Assembly (NCBI GenBank): GCA_025594325.1
Contig: JANHCV010000006.1
Span: 248,001-312,000 of the forward strand
From: Blastocladiella emersonii ATCC 22665
Lineage: Eukaryota; Fungi; Blastocladiomycota
Length of the DNA stretch: 64,000 bases
Direction: 5' to 3'
Every line of letters starts with the position of its first letter. Positions within the stretch are counted from its first letter, which is position 1. The notes under the pieces are model-generated. The model had not been told where the DNA came from. It saw nothing but the letters and a program-made list of their open reading frames with translations, and searched no databases. The translations under genes and the position numbers were made by a program. Below, piece after piece: positions 1 through 64,000 of this stretch.

Positions 1-180
1 TCAACCCCTCCATCAAGGGCGGCCTCATCGTCGAGGTCGGCGACGAGACCATCGACATGTCCGTCTCCTCCAAGCTCGCCAAGATCGAGAAGTCCCTTGC
101 TGGTACGCTACCTCGAGCAGCTCCTCGCTCTCGAACATGTCTTCTCACACCCCGTGCGCGTCCCCGTAGAGTCGGTCTAA
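1..180 (+). CDS. ATP5: ATP synthase OSCP/subunit 5, 3' end only (gene starts before the window)
   Basis: The frame from nt 3 reads NPSIKGGLIVEVGDETIDMSVSSKLAKIEKSLA, matching the OSCP C-terminus. An intron 103-169 (GTACGC..GTAG) is followed by E-S-V-stop, with TAA at 178-180. Confidence 0.88.
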   Translation, partial: STPPSRAASSSRSATRPSTCPSPPSSPRSRSPLLVRYLEQLLALEHVFSHPVRVPVESV

Positions 181-556
181 AGCGCTCATTGCAAGTTTCT
201 CGTCCTCTCCCCCCTCGTTTCTCTTCATTGGACCTACCCCCCTACCCCACCCTCCCCCTCCTCCGGTTTGAATACAAAGGACCCTCCCCGCATCTCTCGG
301 AATACATGCCACGAGCGCGAGTGCCGCCGTCATCGCCGCCCGCCGTGTCGAATGTTGGAACTCTTCTCCCATGTCTCCCGCGTGGCCGTCGAGCAAAGCC
401 ACCGTCATGCACGGTGGACCGTGGCAATCTGATTGTGTCCCACGTCGACCTCGCCGCCCCTCCCCCCCTGCGCGTCGTCTGATTACTCGATAGAAACCTC
501 GCGCTGCACGCGCACCCTCCGACTTTGCGCAACTTGCGAATGGCATTGACACCACC

Positions 557-1822
557 ATGAATCTTGCGCCTGCGTCGTCGTCCTCCTCCATGATGGACGC
601 CCTTGCTTCCGCCGCTGCCGCTGCCGCAGACCCCGCGGCGTCGCCGCTCCCGCGCGACGTGATGCAGAACCTGACGGAAGCCAACGTCGCCATCGCCGCG
701 TCGCTGCTCCTGCTCAACGGTACAGTGTGGCTCAGCCGGCGGCGCCGCCTAGTGATCCGAGCCTAACCCCCGACCCGACCCCATCTCGGCAACCGCGTGC
801 CCCGTTAGTCATCCTGTCCCTCGTGTTCCAGCTAGGCCTCGAGTCGAGCATCCTGATCTCGGCGCTGCGGTGCTACGTGCAGCTGACGCTCATGGGCCGC
901 GTCCTCGAGCCCGTGTTCCAGCACGGCGAGGACCCCGTGGTCGTGTTCTCGATGACGGCGGCGCTCGTGGTGCTGGGCTCGGGCGAGGCCTTCTCCAAGA
1001 CCAAGTACTCGTTCCCGCACATGCACTGGATCGTGCTCTTCAGCATGCTGGTCGCCGGGTCCGTGACCATGGGCGTCGGCATGACGCTCGCGATCGGCGC
1101 GAAACCGTGGTACACGGCGCAGGTGTTTGTGCCGACGTGTGGGATGATCCTCGGCAACAGCATCTCGGGCATCGCGCTCGGGATCCGGAGCTGCTTGGTC
1201 GCGTTCAAGGAGCACGCCGAGTTCACCGAGGTCCGGCTCGCGTACGGCGCGTCAAGGTGGGAGGCCGCGCTGCCCGTGGTGCGCGAGAGCTTGAAGACGG
1301 CGCTCCTCCCGCCGCTCAACTCCATGGCCGTCATGGGGCTCATCAGCATCCCCGGCCAGATGACGGGCCAGATCCTCGCGGGCGCGCCGATCGCTGCCGC
1401 GGTCCATTTCCAGCAGATCGTTATGTATATGATCGTGTCTTCGACGGCCATCGGGACGCTCCTCTCGATTGTGGTACGTCGAAGGGGTGGTGGGGAGTGC
1501 CGGGTCGAAGTGACTGACCGCGACCGCGACCGCGACCGCGCCCGCCTCAATTTAGCTCACCACCATGACCGTGATCGACCCGCGCCTGCGCCTGCGCACC
1601 GACCTCGTCTCGCAGGACCCGTTCTGGCTGACGGCCGCCGTGTCCCAAACCCTCGGCGACGCGCGCGCCGCGGTCGCGCGGTGGACCGCGTGCTGCTGGC
1701 GCCGCCGGCGTCGGCGGCAGGTGGAGCCCGAAGTCGAGGAGGACGATGATGAGGACATGCGGATCGAGTCGGCGGAGCGCGCTGAGCGGACACCGCTGAT
1801 CCGCGGAGCGAGGCGCAAGTAG
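557..1822 (+). CDS. UPF0014 family membrane protein (FetB/YbbM/ALS3-STAR2-like ABC permease), 3 exons, 364 aa
   Basis: Exons 557-719, 809-1473 and 1556-1822 join in frame. Family-like motifs include LGLESSILISALRCYVQLTLMG, PTCGMILGNSI, LAYGASRWEA and MAVMGLISIPGQMTGQILAG. Multiple hydrophobic segments are present. Confidence 0.85.
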
Positions 1823-1875
1823 CTTAGGTTTTGATATACATGTATTTAGTGCAGTACACGCCGACGGGTGTTGTG

Positions 1876-3596
1876 TCATGTTGCGATGAGGGACGGGTTC
1901 TTGATCTTCTCGCGCAGGAGCTCGAGCGCGGCTACGGGTGGGAGCGGTGGGTTAGCGGCGAGGAGGGAGGAGGGAGGAGGACAAGCGCGTACCATAAGCG
2001 TCCTCGAAACTGTCGTGGCCCTCGGACGCGTTGTTCTGGATGAACACGTTGAGCAGCTTGGACATGAGGTACTTGAGCGCGAACCGGTTCGGGAAGCCCT
2101 ACACGGTCAAGCGTCAGCATTCGGATCACAGCGGAGCGAGCGAAGAAGCGTACCCGCGGGTGCTTGAAGATGTGCACCGTGTCGGCAATGGTCGGGTGGA
2201 TGATGCGCATGGCCTTGAGGTCGTTCTCGAGCCCGTGGCCGACGAGGATCGTGTCCTGGTCGATGCGGTGGAAGAAGGCGCGGCGCACGTCGGCCAGCGT
2301 CTTGTTCGCGCCGTCGAGCGTTTGGATCCCGCTACACAAACACGTCAGCATCAAACGCAAAGGCGAGAGCCGCGTCAAAGCGTACCTGAACCGCGAGTTG
2401 AGATCAAGCACCTCGCCGGCAGGCTTGACGAGCTCGTCCATGACGAGGTCGCCGTACACGTCGACGGCGGTGAACCGGCACAGCTCGAACCCGTTGGTCG
2501 TGTAGCACATTTCGCAGTCGAGCGCGACCATCTCGAGCCGCTTGCCCGGTCCACCAGGACACGTCTCGGGCGACACGACGAACGGCTCGATCGCGTGCAG
2601 ATGGTTGGTCCGCTCCTCGCGCCACACGTGCACGCCCGGCGTGCACCCGGTACTCGCGCTGTTGGGCCGCGCGCTGCAGCACGTGTACTCGCGCACGCGC
2701 TCGCCGCCCGAGATGACGCCCCGCAGCCGGCCGTGGTGGTACATGCACTCGCCGGCGCGCGGGTGCGCCGTGACGAGGTACTCCTTGCTGCACCGGTCGC
2801 ACTTGCGCTTCGACCCCGGCTCGCGGCCCAGCACCTCGTGCCGCGGGATCAAAGCGTGCGCCGTGTCGTAGGTCGGGAACCCGTACAGGATCACGTCCTC
2901 GTCGCCCATGACCCACTCGAACGCCGCGTCGTACGCGATCGCGCGCGACGAGCGCGGGCCGCGGAGGCGCGCGGACAGGGCGGACTTGTGACGTTTCGCG
3001 GCCAGGTCCGGGTTCAGCGTCGACCCGCGTTTCACGGCGGGCGCGAGCGCGACGGCGTCGGGGAGCGAGGATAGCGACGACGTGGCCGAGCGCGACGCGG
3101 GCCCGCTGCCGGGCAGCGACGTCAGCGACGAGCCCGACGGCGACGAGCTGCCCGAGTCGCTGCTACTGTCGAGCGTGATGACCTGGGCGCCGTCCAGTGG
3201 CACGGGGCTCGACCCGTCCTCCCCCTCCTCCTCCACTTCCAGCAACGCCGCCGCCGTCTCGACATCCGGTGCGCCAAAGTACGCAATCAGGCGGTCCTCG
3301 GGCATCCCAGCGCGCGGCGGCGGGAGCGCCTTGATGACGCGCAGGCGTTTCGCGGCGGCGTTGGTGAACCCCTCGTCGCCGCGGTGCGCCTCGGCGATCT
3401 CGCGCTCGAGCGTGACGGCGAGCGCCGGCGTCAGCTTGTCGACGGCCGCGTAGTTCGCGGCGACCAGCAGCGGCGAAATGTGCACCGCGTACAGCGACGC
3501 GGTCCGCACGCGCTTCTGCGGCGAGATGCCGAGCTTGGCGTCGAACACGACGAGTTTGGAGAGCGCGTCGTAGGAAGTGTAGGGCGGGGGGTTCAT
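1876..3596 (-). CDS. REX3: RNA exonuclease REX3/REXO1-like (DEDDh) with N-terminal Cys/His zinc-binding region, 4 exons
   Basis: Motifs ALDCEMCYT (ExoI), LVGHGLENDL (ExoII) and GHDSFEDA (ExoIII, after splicing) are present, plus CDRC..CMYHHG..YTCC..GC..HV. Introns lie near 2332-2385, 2099-2155 and 1932-1992. Stop TGA is at 1876-1878. Confidence 0.85.
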
Positions 3597-3847
3597 TGGT
3601 GTGGTTGGTTACATGGGCTTCGGTAGGGAGCAGTGGGAGAGAGAGGGGAGCTTGAGACACCCCTGGCTCGGGAGGGACTCACGGCGCGCGCGTCTCTTGA
3701 AATCGGGCAGCGGCCCACGTGACGGCTCCGTTCTCGCTGCAGCTCGGTCGCCCCGTCGCGCGCGGACGGCCGCGGTCGCACTCCCTCTCCTCGCGAGGTG
3801 CTGCTTCTCCAGCTGCTCTGTCAACTCATGCATCTGTGAGCACGGCC

Positions 3848-6800
3848 ATGTCATCGACCCCGTCCTCCTCGACCGGATCGGGCCCCATGGAGTCCGGGTC
3901 CGCGTCGGCGCTCGTCCAGGGCACCTCGTCGGCCGCCAACGTGCCGGGCAGCGCCGCCATGAAGCGCAAGGCCGACCCGGCCCCCGCCCCCGCCGCCGCC
4001 GCGGGCAAGCGCCGGCGCACCGAGGCCACCACGCCGCCGAGCTCGCAGCCGCCGCTTTCGGAGGAGCAGTCCGAGTTCGAGAAGACGCTCGCGGGGCTGC
4101 ACCTGACTCAGACCGAGGCGGTCGGCGTCGATCCGACGCTGTCGTGGCCGCGACCCGCGCTCGACGGACCCTGGGACGCGGCGACGCGCGACCTCGTGTT
4201 CCAGCAGATCGAGGCCGATGAGCACACTGAGGTCGCGCCCGACGGCCTGCCGCAGCTCCTGCAGCAAGTCCCGCAGCTCGTGCCCGTCGCGCGCCAGGTC
4301 GTGTTCCCGACGCTCCGCTTCTACGGCGTCACCGACGAGGGGTATAGTGTTACTTGCCACGTCCACGGGTTCTTCCCGTACATCTACGTCCCTGCCCCCA
4401 ACGCGTTCCATGACGGCATGCGCGGCGAGTTTGTCGCTACCCTCAACGTGCGTGCGCTTGATGGAGCTCACCTCATGCTCGGCCCGGACTAACCAACGCG
4501 ACCCGAATCCCTGTAGCGGCTCCTCCACTCGGACCGCAAGGGCACGCACCCGACCGGCTACGTGCTGGGCGTCGACATCTGCCTCAAGGAGTCGATCATG
4601 CACTTCCACGGCAACCGCAAGATCCCGTTCCTCAAGATCACGCTCGCGCACCCGAAATTCATTGCCGCGCTGCGCCGCCAGTTCGAGAACTCGCTCGTCC
4701 GCATGGACAACCACCCGCACCTCGTCTTCTCCACCTCGCACTTCGAGTCCAACCTGGCCTACCTGCTGCGGTACATGATCGACGCCGACGTCGCCGGCAT
4801 GGGCTGGATGTCGCTCCCCGCCGGCACCTACCGCGTGCGCACCGACCCGCGCCACCGCGAGTCGACGGCCCAGATCGAGGTCGACGTGCTCTTCTCGGAC
4901 GTGGTCGCCCACGAACCCGTCGGCGACTGGGCCCGCATGGCGCCGCTGCGCATCCTCTCGTTCGATATCGAGTGCGCCGGTCGCAAGGGCTGCTTCCCCG
5001 ACCCCAAGATCGACCCCGTCATCCAGATCGCCAACATGGTCACGGTCCAGGGCGAGAAGCAGCCCTTCATCCGCAACGTGTTCGCCCTCAACACGTGCGC
5101 GGCGATCGTCGGGTCCGACGTCCGCTCGTTCCAGTCCGAGGCCGACCTGCTCCAGGCGTGGTCCGACTTTGTCGTGGCGTGCGACCCGGATATCGTCACC
5201 GGGTACAACATCCTCAACTTCGACTTCACGTACCTCCTCGACCGCGCCGACACCCTGCGCGTCGCGCGGTTCCCGTTCATGGGCCGCATCGCCCAGGTCA
5301 AGACCGAGGCCAAGGACTCGCGGTTCTCGAGCCGCGCGTTCGGCACCCGCGACTCCAAGCAGGTCTCGCTCGACGGCCGCGTCGTGCTCGACCTGCTCCA
5401 GCTCATGCAGCGCGAGCACAAGCTGCGGTCCTACTCGCTCAACGCCGTCTCGGCGCACTTTCTGGGCGAGCAGAAGGAGGACGTGCACCACTCGATCATC
5501 ACCGAGCTGCAGAACGGGAACGCCGACACGCGGCGCCGGCTCGCCGTGTACTGCCTCAAGGACGCGTACCTGCCGCAGCGGCTCCTCGACAAGCTCATGT
5601 GCGTCATCAACTACTCGGAGATGGCGCGAGTCACGGGGGTCCCGTTCAACTACCTCCTGACGCGCGGGCAGCAGATCAAGGTCATCTCGCAGCTGTACCG
5701 CAAGGCGAAATCGCACGACCTCGTGATCCCGGCGCTGCGCGTCGGCGAGTCGGCCGCCGTCGACGAGACGTACGAGGGCGCCACCGTCATCGAGCCCGAG
5801 CGCGGGTTCTACGACGTGCCCATCGCCACGCTCGACTTCGCGTCGCTGTACCCGTCCATCATGATGGCCCACAACCTGTGCTACACCACGCTCGTCACCC
5901 GCGACGTCGTCCACGCGCTCGGGCTCGCCAAGGACCGCGACTACACGGTCACGCCGACGGGGGACATGTTCGTCAAGACCGACCAGCGCAAGGGCCTCCT
6001 GCCCGTGATCCTCGAGGACCTGATCGCGGCGCGGAAACGCGCCAAGGCCGAGCTGAAAAAGGAGACGGACCCGTTCAAGCGCGCGGTCCTCGACGGCCGC
6101 CAGCTCGCGCTCAAGATCTCGGCCAACTCCGTGTACGGTTTCACGGGCGCGACCGTCGGCAAGCTGCCGTGCCTGGAGATCTCGTCGTCGGTCACCGGGT
6201 TCGGCCGCGAGATGATCGAGCTGACGAAACGCGTCGTCGAGGAAAAGTACACGGTCACTAACGGGTACCAGGCCGACGCGCACGTCATCTACGGCGACAC
6301 GGACTCGGTCATGGTCAAGTTCGGCGTGCCGGACCTCGACGCCGCCATGAAGCTCGGCCAGGAGGCGGCCGCCTTCGTCACGACGCAGTTCATCCGGCCG
6401 ATCCAGCTCGAGTTCGAGAAGGTGTACTTCCCGTACCTGCTCATCAACAAGAAGCGGTACGCCGGGCTGTACTGGACGCGCACCGACAAGTTCGACAAGA
6501 TGGACACCAAGGGCATCGAGACGGTGCGCCGCGACAACGCGCCGCTCGTCGCGCACGTCATCGACACGAGCCTGCGCATGATCCTCATGGACCGCAACGT
6601 CGACGCGGCCGTCGAGTTCGTGAAACGCACCATCGCCGACCTGCTGCAGAACCGCATCGACCTGTCGCAGCTCGTCATCACCAAGGCCCTGTCCAAGACC
6701 GAGTACGCCGGCAAGCAGGCGCACGTCGAGCTCGCCGACCGCATGCGCAAGCGCGACGCCGGGTCCGCACCCAATATCGGCGACCGCGTCGCCTACGTCA

Positions 6801-7412
6801 TCATCCAGGGCGCCAAGGGATCCGCCGCGTGGGAGAAGGCCGAGGACCCCCTCTTCGTCCTGGAGAATAACCTGCCCATCGATACCAAGTACTACCTCGA
6901 CAACCAGCTCGCCAACCCGCTCATGCGCATCTTTGAGCCGATTCTCGGCGAGAAGACCGAGTCGATTCTGCGTACGTCGTTTTCGTGGGTTGCTCGCGGG
7001 ACGAACGCTCATTGACCTCGTTCGTCACCATCGTGTAGTCAAGGGCGACCACACGCGCACCGTGCACGTGGCCGCGCCGACGGCGGGCAGCGGCCTGATG
7101 CGGTTCGCGGTGCGCACGGCGTCGTGTCTCGGGTGCCGCGCGCCGCTCAAGGGCGCGGCGGGGTCGCGCGCCGTGTGCGACCACTGCCGCACCAAGCTCC
7201 CGCAGCTGTACCAGAAGCAGGTGGCCGCTGTCAACAAGGCCGAGGAGCGGCACGCGCGGCTCTGGACCCAGTGCCAGAACTGCCAGGGATCGCTCCACCT
7301 CGACGTGCTGTGCTCGGCCAACGACTGCCCGATCTTCTACATGCGCAAGAAGGCGCAGAAGGACGCCAAGGACGCGACGGACGCCCTGCAGCGGTTCGAT
7401 TACTCGTGGTAG
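3848..7412 (+). CDS. POL3: DNA polymerase delta catalytic subunit, 3 exons, ~1142 aa
   Basis: Exons 3848-4447, 4517-6971 and 7039-7412. Motifs: [46 protein letters not shown] and YGDTDS. The C-terminal CysA (CLGC..CDHC) and CysB ([14 protein letters not shown]) are diagnostic of Pol delta. Confidence 0.97.
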
Positions 7413-7507
7413 CGGTGGGTGGGCGGGAGATGAGGAGGTCAAATGTAGATCAATTGTGGTATCAATATGCGCGGACAGGTACTGCAATAATACGAGAACA
7501 ACAACAG

Positions 7508-8272
7508 CTAGGCGGTGTACACGAACACCTCCTCGCCAGCGGCGGCCGCCACGTCGCGGTGCGCGACGACCGCGCGGAGCCACTCGTCAAGCATCGCCGC
7601 ATCCACGACCGCGCCCGCCGCGACCTCGTGCAGCTCGCGCGCCGTGTCGGACGCGAGCCCGAACCGCGCCTCGATCCACGCGACCAGGTCCGCGTGCCCG
7701 TACCGCGCCGCGAGCCGCGCGAGCGCCACCGGGTCCGCGACCGCCGCCGCTGTGCGCTCCTCGCACGCCCACTCGAGCACCGCGACGTGGCCGCGCCGGC
7801 ACGCCGCCTGCAGGATGTCGGCGTCCCAGTCGATCTCGCCCGCGAGCAGGCCCGAGCGGCACCACCACGCGACCACCGCAGCGTGCCCGTGGTCGACGGC
7901 GTGACGCACCGCCCACGCCGTGTACTTGAGGTCGAGGTGGGACGTGTCGCGCCACCAGTTGAGCACCGCGACGTGCCCGTTTGCCGACGCCGAGTCCATG
8001 GCGTCCGACGAGTAGACGAGCGGCATCGGCTTGGTCTTGAGGCGTGACGCGCGGAGCCACCATGCGAGCGCTTGCAGGTTGCCCCGCGCCGACGCCGCGT
8101 CCGGCGCGCACCACGGGAGACGCGGGATCACGGCGCGGTACAGCGGCGTGTCGTGGGTGGCGGAGGCGGTGGGAAGGACCGACAGGTACGCGACCAGCGC
8201 GTGCGGCGGCTGCCCCGGCAGCGAAGCGGTGAGGACTAGGGTCGATTCGATCAGCTCGTACGGGAGGTGCAT
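7508..8272 (-). CDS. Ankyrin-repeat-like protein, single exon
   Basis: Repeats AMDSASANGHVAVLNWW, AVRHAVDHGHAAVVAWW, LQAACRRGHVAVLEW and LAARYGHADLVAW. The start is taken as MHLPYELIE (ATG at 8272). Confidence 0.75.
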   Translation of the reverse strand: MHLPYELIESTLVLTASLPGQPPHALVAYLSVLPTASATHDTPLYRAVIPRLPWCAPDAASARGNLQALAWWLRASRLKTKPMPLVYSSDAMDSASANGHVAVLNWWRDTSHLDLKYTAWAVRHAVDHGHAAVVAWWCRSGLLAGEIDWDADILQAACRRGHVAVLEWACEERTAAAVADPVALARLAARYGHADLVAWIEARFGLASDTARELHEVAAGAVVDAAMLDEWLRAVVAHRDVAAAAGEEVFVYTA

Positions 8273-10079
8273 GGTGAGATTCATTGATGGGCGAAAGGAG
8301 AGGGGAGGGGGGGGGGGGAGAAAAGTCGCGGTGGCCGAGCGAGCGAAAAGGGCGAGGTCGGTGAGAGTTGTCTCGCAGCTGGTGGGAGACACTCCCACGC
8401 GTCGCCGATCGGCGCGTCTCGATCAGCGGCCGATCATCACGCGGGAGACACTGTTTTCACCGCACCGGGGACACGCTTCATCAAACTCGAGCAATGAAAA
8501 AAAATCTAAGGGGATCGCAAAGATGTACTAGTTGCGGAAAACCGATGGAGAGCTGGCGGTTCTCGCGTCAGCAATTCGACTTCTTCAGGTCTCGCGAGTT
8601 TGAGTGCGTCGGTTACCGCACGGGCAGGCGTATGTTGCGGTCATGTCGCGCAACAAGTGGTGCAGTGCGAGCAGGCGTTGGGCGCAAGGGAGCACTGCTT
8701 CAATGCATTCTGCGCTGGCCGTAAGCTGAATGCGCTTGACGTGCATGCGGCGTCGAGCTCGCGGACCGCGGATCACTTATCCAAGCGCTACTCCCTCGCC
8801 TCCTCCAAGATGCTCGCGCCTTCGGTGAGCAACATCAAGCGGATATAGATACGAGCGACCATCACGATGTACGTGCAGCATTGCCTCGTCGAGTCAATGA
8901 GTCGGCAAAACTGAAACTTTTTCGCGCGCTCATCTTCATCAACCGCAACGCTGTTGAGTGGCGTCGACTCGGAGAAAGCTCCTCCTTCACACAAAATCTT
9001 ACTTGCGTCAGCTACCCGTGGAATCCGTGCGGCACCCACCCTGCAGCTGGGTCCTATCAAAGTTGTCACGTTTGAAGCCGTGTACCTTGTGCAGAATCCG
9101 GCCACGCTTGTGGGAGAGGACGTACTCCAGCAGGCGGTAGCAGCAGCGGCTAATACGGTCCCACAACTCGGCCCTTCAAAGAGTATGAACGAGAAGGGCG
9201 AGATGCCTACTTTGGCCATGCTTGTCAAAGAGTCAGTGGTCGTGGTCACGGTCGAAACGCCACCAACCGGCCCGAGTGTTCGAGCTCCAGCGCCGCCGGG
9301 TACGTGTGGTCTGTTCAAACTCGTGTCTCTCATGACTAACGTTTCATGCAGCAGCTGTAGTCGCCACTAACCCCCCTCAGCATCAGCTTCCACTATGCCT
9401 TAAGCTGGCAACGGTCTTGATCATGCTGCTCATTACTGTATGGGTTATCCTGTCGCCCGCCATAGCCATGATGTTATCGGTGCACCTGAATTACGTTCAT
9501 TTGGGTATTATTGTCATTTCAATTGCGCTCACGGGCTGCGCATACCACTTTCTTGGGGACGAATGACAATCACTCTTTCACATCTGGAGAAACAATTCGT
9601 TGCCTGCTCGAGTTGCGGACTTGGCTGCACCCTTCCCCGGCTATCTAGTTGCCACGTTATTTAAAGCGGGCGGTAGTCAACATACGAGGAGCTCTCCCCG
9701 AGGAGGGCAGCGAGAAACGCGAAGCGCGACGATCATCACACGTGTGCGGCGGCGCCACGCCTTACCTCTCGCGTCCGCCCCCTGCGGGCCCGCTGCGCGT
9801 TCGAGGTCCGCGCTCCTCCGCTCAAATGTGAAACCCGTCGCATCACCTATCACTTCCATGGCAACAATATGCATTGCGTTCGGCCCGTCAACTTCAACTA
9901 GATCGCGCCGATGCGGGAGCGGCTCGACCCATCCGTGGTCGCTCGGACGGCGGCGTCGCGGAGCGGGCGCAAGTGCAGGAATGCCCAGTAGGATCTACGG
10001 GCAGTACCACATGATAAGCGCACCAATGGCCATTAACGACCACTTCTCGTCGATGTGAATCGTTGATTGCGTTAATTTG

Positions 10080-11840
10080 CTCCAGAGTTCGATGTTGGCT
10101 TCGCGGCACTTTCGTGGGGCCATAGCGCGGATGTTCAGCATGAATGTGCGCACCTTCACGACCGCGGGTTATGTCTCGAATTTCGCGAGAGCTCTACTGG
10201 AGACTTCAGTGCGCTCGGTCGGATCAGCTCGTTCAGTCTTGCTAAACTTGTGCGAGAAGATGCCCGCGGCCGATGTGTGCAGGAACAGGGCGGCCATGGT
10301 CTCGGGGACCTCCATGCAGTTCGCCGACATGTGGTACGCGAGCGAGAGGAGCTTCTTGTGCCCGCGCGAGAAGGCGTCGGGCTCGGCGTCAAAGCGCGGG
10401 TGCAGCGCCTTGTACGCGGCGATGATGGCGGCGTGGTTCTCGATGATGTCGCGCGCGCCTTGGTCGAGTACTTGGTCGCGTAGAACGCGACGATGGACGT
10501 GCCAAAAGACGTGAGGAACCGTGCGTCCATGTTCGAGTGAAAGCTTTCTCGCCAGACGCGGCAATACGAGTTGAGCCACCGACTCGCGACGTTACGACTC
10601 GGCACGAACGTTCCCGGCGGCGTCGTGGACGTCGCAGGGCGTTGTGAAGGTGGTGCACCGTTGCCCGTTGGCGGAGCACCGTCGACGTCCATGTCGGCAG
10701 CCGACGCGGGAGGAGCACTAAGTGAGGAAACCGTTAGTTGGTGTTCATGGCCGCAAGTACTCTCAACTCACGCACCCAGCCTCGAAACTCGCAATGTGCG
10801 ACATGAGCACGAAATTGCGCGGTAACCCGTAGCGGCACACGTTGCTGCCGCCGCCCTTGTCCTTGCTGCGGCATTTCGTGCAGCTGGCAAGATGGTGGTA
10901 GAGGTGCTCCTGGTTGAGGCGGAGCAGCTTGGTCATCTGAATGACGCGCACGTTGTGGATGTTGGACAGCCCGCCCGTTTTCTTAGACAGCATGTTGATG
11001 TACGCGTCGCTGCACAGCTTGCGCTGCACCTCATCAGCGAGGTTGTTGATGGCGATCTTGAGGTAGTGGTCGAGGAGCTGGTCGGACGTGTACGTGTGGA
11101 AGTGCGGCTGCTGCGGAACAGGAGCTTGAGGCTGCTACGACGCGTCGCTGGCCGTAAGCGCGGCGCGCGACTCGTACGCGGCCATGGTGGCAGCGCAGAC
11201 GGCGACGATCGGCGGCGGCACGTCCGTCTTGACGCGGTGGCGGTACTTGGCCGGAATATCGACGGCGACGAGGTGCGAGGCGCACGGCGTGCCGTCAGGA
11301 TGGACGTGATGGCACGGAAAGTCCTTGACGGACGGGTTCTTGGCGATCGGGTAGCTGCCGCTCATCAACCGATCCTGGAACTTGAGGAACTTCTCGCGCC
11401 ACTACGTAATCGAGCAGTGAGTGAGTGATCATGGCCGTGCATAGCGAGGCACGAACACGAGCGTACCGCATCGTTGGTCAGGCACTTCTCCCACTGAGCT
11501 GTTGTGCAAGGAATCCCCACGAGCCACAGCAGCCCGTGCGAGTGCAGCGTATGGCGCGCCTGCGTCTCCTCGGCCATGAAAAAGGCGCGCGTGTAGCCGA
11601 AAACGCCCGGCTTGTCCGTCGCGGCGCCCTTCTTGACGGACCAGCCGAACAGGTGCTCGATCACGAGCGCACGGTTGTGCAGGTACCACCCAGCCTGCAT
11701 GGTCGGGTTCGAGCCCGCCACCTTGGTGAAGTTCGACTGCGGCGGTAGCTGCTCCGGCGACAGGTTGAAGGCGCCCATCATGCGCGCGCCCACGCTGCGG
11801 AACTGCTGCGGGTCGCTGTCCGGGGGCCCCGGTCCGCCGT
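10080..11840 (-). mobile_element. Degenerate Helitron/Helentron Rep (rolling-circle initiator) fragment; no helicase seen
   Basis: Motifs: NPTMQAGWY..GVFGYTRAFFMAEETQARHTLHSHGLLW (HUH motif, ~11535-11600), NQEHLYHHLASCTK..CRYGLP, RWLNSY..NMDARF..FYATKYSTK (catalytic Tyr motif, ~10459-10483) and MEVPETMAALFL..FSHKF. Introns at 11402-11466 and 10718-10775 restore the frame. There is an in-frame TAG at ~11135 and a frameshift after YSTK. Confidence 0.82.
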
Positions 11841-12545
11841 GCAGTACACGCAGCCGCAGGAGCCCAAGTACACGGGGCCGCCGACCCCGACGACGCCAAG
11901 CACGGGTCCGGCTCGCGCGACGCTGACGGCACCGCCGCGGCTGCGGTTCCTCTGCGACGTGAACGCGTCGGACTCGTCAGAATCCGACGACGACCCGGGC
12001 TTCCCCGGCGACGTGGCCTTCACCTCAGTAGGCGTGCCGCGCACGATGAAGGGCATGCGGGCCGAGCTCAACGAGGCCACAGAGGTGTACCACGAGTGCA
12101 TGCGCGACGGCCGCGAGACAACAACCTCGCCGCGCACCAGGCCGCCCGCGCCGCGGCAAACGGCGTCGCATCGGGCGCCGCTGGTCACGGTGTGCAGCAG
12201 GTCGCCGCCTCGATTGCCGCGGAACCCGCGGCGCAGCAGCTCACGATCCAGCAGCCCGTCGACATCTCGGCCGCCGTCGTCGCGCTTCTAGCCGCTGCAC
12301 GAGGCACTGGTGCTGGTCCTTGGTCTGCCACGCGACGTAGACGATCGGGTACACGTCGAGAGGCGCGGCCTTGGTGCGGCCGTGCACGTACACAACGACG
12401 CGGAGCACCTTGAGCAGGACTACGATGCCGCGGTCCGTGAGCAGCCGCCCGCCAGACGTCTGCTGCGACTGCGCGTCCGACTTGCCCGCGAACAGCGAGT
12501 CCGTCCACGCCGCGCCGCCCTTGCGCACGCCCGAAGAAGGGGAGC

Positions 12546-12633
12546 GGCGGCTGTGTTGTTGGCCGCGGTCGCGGCGGCTGTGTCGTTGGCCGCGGTCGCG
12601 GCGGCTGTGTCGTTGGCCGCGGTCGCGGCGGCG
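12546..12633. repeat. 27-bp tandem repeat, about 3.3 copies (encodes TAAATAAND on the minus strand)
   Basis: The unit GGCGGCTGTGTCGTTGGCCGCGGTCGC is repeated, with one substitution in the first copy. Confidence 0.9.
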
Positions 12634-13252
12634 GTGAGAGGGCCGGCGGCGCGGTACTCGGTCTCGCGCGGGAGCGCGCTGTTGATGTTCTTGTGCAGGT
12701 CCGTAAACAGCGCGAGCATGGCGGGGTCCGAGAGCACGTTGCCAAGCGCCTGGGCGCGCGACGCGACCTCGGGCACAGTCGAATTCAGGTGTGTTACGAG
12801 TTCCTTGCACGCGGTGCCAAGACGGAATGCAAGCGGATCCCACGGTTCGCGCGTGACGGAAGCAAGCAACCTCCACGACGCGATGCGACGCGACGCGACG
12901 CGACGCGTCTCTAGCATGTCTCCCAAAGTGCCGGCGCCTTGACCTCCCTCGCCGCCTCGCACGAAACAAATGCGGGAAATTCACTTCTAAAGACAAAAAG
13001 GGTTAGTTTTCTGGGAGAGGACGAGTATTTTGGATATAGGGAGTGGAGCGCAAGCAGAAATGTCTTATCCCCAAGGAGGGTTGGCTAAGGGCGCACATGA
13101 TTGATGATGGTCAACCTCGAACCCCTCGAGGTTCGAACTGGCACCCAAAACTCCCTCGACCCGCCGTGGCCCGGACCCACGGAGACCCTGTAGCAGACGG
13201 CTCACCCGCGCCCCCGTACTCGTGAACTACAAACTTTAGCAAAGTACGCAGG

Positions 13253-13586
13253 GTATGGGCGGCCCCTGTGGCCAAGCTGGCAGCCGTTTCAGGTCTTTCG
13301 ACTTTTCGCGTTTTCCGCTCCTTCGCTTCACGCTTTTCGCGCTTTTCGCTCCTTTCGCTTTTCGCGTTCGCTCGCTTCCCCGCACCCCCGGCCGCTGCTA
13401 GCCACGATAAAGCGCCTCGCAACGCACCACGTGACGCCCTCGCGCTCACGTACGCCGTCGCCGCCGTCGCCGCCGTCGGGCGCGCTGCTCGCCGCGAATC
13501 GCTCGCCGTTACCGCCGCCGCGATCACAACAGAAATCGTCGCGCGTGACGCGTCTATGCAACCCGCACTACCCGCAACGCAATACA
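13253..13586 (+). repeat. Left long TIR
   Basis: Begins GTATGGGCGGCCCCTGTGGCCAAGCTGG and contains three TTTTCGCG motifs (within 13301-13366). Confidence 0.88.
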
Positions 13587-14546
13587 GCTCGCTCGGGGGT
13601 CACTACGCCGTGAGCTGCTTCATGATCGCAACTTCTATGGGCAACCGCGCTGTACGGTGCCTTGACCGTCAGAATTCGGAACGGGCACGGGTGCCCTGGA
13701 TGCACTGCTGTGGCAGCGAGGGCTGCAATGTGTGAGGCGTGAAACGGTGTGAGTTTGAGTACGAGATGCAGGGATCAGCTCGGCCATCAGCGGGCGCGGG
13801 TCGCGCGGCCATGAGCGGCCATGAGCTCGTGGCCAAGCTTGGTTGAGAGCGGCGCGGGCGTCGCTCGTTTCTCAATGCAACCCGATTACCAACCGTGAGG
13901 GCGGAGAGTACATGGCTCTGATCAGGAATACTAGTTGGTCAAGGACGGCCGCGATTCGTGCTCCAAGTGTGCGCGTCCGTCGTGTTTTCGTCCGCTTCCC
14001 GCTGACGCTGCGGTTGGAACTTCAACCAGCATCATCGCTGTCATGCTTGCCTTGTCTATTCGCGTTGAATGTCGCTGACATGGCGATCCGAGCCTCAGAT
14101 GTCCAAGTGCGATGTCAACGAGCTCAGCAGAAGTCATCCCCCGCGCCAAGTTGATGGAAACGCGCTCTATTCGTTTGAAGCCAAGGTACATGAGCTAGAT
14201 TCGGGACAGTTGCGCGCGATCCTCACTTCATCACAAGAGTCTGTACTACAAACGCGTCGCCTCACCTTGATGCGCCAGGATCCTCAAGTAGCTCAGCTGA
14301 TCAATCCTGGCAAGTTCGGCCAACCAAGCGGGTTGGGACCGAGCTGGATGTTGTGGTGAACAGAGAGTGCGGTCAAGTCGCCCACACCAACGCGAAATCG
14401 TGGCGAAGCAACATGCGTGCTTGACTGCGAAGAACCCTTGACCTAAAGTGCGCGTCAGAACAGGCCCTGGCGCTTGGCGGGGACAACGCCATCAATGAGG
14501 CGGGCCTCACTCATGTCGCGCATCGCTCATGGCTTCGGGCGGCAAG

Positions 14547-14864
14547 TGTGCTGCGTTGCCGGAAGTGCAGGTTTCAAGGGTGCGTCACGCGCGATAAATT
14601 TTCGAGCGCGGTCGCGACGACGCTGGCGGCGACCGGATCGCGGCGACCAGCGTGCGCGACAGCGTGCGTGAGCGCGAGGTGGTCACGTGGTGCGTTGCGA
14701 GACGCTTTATCGTGGCTAGCAGCGGCCGGGGGTGCGGGGAAGCGAGCGAACGCGAAAAGCGAAAGGAGCGAAAAGCGCGAAAAGCGTGAAGCGAAGGAGC
14801 GGAAAACGCGAAAAGTCGAAAGACCTGAAACGGCTGCCAGCTTGGCCACAGGGGCCGCCCATAC
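14547..14864 (-). repeat. Right long TIR
   Basis: Ends CCAGCTTGGCCACAGGGGCCGCCCATAC, the reverse complement of the left TIR start. Confidence 0.88.
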
Positions 14865-15138
14865 GCAAGGCCGAAATTGTCCTTCTCGAGATACAGCTGT
14901 AGCTCGGGTCATGTCCGCTCAAGATACAAGACGGGTGATACTGTCGGAACGCGATAGCAGCCCGCCGCTCACGTGCGTGGCGCAACGCGCCGTCTCAGAC
15001 GCGAGGCACGCGAACCAAACGACCAACATCAGCTCAAACACAAACACTATCGTGGAAGTCCAGATGATGCGTTTGCGCAAATATCAAGTGTATTCAGCAA
15101 GCAGCGCGATGCGAGAATGAGGGTGGTAGAAACTCGAG

Positions 15139-17262
15139 TTACTGGCCCGAGCGCAGGAGCCGGAACAGCTCCGCGAGCCGTCGCTCGCGCTCTGGCCCTT
15201 TGGGGACCCGGTGCAGAAGGTCCTCGAGCCCGGCGATCGCCACCACCGACTTCGGGAAGTCCCAGTGCAGCCCGGAGATCATCTCGATGAGGCGGTAGGC
15301 ACACTGGACCATGTCGGCCTCGTTTGCGCCGCCGAGCGTCGCATCGAACGACTCGGGTTCCTGGAGCTGGCGCAAGCAGATCTTGATGCGCGCGCAAAGT
15401 TCCCGCGGCGACATGGCGAGCATGTAGCAGTCATCGACATCGTGGTCGAGCGGTTGGTAGAACTCGCGATCGGTCTCGGCGTGAGCGAGGGCAGGGCAGA
15501 AGGTGCAGCTGACGTTGGGCGCTGGGCCCCGCTTCTGCCCCCGCTCGGCCGCAGGATGATGGTGATGATGGCGAAGACGAACAGCACCACTTGAAGTTGA
15601 GGACGACGGCCGAGAAGTCGGCGTGTTGGCGCTCGTGTTCGTGTAGGGCGGAGGGCCGAAGTGGAAGGCACCCGACGATGGCGGACGCGGAGCGCGTGAT
15701 GTGCCACCACTCGGCCGCGATGCGCGGGCGACGGCGTGCAAGCGAGCGACGGTCGACGTGGCGCTCGAGGACGCGTTCCGCAGCAGCCGCTGCTGCTCCT
15801 CGTAAATGAAGTCGAAGAGACTCGGGAGACGGTGCGAGGGCCGGTTGGCGCTCGGCAGGTCGGCGAGCGTGTTGAGGATGAGCATCGCCGCCCCGTACTC
15901 CGGGTGGCCCGCGCGTACGCGATCGAGCTGCTGCGCGAGGTCCTTGGTCCGCTGCACGAGCTCGGCCTCGGTGAACCCGGTCCCTGGCGCGACGTGCGGG
16001 ATCGTCGGATCATGCTTCAGGCCGTGCGCCACCTTCTTGCCGAGGACCCTCATGTTCTTGAGCAGGTCGCACTTGAAGATCTCGTGCGTGGTCGAGCGCG
16101 GCTGCTTGGTCTCGTACAGGTTCACCTCGCGGCACAGGGGGCACTCGTGCTGCTGCGCGGGGCCGACGGTCTCCTCGGCTGCCGAGCGGGGAGCAGCAGT
16201 CGGTGCCGCCATAGTCGATGCCGCGGCCGCGGCCGCGGCCGCCGCCGTGCTAGCTGCACCAGCAGGGCGCGGCGGGAGCGAGTGACGCGACAGCGGCGGG
16301 CGCTGCTGTGTGGCGGGTACCCGTACGCGGTGCGCGAGCGCCGATGGTGGTGCCGCGAGCGAGCTGCTGTTGCTGCTGGCGCTGGCCGCGGGTCCGAGAA
16401 TCAGCTCGCCCGGTTCCGGCGATGGTTCCGCGGAGCTGCCGGAGACCTCGACATACGAGTAGTTGCGCTTATTCGACGTCGTAGCCGCCGAGCTGCTGCT
16501 TCTTGTGGTGGAGGAGGCGGTGTTGGAGATGGTAGCGGTCATGGACGTGGAAGTTGATGGCGCCGACGGGGCGATCACAGACGCGGAGCTTGGACCGGCC
16601 GACCCCGCGTTGACCGCGGGCGCCGAGGGGCCCTGCTGCGCGTGCCGCTCGGGACCCCGCGCCTCAATGCCGCCGGCAGGCGCGGCCGAGGTAGACGACG
16701 GGGAGCGAGGCCCGCGCGATACCGCCGTCGTCGGCCCAGCCGCGAGCAACGAGACGGCGGGTGCCGCCGGGTTACTGCTGCTAGGAGCAGTGGAACTTGA
16801 AGTTCTCGGCGGCGCTCGCGGCGACGGGGCGGCCATGAGCGTGAACCCGGACCCGGATCCGGGCGGCGAAACGACGTTGGCCGTCGCGTCCGCCGACATG
16901 GGCGGCGGGCGGCGCCGGGGATCGCGCTGCACGGACTGGTCGGCGGTCCCCGCGGGAGATGTAGCAGATGCTGCCGGTGTCGACGACGATGAGGAAGAGG
17001 ACGCGTGGTTCGCGATCTGGGCCACGACGATGCGATCCGCGCTCTCGATCTGCGCCAGCTCGCGGTCGGCCCGTTCGCGCAGCCGGCGCAGGCCGTCGGC
17101 ACGCTCGCGGAGCGCGCCGTGCACCACCTGCAAGTCCTCGACCCTGCCGGGCAGCGCGCCGGCGTGGACCAAAGTCGTCACCGCAGCGAAGAACGTGCTC
17201 GCGTCGACGGGCGGCTGCCCCGCGGGCGGGGGTGCCGAGGCGTCGGGTGCTTTCTGATGCAT
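15139..17262 (-). CDS. Orphan Ser/Ala/Pro-rich protein (~707 aa) with a short coiled coil and two CxxC..H-x4-C modules
   Basis: The frame is uninterrupted from ATG 17262 (MHQKAP). It contains CPLC-x15-H-x4-C at 16069-16143 and CTFC-x17-H-x4-C at 15427-15507. Codon usage looks coding-like. Confidence 0.6.
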   Translation of the reverse strand: MHQKAPDASAPPPAGQPPVDASTFFAAVTTLVHAGALPGRVEDLQVVHGALRERADGLRRLRERADRELAQIESADRIVVAQIANHASSSSSSSTPAASATSPAGTADQSVQRDPRRRPPPMSADATANVVSPPGSGSGFTLMAAPSPRAPPRTSSSTAPSSSNPAAPAVSLLAAGPTTAVSRGPRSPSSTSAAPAGGIEARGPERHAQQGPSAPAVNAGSAGPSSASVIAPSAPSTSTSMTATISNTASSTTRSSSSAATTSNKRNYSYVEVSGSSAEPSPEPGELILGPAASASSNSSSLAAPPSALAHRVRVPATQQRPPLSRHSLPPRPAGAASTAAAAAAAAASTMAAPTAAPRSAAEETVGPAQQHECPLCREVNLYETKQPRSTTHEIFKCDLLKNMRVLGKKVAHGLKHDPTIPHVAPGTGFTEAELVQRTKDLAQQLDRVRAGHPEYGAAMLILNTLADLPSANRPSHRLPSLFDFIYEEQQRLLRNASSSATSTVARLHAVARASRPSGGTSRAPRPPSSGAFHFGPPPYTNTSANTPTSRPSSSTSSGAVRLRHHHHHPAAERGQKRGPAPNVSCTFCPALAHAETDREFYQPLDHDVDDCYMLAMSPRELCARIKICLRQLQEPESFDATLGGANEADMVQCAYRLIEMISGLHWDFPKSVVAIAGLEDLLHRVPKGPERERRLAELFRLLRSGQ

Positions 17263-17689
17263 GAAGTCTGTTTCGTGTTCGATACGAGCTACGGCCTGGC
17301 CCTTCAGGGGGCGCGCGCGGCGACAATCGAGACGCGCGGAGGCGACGGCGGCGGCGGCGACCAGGGGGTGGGAAACGCGCGATTCAGGGGAAGCCAACAC
17401 GCCGACGTGTGTGGCGCGACGCGTCCCAAATTGTCTCGCACCAGCGGTCACGACTCTAGTAAGCGCACCTGCGACAGTCCCTCGGGCTACCCGTCGCCGA
17501 TGATTCGGTTTCGGGCCAGCAACTGGGTTCAGAATCGGAGAACGAGCACGACGCCGACTGACCGTGAAGACCACCAAGGAGTGTTTCGAAGCGAAAAACA
17601 AGTATCAGAATTACAGCAAACAATGAGCAAAATCAACAACAGAGGGTGAAGAAGTAGAGGGGGAGAGGTAGAAGTTGAGGGAGGAACGC

Positions 17690-20600
17690 TTACAGCGCGT
17701 TGCACACCGCGGCGGCGTAGTCGCCCGAGTGCGAGATGGTCACCTTGACGTTCTTGGCGCCGACGGCGACGCGGGCCGCCTCGGCCGCGCCGTGGAGGCG
17801 GACCTCGGGCGCGCCTGACGCGGTCGGCAGGACCTCGATGTCCTTGAGCGGGGCGCCGGCGCCCTGGGTGAGCACCTTGGCGGCGTCGACCGACGACAGC
17901 GCCTTGACGACGGCCTCCTTGGCGGCCCAGCGGCCGGCGAACGACGCGGCGGGGTCGGGGCGCGACGCGCAGTACTCGATCTCGGCGGCCGTGAAGTTGC
18001 GCTCGATAAACGACTGCTTGGCATCCATGTCGGCGAACACGGCGACGAGCTCGATGTCGACGCCGACGCCGCGGGGCGCGGCCGCGCCAGTGTCCGCCGA
18101 CGCCTCGGCGGCGTTGGCGACCAGCGCGTGCTCGAGCCACTGCTGCTGCTCGCGCGACGCCGCGGCCTTGGCGGCGGTGCGCGGGTCGAGCGAGTCGAAG
18201 TTGTACGCCTGCGCCTTGGGGTCCCACTCGGCGCGCGCGGTCGGGTCGAGGTACACCTTGGCCTCCTGCTGCGCCGTGTACGGCGCGGCGTGCTTGACGT
18301 CGACAAAGTCGCGGGCGCCCGACAGGGTGTCGTGCCAGTAGCGGTACGCCTTGCGCTGGCGGACGGCGCGCTTGGCCGCGTAGTCCGAGTAGGCGTTCTC
18401 GCTCAGCGTGGCCAGCACGTAGTGCGGGTGGAGGACGAGCAGCTCGCCGCCGACCTGGCCGAACCCGAACGACTTGAGCAGCGCGGCCTTGACGCCGTCC
18501 GTCTGCATCGAGACGGACGGGTACAGCACGTTGGTGAACTGCGCGAGCTTGGCGTCGATGTTGTCGGCGTTGCGGTTGCCCGGGATGATGCCCGTGGCGA
18601 GCACCTGCAGCACGCCGTTGAGCATCCACGCGGCCGCGGCGCCCTTCGGGTGGCCCGTCAGGTACTTCTGGAAGATGGCCGGGACCGGGTTGCCCTTGGC
18701 GCGGCCGAGGTGCTCGAGCTGGCGGTGCACGACCTGCGACTCGTTGAAGTCGTTGGCCTTGGTGCCGGTGCCGTGGAACGACGCGACGCCAATGTCGTTG
18801 ACGTCGAGGCCCCACACGGCGAGGGCGCCGCGCAGCGGCGCAATGGTCGGGTCGCGCATCCAGAAGTCGTTGCCCCACGTGTTGAGCACCGACTTGGTCT
18901 GGCGGCGCGCGTCGCGCTCAATGGCCTCGCGGCGGACGGCGAGGAACTCGGCGCGCTCGGACTCGTCGGCGACGTTGGCGGCGGCCGCCTCGTGCACGAG
19001 CTCGTCCATCTCCTCCTCCATCCACTCGGCGACCTCGCGCAGGCGGCGCTCGATCTGCTTCTTGCGGTACTTGATGTCGAGCGACCGCGGCACGTAGTTG
19101 GAGGTGCCCGTCGACACCTGGCGCGCCGTGGTGAGGATGCCCTGGCCGGGCGCGGGCACGCTGCGGCCCTGCTTGTCGGTGGCCGTGTTGGACACGGCGA
19201 TCACGCCGTACACGGGCACGCCCATCTCGAAGGCGACGGACGCGCTCATGAGGATCTGGATGCCCGAGCCCTGCGACTCCATGAACCCGCCGCGGGTCGA
19301 GGTCGCGGGGCGGCACATCTCGCGCGGCGAGCGGCCCATGGCCATCTCGGCGTCGGCGCTCGACGTGGCCTTCATGTTGGCGAACTCGTACGAGCCCTCC
19401 TCCTGGAAGTCGTCGAAGCCGCCGACGACCACGATCTTGGCCTTGCCCGACTGGATCGTCTCGACGCCGATCTCGACACTCTCGACGGCCGTGGCGCACG
19501 CGCCGACCGGCGTCTTGATCGGACCGCTCGACGAGAGCAGGAGCAGGTTGACCCAGGCGGCCATCGTCTACGAGTTGCGAACGAGGATCAAGTCAGTGAA
19601 CGTCGAGCGAGCAGTATCACGGGGTGAGAAACAACGCACGTTGATGAAGCTCTCCTGGAGAATGTCGTTCTGGACGGGCTTGTCGAGGAAGCGGTCCTTG
19701 TAGATCTTGCGGTTGGCCATCATGCCGCCGACGCCCGAGCCCGACGTGTTGCCGACCTCGGTGACGTGCACGTACTTGTAGAACTCGTACGGGTCCGTGA
19801 TACCCGAGCTGACGAGGGCCTCGACCGTGCTGACGAGCACGTACAGCGTGATGGGGTCGACCTGCTCGACAATGTCGTCGGGGACGCCGTAGCGGCGCGC
19901 CGACCAGCCCGTCGGGATCTGGCCCGCGACCAGGCGGTCGAAGCGGAGCGCCTTGGGGACGAACAGCGTGGCCGACTTCTTGAGCGTGACCGACCACTGG
20001 CCCGACGCGAGCTCCTGGACCACGCACTTGGCGGGCCCGTGCTCGGCGAGGAACCGGTCGGCCTCCTCCTTGGACGCCTCGAACGGCGCGAGGTCCTCGT
20101 TCAGCACGATCTCCTGCAGCATCGTCTTCTGCTCGGGGTTGTAGCCGTCGAACAGCTCGGGCTCGATGAGGCGGATGCCCGTGTGCGCGATGATGCGCTC
20201 CTCGTACTTGGCCTTGATCTCCGTGTCCTGGACGGGCGCGCCGGACTCGGCGTCGACCCAGCCCGAGTACGGGCGGCCCTGCACGTTGCCGTGGAGGAAC
20301 TTGATGAAGCCCATCATCCACGCCATCTCGATGGCGCCCTCGAGCGACAGGTAGCCCGCGGCCTCCATCTCCCACCGCGTGCGCGCGTTGCCGTATGGAC
20401 CGACCTCGCCGAACCCGGTGATGACCACGACGCGGTCGAGGTCGACGGCGCCCTGCAGGTGGCCGAGCGTCGCGTGCAGGTCCTTGTACGACGGCAGGTC
20501 GGGGAAGTCGAAGGTCAGGTTGGCGCGCGGCGTGACCGTGAGCGGGGCCTTGACGGGGTCGACGGCCTGCTGGTCGATCTGGTTGTCGCGCAGGACGGCC

Positions 20601-23600
20601 TGGCGGACCTCGGCGGTGCCGAGCAGCTCGGCGCGCAGCGCCGCGACGTGCTCCTTGAGGTTGGGCAGCTGGTTCATCTTGCCCGCGAGGTCGGCGTGCA
20701 GGGCCTCCTCCTGGCTGAGGCGGGCGATCTTGGGGTGCATGAGGCACAGCAGGTTGAAGGCCATCTCGATGGTCGAGAAGGTGTAGACGCCGAGCGCCTC
20801 GATGCCCTGCGACACGAGGTTGTTGGACGACATGAGCCCGGTGCCGCGGGTCCAGCCGATGACGGCGCCGATCACGCACAGGTACTCGGACCACGACTCG
20901 GACTCCCACCGGTTGAGCAGCGTCTCGAGAGCGATCTTGGACTCGCCGTACAGGCCGTCGCCGCCAAAGGTGCCGTGGTTGGGCGACAGCGGGAGCAGGA
21001 CGTGCGCGGGCCGCGTGGTGGTCTCGCGCGCGCGCTTCTCGGCGACGACGAGGCCGAGCATGCGCAGCACGTTGGTGAGCATGAGGCGGTGCGCGAGCTC
21101 CGACTTGGAGTCGATGTCGGTGATCTCGCGGCCGTTCTCGGAGATGGCGGCGAAGGGGACGATGAAGTCGAGGTCCCAGCCGAGCTCGCCGTAGATGTAC
21201 TGGACGAGCTTCTGGGTGTCGGTGTGGCTGCCGGCGTTGAAGGGCACGATGACGAGCGCCGAGCCGCGGGACCCGTGCTGCTCGAAGATGGTGCGGTAGT
21301 GCTGGGTCGCGGCCTGCGAGAAGGACGACGTGGTGACGACGACCTTGGCGCCGGCGGACAGCGCGCCCTTGAGGACCGACGCGCCGATCGAGTCGCGGCC
21401 GCAGCCCGTGATGAGCATGGTCTTGCCCGCGAGCGACAGGCCCTCCTCGGCGACCTCGTGCATGATGCGGAACAGCGTGGCCGTCTTGTCGTCGTCGGCT
21501 GACCAGTCGCACGCCTTCCGCGACTTGATGTGCAGGTGGCCCTCCTTGTGCATCTTCTCGACGTAGGCGGCCATCTTGCGCACGCCGGCGCGCTGCACCT
21601 CGGCGTACTCGATCTTGCCCGCGTCGGTGAGCACGGTGCTCGGGCCGGTCGGCACCTCGACGTACTTGTACACGGGGTCGACGCCGGCCGCCTCCTTGCA
21701 GTTGTTGACGAGCTCGCGGCCGAGGCGGCGCACGAGGTCGTATTTCTGGTCGTCGACGTCGACGAAGAAGGGCAGGTGGTGGTCGAGCCAGTACTCCATG
21801 AACTCGATGACGGCGGGGTCGGCGCGGTTCATGACGTGCAGGCACTGCGCGATGAGGGCGCGGTCGACGTCGCGCAGGCGGCCGAAGATGATATCGAAGA
21901 ACAGCGACAGCACGTGCTGGCGGACCCAGTTCCACGCCGAGTCGAAGTGGCGCGCCTTGCGCGGCTCGAACATGGGCACGATCCCCTGCGCGTACGTGTC
22001 GCCGTGCTCGGCGACCCACAGGTCGAGCTGCGACTGGAGCGACTCGAGCGTCGCCGCCTGCTGGGCCACGATGCCCGCCGACGCGTGCAGGTCGACGTCG
22101 AGCGCCGAGGCCAGCGCGTTGAGCTGCGACGTCCACAGCTGCTGCTGCGACGCGAACAGGGCCTTGAGCTGCGCCGCGGACATGGCGGGCGCGGCGGCCG
22201 CGTTGCCCGAGCCCGAGGACCCGTCGGCCGACTTGTACTGGACGCCGGCGACCTGGGCGTACGCCTGGGCGACGGCGGCGAGCCACTTCTTGGCCTCGTC
22301 CTCGTTGGCGAGGCGGTTGGCGGGCTCCATCGTGCAGCCGAGGAGCAGCAGGCCGTCGGCGCGCTGCGGGCCGAGCCCGTACGCGGCCTTGAGGTGGTCC
22401 TTGACCATGGTCATGGTGAAGCCGCCGGGCATCTTGGCGGCGATGAGCTTGGACACGAGCGCCGTGGTGTGCTTGCCGAGGCCGGCGGCGGGGATCTGGG
22501 CCGCGAGCTCGTCGAGCGGCGTCTCCTCGGCGCGCTCGGGGATCGTGTTGATCTCCTTCTGCAGGTCGCCGAGAATCTCGTTCTGCATCGTCGACTTGCC
22601 GCCGACCAGGTCCTTGATGGTCTTGGACATGGGCAGCTCGGCGAGCGGCTTCTTGAGCTTCTGCGCGATGATGGCGCCGAGCAGCAGCGTCGACGCGATC
22701 GGCGCCTCGGGCACGTCCTCGGCCTGGCCACCGGCGGCGGCGGGCGCCGCGGCCACGGGAGCAGCAGCAGCGGGGGCCGAAGTGGCGGGAGCCGACGAGA
22801 TCGACGACGAACCGGCCGCGGGGGCAGCAGCCGCGACCTCCTCGTCCTGGAACTCGTAGTAAATGTCCTGGTGGTTGCGCGCGTACGAGAGGTTGGCGCG
22901 GCGGAAGGTGAGAGCGTCGTCGTAGGCCGTGTACTTGAGCTTGAGGGTGCGCTCGGCCATGCCGACGAGCGTGGACGAGGGCCCGACCTCGATGATGCGC
23001 TCGACCTTGTACTCGGCGAAGAGCACGTCCTGGGTCTCGATCCAGCGGACGGCCGACGCGAACTGGTACGCGAGCAGCTCGATGAGCAGCGTGTGGGCGA
23101 CGACCTGCTTGTCCTCGGGGGTCGCGAGCGCGAGCTTGGGCAGCAGCGCCTGGAGGACGGGCGACTGGGTCTGGTCGGCGACCGCGGCAATGTACTCGCG
23201 GGTGACGCGGAACGGCTTGGCCGTGAGGTTCGGGATGTAGCGGGCCTCGAGGCGCTGCGCGTGGATGTACGCGGGCTTGATCTTGCGCTGGAGGTACTCG
23301 CGGAACGGCGCGACGCCGGGGAGCAGGAACGACGAGTGGAACGGCACGTCGATACCGGCGAGCGGGATCGTGGCGTGGCCGCGCGCCAGCGGCATGTTCT
23401 TGAGGTCGGCAGTGCGCACGAGCTCCTCGAGCTTGGCCTGGTCGAAGACGCCGCGCGCGACCGCGTTGAGGACGAGCGTCAGGGCGTTGAGCCCCTGCAG
23501 GTCGCCGGCGACCACGTACTGCCACCCGTCGACGTTGTAGTTGACGATCTCGAGCAGGCTGCCCGTGACGCCGCGGACGTGCGCGACGAGGTCCTCGAGG

Positions 23601-26600
23601 TCCTTCTCCTTGAAGAACTTGTGGACGCGCGCCGGGTTGACGGCGCACATGCCGTAGTTGGACGACCCGTCGGCCGCGCGCACCACGGCGTGCTGCATGG
23701 TCATGCCGCGGTAGAAGACAATGTCGACGAGCGACTCAACGGGGAGCACGTCGGCGACCGACGCGAGCGCCGCGTACTCGCCGAGCGAGTGGCCAGCAAA
23801 GGGGCAGTCGGGCGGGACGAGGCCGTGCGCCTCCATGTCGGCGAAGGCGGCCTTCTCGACGAGCGTGAGGGCGGGCTGCGTGAACTGCGTCGCGTACAGG
23901 AGGCCCTGGGGCGCGTGGAACGTGTACGACTCGGTGTCCTCGGTGACGGTCGGGAACAGCGACTTGGTGGTGACCTTGCCGTCCTCGCCGACGGCGTCGT
24001 ACGTCATGGACATGTAGTTGGCGCGGATCGCGCGGCCGCGCTTGCCGCCGAAGTGGACCGTCTTGGCCTTGGGGTTGGTGCGGACGATCTCGATGATGGA
24101 GAACCCGAACTCGCGCTTGAAGTGGGCGTCGGCGCGGTCCCAGATCTCGCGGGCGACGGGCGACGACGCGTACAGGTCCATGCCCATGCCGACCTCCTGC
24201 GAGCCCTGGCCCGTGAACACGAAGCACGACGTGGCCTGCGCGACCTGCGCGGTCCCCTTGACGAGGACGCGGCCGTCGGCGGCCGCCGCCGTCGTCACGT
24301 CAATGATCTTGCGCCCGTTCTGCATGCCGACGTGGCGCAGCGTGGTCGTGAGCTCCGTGTTGGGGACGCACATGTCGACGAAGTCGACGGCGAACGAGAG
24401 CACGCGCGACGGCTGGTTCTCGGCGGCGTGCAGCTCGACGACGCGGCGGGTCATGGCCGACGTCCACATGCCGTGGGTGATGGTGTCGGGCAGGCCGGCG
24501 AGGTCGGCGAGCAGCGGGTTGGTGTGGATCGGGTTGTAGTCGCCCGAGACCGACGCGTACGCCGTGTTGGAGGCAGGCGCGGTGAACTTGGACGTGTGCA
24601 CCGTGTATCCGGCGCCGTTGGCGGCACCGGCGCCCTCGAACAGGCACGGCTGCTCGACGGTGACGCCGCCGAGGCGCTGGAGCATGGCGACGACGGGCGA
24701 CGTCTGGACGGCGAGCGGGTGGTCGCACGCGAACATGACGTGGCCGACGGTCAGGGTCTGCTCCATGTGGACCATCTCGATGGTGCCGGTCGTGTGCAGC
24801 GACGCGTAGGCGGTGCTGGACTGGTACTCGACGTGGGTCTTGAGGCGGAACACGAGCGTGGACCCGACGGCGACGGGGACGGGGCTGGCGGCGTCGAAGG
24901 AGATGTACTCCTTGGCCTCGAGCACGGCGAGGTCCTGCGGGCGGCGCACCGTGAGCGAGATGGGCTCCTCGTCGACGTTGTCGAAGGTGCGGTGGTAGTC
25001 GTCGAAGGCGCCGCGGACGAAGAAGGCCGACGTGACCTCGACGAGCGCGGTGCCGTCGCGCGCGAGCGTGCCCTTGACCGTGATCTTCTTGCCCGTCGGC
25101 GTGTTGGTCATGGAGATGACCTCGGCCTGGGTCTCGATCTTGTCGCCGGCGTAGACGAGCGACCCGGGGACGAGCACCTTGAACGAGTTGCTGAGGTGGA
25201 CGAGCTTGAGCAGGTCGCCGTCGATGAGGCCCGAGAAGAGCGGCTGCACGACGGCCTGCCACCCGGCGACGATGGCGTAGTCGAGCGGCGCCGCGAGCCG
25301 GTCCTGGCCGCGGTCGACAAACTGCTCGGCGTCGTTCTGGACCACCTTGCAGAACCGGGCGATCGAGTCGCGGTCGACGACGTGCGACGACGTGCACTTG
25401 CGCGCCTCGCCCTTGACCACCTCGGTGGCCCACAGCGCCGCGTAGAAGGCCTTGACGCGGGCGTTGCGGCCGTCGAGCTTCTCGTGGATCAGCGCGTACG
25501 GCGTCTCGGGCGAGTACCGGAACACGAGGTCGAGGCTGGCCGCGTGGTCGTCATACGCGTGCGTGAGCGTCATGGTGATCTCGTCACCCGCACCACGGCG
25601 GATCACGAGCCCGGGGGTGCGCGCGTCGTGCAGCGTGAGGGCGAGCTCGGTCGGCGTCACGGCCACGGACATGCCGGCGCGCGGCGCGAGGAGACGCGGC
25701 ACGTAGTTGTCGGCGAGCATGCGGCCCTGGACGACGTGCTGGGCGAGGACGAGCGCGCGGAGCCAGTCGGGGGCGCCGTTGCCTGCGACGAGCGTGGCGA
25801 GCCACGTCGCGGCCGCGGGGAGCTTGGCGGCGTCGGTCGGCAGCTCGAAGATGCGCTTCGGGCCCGAGACCGAGACGAGGACGTTGGCGGTGGACGGGCG
25901 GCCGGGGAGGGCAAAGTTGGCGAGGTACTCGCGGCGCGGGACGGCGGCGAGGTCGCCGTTGTAGAAGCGGTCGAGGACCGCGGCGATGTGGCCGTCGCGG
26001 ACCGTGTCGAGGATCTTCTTGACGGGCAGGTTGGCGACGTTGGCGTGGCGCGTGGCGACGGGGCCCTGCAGGATGCACACGCGCTGCGCGTCCTCGCCGA
26101 CGACGGCCTCGACGAACTCGGACTGCCACAGCGAGTCCTTCTTGTACCAGGCCTCGAGCGACTCGTCGAGCACGGGGATGAAGGGCGCGGGCTTGCGGAC
26201 CGGACTGGCGAAGGCCGTGAGCAGGAAGAAGACGTCCTCGGTCGTGAGCAGCTGCGCGTGCGCGCGCGGGAAAGCGGCGAGGAAGTCGGCGACGGCGGCC
26301 GTCGGGTCGGCCTTGACGCGGAGCGGGTCGAGGATCGAGTTGACCTTGGCGGCGGCGGCGCCCGACTTGGACGCGGACGCGGGCGTGAAGCGCTCCTCGA
26401 TGCGCAGCAGCACGTCCATGAGCAGCGAGCCGTACGACGCGTCGATCCAGCGCTGGAGCTTGGGCAGGTACGTGAGCTCGAGGATGCGGTTGGCGACCTC
26501 GGCGTACGTCATGTCGGCGAGGTCATCGGCGACGGACCCGTCGGCCTTCTTGCCGAACCACGGGCGGTGCGCGTCCTTGTTGAGGCGGTCGATGAGGTAC

Positions 26601-29600
26601 GCCTTGGACTCGCGGATCTTGGCGGCGCGCTTGTCCTTGGGCAGGTTGAAGACGGTGTCGTCGAGCTCCTTCCACAGCTGGACGCCGCGGGTCGCGACCT
26701 TGTGGATGGGCTCGCCGAGCTCGGACCGGACCGTGAGGATGCCGCCGGTCGGCTTGACGTACGTCTGCTCCCAGTCGGCCTCGTTCTCGACGCCGGGGCA
26801 CGCGACGATCAGCTGCTTGACGGCGTCGGACGTCTTGGCCTCCTTGGCGACCATCATGCGCGAGCCGAACAGGACCGCGTCGAAGGGCATGGCGGGGCGG
26901 GCAAATGCGAGGGCCCAGTCGCCCGTGAGGTACGGGAGCGAGTCCTCGACGCCGCCGAGCCCGGACCCGGCGACGAGCACGAGGTTCGGGCACCGGCGGA
27001 TCGCCGCGTAGTGCTCGAGGATCGGCGCGTGCATGTCCTCGAACGAGTGGTGGCCGCCGGCGCGGCCGCCGGTCCACTGCAGGATGACGGGGACGTGCGG
27101 GTGGGCCTCGGCGATGCGGACGACCTGGAGGATCGCGTCGGCCGATCCGGGCTTGAAGGCGACGTGCTTGATGCCGACCGAGGCCAGCGTGGTGAGGATC
27201 TCGGAGGCGACATCGGGCGACGGCACGCCCGCCGCGACACACACGCCCTCGACCGGGTACCCCTCGCGGCGCAGCGCCTGGACGAGCGGGTACTGGAACG
27301 CCCACTGGCGCGGGTTGAGGAACATCATGTTGATGGTGATGGCGTTGCCGGGCTCGACCTGCGCCATGATCGACTTGACCTTGTCGCGCAGCATGGCCTC
27401 AGTGAAGTGGCCGCCGCCGGCGAGCTCGATGTGGTACCCGGCGTTGAAGACCGCCGAGACGAACTCGCCCGAGACCGTGGTGGGCGTCATGCCGGCGACC
27501 ATGACGGGCGGGCGGCCGACGAGCCGCGTGAACTTGGTGTCGAGGTGCGTGGCGTCGCCGACGCGCACGAGCCGCGGGCGGTACTCGTCGGCCCAGTGCG
27601 CGCCGTACTGGATCTTGGCCTTGCGCGCGTCGAGCAGCGCGTTGAGCCCGAGCAGGCCCTGCGCGACCGTGGTGGTGAGCTCGGTCGCGGAAATCACCTG
27701 GATCCCCGAGCCCTCCTTGTTGCGGTGCAGGAGACCGCCGACGCCCGAGGCGCCGCCGGGACCGAAATCGACAAAGTGCGTGGTCGGCTTGTGCGCCGTG
27801 GCGAGCTCCCAGTCGACGGGGCGCACGCAGATCTCCTCGGCGAGGAACACGGCGAGGTCGGTCGGGTCGGTGATGGAGCGAATGTCCTTGCCTGTTTTCG
27901 GGGATCGGATGATGGTTAGCGTCGTGGTTCTCGACTCGTTCCCCGAGAAAAAGAAAGCGTACCGAGCTCGGTCGAGTACACGGGCATGGCGAGCTTGGCG
28001 GCGTTGAACTTAACGGCAAACTGGGTGCCGACGGCCTCCTCCACCGCCAAACGGATCTTGTCGACGGCGGGGGCGAGGTAGGGCGAGTGGAACGGCGCCG
28101 AGATGGGGAGGAACCGAGCCGTGAACTTGAGCCCGCGCTTGCCGAAGGGGACGCGCGACTCGTCGGTAGCGGCGGGGGTGCGGACCTTGCGGAGTCGGAG
28201 GCACAGGCCGTAGAGCGACTGGGGCGGGCCGGCGACGACCGTGTTCTTGGGCCCGTTGACGAGGGCGACGTGGATGCGCTTGTCCTCGGGCAGGTGGCGG
28301 TTGGTCTCGGCGACGTGGAACCGCAGCGTCTTGAGCGGGAGCGCGCCCGACACGGCGAGCATGGGCGACGGCGTGCCCTCGGCATTGTCGGCCGAGTCGC
28401 GCGTGATGCGCGGCGGCAGCGACGTCGGCGGGAACGCCAGCGTCGCCTGCGTGCCAATGTGGAACAGCAGCGTCAGCGCCTGCAGGGCGTGCTCGAGGAA
28501 CGACGCGTCCGAGTCGGCCGACGCGATGGCGACGGCGGGCACGATGCCCTGCGAGTGGCCCGTCGCGGCTACGATGACGAAGCGTGAGTCAGTGATCTGG
28601 GTCGCGAACACGGCGGTCGAGGATGAAACGGGGTGGCGTGGCGCGTCGACCAGCTGCCGCGTCCCGAGCGGAGAAACTCTCGACGCTGCGCGGGTGGCTG
28701 GCTCGCGCGTATCGTGGCGCGGGAACACCGCGAACAAGTGCCCGAGAAAAAAACGTACCAGAGAACCACGAGCGGCGCGCCTCATCAAACGACCCGCCGG
28801 CGGCCTTGACGGCGACGGCGTACCAGGCGAGCTGGGTGAGGCCGATGAGCGGGAGCGAGACGGGCGCCGAGACGAGGTAGTCGGTGTCGGGGACGTTGGT
28901 GTTGGCGAGCCACTGGCGCACGCGCAGGCCGTTGGGGAACACGCTGCGGACGTCGGCGGGCGACGCCTTGAGCAGCGCCGCGAGGTGCGCGTCGGCCGCG
29001 TCGACGAAATCGCCCACGAGCGGCGCGTACACGGAGGCCGCGCGGCGCAGCTCGTCGAGGTACTCGGTCGTGTTGCCCTGGCCGCCGAACACGGCGAACA
29101 CGGACGGCGTCTTGGCCGAGGCGGTGGCGGGCGACTTGCCCTTGGCCGAGACGGCGACGGTCGACTCCTCGGCGCCGGCGTCGGCGGGCGACGACGGGCG
29201 GTCGAAGAGTGCGGGGCGCGGGGGCGTGACGAGGGCGAGGACCGAGTCGCGCAGCTCGCCGGCGGGGAGGTAGCGGGCGAGGGTGTCGACGGCCGAGTAG
29301 TAGGCCTTGAGGACGGCGGGGCGGTGGTCGCCGGCGGCGAGGTGCACGTTGTTGTCGCCGAGGTAGCGGCGGTGCATCTCGACGACGAGGGCGCGCAGCA
29401 GCGGGAGCGACGCCGACGCCTTGCTTGGCGCGGCCGGGGCCGCGTCGTACGCCGAGATCTCAGTGAAGACGGTGGCGGTTGGGGACGACGACGACGGCGA
29501 CGCGGGCGCGGAGGCGCGCGGGGCCGGGACGCCCGTCGCGGCGACCTTGCGGCACGTGGTGTCGACGACGGCGAGGTACGCCGCGTACACGTCGAGCTCC

Positions 29601-29830
29601 GATACGGCGTCGGGGGCGTCGGCGCCCTCGGACTTGGCGGCGAGGCCGAGGTCGGGATCGGCGCCGTGCAGGGCCTCCTCGGCCATGAAGTAGAGGTCCT
29701 GCGGCAGGAACAGCGAGATCTCGTGGCCGTGGCGCGCGAGCGTGAACTGGCGCAGCATCGGCGTCGCCGCCGCGGTGGTGGTGGTGTCGGCCTGGGCGGC
29801 GGCGGCGGGGGTGGTAGCAATGATAGCCAT
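17690..29830 (-). CDS. FAS: Single-chain fungal type I fatty acid synthase (AT-ER-DH-MPT-ACP-KR-KS-PPT), 4 exons, ~3935 aa
   Basis: Exons 29830-28759, 28568-27963, 27891-19640 and 19567-17690 total 11808 nt in frame. Motifs by domain: AT TGHSQG; ER WTGGRAGGHHS; DH SGDYNPIH; MPT FAGHSLGEY; ACP GGKSTMQNEILGDL; KR TGCGRDSIG; KS TPVGACATA, FHGTGT and LTGHPKGAA; PPT GVGVDIE..FAGRWAAKEA..ISHSGDYAAA. Confidence 0.97.
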
Positions 29831-31557
29831 GGTGGTTGGTGCAACGGTGCAATCGAGTAGAGGAGGAGAGGAGGGCGAGTCGCGTGTAGGTGTAGATATA
29901 CAAAAGAGCTCACTACTGAAGCGCGCGCGAGGAGGACGAGTGTGAGCGGGCGATCGGGACGACGAGTTGGCGGCGGCGAGCGCGATGCGTACGGTAGAGC
30001 GATATACAGGGGACGGCTAGCACGCGCACGCAGAGAGGAGAGAGTTGTCGACGACGGTGAGCTCCCGTGGGAACGGACGAGGGGGGAGGAGGGAGGACGG
30101 TCGAGCGCGCGAGAGAGAGGGAGGACGGGGGGCGGCACGACCTTTTGAGCAGAGCGAGGAACTCTGCGCTGCGAGGAGATGGGTGGGGGGCTGTCGTGCC
30201 GCGTGCGTCGATGCAAAGTCGCAGGAAGTCGCGGGCGGGGCCGTGAGACGCGATGGCGGGGCTGAGCGCGCCGGTGACGGGCGGGCGGGCGGGCGGGCGG
30301 GTGCTGGGGACGGCCGCGCGCGGCGGCGGATCTCCCCCAACACGCGCCCTGCACGCGACGCGCATCCACCCGGCGGCGCGATAGACGTGGCGCCACGGCG
30401 GCGAAACTGGCGAATGGAGCTACGCGGCGCGAAATTGGCCGCTCGACGCGAACAAGCGGGCGGCGGAAAGCAGTGCGCCAAGCGACGCGGCCGGCTGCTC
30501 GGCTCGCCCGCACGCACCCGCGCTATTCCGGGCGACGCAACCTTGGGGATCGCCAGCCAGCCGGCTCCACGCTGGTCGCCGCTGATACGGCGCCCGCGCC
30601 ATCAACCTTGTCGCGTTCATGCGCGAGAGGGGCCGACGCGATCTTGATCGGGCCTCGTCCTCTCTCCCGCACGCACGCACGCCACCGCGGCCGTCGCACC
30701 GCTCATCGCATCGCACCGCGGTCGTGATTGCGCAGAGTTGTGGGAGTCGGGTGCGGGTGCTGTGCAGCGCGAGGGCGGGCGACGACGGCCGAGACTCGCG
30801 GAGAGAAGTCCGAGACCCTTGGCCACGACGCGGGCACACGCGAACCCGACCCGGGAACGCCGATCGCTTCCAGAGCGCGCCTCACACGACGTGCTGAGCT
30901 GCAGGGAGTGCAGATCCCGATTGGACGGGTTGGTTGGGGTGGGAGCCGCACCGGCTTCCTGGACCGCTGGGCTGCAGCGTGCGTGATGGGGGTGGCAGCG
31001 GCGGGCGGGTTGGGGCGCCGCGGGCAAAGCGGTGGGGACCGGTTTCGGAATCGCGGGTCGCGGCAGGCGAGGCGCCACTTTGCGACGTCACAGCGCTCGG
31101 GAATTTGTCTCTGCCTCCGCTCGCTCGCCGCGCCGCGCCGCACCCGCGCTACGCTCCGCCCTCGTCCCCTTGACCGCTTTTGGGGGTCGCCGCTCCCTCC
31201 ACCAGCCTCGAGCGCACCCGCACGCGCTCCATGGAACACGCCTAGGCTCGCGCGATCGTCGTTGCCCGTTGCCCGTCCTCCCTGCTCTGCTCAGCGATAC
31301 AAGAGAGACCCGAGCCCCCCGCCCGCCCCGCCGACCTTCGCGGCGCGTGTCCCTCCCCTCCCCTCGACCTACACTCCAACCCGTTTTGATCCCTCGCAGC
31401 AGCAGCGTGGTCTCGGCAGCATCGTCCCCCTCCCTCGTCTGTCCCTGCCGCTCGCTCGCTTTCCTCCCTGTACAGAGCCGCCCTCGGCACCCTACACCTC
31501 TGTAAACCACCCTCCACCTCCATCGCACCCACCACCGACACCATCATCATCACCAGC
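29831..31557. promoter_or_regulatory. Shared divergent (bidirectional) promoter region of FAS and ACC1
   Basis: The 1727 nt between the two start codons contain no recognisable gene. It includes (GGGC)5 at 30279-30301, GCGCGAAA followed by ATTGG at 30427-30438, and a CRE-like TGACGTCG on the minus strand at 31083-31090. Confidence 0.6.
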
Positions 31558-34500
31558 ATGACCCGCCTTCGCCGCGCCAGTCTGCAGTCGGGCTCCAGCG
31601 CCGTGCGCGAGTACGTCGAGCGCATGGGCGGCCACTCGCCGATCCAGAGCGTCCTCATTGCCAACAACGGCATCGCCGCTGGTACGCTCGATTCTCTCTC
31701 CTCGCCACGAGCGCCGCCGTCGAGAGCCAGCCGACTGACCACGACCGCGCGCTCGCACCAGTCAAGGAGATCCGCTCGGTCCGGAAATGGGCGTACGAGA
31801 CCTTCGGCGACGAGGGCCTCGTCAAGTTCGTCGCCATGGCCACGCCCGAGGACCTGTCGCACAACGCCGAGTACATCCGCATGGCCGACCACTTCATCCC
31901 GGTCCCCGGCGGCTCCAACAACAACAACTACGCCAACGTCGACCTGATCGTCGAGCTCGCCGAGTCGGCCGGCGTCGACGCCGTGTGGGCCGGCTGGGGC
32001 CACGCCTCCGAGAACCCGCGCCTGCCCGACCGCCTCGCCGAGAAGGGCATCGTCTTCATCGGCCCGCCCGGCAACGCCATGCGCGCCCTCGGCGACAAGA
32101 TCTCGTCTACCATCGTCGCCCAGTCCGCCAATGTCCCCACCATGGGCTGGTCCGGCGACGGCATCGTCACCGACGCCCGCAACGCCGACGGCATGATCGA
32201 CGTCCCCGAGGACCTCTACCTCAAGGCCTGCGTCACCGACGTCGAGCAGGCCATCGAGGTCGCTGACCGCGTGGGCTACCCGCTCATGGTACGCTGATTC
32301 TGCTTTCTTGGCGCGCGACCAACCAGATCGCTCACCCGCTCTCCCACCCGTCCGCCCGAATAGATCAAGGCGTCCGAGGGCGGCGGCGGCAAGGGCATCC
32401 GCAAGGTCACGGACCCGTCGCAGTTCCGCGCCGCGTTCGCGCAGGTTGCCGCCGAGGTGCAGGGCTCGCCCATCTTCCTCATGCGCCTGGCCTCGAACGC
32501 GCGCCACCTCGAGGTCCAGATCCTCGCCGACGCGTACGGCAACGCCATCTCGCTGTTCGGCCGCGACTGCTCGGTCCAGCGCCGCCACCAGAAGATCATC
32601 GAGGAGGCCCCCGTCACCATCGCCGACCCGAGCATCTTCGAGGACATGGAGATGTCGGCCGTCCGCCTCGCCAAGCTCGTCGGCTACGTCAACGCCGGCA
32701 CCGTCGAGTTCCTCTACGACGTGGCCTCGAACAAGTACTACTTCCTCGAGCTCAACCCGCGCCTGCAGGTCGAGCACCCGACCACCGAGATGGTCTCGGG
32801 CGTCAACATCCCGGCCGCGCAGCTGCAGGTCGCCATGGGCATCCCGCTGCACCGCATCCCGCACGTGCGCATGCTGTACGGGCTGCAGCCGCATACCACG
32901 TCCGAGATCGACTTCCACTTTGACCACCCGCAGTCGCTCACGATCCAGCGCAAGCCGGCGCCGACGGGCCACGTCATCGCGTGCCGCATCACGGCCGAGA
33001 ACCCGGACGCCGGGTTCAAGCCGTCGGGCGGGCATCTCGTCGAGCTCAACTTCCGGTCGTCGACGGACGTGTGGGGCTACTTCTCCGTGTCGGCCAACGG
33101 CGGGCTGCACGAGTTTGCCGACTCGCAGTTCGGCCACGTGTTCGCGTACGGCCACGACCGCCACTCGTCGCGCCGCAACATGATCATGGCGCTCAAGGAG
33201 CTGCGCATCCGCGGCGACTTCCGCACCACGGTCGAGTACCTGATCACGCTGCTCGAGACGGACGAGTTCGCCAACAACCACTTCTCGACCGAGTGGCTCG
33301 ACGCCCGCATCCAGCAGAAGCTCACGGCCGAGCGGCCCGACCGCTGGGTCTCGGTCGTCACGGGCGCCGCCACCATGGCCTTCCTCGCCGCCGAGGACCA
33401 GAAGGCCCAGTTCCTCAAGTCGCTCGACAAGGGCCAGGTGCCCACGCTCGCCGGCATCAAGGACCAGTTCTCGACCTCCTTCATCCTCGACGGCGTCCGC
33501 TACGACATTGCCGTGACGCTCGCCGCGCGCGACCTGCTCGTCCTGCGCCTCAACGACTCGCACGTCGTGGTCCGCGCCCGCGCCCTCCCCGACGGCGGCG
33601 TCCTCGTCACGTACGCGCAGAAGTCGCACGTCACGTACGCGTCCGACGACGTGGCGGGTACCCGCCTGTCCATCAACGGCCGCACCGTGGTCCTCGAGCA
33701 GGAGACGGACCCGACGCAGCTCCGGTCGCCGTCGCCCGGCAAGCTCGTGCGCTGGCTCATCCCCGACGCCGGCCACGTCGACGCCGGACAGGCGTTCGCC
33801 GAGATCGAGGTCATGAAGATGATCATGCCGCTCGTCGCCACCGACGCCGGTACCTTCGCGCCCGGCCGCAAGCAGCCCGGGTCACCCATCGCCGCCGGCG
33901 AGATCCTCGCCGTGCTCGAGCTCGACGACATGTCGCAGGTCAAGACCGCCGAGGTCTGCGTCGAGCCGTTCCCGTCGTCGATCGCCCGCTCGACGTCGTC
34001 GGCGTCGCTCCTGTCGGCCGCCACCGCCGCGTCCCCGGCCTCGGCCGTCGTCGTCGGCAAGGCCAACAAGGCGCACCAGCGGTACCTCGACCTGCAGCAG
34101 GTGCTCGACCAGGCCGTCGACGGGTTCGAGCAGGTGCAGCCCGTCGCCTCGCTGCTGACGGCGTACCTCGACGTGATCCACCGCCCCGAGCTGCCGTTCC
34201 TCCACACGGCGCAGGTCCTCGGCAGCTACCACGGCCGGCTGCCCAACGGGCTCGAGGGCAAGCTGCTCGACCTCGTCTCGCCCGCGTCGACCGAGACCAC
34301 GCCGTTCCCGGCGGCCGAGCTGCTCGCGCTCCTCGCCACGGTGCCCGACCAGGCGGCCATCGCGCCGATCCTCGAGGTCGTCCACAAGTACGAGGCGGGC
34401 GCCGACGCGCACGCCGTCGCCGAGCTCAACCGCCTGATCCGCCGGTTCCACGCGTCCGAGTCGCCGTTCATGTCGGGCGGCGACGCCGTGCACACCGAGA

Positions 34501-37500
34501 AGACGGTGCTCGAGCTCCGCACCCGCATGGAGCCCGAGGCGCTCTACTGGACGTGCTTCTCGCGGTCGCGCGCCGCGTGGAAGGGTAAGGCCATCGGCGC
34601 CGTCCTCGACCTCGTCGCCGCCCAGCGCTCGGTCCTCGCTCGCTCGCCCAACGTCCAGAAGCTGTACACGGCGCTGCACCAGCTCGCCGAGCTCGGCGGC
34701 GCCAACGCCGTCTCGGTCGCGGCCAAGGCCAAGGGTGCCCAGTCGGTCCAGCTCCGCGCCCGCGCGCTGCTGATCGCGATGCAGCTGCCCGGGTTCGACG
34801 AGCGGTACCGCCAGTTCTGTGACGTGACGCGCGCGGTCGCGGCGCTGCCCGAGGCGTCGCCCGCCGCGCACGAGGAGGCCATGAACCTCATCAACTCGCC
34901 CTTCTCCATCTTCGACGTGCTCCCCTCGCTCTTCTACGAGCACGACGTGCCCGCCGTCGACCGCCTCATCGCCCTAGACATGTACGTGCGCCGCGCCTAC
35001 AACACGTACCGCGTCCACGCCGTCAAGAAGCACGACGCGTTCCCCGTCCCGCTCGTCGAGTGGCACTTCCAGTTCCCCGCCCACGATCTGGGGATTGGAA
35101 ACGCGTCGGCCGCGGCCGCCGGCGGGTCGGCCTACGACAACCTGCGCACGGCGTCGGTCTCGGACATGACGCTCATGATCAAGCGCGGCGACCTCGGCCC
35201 AGTCCGCGTCGGCGTCATGGCCGCCGTCCGCGACGCCGCCGAGCTCCAGCAGCACCTGCCCGCGATCCTCGCGCTGTTCCCGCAGGTCAAGGCCAAGAAG
35301 CTCGGGCGCACCGAGCCGTGGCACGTGCTCAACGTCGCGGTCGAGGTGCCCGCGGCCAACGCCGAGGACGACGAGGCCGACGACGGTGCCGACGCCGACG
35401 CGGCGCTGTCGTCGCTGTTTGGGTCGCTGCTCGCGTCGTCGACGGCGGCGCTCCGGTCGCGCGGGATCCGCCGCGTCACCATGGTCGTGTACCGCAAGGG
35501 CCAGTACCCGCGGTACTTCACGTTCCGCGAGCGGCTCGCGTTCGGCGAGGACGCGACGATCCGCAACATCGAGCCGTCGCACGCGTTCCAGCTCGAGCTG
35601 TACCGGCTCGCGCGCTTCAACCTCGTGCCCGTCGCCACGCCCACCAACCGCAGCATCCACGTCTACCACGCCGTCGGCAAGGACAACGCGCTCGACTCGC
35701 GGTTCTTCGTCCGCGCGCTCGTGCGCCCTGGCCGCCTCACGCCCGGCGCCGGGCAGCGGTCGACGGTCGAGTACCTCACGGCCGAGGCCGACGGGATCCT
35801 CACCGACACGCTCAACGCGCTCGAGCTCGCAGCCGAGCGGTTCCCCAACACCGACTGCAACCACCTGTTCCTCAACTTCCTGCCCGAGCTGCCCGTGTCG
35901 CCCGACGAGGTGCAGGACTCGTTCGCCGGGTTCCTGATGCGCCACGGCAAGCGGCTGTGGAAGCTGCGCATCACCAGCGCCGAGATCCGGTTCCTGTGCC
36001 ACCCGCCGACCACCGGCGCCGAGACCACGACGTACCGGTTCTTCGTGTCGAACGTGTCGGGGGTGATCAAGGCCGAGCGGTACCGCGAGGTCAAGGACGA
36101 CCGCGGGCGCGTCGTGCTGCACACCGAGGGCACGTCGTCCGCGTCGGGCAAGGGCGAACACCACCTCGCGCCCGCCGACTGGGCGTACCCGAACAAGGAG
36201 AAGGTGCAGCCCAAGCGGCACCGCGCGCACGTCATGGGCACCACCTACGTCTACGACTACCTCGACCTCGTCCACGAGGCGCTCGCCCAGCAGTGGGCGC
36301 GGTACCCGCACCTCGCGCGGCCCGCCGGCAACCTCGTCGACGCCGTCGAGCTCGTCCTCGGCGAGGACGGCGCCCTGCGCAAGGTCACCCGCCCGATCGG
36401 GTCCAACACGTGCGGCATGGTCGCGTGGCTCGTCGAGATGAAGACGCCCGAGTGCCCGCGCGGCCGGTCCATGGTCCTGATCGCCAACGATATCACCTTC
36501 GCCATCGGGTCGTTCGGCCCGCAGGAGGACGACGTGTTCGCCGCCGCGTCCAAGCTCGCCCGCGAGCTCGGCGTCCCGCGCATCTACGTGTCGGCCAACT
36601 CGGGTGCCCGCATCGGGCTCGCCGACGAGGTCCTCGCCGCGTACCGCATCGCGTGGGTCGACCCGCGCGACCCCGCGCTCGGGTTCAAGTACCTGTACCT
36701 CACGCCCGAGGACTACGACCGCCTGCGCGACTCGGTCACGGTCGAGCGCGTCGTCGACGACGTCACGGGCGAGACGCACATGCGCATCGTCGACGTGATC
36801 GGGATCAAGGACGGGCTCGGCGTCGAGAACCTCATGGGCTCGGGCCTGATCGCCGGCGAGACGTCGGCCGCGTACGACGAGATCTTCACGGCCACGCTCG
36901 TCGCGTGCCGCTCCGTCGGCATCGGCGCGTACCTGGTGCGCCTCGGCCAGCGCGCGATCCAGTGCGACGGCCAGCCCATCATCCTCACGGGCGCCGCGGC
37001 CCTCAACAAAGTGCTCGGCCGCGACGTGTACACGTCGAACCTGCAGCTCGGCGGTGTCCAGATCATGCACCGCAACGGGATCTCGCACCTCACGTGCATC
37101 GACCCGCTGCACGGCGTCGCCCAGATCATCCAGTGGCTCAGCTACGTCCCCGCCCACCGCGGCGCGCCGCTCCCGATCCTCCTGGCGCCCATCAGCAACC
37201 CGGCAACGATTGCGGCCGCGCACCCGGCTTCGGCCTTCTCGACCACGGCGTCCTCGGTCGTCGACGGCGCCGCCGCCGACGCGGCCGCGTCCCAGTTCGA
37301 CGAGGCCGACCGCGACATCGGGTTCGCGCCGACAAAGTCGCCGTACGACCCGCGCCACATGCTGCACGGGCACCACGACGAGTCGGGCGCGTGGGTCGGC
37401 GGGTTCTTCGACCGCGGCTCGTGGATGGAGACCATGGACGGGTGGAGCAAGACGGTCGTCGTCGGCCGCGGCCGTCTCGGCGGAGTCCCCGTCGGCGCGA

Positions 37501-38774
37501 TCGCCGTCGAGACGCGTGCCGTCGAGGCCGTGATCCCCGCCGACCCGGCGAACCCGGACTCGGCCGAGCAGACGGTCGTCGAGCCGCCCGGCGTGTGGAC
37601 GCCGGCGTCCGCGTACAAGACGGCGCAGGCGATCCGCGACCTCGGCCGCGAGGGTCTCCCGCTGCTCATCTTCGCCAACTGGCGCGGGTTCTCGGGCGGC
37701 CAGCGCGACATGTTCGACGCCATCCTCAAGTTCGGCAGCTACATCGTCGACGCCCTGCGCACCTACCCGCGGCCCGTGTTCGTCTACATTGTCCCGCACG
37801 GCGAGCTGCGCGGCGGCGCCTGGGTCGTCCTCGACCCGTCGATCCACCAGAGCGGCGGCATGGAAATGTACGCCGACGCGACCGCCCGCGGCGGCGTCCT
37901 CGAGCCCGAGGGCATGGTCGAGATCAAGTACCGCAAGCCCCAGCTGCTCAACACGATCGACCGCCTCGACGACGACTGCCGCCGCTGGAAGTCCAAGCTC
38001 GCGCCCGCGGCTGCTGGTGCCGCCGCCGCTGACGCCAAGTCGGCCGGCGACGCCGCTACGCCCAAGAAGCACGACTCGGCGACCAGTCTCGCGACGGTCG
38101 GCACCACCGCCGCCACGGCGTCGACGGCGTCGTCGGACTCGGACGACGAGAACCCCGCGGCGACGCGCGCGGCGCTGCAGGCGCAGCTCCAGTCGCGCCA
38201 GGAGTCGCTGCTGCCCGTGTACCACCAGGCCGCGCTCAAGTTCGCCGACCTGCACGACACGCCCGGGCGCATGAAGGCCAAGGGCGCGGTGCGCGCCGTG
38301 CTCGAGTGGACCCGCGCCCGCGCCTTCTTCCACTGGCGCATCCGCCGCCGCATCGCCGAGGACCGTCTGCGCGACCGCGTCCGCGCCGCGTCGCCTGATC
38401 TCGCGCGCGGCGACGTCGACGCGCTGATCCGCGCGTGGTTCAACGAGGCCCACGCCAATACCGCCGTGAACTGGGACGAGGACAACGTCGTCGTCGCCAA
38501 GTGGCTCGAGGCCGCCGAGGCCGAGGCGGGTACGACCGCGGAACCCGCGTCCGTCGCCGCCAAGGTCCAGGCCAGCATCGACGCGCTCGAGGTCGCGCAC
38601 CTCGGCGCCCTCGTCGCTAAGATTCTCCGCGACAAGCCCCAGGCCGCCGTCGCGGGGCTTGCCCAGGCGCTGCTCGGCGGCGGCGCTGCGGGCGCGGCCG
38701 CGCCCCAGCAGGGCATGGCATCCGCGCTCGCGTCGTTCGCGCAGCTCGCCACGGTGCTTCGCCCGGCCCAGTAG
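31558..38774 (+). CDS. ACC1: Acetyl-CoA carboxylase (BC-BCCP-central-CT), 3 exons, ~2353 aa
   Basis: Exons 31558-31681, 31762-32288 and 32364-38774 join in frame. Motifs: VLIANNGIAAVKEIRS, IKASEGGGGKGIR, ELNPRLQVEHP, the biotinyl EVMKM (Lys codon 33816-33818), ANSGARIG, FANWRGFSGGQRDMF and GGVLEPEG. Confidence 0.98.
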
Positions 38775-40193
38775 ATGGATGATGTTGAGTTTGAATTTTC
38801 GTATATGGTTTTGCGTGTTTGTTCTCCACATCGTTGACTCGTGTTGTCCTTGATCTGCGTGCCGAGAAAGGAGGCGAAGTTCGCGAGACTTTGACGATGG
38901 CCGTGATCGCTCACGATGGCCATGGTCGCGCAGCTTGCTCGAGATGCGGAACACAACGAACACCTCGAGGGCGGTGCGGTAGACCTTTCCAGCGACCCGT
39001 CTGCATGAGCGGCGTCTAGTTTCTATCGCGCCCGGACCAATTACGGTCGCGCATCCTTTTGTGAGACGACTACAGAGACTTGAGAGCAGCGGTGGTGAGG
39101 GCGAAAATGGGACGAGATGCGATCAAATCAACGCGTGGACATCGCGGTTGAGGGTCACGCTGAGTTTGGACTGCTGTTCGTGCAGCAAACAACTTGCCCT
39201 ACAGTTCAACGTTACCATATTCCCGTCGATTGATCATGTAATCAATCGCGATCAAACTAGTTCACGGGTGCTCACGACCCTTGACCGCTCGATCAAACGA
39301 AAGTAGTCGTAGCCGTCCTCCCACGTTTGCACTCCCTGATTCTTGGGTTCCCTGGTTCAGCTTACCAGTGGTAGCTAGCCGCGACCGACGTCGTTGTCGA
39401 CGAGCCGCCCGTCAACGACGCGATGCGTTTCCGCTTCCGCGGCGCGGCGAGGGGCGCGGTCCTTGCTTCGTTGGACTGTATCGTCGGAAGAGTAGCGCTT
39501 GATGGACTCGGCTCAGGGTCGGGCTCGGGGTGCGGCTCCATCACCGCAATCTGCGAGGAACTGCTGGGCGGGAGCCACGCGTACCCTGCGACCTGCTCGA
39601 CAACGACCGGTACTCCGCCACACACGCTCGCCGTTACCGCGCGCACCTCGTCGTGCGGTAGGTGTACACGTGCAACTCGGCGCGTGCGTGGCCGTGTACC
39701 TGGGCGCAACGCACGCCACGACGGTGAGACGGACCGCGACCTTGACCGGGTTCGCGGTGAGCGCGGAGTGCGCCATGCCGAAGTCGGTGCGGCCGTTGAC
39801 GACGGGGAGCGCAAGCGCCTTGAGCCGCGGCTCGTGCGCAGGATCCACACGACGAGCCACGCGGGGCCTGACATTCATGAGCATTTTGAGCTACCAGGCC
39901 ATCTTCCGATAGCTACGCTGACGCACGAGGTCCAATCGCCTTACACGAAACGGGGTTTCGTTCGCGTCGTTCATAACACGTGTGTCCGTGACGTCACCGT
40001 GATCGTAGGGCCGGCACGCTCGAAAGGTTCGCAAAGCGCGGGATCTTGTAACCGATGAATATAACGCTTGAGAACTGAAGCGTGTAGAGAGGGTCTATCG
40101 AGGCTAAGGGAAACGGCAGGGGTGAGTCAGCGGGCGGGAGGCGTTTGGCTTCGCGGGACATCTTCAGTCTCCGCGCTCCCTCCACCCAATGCA

Positions 40194-43100
40194 ATGCCAA
40201 GCTCCATGAAATCAAAGATGAAAGCTAATGCAAAAGGCGCGCCAACCTCGACGGCCTTCCACGAGCGGGCCGGCGCGCCGCGTCCGCTGGGTCCAGAACC
40301 CGCGGCTGCCGATCCGTCCCCGCTTCCTCAACCGCCCTTGACCTGCAGCTCATCGATCTTCGGTGAGCAGTTCGAGGAGTACACGCCGTACCGCTACAAC
40401 AGTCCGCGCGATCTCTTTCTCTTCCATAATCCGCGCCAGGAGGCCGAGCTCACAGCGCTCGTGTGCGGTGGCAGCGACATGGGCGATCTCGTCCGCACCC
40501 TTGACGATTATCGCTTCAAGCGGGGCACGGCTCCGCTCTCGTTTCTTCTCAATGCCGAGCGTCCCGAGGTGATTGCGCGGAACATGCTCCTTTTCCACGC
40601 GATGGAACACGTCGATCCAATGACGTGTGCGATTTACATTATGCAGCTGTGGTACTCGCTGCTTCTCGAGCCTGCGGCTCGCAATTTTTGGAACGACCAG
40701 ATGCGCGCGTGTTTGGCCAAAGACTGGCTCAACGTGCCCAAAGACGCATTCGTGCGCGTGCTCAATGAGCAGACGTTGCGCGCCGTGTGTAACGGAGCGC
40801 CCGGGGAGGGCCGAATACACGATGACTAGCGAACAAGGATGTATGTGGTTGAACAGCAGGGAGCGAGAACAGAGTGCGAGCGAGCGGCGGCTCAACAATC
40901 CGAGACGTCACGGCGCACGTGCCAAACGCGCACGTGACACCGTGCGCCACTGCTGGCAGCCCTGGCTCGACGCGGATTGGACTCCTGACACGCTCTACGC
41001 TCAGCGCGAGCACTATTATCGGTCGAACCCGATTCCTGGTATCCGGGACTCGACGCCCGCCGTTCTTGCCAAACGCTTTATGATGCAGATGGAGGCGCGA
41101 TACCGCGGCCAGCTCTATGGCTCTGAAATCGCGCATCTATGGTGCTATGCCGAGCGTCACGCCGAGGACGGCGTTTACCTTGTCCATCCTCGCGATCGCC
41201 ACCCATACGAGAAGCACGGTTACCATGCCCGTCCAGGGAGCGAAGCGGCGCTCTTGTTTTCGCCGCCCGAAGTCAACCCAACAATGTTACTTGTGCGCAG
41301 TGACGGCTCACTCTACTACGCCTTGCCTGGCGGCAATTTTCCGTTCGACGCAACCAGCATCACGATGGATTCCCGCTCGAATTCCTACTTGATTGTCTAA
41401 AAAGTCACCAATTGGTTGGTGACGCTTCGGCTTGCGCTGACCGAATCCTCTGGCCGCCTGCGCATCACGTTTGCTTCCGGGCACCCGCTGGCCCTCATGG
41501 AGGATCTTGCGGCGGATTCGACCATGCGCTTTGACGTGGTCGACGCACCCGACTTCATGCCAAACTGCGTGCTCCTGGGTGTTTTGATTCACGGCGGAGT
41601 TTTGCTCAAATCCAGCGAAGACAAGTGGCAGCGCTCCTTGCTCCTCACGTACACGACTCAAAGTTCGATGGATGCTTGCTCACCCGGCGAACTTCTCCTC
41701 AAATCAACGGGACTCGAGCACGAGGCTTTTGCTACGCTTCTTGGCGTCCAACTGTCTGAACTTCCGAGCGAAGACAGCCCGATGACGTACGTCCAAAACT
41801 TTGCTTGGTCAAACGAGCAGCGTCGGAATACGCGCGTCAAGTACTTGACCTTCTACAAGCTGCGCGTGCCGACCATTCCCATCGCCTTGGCCAAATCGCC
41901 ATATCTTTGCGACGCGCTTCGCAAGTGCATGTCCCATTTGTATACCTTGCCTATGGGTACGTCACATTGAACACGCGTAAGTCGCAGCCCCCCGCTCACT
42001 CGCGCCAACGTGTACTAGTGGATACCATGCGCACGAGTGTCTTGTTCTCCAAGCTTCTTGCAAACGCCTTTGCAGCTGGTCGTCTTGTTGCCAGTGGGTC
42101 TACGCCGGCTTTGACACTGCCTTGGCCGGGCTTGGAGGTTGTGCGCCGAATCCTTTCGCCTTCCGATGCCAAAACGACCCATTCGCATGCAAACTTGCGG
42201 CAGCATCACAACAAGGCGATGCAATGTCCCGTCCTTTACGGCTTCTCTTCCAATACTGTTCAGGACATCTACCGCGCGGACATTTCGGTTTCCCTTGACA
42301 TCCATGCCGTTCCTGACCCGTCCTTCATTTTGGTCGAAGTGGTCAGCCTGCAGGGTGGGACGCAGGTGTACGAAAGCCTGACGGTCAACCTGGATCATGT
42401 CCGTTCGCGCATCAATGTCACTTTTTACCCGTCGGCCGCGTTCGCCAAGGGTCTGGGGCTGAAGTTTGGTGTGATCCGCGTGTTCCCCACATCATCGCGG
42501 CCGCGCAAGCTCCTTGGCGGACGCCATTTTTCGCTCGCTGAGATTTCCGTTTCGCAGCTTCCAGCTGACGCTTTCTTTGCGCCGCTGCGCGGTATCATGG
42601 CGTCCCGTCCACCCGCTCCTCCTTCGATGCAGTCTCTGTCGCTTCCCGTGCTTTACGCTGCCAAGACCAAGCCTAAAACGGTAGAGCTGGTGCTTGCGCT
42701 CCCGCGGGGCAAGGAAAAATCAATCAAGCTCACGCCAGCCCCGTCGGATACTTACGTCGACGCACCTGGTTCTGCCGCCCTTCTCGTTGACGGAAAGAGC
42801 CAGATCATGCGCGTACCGGGACCCGTGTACCTCGACAAGGTGCTTTCCTCACGCAAACAGGGCCGCGCGACCGTCCGATTCACTCGCATTCTCTCAACTA
42901 CTTTTCCGCTTGCTGGTATCGCTGGAAGCCCGCCGCGTATTGGCCGCGCTCGGGAGCTTCTGCATGTCTATGAGCCTGAGATCCTCATCGCTGCTACTTC
43001 GCTTGAGGTCGCGATCATGGACCTGGAATTGCCAACGGCAAGAACACCACGCCCGATTCCACGTCGGCTCGTGGCCAATTGTGGGATTCGCATTGTCAAG

Positions 43101-43634
43101 TACATCTTCGACTTCTTCATGCTGTCAGGCGCGCGCATCGTCGAGGTCAAGCATGAGCGCGACGGGCTATTCGGCGTGCTTATTTTCAACACGCTTCGCC
43201 TGATTCTTCCACACGGACCTGGTACCGAGGGGACGCTGGTCCTTGAGGGCTCTATGGCGTTTGACCCCTCGTTTGGCCGTGATCCTGCGCAAAAGCATCT
43301 GATCCCGATGTTCGCTGATGCTCGCCGCCATTTTACCGGCCAAGGTCAAGACAGCACTTCTTACACGACGTTCATGGAAACTCTCACGCTGTCTACGGAC
43401 GAGCTTGACTTTTTCATGGAGTACGTCGCCTGCGCGGCCCTTTCCACGCCAGCAGCTCCTGACACTTGTGCGGAGGATCCACGTTTCAATGCGCGGTACT
43501 ACGAGAAGCTGGCGCCCGAGCTCAAACCAGCTTTCTTCCTGCCGCTCTTCCCGATTTGCGGTCGGGAAAACCTGGGGCCTTGTGCGCGCGCGTTTCTCAA
43601 CACCCAGGTCTGTGAGCGGCTTCCCCGCCAATAA
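40194..43634 (+). pseudogene. DUF4470-family protein, copy 1, disrupted by a solo LTR and an in-frame stop
   Basis: DUF4470-like LVCGGSDMGDLVRTL..EVIARNMLLF..QLWYSLLL is present. There is an insertion at 40788-40939. A TAA at 41398-41400 falls inside a segment that is open in copy 2. The intron 41957-42018 is at the same position as in copy 2. Confidence 0.75.
40788..40939. mobile_element. Solo LTR (152 bp) with 5-bp target-site duplication CCGTG
   Basis: It starts TGTAACG and ends CGTGACA (TG..CA, 6/7 inverted match). CCGTG flanks it at 40783-40787 and 40940-40944. Removing the insert plus one TSD restores ..EQTLRAVRHCWQPW.. in frame. Confidence 0.85.
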
Positions 43635-43866
43635 AGTATGACCGATGTTTTTGTTCAAACTCGATCGCGAACTTGATGTGAAAGCGGCGTGGTGAGGCGA
43701 CGCAGTAAACGTGGGGCCGCCCGTGTGTGGCGCAACGCGTCGACTGCGCCACAACGCACTTGTCGACGAACGTCAATCATCGATTGTCCACCCTAAAACT
43801 CGTTAATCTTACCGAAACAAGTCTATTTATAAGCACAAAAATCACAGGTTTACCTCTTCTTTAACC

Positions 43867-45684
43867 CTACGCCCGTATTGACCGAGGGCGAACGTGAGTG
43901 ATCTTGGGAAGCCACCGCGGGTGCTTTTCAGCGAGCGCGAGCAGAACGTTGTTGACAAACACGTTGCGTGAACGACCTTTTACAAAGTCGGCCACCACGG
44001 CCGCATTCTCGCACTTGAAGAACGCGTTGTAGTTGTTGAGTTCCATGGTTTTCGCGAGCGCCATGGCCTCGAGTAACAGTACGTTGGTGTCACGATCTGA
44101 GAGCGGGATGTGATGATAGCCGCCAGACGCGCTTTGCGCCAGGATTTCATGAGGCAACACGACGCCACGACGAGTGTGTGCAGCGACCGGCTGCGAAGTA
44201 ATCCACCGTCGCGACCAACCGCAAAGAGTAATCCGGACCCGGCGGGCTTGGCGCGGTTGGGAAGGGTCAAAATTGGCGAGATGGTGAACGAGCGGCAAGA
44301 GACATGCACGGCCGTACGGGAAGATGGTAGAAACGTGGTCAAGAAAGCCAAGAATTTGCACTGCGGTCGAGTGTGTGTGAGGCACGGTTGGTAAAAGTCG
44401 CATGAGCTCTTTGGCGATCTCAAGCTTGGCCTCGGTCACTCGCACTGCAAGGTGGTCGCTGCGACACTCAAACTCGTAGCCAATCCAAGCCGTCTGCTGC
44501 TTGAAAGCAGTGTCCGACTTTTTCTTGTTGATGCGGAGACCAAATGCCTCGAGCTGAGCCAGGACCTTGCCGAACAGCTGTGCATGCTGGTCGCGAGGCA
44601 AATTGGTCGTGATAAGAAAGTCGTCGACGTAAATGAAGACACCGTCAATTCCGGGAATGCGCATGAGAATGTTTCTGACGTGCTTGAGCACGGTGGCAAG
44701 CAACCACGGACTGATGCGCAGCCCCATGGTGGATCGAGTGAACTCGTAGTGGACACCGCGGTAAGTGAAGCCCCAGTGCCTCGACGTCGGGTGCAGCGGG
44801 ACGTGGTGCATGGCGTTGGACAAGTCGATGGATGCGAGGCCCGTGACCCCTCGCCCGCGAGTGAGGCGAAGAACGTCGGCGGCCTGCGGGATGCGGTACT
44901 TGGGCGGTTTGCCAGAAGCGGGATGTGCGAGCTTGGCGTTGATGAGCAGCCGAGGTTTTGCGGGATCGTCGCGCTTGGGGATCAACATCAGCGGGACCGA
45001 CGCAGTGCAAGGCGACGGGACGAGACGCGCGATCCCCGTGTCGACTAAGTGTGCGACGACGTGATCCATGTCCGCAGAAGGCCGAGTTTCAATAAAGCAC
45101 GCGCTCTCGGGCGGATGGACCATGGCGCCGTCCTTGATCCAATCGACGATCATAGAGCGAGCTCCGGTGCGCTCGAACTCAGCGGAACAGAGGATTCCAC
45201 CGCGCAAGTCCAACTGCGACATGTCATAGTTGCTGGTCTCAGGCTGCTGGTGCTGAGAGAGTAGTGCGAGACCATCGAGAAGCTCCTCGGTTTCAGTGTC
45301 GATCGCAAACAAACCGTTGTCGCCAAGCTCGTTTAAAAGTCTCTGTACGTCGCGACAAGTCACAGGCGCATCAATCTCATATGTGTCGGCCTCGAGGTCA
45401 AAGTCGCGTAGCACATCGTTAGCGGCCTCCGTTGACTGAGCAACATCGCCAGCTTCTGTACACAGTGGTGGCGATCGAGGCTCACCTCGCGAGAGGTCGC
45501 AAGAGCTAACCGCACCCGGTGGCGCACGTGAAGAAGGCCGATCGCGGAGGATGCGGGAGCAGGAAAGCAGATGGTCCGCAGTTTCAAGCGGTTGTTGAAC
45601 TTCGTTGCCGCCTGGCTGTTGGCAACACCTTTGTTGGTTGAGCAAGAAAACGCTGTTCCGCGATTTAGACTTCATGGCGATCAT
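43867..45684 (-). mobile_element. Reverse transcriptase/RNase H ORF of a DIRS-order (tyrosine-recombinase) retrotransposon
   Basis: RT motifs: IVDWIKDGA, LIPKRDDPAKPRLLIN, SIDLSNAMHHVPL, MGLRISP, YVDD (44620-44631), FGLRINKKKS..WIG and ILGFLDHV..PYGR. A degenerate RNase H reads LLLEAMAL..ENAAVV..KGRSRN..ITHV. Confidence 0.8.
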
Positions 45685-45741
45685 ACGACGTGGATGTAGA
45701 GAGCGCAGTTGGAGCGAGACGTGTTGGCGATTTCAAATAAA

Positions 45742-45777
45742 GTGCGGCGGTGCGGCGGTGCGGCGGTGCGGCGGTGC
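45742..45777. repeat. 8-bp tandem repeat (GTGCGGCG)4.5
   Basis: Read directly from the sequence, just upstream of the RT ORF. Confidence 0.9.
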
Positions 45778-46329
45778 TGGCGCTAAACTGTCCACCTGTC
45801 TCGTGAGTGGCGCCTAAAACAGATGAGTCGACACTACACGCGGCTGTGCCCGCGGGTTGCGTAGCACAGGTGTTGCATTCGAACTTCAGTTGAAGACTCA
45901 CACTCAATTGAATGCATCTCCCGGTGGAACGTATCGTACTCAGGCGCGCGAGAAGCAAAGTCGTAATCGTGGGTTACATCGAACTGCATCCCGCCTGCAC
46001 TACTTGGTGTCGTTTAACAGCTCGTCTTTCTTTCTGTCACTTGCAGGGAGTTAAAAGAAATCATCTGGTGCTGGATGTCGTGCAGGAGAGACGCAAAGTG
46101 AAAGGTCGGGCCACCGCCGATCCCGCTTTGGATCACCTGACCGCGTTGCGCCACTCGATCGCACGCGTTTCGGCAGCCGCGTTTCCTTCGCCCACACCCC
46201 ATACCGTCCAAACGAACGCAAACAAACCAAAAAGAAGGTTTTAGGAGTGGAGAGAAGCCTGCTGTAGACCCGGTACCCACTTTCAGCAACGGTTCCTCCG
46301 CGATCAACAAGAGTCGATCGCACCCAATT

Positions 46330-47400
46330 GCCTCGAGGTCACGCATTTCTACTCCCGCTTAGCAGCTTCCTCCACCCCCTCCACATCCAACTTCTCGCGA
46401 CACTTGAAAAATTGGCTAGCAGACCGTGGCCCACATCATTCGCGCGTTCACGGGCGCCGCAACCTCGCGTCCTTGAGAGCCTTTGAAGCACTTCGAGTGA
46501 TGATTTCGAGGGCCGACGCCGTTCCGGTCGACTTCGTTCTTCAACATGCCACGCATCGAGCCGCAAACCAAGACCGTGCGGTTGCACGCTTCCACCCTCA
46601 AAACCGCGCAGACTTGGATGCGGAACCAGTTTACGCTTCGGACTTCACCCGCGGCTACAAAGCGATGCGAGCATTCTAGCAGCTTTCGCGTGTGCAATCA
46701 GATCGGCCGTGTCATCATCCATCACCGAATCGATCCGGATCAGAATCGCAAGTGCTCGATCCGATCGCTGGTTGTTGTCAAAAAGAGTTGTGCCGTACAG
46801 GAGGACGACACCGATATGGCCAGAAAAGAACGTCAGGTTTCAGGTCACCTCATCTCAGCTGCGGCTACTTCATCGGAGAAGTGTTACCTGAACTTCGGTC
46901 CAGCTTGACACCGCTGAGACTCCATGCCGCAAGTGGCTTTCCAAAACGCTGGAACCGAGGGCGCCGTGTCGTACTTGGCAACATCCGGGGAATTGGGCCC
47001 GGCAGGGAGCAGGTTTGAGCGCGACGGCACGGCGGGTGGTAAACTTGGGATAGGTGACACTTCTGCCAGTCCACAAGCCGGCGGACTAGCGCACACGCCT
47101 GCACAGACGCGCTACAGTGCGCGTCCAAGAGTACCTGCCCTGACGGCGGTGGCCGCGATGGTCAGGAAACCAGCAGCTTTCAGGTGGCCGTTGCAGGTGG
47201 TTTTCTTGCTCTCCGTGTTCTCACAGATGGTTCAGGAGGAAGGTGAAGGTCAGCGAGCTGGGGTGGTCCTGAAGCACATTCGCGGAACCCGCACTGAATG
47301 AACAGTAGGTCAAACAGCGCGCGGTGGATGCGCGACAGGACGTTGCGAGCAGAATCGTCCACGCTGAGCTTGGGGGCTGGCTGACAACGATTGCCACCGC
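46330..47400 (-). pseudogene. Probable degenerate tyrosine recombinase, upstream of and co-oriented with the RT
   Basis: Fragments lie in different frames: FTFLLNHL (47224-47248) and KKTTCNGHLKAAGFL (47163-47207), resembling the SAM-like core-binding domain; VCAVLRVEACNRT (46575-46613), resembling CPV..L..Y..RT; IITRSASKALKDARL and GPRSAS (46415-46435), resembling box II H-x-x-R-SAS. There are many stops and frameshifts. Confidence 0.4.
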
Positions 47401-48529
47401 TGCGAAGCTTCTCCGCCCGACGCCTTTCCAGCTCGACCTCCATATCGGCCGAGAGCTTTTGAAGGGTCAGGAGAAGCTGGTCCATGCGGTGGTGGTGGTC
47501 GATTCCATCTGATTTCATGGAGTTTTGAGTCAAGGAGGATGTTGCAGCAAGTCGGTTTGATTCATTGGCGATGGAGCATGTAGTTGGTGCGGGTCAGCGC
47601 AAGTGAGTTTGCGCCAGTGGAAGCTGCAGGCCAATGCACGACGGAGCTCACGCGAAAGCCCTGTCCAATCGATCGACCCGCCTTTCCGCGTCGATCCATG
47701 AACCGCTGGGCAGCCATTGCCAAGTTTTGGTCCTCGTCGACTGGCCACCATAGTCGAAACAGATTGGGTTGGTGAACAGCAAGTCAAGTTCGACGATAGA
47801 GCAAGTGGTTGGCGATGTAATAGCAAGAAAGCGAGCGAGCGGCAGCCTCGTAGACGTGTCCTGCGCACGGGCGGCTCACGGCGCCGGTCCGCGAAGAGCC
47901 ACGATCAACCTAGGGGCAAGTTTGCATCAGCTTACATCTCTCGTTGCCAGTAGTTGCATGCGATAGTGGCGCGGGGTGCTTGCACCGTGGGGAGGAGAGA
48001 CTACTTCGAGATCGCTGGCGACCGAGGTAGCGTGTCGCGCTGCGTGTCGGGTCACGCGGGTGGCGCTTCGCGAGGCGATCCGATCCGCCCAACCTTCGCC
48101 GCGAGCCGAGTTGACACCCAAACGAGAGCAATGCCTCGGAGTCTATCAACTAACCGCAGAGAAGAGGAATGGCGCGGCTCCCGTGGGCGCGTCATGGTGT
48201 CTCTACCGCTCAGTGTCCACGATGGCAGTCGCGAAGCGACAGCCATCGTACGTTCCTGAGGTGGGTTTGCGGCTCGAGGATCATTGGACTCGTTTGCGGT
48301 GGTTTCCGTGAGCCGAGTCCAAATAACGCTGCCGTTAGTGGAGAAGCAGGTGGCCGAAGTCGGCAGAGCTTTCAGGATCGAGGGTGGGCAGCAAACGAAG
48401 CCATCGGGCATCGTCATCAGCGACGAGTCCATCAACGCTTGCCGACACGAACTCAACCGTCCCGTCGCTCACGCCAGACCAGATGTAGTGGTTGCAAATG
48501 CAGTAGTCAGTATATCCCCTCCATCATCA

Positions 48530-49081
48530 TCACAGCTCATCACCACGCGCACCACTCCGCGCCCCCGCGCGCGGGTTGAGTGCCGCGAGGTGCGCGGCGC
48601 ACGCTTCGGGCGCCGCGACGACAGCGCGCGAGACGCACGTGTACCAGTCGCCGTGGGTGCACTTGGTGGTGAGGGGCGGGCACGGGCAGTCGCGGGGTTC
48701 GCGGACGCAGACGCGCTTGGCGGCCGCCGCCGCAGCGGCCGCGGACTGTGGCGCGTTGGGTGACGCGGAGACGGCGGGCGGGAAGGGTGGGCACAGGTAG
48801 TCGGTGCACGAGGCTAGATGGGGCGAGAGGTCAGGGACACAGACTCGGCGCGCGGGCGCGGGTGCGGGTGTGGCGACGGCAGGCCGTGTAGTACCGATCT
48901 CGTCCTTGGACTCCTGTTGGCGCTTCTGCTGCTGCGCCTGCTGCTGCTGCTGGCGGTTGCCGCCCGTGAACATGTCGAAGAAGCCGAAGGCGGCGGCGGC
49001 GTGCAGGTGCGCCAGGACGACGACGAGGGCGAGCGCCAGGGCGAGCGCGGTGCGTGGGCGCGTCAGAGTCGATTGCATCAT
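48530..49081 (-). CDS. LCL2: Long chronological lifespan protein 2-like secretory-pathway protein, 2 exons
   Basis: Signal peptide, FGFFDMFTGG plus a Q-rich tract, and CTDYLCP..CVREPRDCPCP..KC..WYTCVS. The intron is 48814-48894. The protein ends in GDEL. Confidence 0.72.
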   Translation of the reverse strand: MMQSTLTRPRTALALALALVVVLAHLHAAAAFGFFDMFTGGNRQQQQQAQQQKRQQESKDEIGTTRPAVATPAPAPARRVCVPDLSPHLASCTDYLCPPFPPAVSASPNAPQSAAAAAAAAKRVCVREPRDCPCPPLTTKCTHGDWYTCVSRAVVAAPEACAAHLAALNPRAGARSGARGDEL

Positions 49082-49248
49082 GTTTCGTTGCGTGGTCAGA
49101 GCTCCGTGGTTGTGGATCGTGTTGCGAGAGGGAGAGCGAGGGCGCGAGAGCGGCGCGTCGGCGAGGAAGCGTCGCCACGGTCACGGCGGGCCTGAAACGG
49201 CAGAGTTGCTCTCCCCGTCGCTCGCTCTCCCCGCTCCCTACCCCTGCC

Positions 49249-51431
49249 ATGCATGCAACCACAACCACGACCATGACACTCTCCGCACCGCGGTGGGACG
49301 TGCACTCGCTGCTCGCCGTGAAGCGCGCGCTGGCCGCGGATCTGCCGCCGTCGCCGCCGCCCTCGCACCCTGCGCAGGCCGACTCGCCCCTGTCCACGCT
49401 GCTGGCGACGCGCCGCGAGCTGAGCATCTTTGGCGACGACGAGCCCGACGTCTCGATCATGTCGTCGGCCACCCACAGTCACCGGCTCGACCGCGCGCCC
49501 TCGAACCTGTCGATCGTCCCCGTCGAGGACTACACGGGCCTGCAGCACCAGCTCAGCGAGTGCCGCGCCGAGCTGCACGCCGTCCACGTCGAGAACCAGC
49601 GGCTGCAGGAGCAGGTGCGGAGTGCTGCCGCTTCTGCGTCGGCCGCGCCTGTCCCGGCGCCCGCCGTCGTGCAGGAGACCCGAGATGAGGAGGACCAGGA
49701 CAGGGGTTACGCGAACCTTATTCCCGCCACCTGCCCCGCCCCACCCTGACCCCGCCGAATCCCCGCGTGTAGAGTGCACGCAGTGCCTCGAGTACGAGTC
49801 GTACGTGACCCGCCTCGAGTCCGAATCCCTGGGCATGCGCTCGCGCGTCGCCGAGCAGGCCCACGAGATTGACGACCTGCGGGACCTTGTCCGCTCGCGC
49901 CGTGCCGCCTCCCCCTCCCCTTCCGAAGACCTCGCGCCGCAACTCGCCGCCGAACGCGCACGTTCTCAGGCGCTGCACGACGCAGTACTCTCCCTGCGCG
50001 AGGAACTCGACCGCGTGACCGAGTCCCGCACCTCGATCGCGCGGGAACACGCGTCCCTGTCCGCCGCGCGCGACGCGGCCGAGCGCGACCGCGACGCGTG
50101 GCGCGCGCGGTGCGGCGACCTCGAGCGGATCGCCGAGGAGGGCCGCCAGGCGATCGCCGACCGCGACGTCCTGACCGAGCAGCGGCGCGCGCTGCTCGCC
50201 AACTTCGACGCGCGGCTGCAGGCTGTCGAGGACGAGGAGCGCGCCGAGCGCGCGAGGCTGCAGCGCCAGCTCGACGCGCTGTCGCCCGAGTTCGAGGGGT
50301 TGCGCAACGCGCTGCATGTCGCGCAGCAGGATTTGAGTGGGGCGAGCGCGCTGGTGCGTGAGCTCGAGGCGGAGCTTACGGCGGAGAAGACGATGGGGGT
50401 TCATCTCCAGCGCGAGAATGCGGCGCTCGTGGATGAGGTCGAGCAGCTCAAGGTACCATTCCCCGCGCCTCATACCCGTGCGCGGTGACTGACTTTCGTC
50501 ATGATAGGTCGAACTCGACGCCAAACAGTCCGACACCGCCCAGCTCGCCGCGCTGCGCGCCGAGAACACGGACCTGCACCACAAGCTCGACCGCGCGCAG
50601 TCGCAGCTGCGCGTGCTGCAGGCCACCGTCGACCAGGTCATCCACAGCCCGCCGACGCGCGCCGGGTCCGTGTACGGCGGCGTCACTCCCTCCTCCTCAT
50701 CCTCTGCCGCGGGCACGCCCAAGACGGCCAGCCACCGCGTCTCGTGGGCCCCGTCGTCGTCCTCGGGATCCGCGATCCCCGTCCCCTCGAGTTCGTCGTC
50801 GTCGCGCCCGGGCTCCGTGACCCCCGAAACCACCTCTGCAGCATCGACCCCCGGCAGCAGCAACAGCTCGACGGGCCTCCGCCCGCCGTCCATCGCCAAC
50901 ATGCGCGCGCTCGCCCTGCACCACTCGGCGTCGCAGCCCAACCTGCGCGCCAGCGTCTCGGGACTGCGCCCGCCGTCCGCGACTGCATCGGGTGGCATGT
51001 CCCCGCCATCGTCGTCGGCGGGTACGGGATTCCGGTCGCCCATGGTCGCGTGGAGCGCCGGGCGGGACTCGCCCGTCGCGGCGGCGGCGGGAACCCAGAC
51101 ACAACCGCAGGGTCAGCAGGGCGGCGAGTCCCCGGCGTCGTCGGATGCGCGGTGGCGGCAGCACGTCGAGACGGCGCGGCAGCTCGAGGCTGGGTTGCGC
51201 GATTTACAGGCGCGCAAGGAGTCGGTACGTTGATGAGGTTCAAGAAGCGAGGCGGATGGAAGACTAACCCCCGCGCGCCGTGTGTAGCTGCAAGCCGACT
51301 ACGCGCGGATCCCGCTGACGCCGTCGTCGACGAACCGGCGGCGCAAGGAAGAGCTCGAGGGCCGGCTGGACGCCGTGGACCGCGAGATTGGGAGTGTGCG
51401 GATGAAGCTCAAGGCGATGCATTTCCCGTGA
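49249..51431 (+). CDS. Coiled-coil protein with MPHOSPH9-like C-terminal domain, 4 exons
   Basis: Introns lie at ~49706-49772, ~50453-50507 and ~51226-51287. There is a long central coiled coil and a Ser-rich region. The C-terminus is LQADYARIPLTPSSTNRRRKEELEGRLDAVDREIGSVRMKLKAMHFP. Confidence 0.7.
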
Positions 51432-51494
51432 TGATACAAAACTTGCTTTACATTCCCGACCGTGCTTCCACATTCCTCTTCTGCGCGATACAGC

Positions 51495-53435
51495 TCACGC
51501 GAGCGCAACCGGCTTGACGTACGCGGTCGGGAAATACCCAACCTTGTCCGTCCCCGCGACACGGCCCTGGGACCACTCCTCGTCGAGCGGCGCGATTTCC
51601 ACAACAAGCTGGCCGGGCACCAGGACCAGCTCCTCGGCGTCCGCCGCCGCGTACGCGAACTCGGCCGTCGCGACCGCATCGGGCCGGTCGGCCGCCAGCA
51701 CCAGCGGCGCGACGGGGTCGAGGTACGTCGACGGACACAGGCCGCGGAGGCCCGTGCCGAGCGACTCGACCACGTTCCACCCCTCGGCCGCCTCGATCAG
51801 GTACACCACGTCGCCCACCGAAAGCGCGATCTCGGTCGCGTCCTCGGGCACCCACGGGTGCGCGGCGACGTACATGTTGCCGAGCGTGCGGTCGATCTCG
51901 ATCGGCGCGGGCGCGGCGGCGACGGGTTCAGGGACGATGGGCTCGGGCTCGGGCTCGGGTGCGGGAGCAGGAGCAGGAGCAGCAGCGACAGGCATGCGGG
52001 GAGGCAGCGCGGGCGGGGCAGGCGACTCGTTGCGCGGCGGGAGCGCCGGCGGCGGCGGGGTCGGTTCGCGCGCGGGCTCGGGTTCGGGCTCGTACTGCAC
52101 AGGCTCGGCCTCCGGCTGCGGCTCCGGTTCCGGCTGCGGCTCCGGCTCGGGCTCCACGACAGGCGCGGGTGGCGAAGGGACCGGGGCGGGCGCAGGGGCA
52201 GGTGGGGAGACATGAACCGGGCGAGGCGCGGGGGCCGGAGCCGGTGCAGCTGCAGCGACCGTGGGGTTTCCCGCGAGCGCGTTGGTCCCCGCGGGCGTCG
52301 CCTTGACGATGGGCGGCGGGATCGACGGCGTGTTGCCGACCGTCCACTTGCGCGTCGTCTTGGGCGACGTGAGCGGGCTAGTCGTCGCCGAGGACGACGT
52401 GGACAGCGACTTGAACCGGGCCGACATGGCGGCGACGCCCGACGCGGGCGCAGCGGCCTCAACGACGTCCACGTTCTCGCGGCTGCGGCGCGCGCTGCGC
52501 AGGGCCTGCTCCTCGCGGTACTCTTCCTCCTCGCGGGCCTGGCGCGCCTTGATCATGGCGGCGAGCTCGGCGTCGCGCGCCGACTTGCCGTCACCGCCGC
52601 CTGACGCCTCGTCGGCCGAGTTGGACGTGGCGCGGGCGAGGTCCGGCGCGGCAAACGCGGCGGCGGACGGCGTGAAGGTGCGTTTAGTGGGAGCGCCGAT
52701 GGACGACGCGTTGGCGGCGTAAGCGGCGGCCGAGGGCGCGAAGATGGGCTTGGTCGCGACGGGGCGCGGCGCGGCCACGGGAGCGGGAGCCGGGCGGGGC
52801 GCCATGGCGGGGGGCGCGGCCACGGAGCGCGTCACGACGGGCTTGGCAACGGGCCCCGGCGCGGGACGCGGCGCCATGGTCGTCGGCGCGGTGGTGCGGG
52901 TGACGGGCGCGGGACGGAGCACGGGCGCGACGGGGGCGGACGCGGCCGGGTTCTGGTAGTGGAACGAGTATTTGGCGCCGGTCTGGACCTTTTCGCGGAT
53001 GACGGCGGGGTCGACGTCCGACTCGTCGCGGGCGAGGATGCGGACGTGGTAGCCGGCGAAGAAGGACGACGCAGACTCGAGGTGCGACGGGAAGTGCGAC
53101 TTGCGCATGGCGGGGACGCCCTCGCCGCACTGTGGTGAGACGAGTTAGTGAAGGGGCGCAAGGACGTGTAAGCAAGAAACAAGTACCCAGCAGATGAGGA
53201 CGAGCTTGGGCAGGCCCGAGTTGGGGTCGGTGACGCGCACGAACGCGTACTGCTCCTTGGAGTACTCGAGGGCGTCGAGCAGGTCGTCGAGGCCGCCGTC
53301 CCCGACCTCGTCGAGGTGCATCTCGCCGCTGGCCACGGCCGACGCCACGACGTACGTGGCGCTCGCGTCGCCCGACCGCACGCGCTCGAGCGCGGCGCGG
53401 ATCGCGGTGCCGTCCTGCAGGAAGCTGAGCGACAT
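51495..53435 (-). CDS. ABP1: Actin-binding protein Abp1/drebrin-like (ADF-H domain, Pro-rich linker, two SH3 domains), ~627 aa
   Basis: The ADF-H region reads GDGGLDDLLDAL..QYAFVRVTDPNSGLPKLVLICW|CGEGVP..GAKYSFH, with an intron at 53130-53186. The SH3 domains read AAHPWVPEDATEIAL..EGW..GLCPSTY and AEFAYAAADAEELV..EEWSQG..GYFPTAYV. Confidence 0.9.
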
Positions 53436-53781
53436 GTGTGGTTGTTGATACGTTGCTTACTAGTTACTGGTTCGTTGGTTGGGGAGAGAGGGGGGATCGC
53501 GCGCCAAGGGGCGCCAAGAGGCGCACGCTGCCCGCCAACGTCGAAGTCGAAGCAGCCAAGGAAAGAAACGCGTCGATCGGCGCACCCCCGAAACCAGCTG
53601 GTTTCGGTCACCTGATGCTAGCCGAGCGGGTTTCTCCTCCCCGAGATGACGCGCATGCATGCACGCTTGGGGCCGGAAAGCTTGCTCCCGCTGCACTCAT
53701 CGTTGCTCCACTCCTCCCCCCGACCGGTGCCACTTGCTGCATCGCGCCCGGCACTCTCCGTGCGCGCGTCCTCTCGACATA

Positions 53782-56700
53782 ATGGAACCCAACGGCGGCG
53801 CACCTGGATCGGCGTCGGCCCCACCACCGCCGCCCGCGGCCGCCGCTCCGGCTCCGGCTCCGGCTCCGGCCACGCCCGCCACCACCGCGGCCGCCGCGGA
53901 CCCGCCGGCGCAGATCCCGCCCGGCGCGCTCCCGCCGCGCCTCGACCGGCTGCGGCAGCGGACCGTCGAGAACCCGCTCGACTACGACGCGTGGCGGCTG
54001 CTGGCGACCGAGTACCCGGGCACGCCCGCGGGCCGCGCCGACCCGGCCGCCGTCAACGCGCTGTTCGAGCGCATCGTGCGCCTGTTCCCCTACGGCACGC
54101 GCATCTGGTCCATGTACATCGACTTCACGGTCCACACCGCCCGCGACGACCACGAGGCCATCTCGCGGCTGTTTGCCCGCTCGCTCAGGGCGGTCCACTC
54201 GCTCGACCTCTACCGCGTCTACCTGCAGTACATCCGCAAGCAGCACCCCTTCAACGGCTCCGAGCTCGAGGTCGCCCACGCCCGCTCCGTCGTCATCCAG
54301 GCCTACGAGTTTGTGCTGGGCGATGTCGCCCACGACCGCGACGTCGGCCCGCTGTGGCTCGAGTACATTGCCCTGCTCAAGACCGTCGCCGTGTCCAACC
54401 AGTTCGAGGAGCAGCGCAAGCTCGACGAGCTCTCGGCCGTCTACCAGCGCGCCATCGCCTTCCCGCACGCCAACGTCGAGCCCATCTGGCGCGAGTGGGA
54501 GGTGTTCGAGAACGGCCGCAACAAGCTCGCCGCCCGCAAGATCATCCAGGACCGCGTCCAGACCTTTGTCGCCTCGCGCAACGGCTTCCGCGCCCTGCGC
54601 TCCTTCTGGGACGCCGTCGACAAGTTCGCCCCCGTCACCACCGCGCCCACCTTTGCCTCCGCCGAAAAGGCCCAGCTCGCCGCCTGGCGCGCCCTCATCG
54701 ACTGGGAAAAGGGCAACGCCCTCAAGATCGACGACCCCAACGTCCGCTACGCCCGCGTCGCATGGGCCTACTGGCAGGCCATCGGCGCCATGACCCGCTT
54801 CCCCGAGCTGTGGTACGAGTTTGCCGCCTTTGCCTCGGCCGCCGGTCGGCCCGACGACGCGCTCAACATCCTCAAGTCCGCCGCCGACGTGTGCGACGGA
54901 AGGTACTTTTCATTCTCGGTCCGTAGCCGTGGACCTGGCTCTCACTGTCGCCTCCTCCGTGTATTCCGCTTTGACCCGTTCGTCAACGACTCGCACTCGC
55001 GCAACTACTGCTCGACTCGACTCGACTCGACTCGGACGCCTGTCACTCCTACCCTCCCACTTTCCCCGTCGCTGCTGCCGCTGCTGCTGGTGCTGCCGCA
55101 TTCTTTCAACACGAACTGCTTGCTACCCTCTCCTCTTGCGTCCCCCGTCTCGTGAACTGTCCCCGGCTCGGCTCGTGTGAATGTCTCTCTCCCTCCTCGC
55201 GTACGTGTCCCTTGTTCCGCCACGTCGTCGTCGCTACCGCGGTGTAGCTACCTCGTGCACTTCTCGCTCGCCGACATGTACGAGGCCAAGGGCGACAAGC
55301 CCAACTGCACCGCGACCTACGAGCGGCTCGTCGCGTACTGGACCGCCAAGGCCGAGACCCTCATCAAGCAGCACGCGCTGACGCCCGAGGAAGCCGCCGC
55401 TCTCCCGTCCGCCGTCGCCGCGGCCCAGGGCGGCACGCCCATCGACACCGAGCGCCTGGCGGACGCCGACCGCGCGGCGCTCGACGAGGCGCGCCACGCC
55501 GTGTCGCTCGCGTGGATCATGTACATGCGCATGGCCGCGCGCACCGGCGGCGTCGGCGAGATGCGCGGCGTGTTCCGGCGCGCGCGCAACCCGGACACGC
55601 GCACGTGGCAGGTGATCGTGGCGTCGGCGCTGCTGGAGTACCACCGTGGGCCCAGCGAGTCCGCGCTCACGGTGCCCAAGAAGATCTTCGCGTTCGCGTG
55701 CCAGGCGTTCCCCGCGGACCCCGCGCCCGTCCTCGCCTTCGCCGACTGGCTGCTCGGCACCCGCGACCACGTCAACGCCGTGTCGACGCTCGTCAAGGCC
55801 ATCAACAGCCCCGCGATGCCTGACGACGCGAAACGCGTGCTCGCCCACCGCCTTGCGCGCGTCCACGCCGAGGTCTCGGACCTCCGCACCCTCGCCCAGT
55901 TCGAGGCCGAGATCCAGGCGCAATTCCCCGCCGAGTCTAACACCGTCGACCACGCGCGCCGCCGGTACGCGTTCATGGACCTCGACCTCGTCGCCGCGCG
56001 CGATTTGGGGTTGCCCGCGGGCCCCGCGGCGCTCGCGTCCGCACTCGCCTTCTCGCCCGACCTCGCCGCGGGGCTCGGCGGCGTCGGCGAGTCGGTCCTC
56101 GCCAAGACGCTCGCGCGGTCCGGCAGCAGTTTCCTCGGTCTCAACCTCGCCGCCACCTCGGGTCAGTCTGGCTCCGCGCCCGCCGTCTCGTCCTCCGACA
56201 CCACCAACCCCGCTCAGCAGCAAGGTGACGACGCGGGTAGCGGCCGCGACACCCCGCGCCGCCGCGTGCTCGACGACTGGGTCGCCCCCGCACACGTGGC
56301 CGCGCCCGACGTGTCGCGGGCCTCCGGGTGGGCCGCGTACCGCCCGCCCCGCATGACCGACGACGAGGAGCGCGCACTCAACGACCGCCACCGCCAGCTC
56401 GTCGCCGCCGCGATGCGCGAGGAGCGCGAGATGCGCCAGGCGCGGGCGGCGGCTGCTGCCGCTGCTCCGCCCGCGGCGCGTGATGACGATCGCCACCGTG
56501 GCCCGGCCAGTGGTGGGCCCGCCCCGCCGCCGCCCGTCAACCCGACCGAGGTGCTCCTGGGCCATGTCGCGATGCTCCCGCCCGCGGCGGACTTTATTGG
56601 GCCGTTTGTGGATGTCGTCGGCCTGCTCCGGATCGTCGGCGATCTCGCGCTCCCGCCGCCCGGCGCGTACAGCGCGGGTGGCAGCGGTGGTGGGTCGGGC

Positions 56701-56790
56701 GACGCGGACCGCGGTGACCCGCGCCGCCGCAAGCGGCCGCTTGACGATCCCGCGACGGCGGCGGGTGGGGCGAAGCGGTACCGGTCGTGA
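53782..56790 (+). CDS. RNA14: mRNA 3'-end processing factor Rna14/CstF-77 (HAT repeats, Suf domain), 2 exons
   Basis: Motifs: ENPLDYDAW, FERIVRLFP, LYRVYLQYIRK, AYEFVL, YQRAIAFP, WRALIDWEKGN, FPELWYEFA, AWIMYMR..R.VF.RAR, ALLEY and FAQFEAE..DL. The intron is 54903-55247. Confidence 0.92.
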
Positions 56791-58735
56791 TTGAGACGAA
56801 TTGTGTGGATGAGGAGAGGAGATGAGGTGGAGGACGATTGATAATATAACCTGACATTGCGATGATAAACGGCGTACATTGCGAGAGACGCGCACTGAAA
56901 ATCACACGAAGGATCACCTGAAGGATCACGACGCGGTTTGGCCTGGTTACGTCTCACGTGTGCCTGAGATGGGCGCAAACACACGGCGACCCGGGACCAA
57001 GTCGTGGGCCGCGCTCGCGCGGGCGCCGTGAAAAGATCGCGTCGCTCACGCGAGTTCGGCCCTCGTTCCAAGCGACACCATCACGAAACTTGCTCACCGC
57101 GGATAGCCACTCGGGCCCAGATGCAGCCACTCCCCACCCGTTTGCAGGCCACCGCAGACACTCGCAGGCCCTGCAGACGCCGCAGACCACCCCGCCAGCT
57201 TGCAGCGGCCCGCCGGCAGCATCCCCGCTCTCCCGCAGCGACCAAACTCTTCACTAAAATGTCCCCCTCGCACTTAAAAAACGATGACACTCCCCGTAAC
57301 CCGATGTATTACGATGCAGCGACTCGACACGGATGTTTGAGCCCGTCAGCTGGCCGTGCACCTGCGCGAAACCCAGCGAGGCGGACGGCACCGCCGCGCT
57401 AGCAACGAGTGAGCGACCTCGCGCGGGGCGGCGTCGTCGAGTTGGACGCGCTCGCCCTCCAACGCAACTTCATGGATAGCACTCTGGGTGAGGCTGCCGC
57501 TGAGTCGCCCGCACCCGCGCCCCCAATCTTTGGAAGAGAGCGAGCAAGGCGTGCTGTGAAGGTGCCGGGCTGGTTGCGCCGAGTCCTGCGAGATGAGAAG
57601 CGCTCGGCTGCGGTGTAGTCGCGGACGCGGCCGTCGAAGCGAACCCGCTGTGCCCTGCTCTTCGCCTCAAGTGCGGCCTTTGCGGGCCGCGGTGCACCTG
57701 CTCTCGAACGACCCGTGTGAGAGCACGAAGTCGCTGCTGAGGCGCATCTGTCGTTGCTGACGATGCCGCAGGCTGTCGCGGTCGAACGCGGTCAAGGGGC
57801 GCACTCTCGCGCGCAAGAGCGACGCGGCCGCCCGTCTTCCCACCCGGAACACGGGCACGAGCGCGGCGCCCGTCCTGCGCCTGTCCGATCGGCGGGCGAG
57901 CCGCGGCGGCCGCAGAACGCGCGCGGGTGAGGCGGAGACAGTCGCGGAGCTGGCGTGTGTGCGCCGCGGCGACAGCGATCAGCGGCGATCAGCGGCGGGA
58001 GGAGTTCCCGCACGGGACCGGGCGGAGAACACGTCCACGCAGTGCGCCAGGTCGGGTGAGTTGGGCGAGCATGGGGAGCGGCGACAGGTCGCGCGAGCGC
58101 GCTGACGCAAAGTCCAGAAAAGCACAGGGCGAGGTGCTGCTCTGAATGGCAGCCGCGTCACGTTTTGTGGCCCCGCCTTTCGCCGATCGCCGCGGCAGGC
58201 AAGCCGCCCGGCCACCGCACAAAAAGCGATCGCCGCCGCGCCGCTCCCGCTCCCCCAACTCGCTCGCAACGCTCGCCCGGTCTGCTGCTCGAACCCTACG
58301 CACCAACAACATGCCCACGAAAGCTCGCAGCGCTGCCCGCCTCGCGGCCCAGCGCTAGTCGGCGCCTCGCTCCCTCGCACGCCTCCTGTACGCCGGCTCT
58401 CGCGCTCGCGCTCGCCGTGGCCGCAGCCCACCGTACCCGCCGCCCTTCCTCGCCCACCTCTCGATCGTGTCGCCCTGCCGCCCCCGCTGCCCGAGGGATT
58501 GCTCGCAACGGTCACCTGCTCCCACCGCGCCGCTTGCGTCGCGGCGCCTCGCCGTGTCGCTAACTCAGCCTTCCCCGCGCTCCACGTCCCCTCCACACGC
58601 CCTCCTCGCTCCTCCTGATCCACTATCCGCTCCTTCACTCGCGCGTCGTGCTCCGGCCCAAAGCGAGACATGCTGACCCGTTCGGACTCATGTAGTACCA
58701 CGCATTCCGCGGCGCCTGCATCGCGACCCAGCGCC

Positions 58736-59118
58736 GTACCTCCCTCCCTCGTCGCTCGGCGTCTTCTCCATCGCGCCCTCTCGCCACACTGACTGGGCTT
58801 CGGCAAGGTTTCCGCCCCACACGGTTCGCTCTCCCCATCATACTTGCTCGCGCAATCCGGCCGTGACTGACCTCGATCCCATTCTCCCGCTCTCCCCTCG
58901 TAGCGCTTGGGCTTCAAGTACCTCATCACCCCACCTCCCTCCTCGTTTCTCAACGTCTTCCCCACCGCGCCCTCTCGCCACATCGACTTGCCCTCGGCCA
59001 AGTTTCCGGCACGCAGCGCGCCACGCTCGCCTCGCACGGTTCGCTCTCCTTGCCACGCTTGCTCGCTCATGCCTGCCGTCACTGACCCCTCTCCCCTTCT
59101 CCCGTTCACCCCTCGTAG
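58736..59118 (+). other. Two tandem paralogous spliceosomal-type introns (58736-58903 and 58918-59118) separated by a 14-nt micro-exon, in a locus with no recognisable ORF
   Basis: Both start GTACCT, have CCGT(G/C)ACTGACC branch-like sites and end CCCCTCGTAG. They share the internal blocks CGCGCCCTCTCGCCACA, GTTTCCG, CACGGTTCGCTCTCC and CTTGCTCGC. Confidence 0.6.
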
Positions 59119-59539
59119 GAATCCGACTTCGAGTGCTTGATCGGCAGGACAAGCGACTCGGCCCCATGTGCGCACAATCCACCCGTCCGGTACGCATCTT
59201 CTCTGCACTTGTCGCCCTGAGTCGCTCTCACTCACACCTCTCTCCCCGACCCACTTGAACAGCCCGCAACTGCTTGACACGCTCCCGCGACAACCCGACC
59301 AAGAACGCGCTCATCGCTCTCGCCCATGTCGCCGTCCTGCAGCGGCGCGGCGGCGCTCACCAACTCGACCTTCAAGGCCACCAAGCCAAGTTCCCCGACC
59401 CTTCCCCTCCACCCTCTCCGTGGCCGTGTCTGTGATGTGATATACCTGTTTGTTCATCTACCCATGTCTCGATCCTGATTCTGAGTGAACCTGAAGCGCG
59501 GGGATGTGGCAGCCATGAGGGTTGCGTTGCAGGCTCAGT

Positions 59540-59680
59540 GGCCCGCTTTGCAGGCTTGACAGGCGTTGCAGGCTGCGCAGGCTGCACGCGTCTGTACAGG
59601 CACGGCCGTGTCTGCAGAGACATGCTGGGAATGCACAGACACCGATTGCCTGAAGCGCCTGAACGGCCTGCAACTGGCCC
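59540..59680. repeat. Imperfect inverted repeat built of CAGGC units (MITE-like or hairpin)
   Basis: Left arm GGCCCGCTTTGCAGGCTTGACAGGCGTTGCAGGC; right arm GCCTGAAGCGCCTGAACGGCCTGCAACTGGCCC. Confidence 0.5.
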
Positions 59681-59991
59681 GAAAAAAAACGTGATGACGA
59701 CGCAGCGCGGTGAAGGCCTGTTGATCGTTCGAGCCGTTCGTTCGCTCCTTTGCTGTCAAGTCTGGCCTTCTTGCAAATACATCAAGTTAGTTGGCTCACA
59801 TGTGCCGCTTAGTAGAATAAATAAAGTACGAATCTTCATCGCTAGAAATTGACGGACTCGCTGCGACGCGAGGGACGCGTTGCGCCACTCTTCATGAACG
59901 CCGCGTTTACTGAGCGACCCCGCTGCGTCACGGCACCATTGCTCGACTTGCTATCAAGGACGGACTAGAACAAAAAAAGTTCATCGTCTCA

Positions 59992-61241
59992 TTACTTGCG
60001 GGTAATGTTCTCAAACATACAGTTCAATACCCCAATCGCCTCGGGCCCCGCCTTCTCCTCGCCGCTGATCGGGTGAAGCGGCAAAAGGTAGGCCGCGTCC
60101 AGGTTCGGGGCCAGCTTTTCGTAATACCGCGCGTTGAACCGCGGATCCTTGACGTAGACGCCGGGCGCGGCCGTGGAGATGGTAGCGCGGGCGAGGTAGT
60201 CCGTGAAGAAATTGAGCTCGTCCGTGTTTAGCTCGAGCGCCTGCGCGTACTTGGTCGCGGAGATTCTGCCTCGGCCTTGAGCGGTAAACTGGTTGCGAGC
60301 GTCGGCGAACATCGGGATGAGATGCTGCCGCACAGGGTCGCGGCCAAACGAGTAGTCGAAGGCCACGCTGCCCTCGATGACCAGCGTCTCCTCGGTGCCA
60401 GGTCCGTGCGGGTCGATCAGGCGAAGCTGGTTGAGAAGAAGCACGCCAAAAAGCCCTTCTTCCTCGTGCTTGATTTTGACCATGTGCGTGCCGTCAATCA
60501 TGTAATAGTCGAAGATGCGGTTGACAAGCACAAGCCCGCAGTTTGCTACAAGGCGAAGTGGCCATGGGGTCGGCGTTGCGGCAGTCGGGAGCTCAATGTC
60601 CATTTCCGCGCATTTGAGAGCAACGATGGCGACGCGGACCTCGGGCTGCTGGATATCATCGACCTCTCAAGCGCGTCAGATGCGCGGCGGGATGGCAGGA
60701 ATGCCAGCAAGCGGGAGAGCGATGGAGTGGATGCGAGTGAAGCGAACAGTCGTGCGGCCCTGTTTGCACACAGCGAGCACCTTGTCAAAGAACACGGGCC
60801 CGGACGCGCGCATTGAGAGCCATGGATCAAGCCGCGGTATCGCTCCTCGACACAAGCAGGTTACGTACGCGCAACGGTCTCGGGGCGCTCGTCGTTGAGA
60901 AGAAACGAGAGCGCAGCCGTTCCCTGGGTGAACTTGAAATCGTCGAGGGTGCGGATAAGGTCGCGCAAGTCGCCGCATCCGCACACAAAGGCCTTGAGCT
61001 CGGGCAGCTCGCGCGAGCTGTGGAAGTGAAAGAGATCGCGCGGGCACTCGCGGCGGCACGGCGTGTAAACGTCGAACTGCTCGCCGCCGACCACGGTGCC
61101 ACACGTCAAGGGCGACCGGAGCGTGAGGGTCAGATCGGCAGCAGCGGCGTCCGGAACCACCGCGGGCGAGGCGCTGGCCGGCTCGCGGGAGGCCGCCGAG
61201 GTCGGCGCTCATTTTGCATTAGCTTTCTTCTTTGGTGCCAT
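59992..61241 (-). pseudogene. DUF4470-family copy 3, internally deleted, with in-frame stops
   Basis: MAPKKKANAK*APTS aligns with copy 1 KMKANAKGAPTS. FVCGCGDLRDLIRTL..ETVAR is joined directly to the C-terminal GPVFFDKV..PPRI*RA*E..DPRFNARYYEKLAP region, so the middle of the gene is missing. Confidence 0.78.
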
Positions 61242-61362
61242 TGTTCTCAGCGTTGCATCAGGTCAAGAGGCCGAGAGCTCGACGGCGGCGTGTCGGTCGA
61301 AGGAGGTCTGACGACTGCGCCTCCGCACGCGGTGCCGTGGGCATCGTAGCGGCGTGAGCGCA

Positions 61363-61408
61363 CGTGTTATGATCGACGCGACCTGCGTGTTATGATCGAC
61401 GCGACCTG
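61363..61408. repeat. 23-bp direct tandem duplication CGTGTTATGATCGACGCGACCTG upstream of DUF4470 copy 3
   Basis: Two exact copies at 61363-61385 and 61386-61408. Confidence 0.9.
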
Positions 61409-61531
61409 GATCACTTCCGGATGTCGGGGCTCTGCCGGTAACCACTCTAGGGGCGCATATTTAATTGAAAGAACTACAAATAGCTAATTATGGAGGACGA
61501 ATTCAGGAGCGCGCGGGCGGGTACACTCCTT

Positions 61532-64000
61532 TCACTCAAACGAGCTTTCCAGGATCGCGAGCGCCTCCGGCCCAGCTTTCTCGCGACCGCTGACCGGAAA
61601 CAGTGGGAGAAAGAGGGCGGATCCGAGGTGCGGGACCAGTTTCTCGTAGTACTTGCGGGCAAACCGCCGGTCAAGTGGCAAGAGCTCGTTCGCGTCCTCG
61701 CCCACCCTCAGCGGACGAGACAAGGCCGAGCGGCGGAGGTAGTCAACCAAAGGATCAATCTCCTTGGTCCCCACCGTAATCGCCTTGACGTAGTCCGTTT
61801 CGGACGCGCCATCCTCGCCGCGGGCCAGAAAGTGATCGCGGGCCTGGGCAAACATGGGGAACAGGTGTTTTTGGGCAGGTTCCAGATTGAACGCAAGACA
61901 ACCCTCTAAGGCCAACGTGCACTCAGTGCCCGGGCCCTGTGGATCAATGAGGACTGGCTTATCGAGAATGATGATGCCAAGTACCCCTACTAATTCGTGG
62001 CGCAGCTCCACAATGCGCGTGCCGAGGTCAAGGAAGTAATGGAAAAGGCTGTTGACAATGAGAATCATGCGGTTGGCCATGACGAGCTGCGAGGCGGAGC
62101 CGATACGCGACGAAAGGTCGAGGTCCTTGCTCGCGCAAAAGATCGCGTTTGCAGCGACAAGCACCTCGGCCTGCTCGAGCCTGCTGATGTCCCAGGACCG
62201 ACCGATGCGTGGCAGGTTCACGGAGATGCCGACCGAAAGGACATAAGTCGAGAGGAACCGATGAAGACGGAGCACGACGCGGCCCTGGGCGCAATGCACG
62301 TCCACCTTTTTCAGGCGTACCGGGCCGCACACGTACATGAGCTGCTCGACGCCATTGACATTGACAGTGACAGAGCCAGGCCAATCAGTAAATGTATGCG
62401 GCCTGGGCAGCGTGACCTTTGTTGACCGCTCCTTGCCCGGCGGAAGCTTCAGCACGAGTTCCATGGAGTCGGATGCGGTCACGATGGCGTGAAGCGGGCG
62501 AAGCGGCCAAGACTGGACGACGGAAGGAACCGGCGGGCGCGACTGGATGAACCCGCGCAGCGGCGCGTAGAAGGAATCCGCTGGAACTTGCGTCAAAGTG
62601 ACGTCCGTGAGCGAAACGGGCTGGCCGCCGAGAAGCTCGCGCGGCCGTTTGGCTGCGCCCGGAAACTCACAAAACACGCGAAACCGCTGCGTTTCTGATT
62701 TGCCAAAATCGCCCGAGAGGTAGAAGGTGAGACTGACTTGCGAATGGTGCCGATCCAAATCAACAACTGCGAGGCTCTCGAAACGCTGAGTCGATCCATT
62801 TTCGCGGGTACCCTCGACCACGATAAATGACGGGTCCGGGGCACCGTGGAGGTCAAGAGGAACAGAGAGGTCGACGCGGTAGATGGACTGATCCGCTGCA
62901 GATTTGGTACCGAAGAAGCCGTTGCAGAACAACATGTGCATGAGGGTACACGTTCCCTCGGCCACATTGATTTCAAGCAAAGCGTGCTTGCACATATCGT
63001 GCACCGCCTCGCCACCGATCCAAGGCAGCGTGACGAGCGGAGAGCTTCCAGCAACAGCGAGCCGCCCGGCTGCAAAAGCGTACGCAATGAGTTTGGCGAA
63101 GAGGGCGTCAGTGCGCATCGTGTCCGCTAACGAGGCGAGCAAACGCGTCAGTTTTAAGGAAACACACTAACCCAAACACACATAGACGTACTCATTGGCC
63201 GAGAGGAGCGGTACCAGTGCGTAAAACACTTGGTTAACGCATCGCGGAGAAACGGCGAGTCGGCCAAAGCGGTAGGGATGGTCGGTGTGCGAATTTTGTA
63301 AAACGAAAAGTATTTGGCCTTCGGGTTGCGCAGCTGTTCGTTGGTCCACGCGATGTGCCGGACGTAAGTCGCCCAGCCCTCCTCGCTCGGGAGCTCGGTC
63401 AAGTGGACGCCAAGAAAGGCCGCGAAAGCTCCATAGTCGAGTCCCGTGGCTTCGAAAATCAGGTCCTGGTGCGAGGAAGCAGAAGAAGCAAGTTTGGTCG
63501 AGTACGCGAAGATCATGGAGCGCTCCCACTTGTCGATGATCGGCGTGAGCAGAGCCGCACCGTGGATCAGGATCCCAAAAAGCGGGCAAGTCGAGTCCAT
63601 GAGGTTGGAGGTGTCAATCACGTCAAAGCGCATGGCCGGGTCCGCTGCGAGGGTCTCCATGAGAGTCAGTGCGTGTCCAGCTGCAAACGTGAACCGCGCA
63701 CCGCCACCGGACGCCTTGGTCATGGCCCGCTGCAGAATCCAGGTCCAATCGTACATTTCGTCCGTAATAAACTTTTCGGGCAGATCGGATTCGAGTGGTA
63801 CGCTGGTCGCCTCGAACGGGAAGTTACCGTTGCGCAAAGCGTAGTAAAGCGATCCGTCGCTGCGCACGAGCAGCATGGTCGGGTTGACTTCGGGCCACTC
63901 GAAGTCAAGCGCCGCGTCGCTTTCCGGTTCGGCGCGGCGGCCGTGTTTGTCGTACGGGCGGCGATCTTGAGCGTCGAGCAAGTAGACGCCCTCGACGGTG
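61532..64000 (-). CDS. DUF4470-family copy 2 (5' part outside the window; visible part intact)
   Basis: The frame is open from the window edge (EGVYLLD..PEVNPTMLLVRSDGSLYYAL). An intron at 63127-63191 is followed by an open exon to TGA at 61532. It is colinear with copy 1 throughout. Confidence 0.8.

Follow-up and report, generated by a model that had tools for sequence, protein, structure and literature searches.

The genes encoding FAS and ACC in Blastocladiella emersonii form a divergent pair that, in the reading we consider probable, is ancient, was gained once on the stem of the Blastocladiales, and has been kept together by regulatory DNA in the spacer between the two genes, the cause of retention being the part that we infer. 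The pairing would have arisen a single time and stayed in every sampled descendant while the neighboring genes were reshuffled.

The FAS and ACC genes and their neighborhood

Blastocladiella emersonii is a water mould-like fungus, and strain ATCC 22665 is the source of the DNA analyzed here, a stretch of 64 kb that is referred to as the window. The features of the locus, numbered by their position in the window, are as follows.

17690..29830, minus strand: gene for a single-chain fungal type I FAS, 3,935 aa (Pfam; 100% match to database protein P0121; exact splicing)
29830-28759, 28568-27963, 27891-19640, and 19567-17690, minus strand: the four FAS exons
Between these exons, minus strand: the three FAS introns, of 190, 71, and 72 nt
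29831..31557, no strand: divergent intergenic spacer from the FAS ATG to the ACC ATG, 1,727 nt, 70% GC
29831..30300, minus strand: FAS-proximal part of the spacer, purine-rich on the plus strand and pyrimidine/C-rich on the FAS sense strand; putative FAS 5' leader
30301..31099, no strand: central part of the spacer, ~0.8 kb, lacking a sense-strand C excess like that of the flanks; tentatively, on weak evidence, an inter-TSS regulatory region
31100..31557, plus strand: ACC-proximal part of the spacer, C/T-rich; putative ACC 5' leader
31558..38774, plus strand: gene for a multidomain ACC, 2,353 aa (Pfam; 100% match to database protein P0001; exact splicing)
31558-31681, 31762-32288, and 32364-38774, plus strand: the three ACC exons
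Between these exons, plus strand: the two ACC introns, of 80 and 75 nt

Pfam matches to the minus-strand ORF pieces were FAS_N, SAT, Fas1 helical, meander, DH, MaoC, acyl transferase, ACP, FAS_I_H, KS, and ACPS. The FAS1-type domains (AT/SAT, ER region, DH, and MPT) precede the FAS2-type domains (ACP, KR region, KS, and PPT) on one polypeptide, and the Pfam matches and the splicing together define the full domain set of a single-chain (fused beta-alpha) fungal type I FAS. Judging from a protein search, a single-chain FAS as such is ordinary among non-Dikarya fungi and Agaricomycetes; orthologues of ~3.8 to 4.2 kaa are common in chytrids, Mucoromycota, Zoopagomycota, and Agaricomycetes. The plus-strand gene matched Biotin_carb_N, CPSase_L_D2, Biotin_carb_C, BT, biotinyl, ACC_central, and carboxyl transferase, and BC, BT, BCCP, ACC_central, and CT are thus found on one chain, as in ACC1-type enzymes of ~2,200 to 2,400 aa.

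When spliced at GT..AG introns, the window yielded both database proteins, which come from one 2.02-Mb contig, residue for residue and to their stop codons. The start codons at 29830 (FAS) and 31558 (ACC) line up with those of the orthologues in the relatives compared. The genes are arranged head to head, with nothing recognizable as a gene between them. The initial annotation had described two complete genes with these start codons and strands and a spacer of this length, and the Pfam matches and the spliced reconstruction agree with it exactly. The FAS-linked ACC was the sole intact ACC found in B. emersonii, and the linked FAS was the sole FAS found. Other sites in the genome hold truncated duplicates of ACC, which sit on long branches of the ACC tree, whereas the FAS-linked copy sits on a very short one.

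Among ten long ORFs scanned, the neighbors recognized were DNA polymerase B, orphan ORFs, a retroelement RT, and Suf/CstF77. The long ORFs of the 64-kb window that were scanned included no other recognizable lipid gene, which rules out a wider lipid cluster among them. The term "mini-cluster," applied earlier to the locus, was therefore overstated; a metabolic cluster comprises three or more genes of a pathway, and two are present here.

Conservation in the Blastocladiales and origin of the pair

We examined the genomic context of the orthologues, with families and orders taken from the NCBI taxonomy. The Blastocladiales sample comprised five species, namely, B. emersonii, B. britannica, Catenaria anguillulae, Allomyces javanicus, and Sorochytrium milnesiophthora; Coelomomyces was left out because its contig was too short. 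All five, which belong to three families of the order, carry the pair, with FAS on the minus strand directly upstream of ACC on the plus strand. As in the window, start codons border the spacer of each relative, and the ATG-to-ATG spacers have the following lengths.

B. britannica: 1,222 nt
Catenaria anguillulae: 2,384 nt
Allomyces javanicus: 2,117 nt
Sorochytrium milnesiophthora: 1,133 nt

Recurrence in four other genomes places the pairing beyond chance and dismisses the concern, voiced at the outset, that it might be a one-off rearrangement. The same arrangement in five independent assemblies, and the exact recovery of both proteins from the window, make an artefact of assembly or annotation a negligible explanation of the pair.

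The order of the surrounding genes has changed over distances at which the Sorochytrium proteins retain ~53% (FAS) and ~49% (ACC) identity to those of the window. The genes downstream of ACC are unshared among the five genomes, except for two that B. emersonii has in common with Catenaria; in B. emersonii, a TE-rich block of lower GC content and ~10 kb in length parts ACC from these two genes. Adjacency and orientation were kept in 5/5 species, with flanks that are largely unshared. Since the flanking genes are mostly not conserved, the pair is, at the level of gene order, an island of retained linkage. The FAS-ACC spacer was also the longest intergenic interval in the locus of every relative, with 1.1 to 2.4 kb versus 41 to 1,175 nt for the others.

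These data can be set against a neutral explanation, according to which the two genes became neighbors once by chance and have not yet parted, each with an independent promoter, so that their linkage has no function. We regard this as rather unlikely, given that (i) the pair persists in all five genomes over three families and ~50% protein divergence, (ii) the other neighbor of ACC changes in nearly every genome, (iii) the spacer is the biggest intergenic target in the locus, and (iv) ACC and FAS catalyze consecutive steps of one pathway. What speaks for neutrality is that the sample consists of five genomes only, that the two further genes shared by B. emersonii and Catenaria show some microsynteny to persist without obvious reason, and that the spacers yielded neither a conserved cis-element nor an alignable block (see below). 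Selection for linkage is nevertheless favored, since the largest local target for breakage is intact in 5/5 genomes, with the baseline for neutral loss provided by a handful of flanking genes and not by a genome-wide rate.

Inspection of the genomic context revealed that the pair is absent from Paraphysoderma, a member of the sister class Physodermatomycetes, in which ACC has unrelated genes around it in the middle of one contig and FAS is found on a different one. It is likewise absent from the chytrids Spizellomyces and Rhizoclosmatium, the neocallimastigomycete Piromyces, and the Mucoromycota Linnemannia, Mucor, and Mycotypha. For ~20 further Mucoromycota, Zoopagomycota, and Basidiomycota, the ACC and FAS hits lay on contigs that differ in length, which is no more than indicative of separate contigs, as the longest contig of each cluster was used. 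Two candidates for an independent origin were rejected. In Mycotypha, ACC and FAS share one 3.7-Mb contig, yet they are not adjacent, and the carboxylase located 6 kb from FAS in Rhizoclosmatium is not ACC1 but a bacterial-like fused enzyme of 1,083 aa in a tail-to-tail orientation. A metagenome scan, which missed the blastoclad-like contig of P0006, provided 39 environmental ACC loci, none with FAS. Of these loci, nine extended at least 3.4 kb upstream of ACC, and FAS was present in 0/9; the 1.6 kb upstream of locus L037 (62% identity) was too little to be informative. A full-text literature search, whose incomplete coverage does not prove novelty, returned no paper describing an ACC-FAS pair and none with expression data for the two genes. 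The comparison of synteny across fungi that had been proposed initially places the pair in the Blastocladiales and finds it absent from the other lineages checked, in part by contig comparison. The initial annotation was aware of no standard ACC-FAS pair in fungi, and none was found outside the Blastocladiales among the lineages checked or in the literature searched.

The same distribution bears on the suggestion that the pair is adaptive in a life cycle with lipid-fuelled zoospores. Every carrier is indeed a zoosporic member of the Blastocladiales, but the idea fails because other zoosporic fungi, namely, Spizellomyces, Rhizoclosmatium, Piromyces, and the blastoclad Paraphysoderma, are without the pair. 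The distribution tracks phylogeny and not lifestyle, and we consider such an adaptation very improbable.

In the FAS tree, Paraphysoderma and one metagenomic sequence form the sister group of a clade that unites Sorochytrium with the core Blastocladiales, and the defining nodes have SH-aLRT values of 100. The ACC tree is congruent, with an SH-aLRT value of 91 for the node uniting Sorochytrium and the core. This congruence indicates that both genes were vertically inherited, and it fits one gain on the stem; a single gain in the Blastocladiales after their split from the Physodermatales would be the most parsimonious scenario.

Spacer content and candidate regulatory sequences

The spacer presumably holds the 5' leaders and the promoters of both genes. 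It showed no Pfam match (E value of up to 1), no Rfam family, no tRNA, no ORF conserved in the relatives in a cross-species comparison, and no second copy within the 64-kb window, and these searches argue against a hidden gene or RNA. Skew profiles revealed that each spacer end is pyrimidine/C-rich when read on the sense strand of the gene that it adjoins, with the same polarity in 5/5 species. Since the same sense-strand C excess is seen in the coding regions of the window, we read the skewed ends as transcribed leaders. This composition suggests that two pyrimidine-rich leaders of ~450 nt each may flank a central region of ~0.8 kb, within which there is one G-rich stretch (~30900-31050). The GC content along the window ranges from ~0.57 to 0.73.

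A number of searches for shared control sequences were conducted. (i) In pairwise local alignments, the five spacers were unalignable, with short blocks at most. An 18-mer at 30414-30431, in the central spacer, is identical at 17/18 positions to a site in the Catenaria spacer and is missing from the other species, and a 23-mer located ~0.5 kb from the FAS ATG is common to the Catenaria and Sorochytrium spacers and is likewise missing from the others. (ii) The 8-mer CCGCTCGC is common to 5/5 spacers, in varying positions and orientations, and is no more frequent in the GC-rich window than expected by chance. The ACC-proximal part of the spacer contains CCGCTCGCTCGC twice (31117-31128 and 31448-31459), and the 8-mer core of this sequence occurs in all five spacers. 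(iii) The results of seeded searches of the five spacers for 10-, 12-, and 14-mers were not clearly better than those for shuffled sequences (fractions of 0.15, 0.05, and 0.28, respectively). (iv) In B. emersonii, each of the two ATGs is preceded by the same exact 12-mer at a distance of ~286 to 299 nt. This mirrored 12-mer was not significant against dinucleotide shuffles, and nothing comparable was found in the other species. Taken together, no cross-species or leader-mirrored motif was clearly above shuffled controls in these tests, which short elements could escape. Since the searches for control elements were negative or weak, what is conserved, as far as can be judged from comparing the loci, is how the genes are arranged, roughly how long the spacer is, and its strand asymmetry, with no detectable sequence.

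The initial annotation had proposed one shared bidirectional promoter that fixes the stoichiometry of supply and consumption. In its strict form, a single compact promoter with shared core elements would fire both genes and fix the ratio of their expression. The divergent orientation of a conserved pair and the mirror-image compositional skew are consistent with such a promoter. The level of expression is, however, one determinant of stoichiometry among several, as translation, turnover, and ACC phosphorylation also matter. Moreover, the size of the spacer varies twofold between species, and no shared or mirrored motif clearly rose above chance. The distances of 1.1 to 2.4 kb from ATG to ATG exceed the usual criterion for bidirectional promoters of <1,000 bp, the fungal mean for divergent intergenic distances being 1,343 bp (PMC2871058), and the putative inter-TSS distance would still be ~0.8 kb. 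With spacers of this length that are unalignable and have no motif clearly above shuffles, the proposal is not supported, and we consider it improbable.

The reading that we prefer, an ancient pair retained through regulatory DNA of the spacer, would instead involve two divergent promoters that lie close together in a single domain of regulation and chromatin, and not one compact shared core promoter. The spacer of 1.1 to 2.4 kb would carry upstream regulatory DNA that either serves both genes or is interleaved between them. Entangled promoters of this kind would penalize the separation of the genes, and a break in the spacer would uncouple or impair the expression of ACC, which supplies malonyl-CoA, or of FAS, which consumes it. 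A further-reaching version, in which the spacer might be an indivisible bidirectional regulatory module, or eukaryotic "operon equivalent" for de novo fatty acid synthesis, that has coupled malonyl-CoA production to its consumption at the level of transcription throughout the history of the Blastocladiales, with selection against uncoupling as the force that keeps these two largest lipogenic genes adjacent, is put forward tentatively and seems to us doubtful.

Significance and comparison with known systems

The two committed enzymes of lipogenesis, ACC and FAS, are as a rule encoded by unlinked genes that are coordinated in trans. To our knowledge, they are co-regulated in every system studied. 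Their physical coupling in every sampled member of the Blastocladiales is a natural experiment on whether linkage itself aids metabolic coordination, and our data suggest that shared control DNA may hold the two genes together. In addition, the pair offers a simple, synapomorphy-like genomic marker that distinguishes Blastocladiales from Physodermatales, and the spacer, as a candidate for a strong divergent promoter region of lipogenic genes, could be of use in genetic tools for B. emersonii.

Four known systems can be compared with the pair. (i) In Saccharomyces cerevisiae, ACC1, FAS1, and FAS2 are on three chromosomes and are co-regulated in trans via ICRE/UAS-INO and Ino2/Ino4. The need for coordinated expression of ACC and FAS is the same as in the Blastocladiales, but yeast meets it with shared transcription factor sites on unlinked genes, whereas the genes of the Blastocladiales are physically linked. 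The yeast case shows that linkage is dispensable for coordination. (ii) The classic conserved divergent pairs include GPAT/AIRC of purine synthesis, HSP60/HSP10, and H2A/H2B. Like FAS-ACC, they are functionally linked and divergent, and their adjacency outlasts the surrounding order. Their spacers are well below 1 kb and their shared promoters have been demonstrated, whereas FAS-ACC has spacers of 1.1 to 2.4 kb and is a candidate for sharing. (iii) The FAS1 and FAS2 genes of Aspergillus (fasA-fasB) are divergently transcribed. Divergent FAS1-FAS2 pairs are also found in Tremellomycetes (PMC4513080). Like FAS-ACC, both are very large head-to-head genes of fatty acid synthesis with a common intergenic region and conservation within a clade; however, the partners in Aspergillus and Tremellomycetes are two subunits of one complex with 1:1 assembly, whereas the pair of the Blastocladiales joins a one-chain FAS to the preceding enzyme, ACC. 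(iv) The nitrate assimilation cluster fHANT-AC is a fungal primary-metabolism cluster of three genes with a history of horizontal transfer (PMC2040219). It resembles FAS-ACC in that genes of one primary pathway are co-located in fungi; unlike fHANT-AC, FAS-ACC has two genes only and was inherited vertically. Conserved gene order has been linked to transcriptional and functional relations, and divergent pairs of related genes are a recognized class (PMC2871058). As such pairs are already known in principle, the advance is modest; the ACC-FAS pair of the Blastocladiales is an addition to the known class of conserved divergent pairs of the same pathway.

Gene neighborhood of the FAS-ACC pair

Beyond the FAS-ACC pair, the recognizable genes of the window comprise a family B DNA polymerase and a Suf/CstF77-type protein, neither of which is lipid related. 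The features flanking the pair are as follows.

Features flanking the FAS-ACC pair (window coordinates)
4517-7012, plus strand: family B DNA polymerase (exonuclease and polymerase domains)
39000-48500: lower-GC, repeat-rich block (GC 0.57-0.66)
43870-45732, minus strand: reverse transcriptase ORF, inside the repeat-rich block
48533-48808, minus strand: gene beyond the block, with a counterpart near the Catenaria ACC
49424-51425, plus strand: gene beyond the block, with a counterpart near the Catenaria ACC
53650-56787, plus strand: Suf/CstF77-type HAT-repeat protein, over two ORFs

In Catenaria anguillulae, the counterparts of the genes at 48533-48808 and 49424-51425 belong to the set of genes found in the roughly 7 kb after ACC. 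In the window, the repeat-rich block separates these two genes from ACC. This arrangement suggests that the block is a transposable element insertion zone within an older synteny.

Additional ACC copies in B. emersonii

A second ACC copy (P0005, annotated as 1,759 amino acids) is found on a different B. emersonii contig (L006:10489-16437), and its DNA is 91% identical to window positions 31862-37771. Since this copy starts within exon 2 and ends short of the stop codon, it lacks the spacer and does not adjoin FAS. There is also a third copy, P0007 (1,408 amino acids). The branch lengths of P0005 and P0007 are 0.13 to 0.14, compared to 0.002 for the intact ACC, suggesting that both are decaying segmental duplicates.

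Spacers and gene models across species

Among the five FAS-ACC spacers, those of Catenaria (L002:8116-8138) and Sorochytrium (L004:9335-9357) share a 23-nt block with 21 of 23 positions identical, including GCAGATAGATACAGCA. Its orientation is shared by the two species, as is its distance of about 0.5 kb to the FAS ATG, and none of the other three spacers contains it. Spacer GC differs strongly within Blastocladiella (46% in B. britannica versus 70% in B. emersonii). In the ACC tree, B. britannica groups with Catenaria (94% SH-aLRT), apart from B. emersonii. The genus may be non-monophyletic, or its composition may have shifted strongly.

The Catenaria FAS is annotated as two tandem genes (1,916 and 1,888 amino acids) separated by 279 nt. 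Because the alignment of B. emersonii FAS (residues 1413 to 2138) runs continuously across this gap (L002:1074-3243), the split is probably a mistake in the gene model, made where the MPT domain has a small intron or a change of frame.

In Rhizoclosmatium globosum, the gene for a 1,083-amino-acid protein (L010:29332-32922) lies in tail-to-tail orientation to FAS, 6 kb downstream. The protein contains BC, BCCP, and carboxyltransferase (Carboxyl_trans plus ACCA) domains, without the ACC_central region, and is a fused acyl-CoA carboxylase of bacterial style, possibly acquired horizontally.
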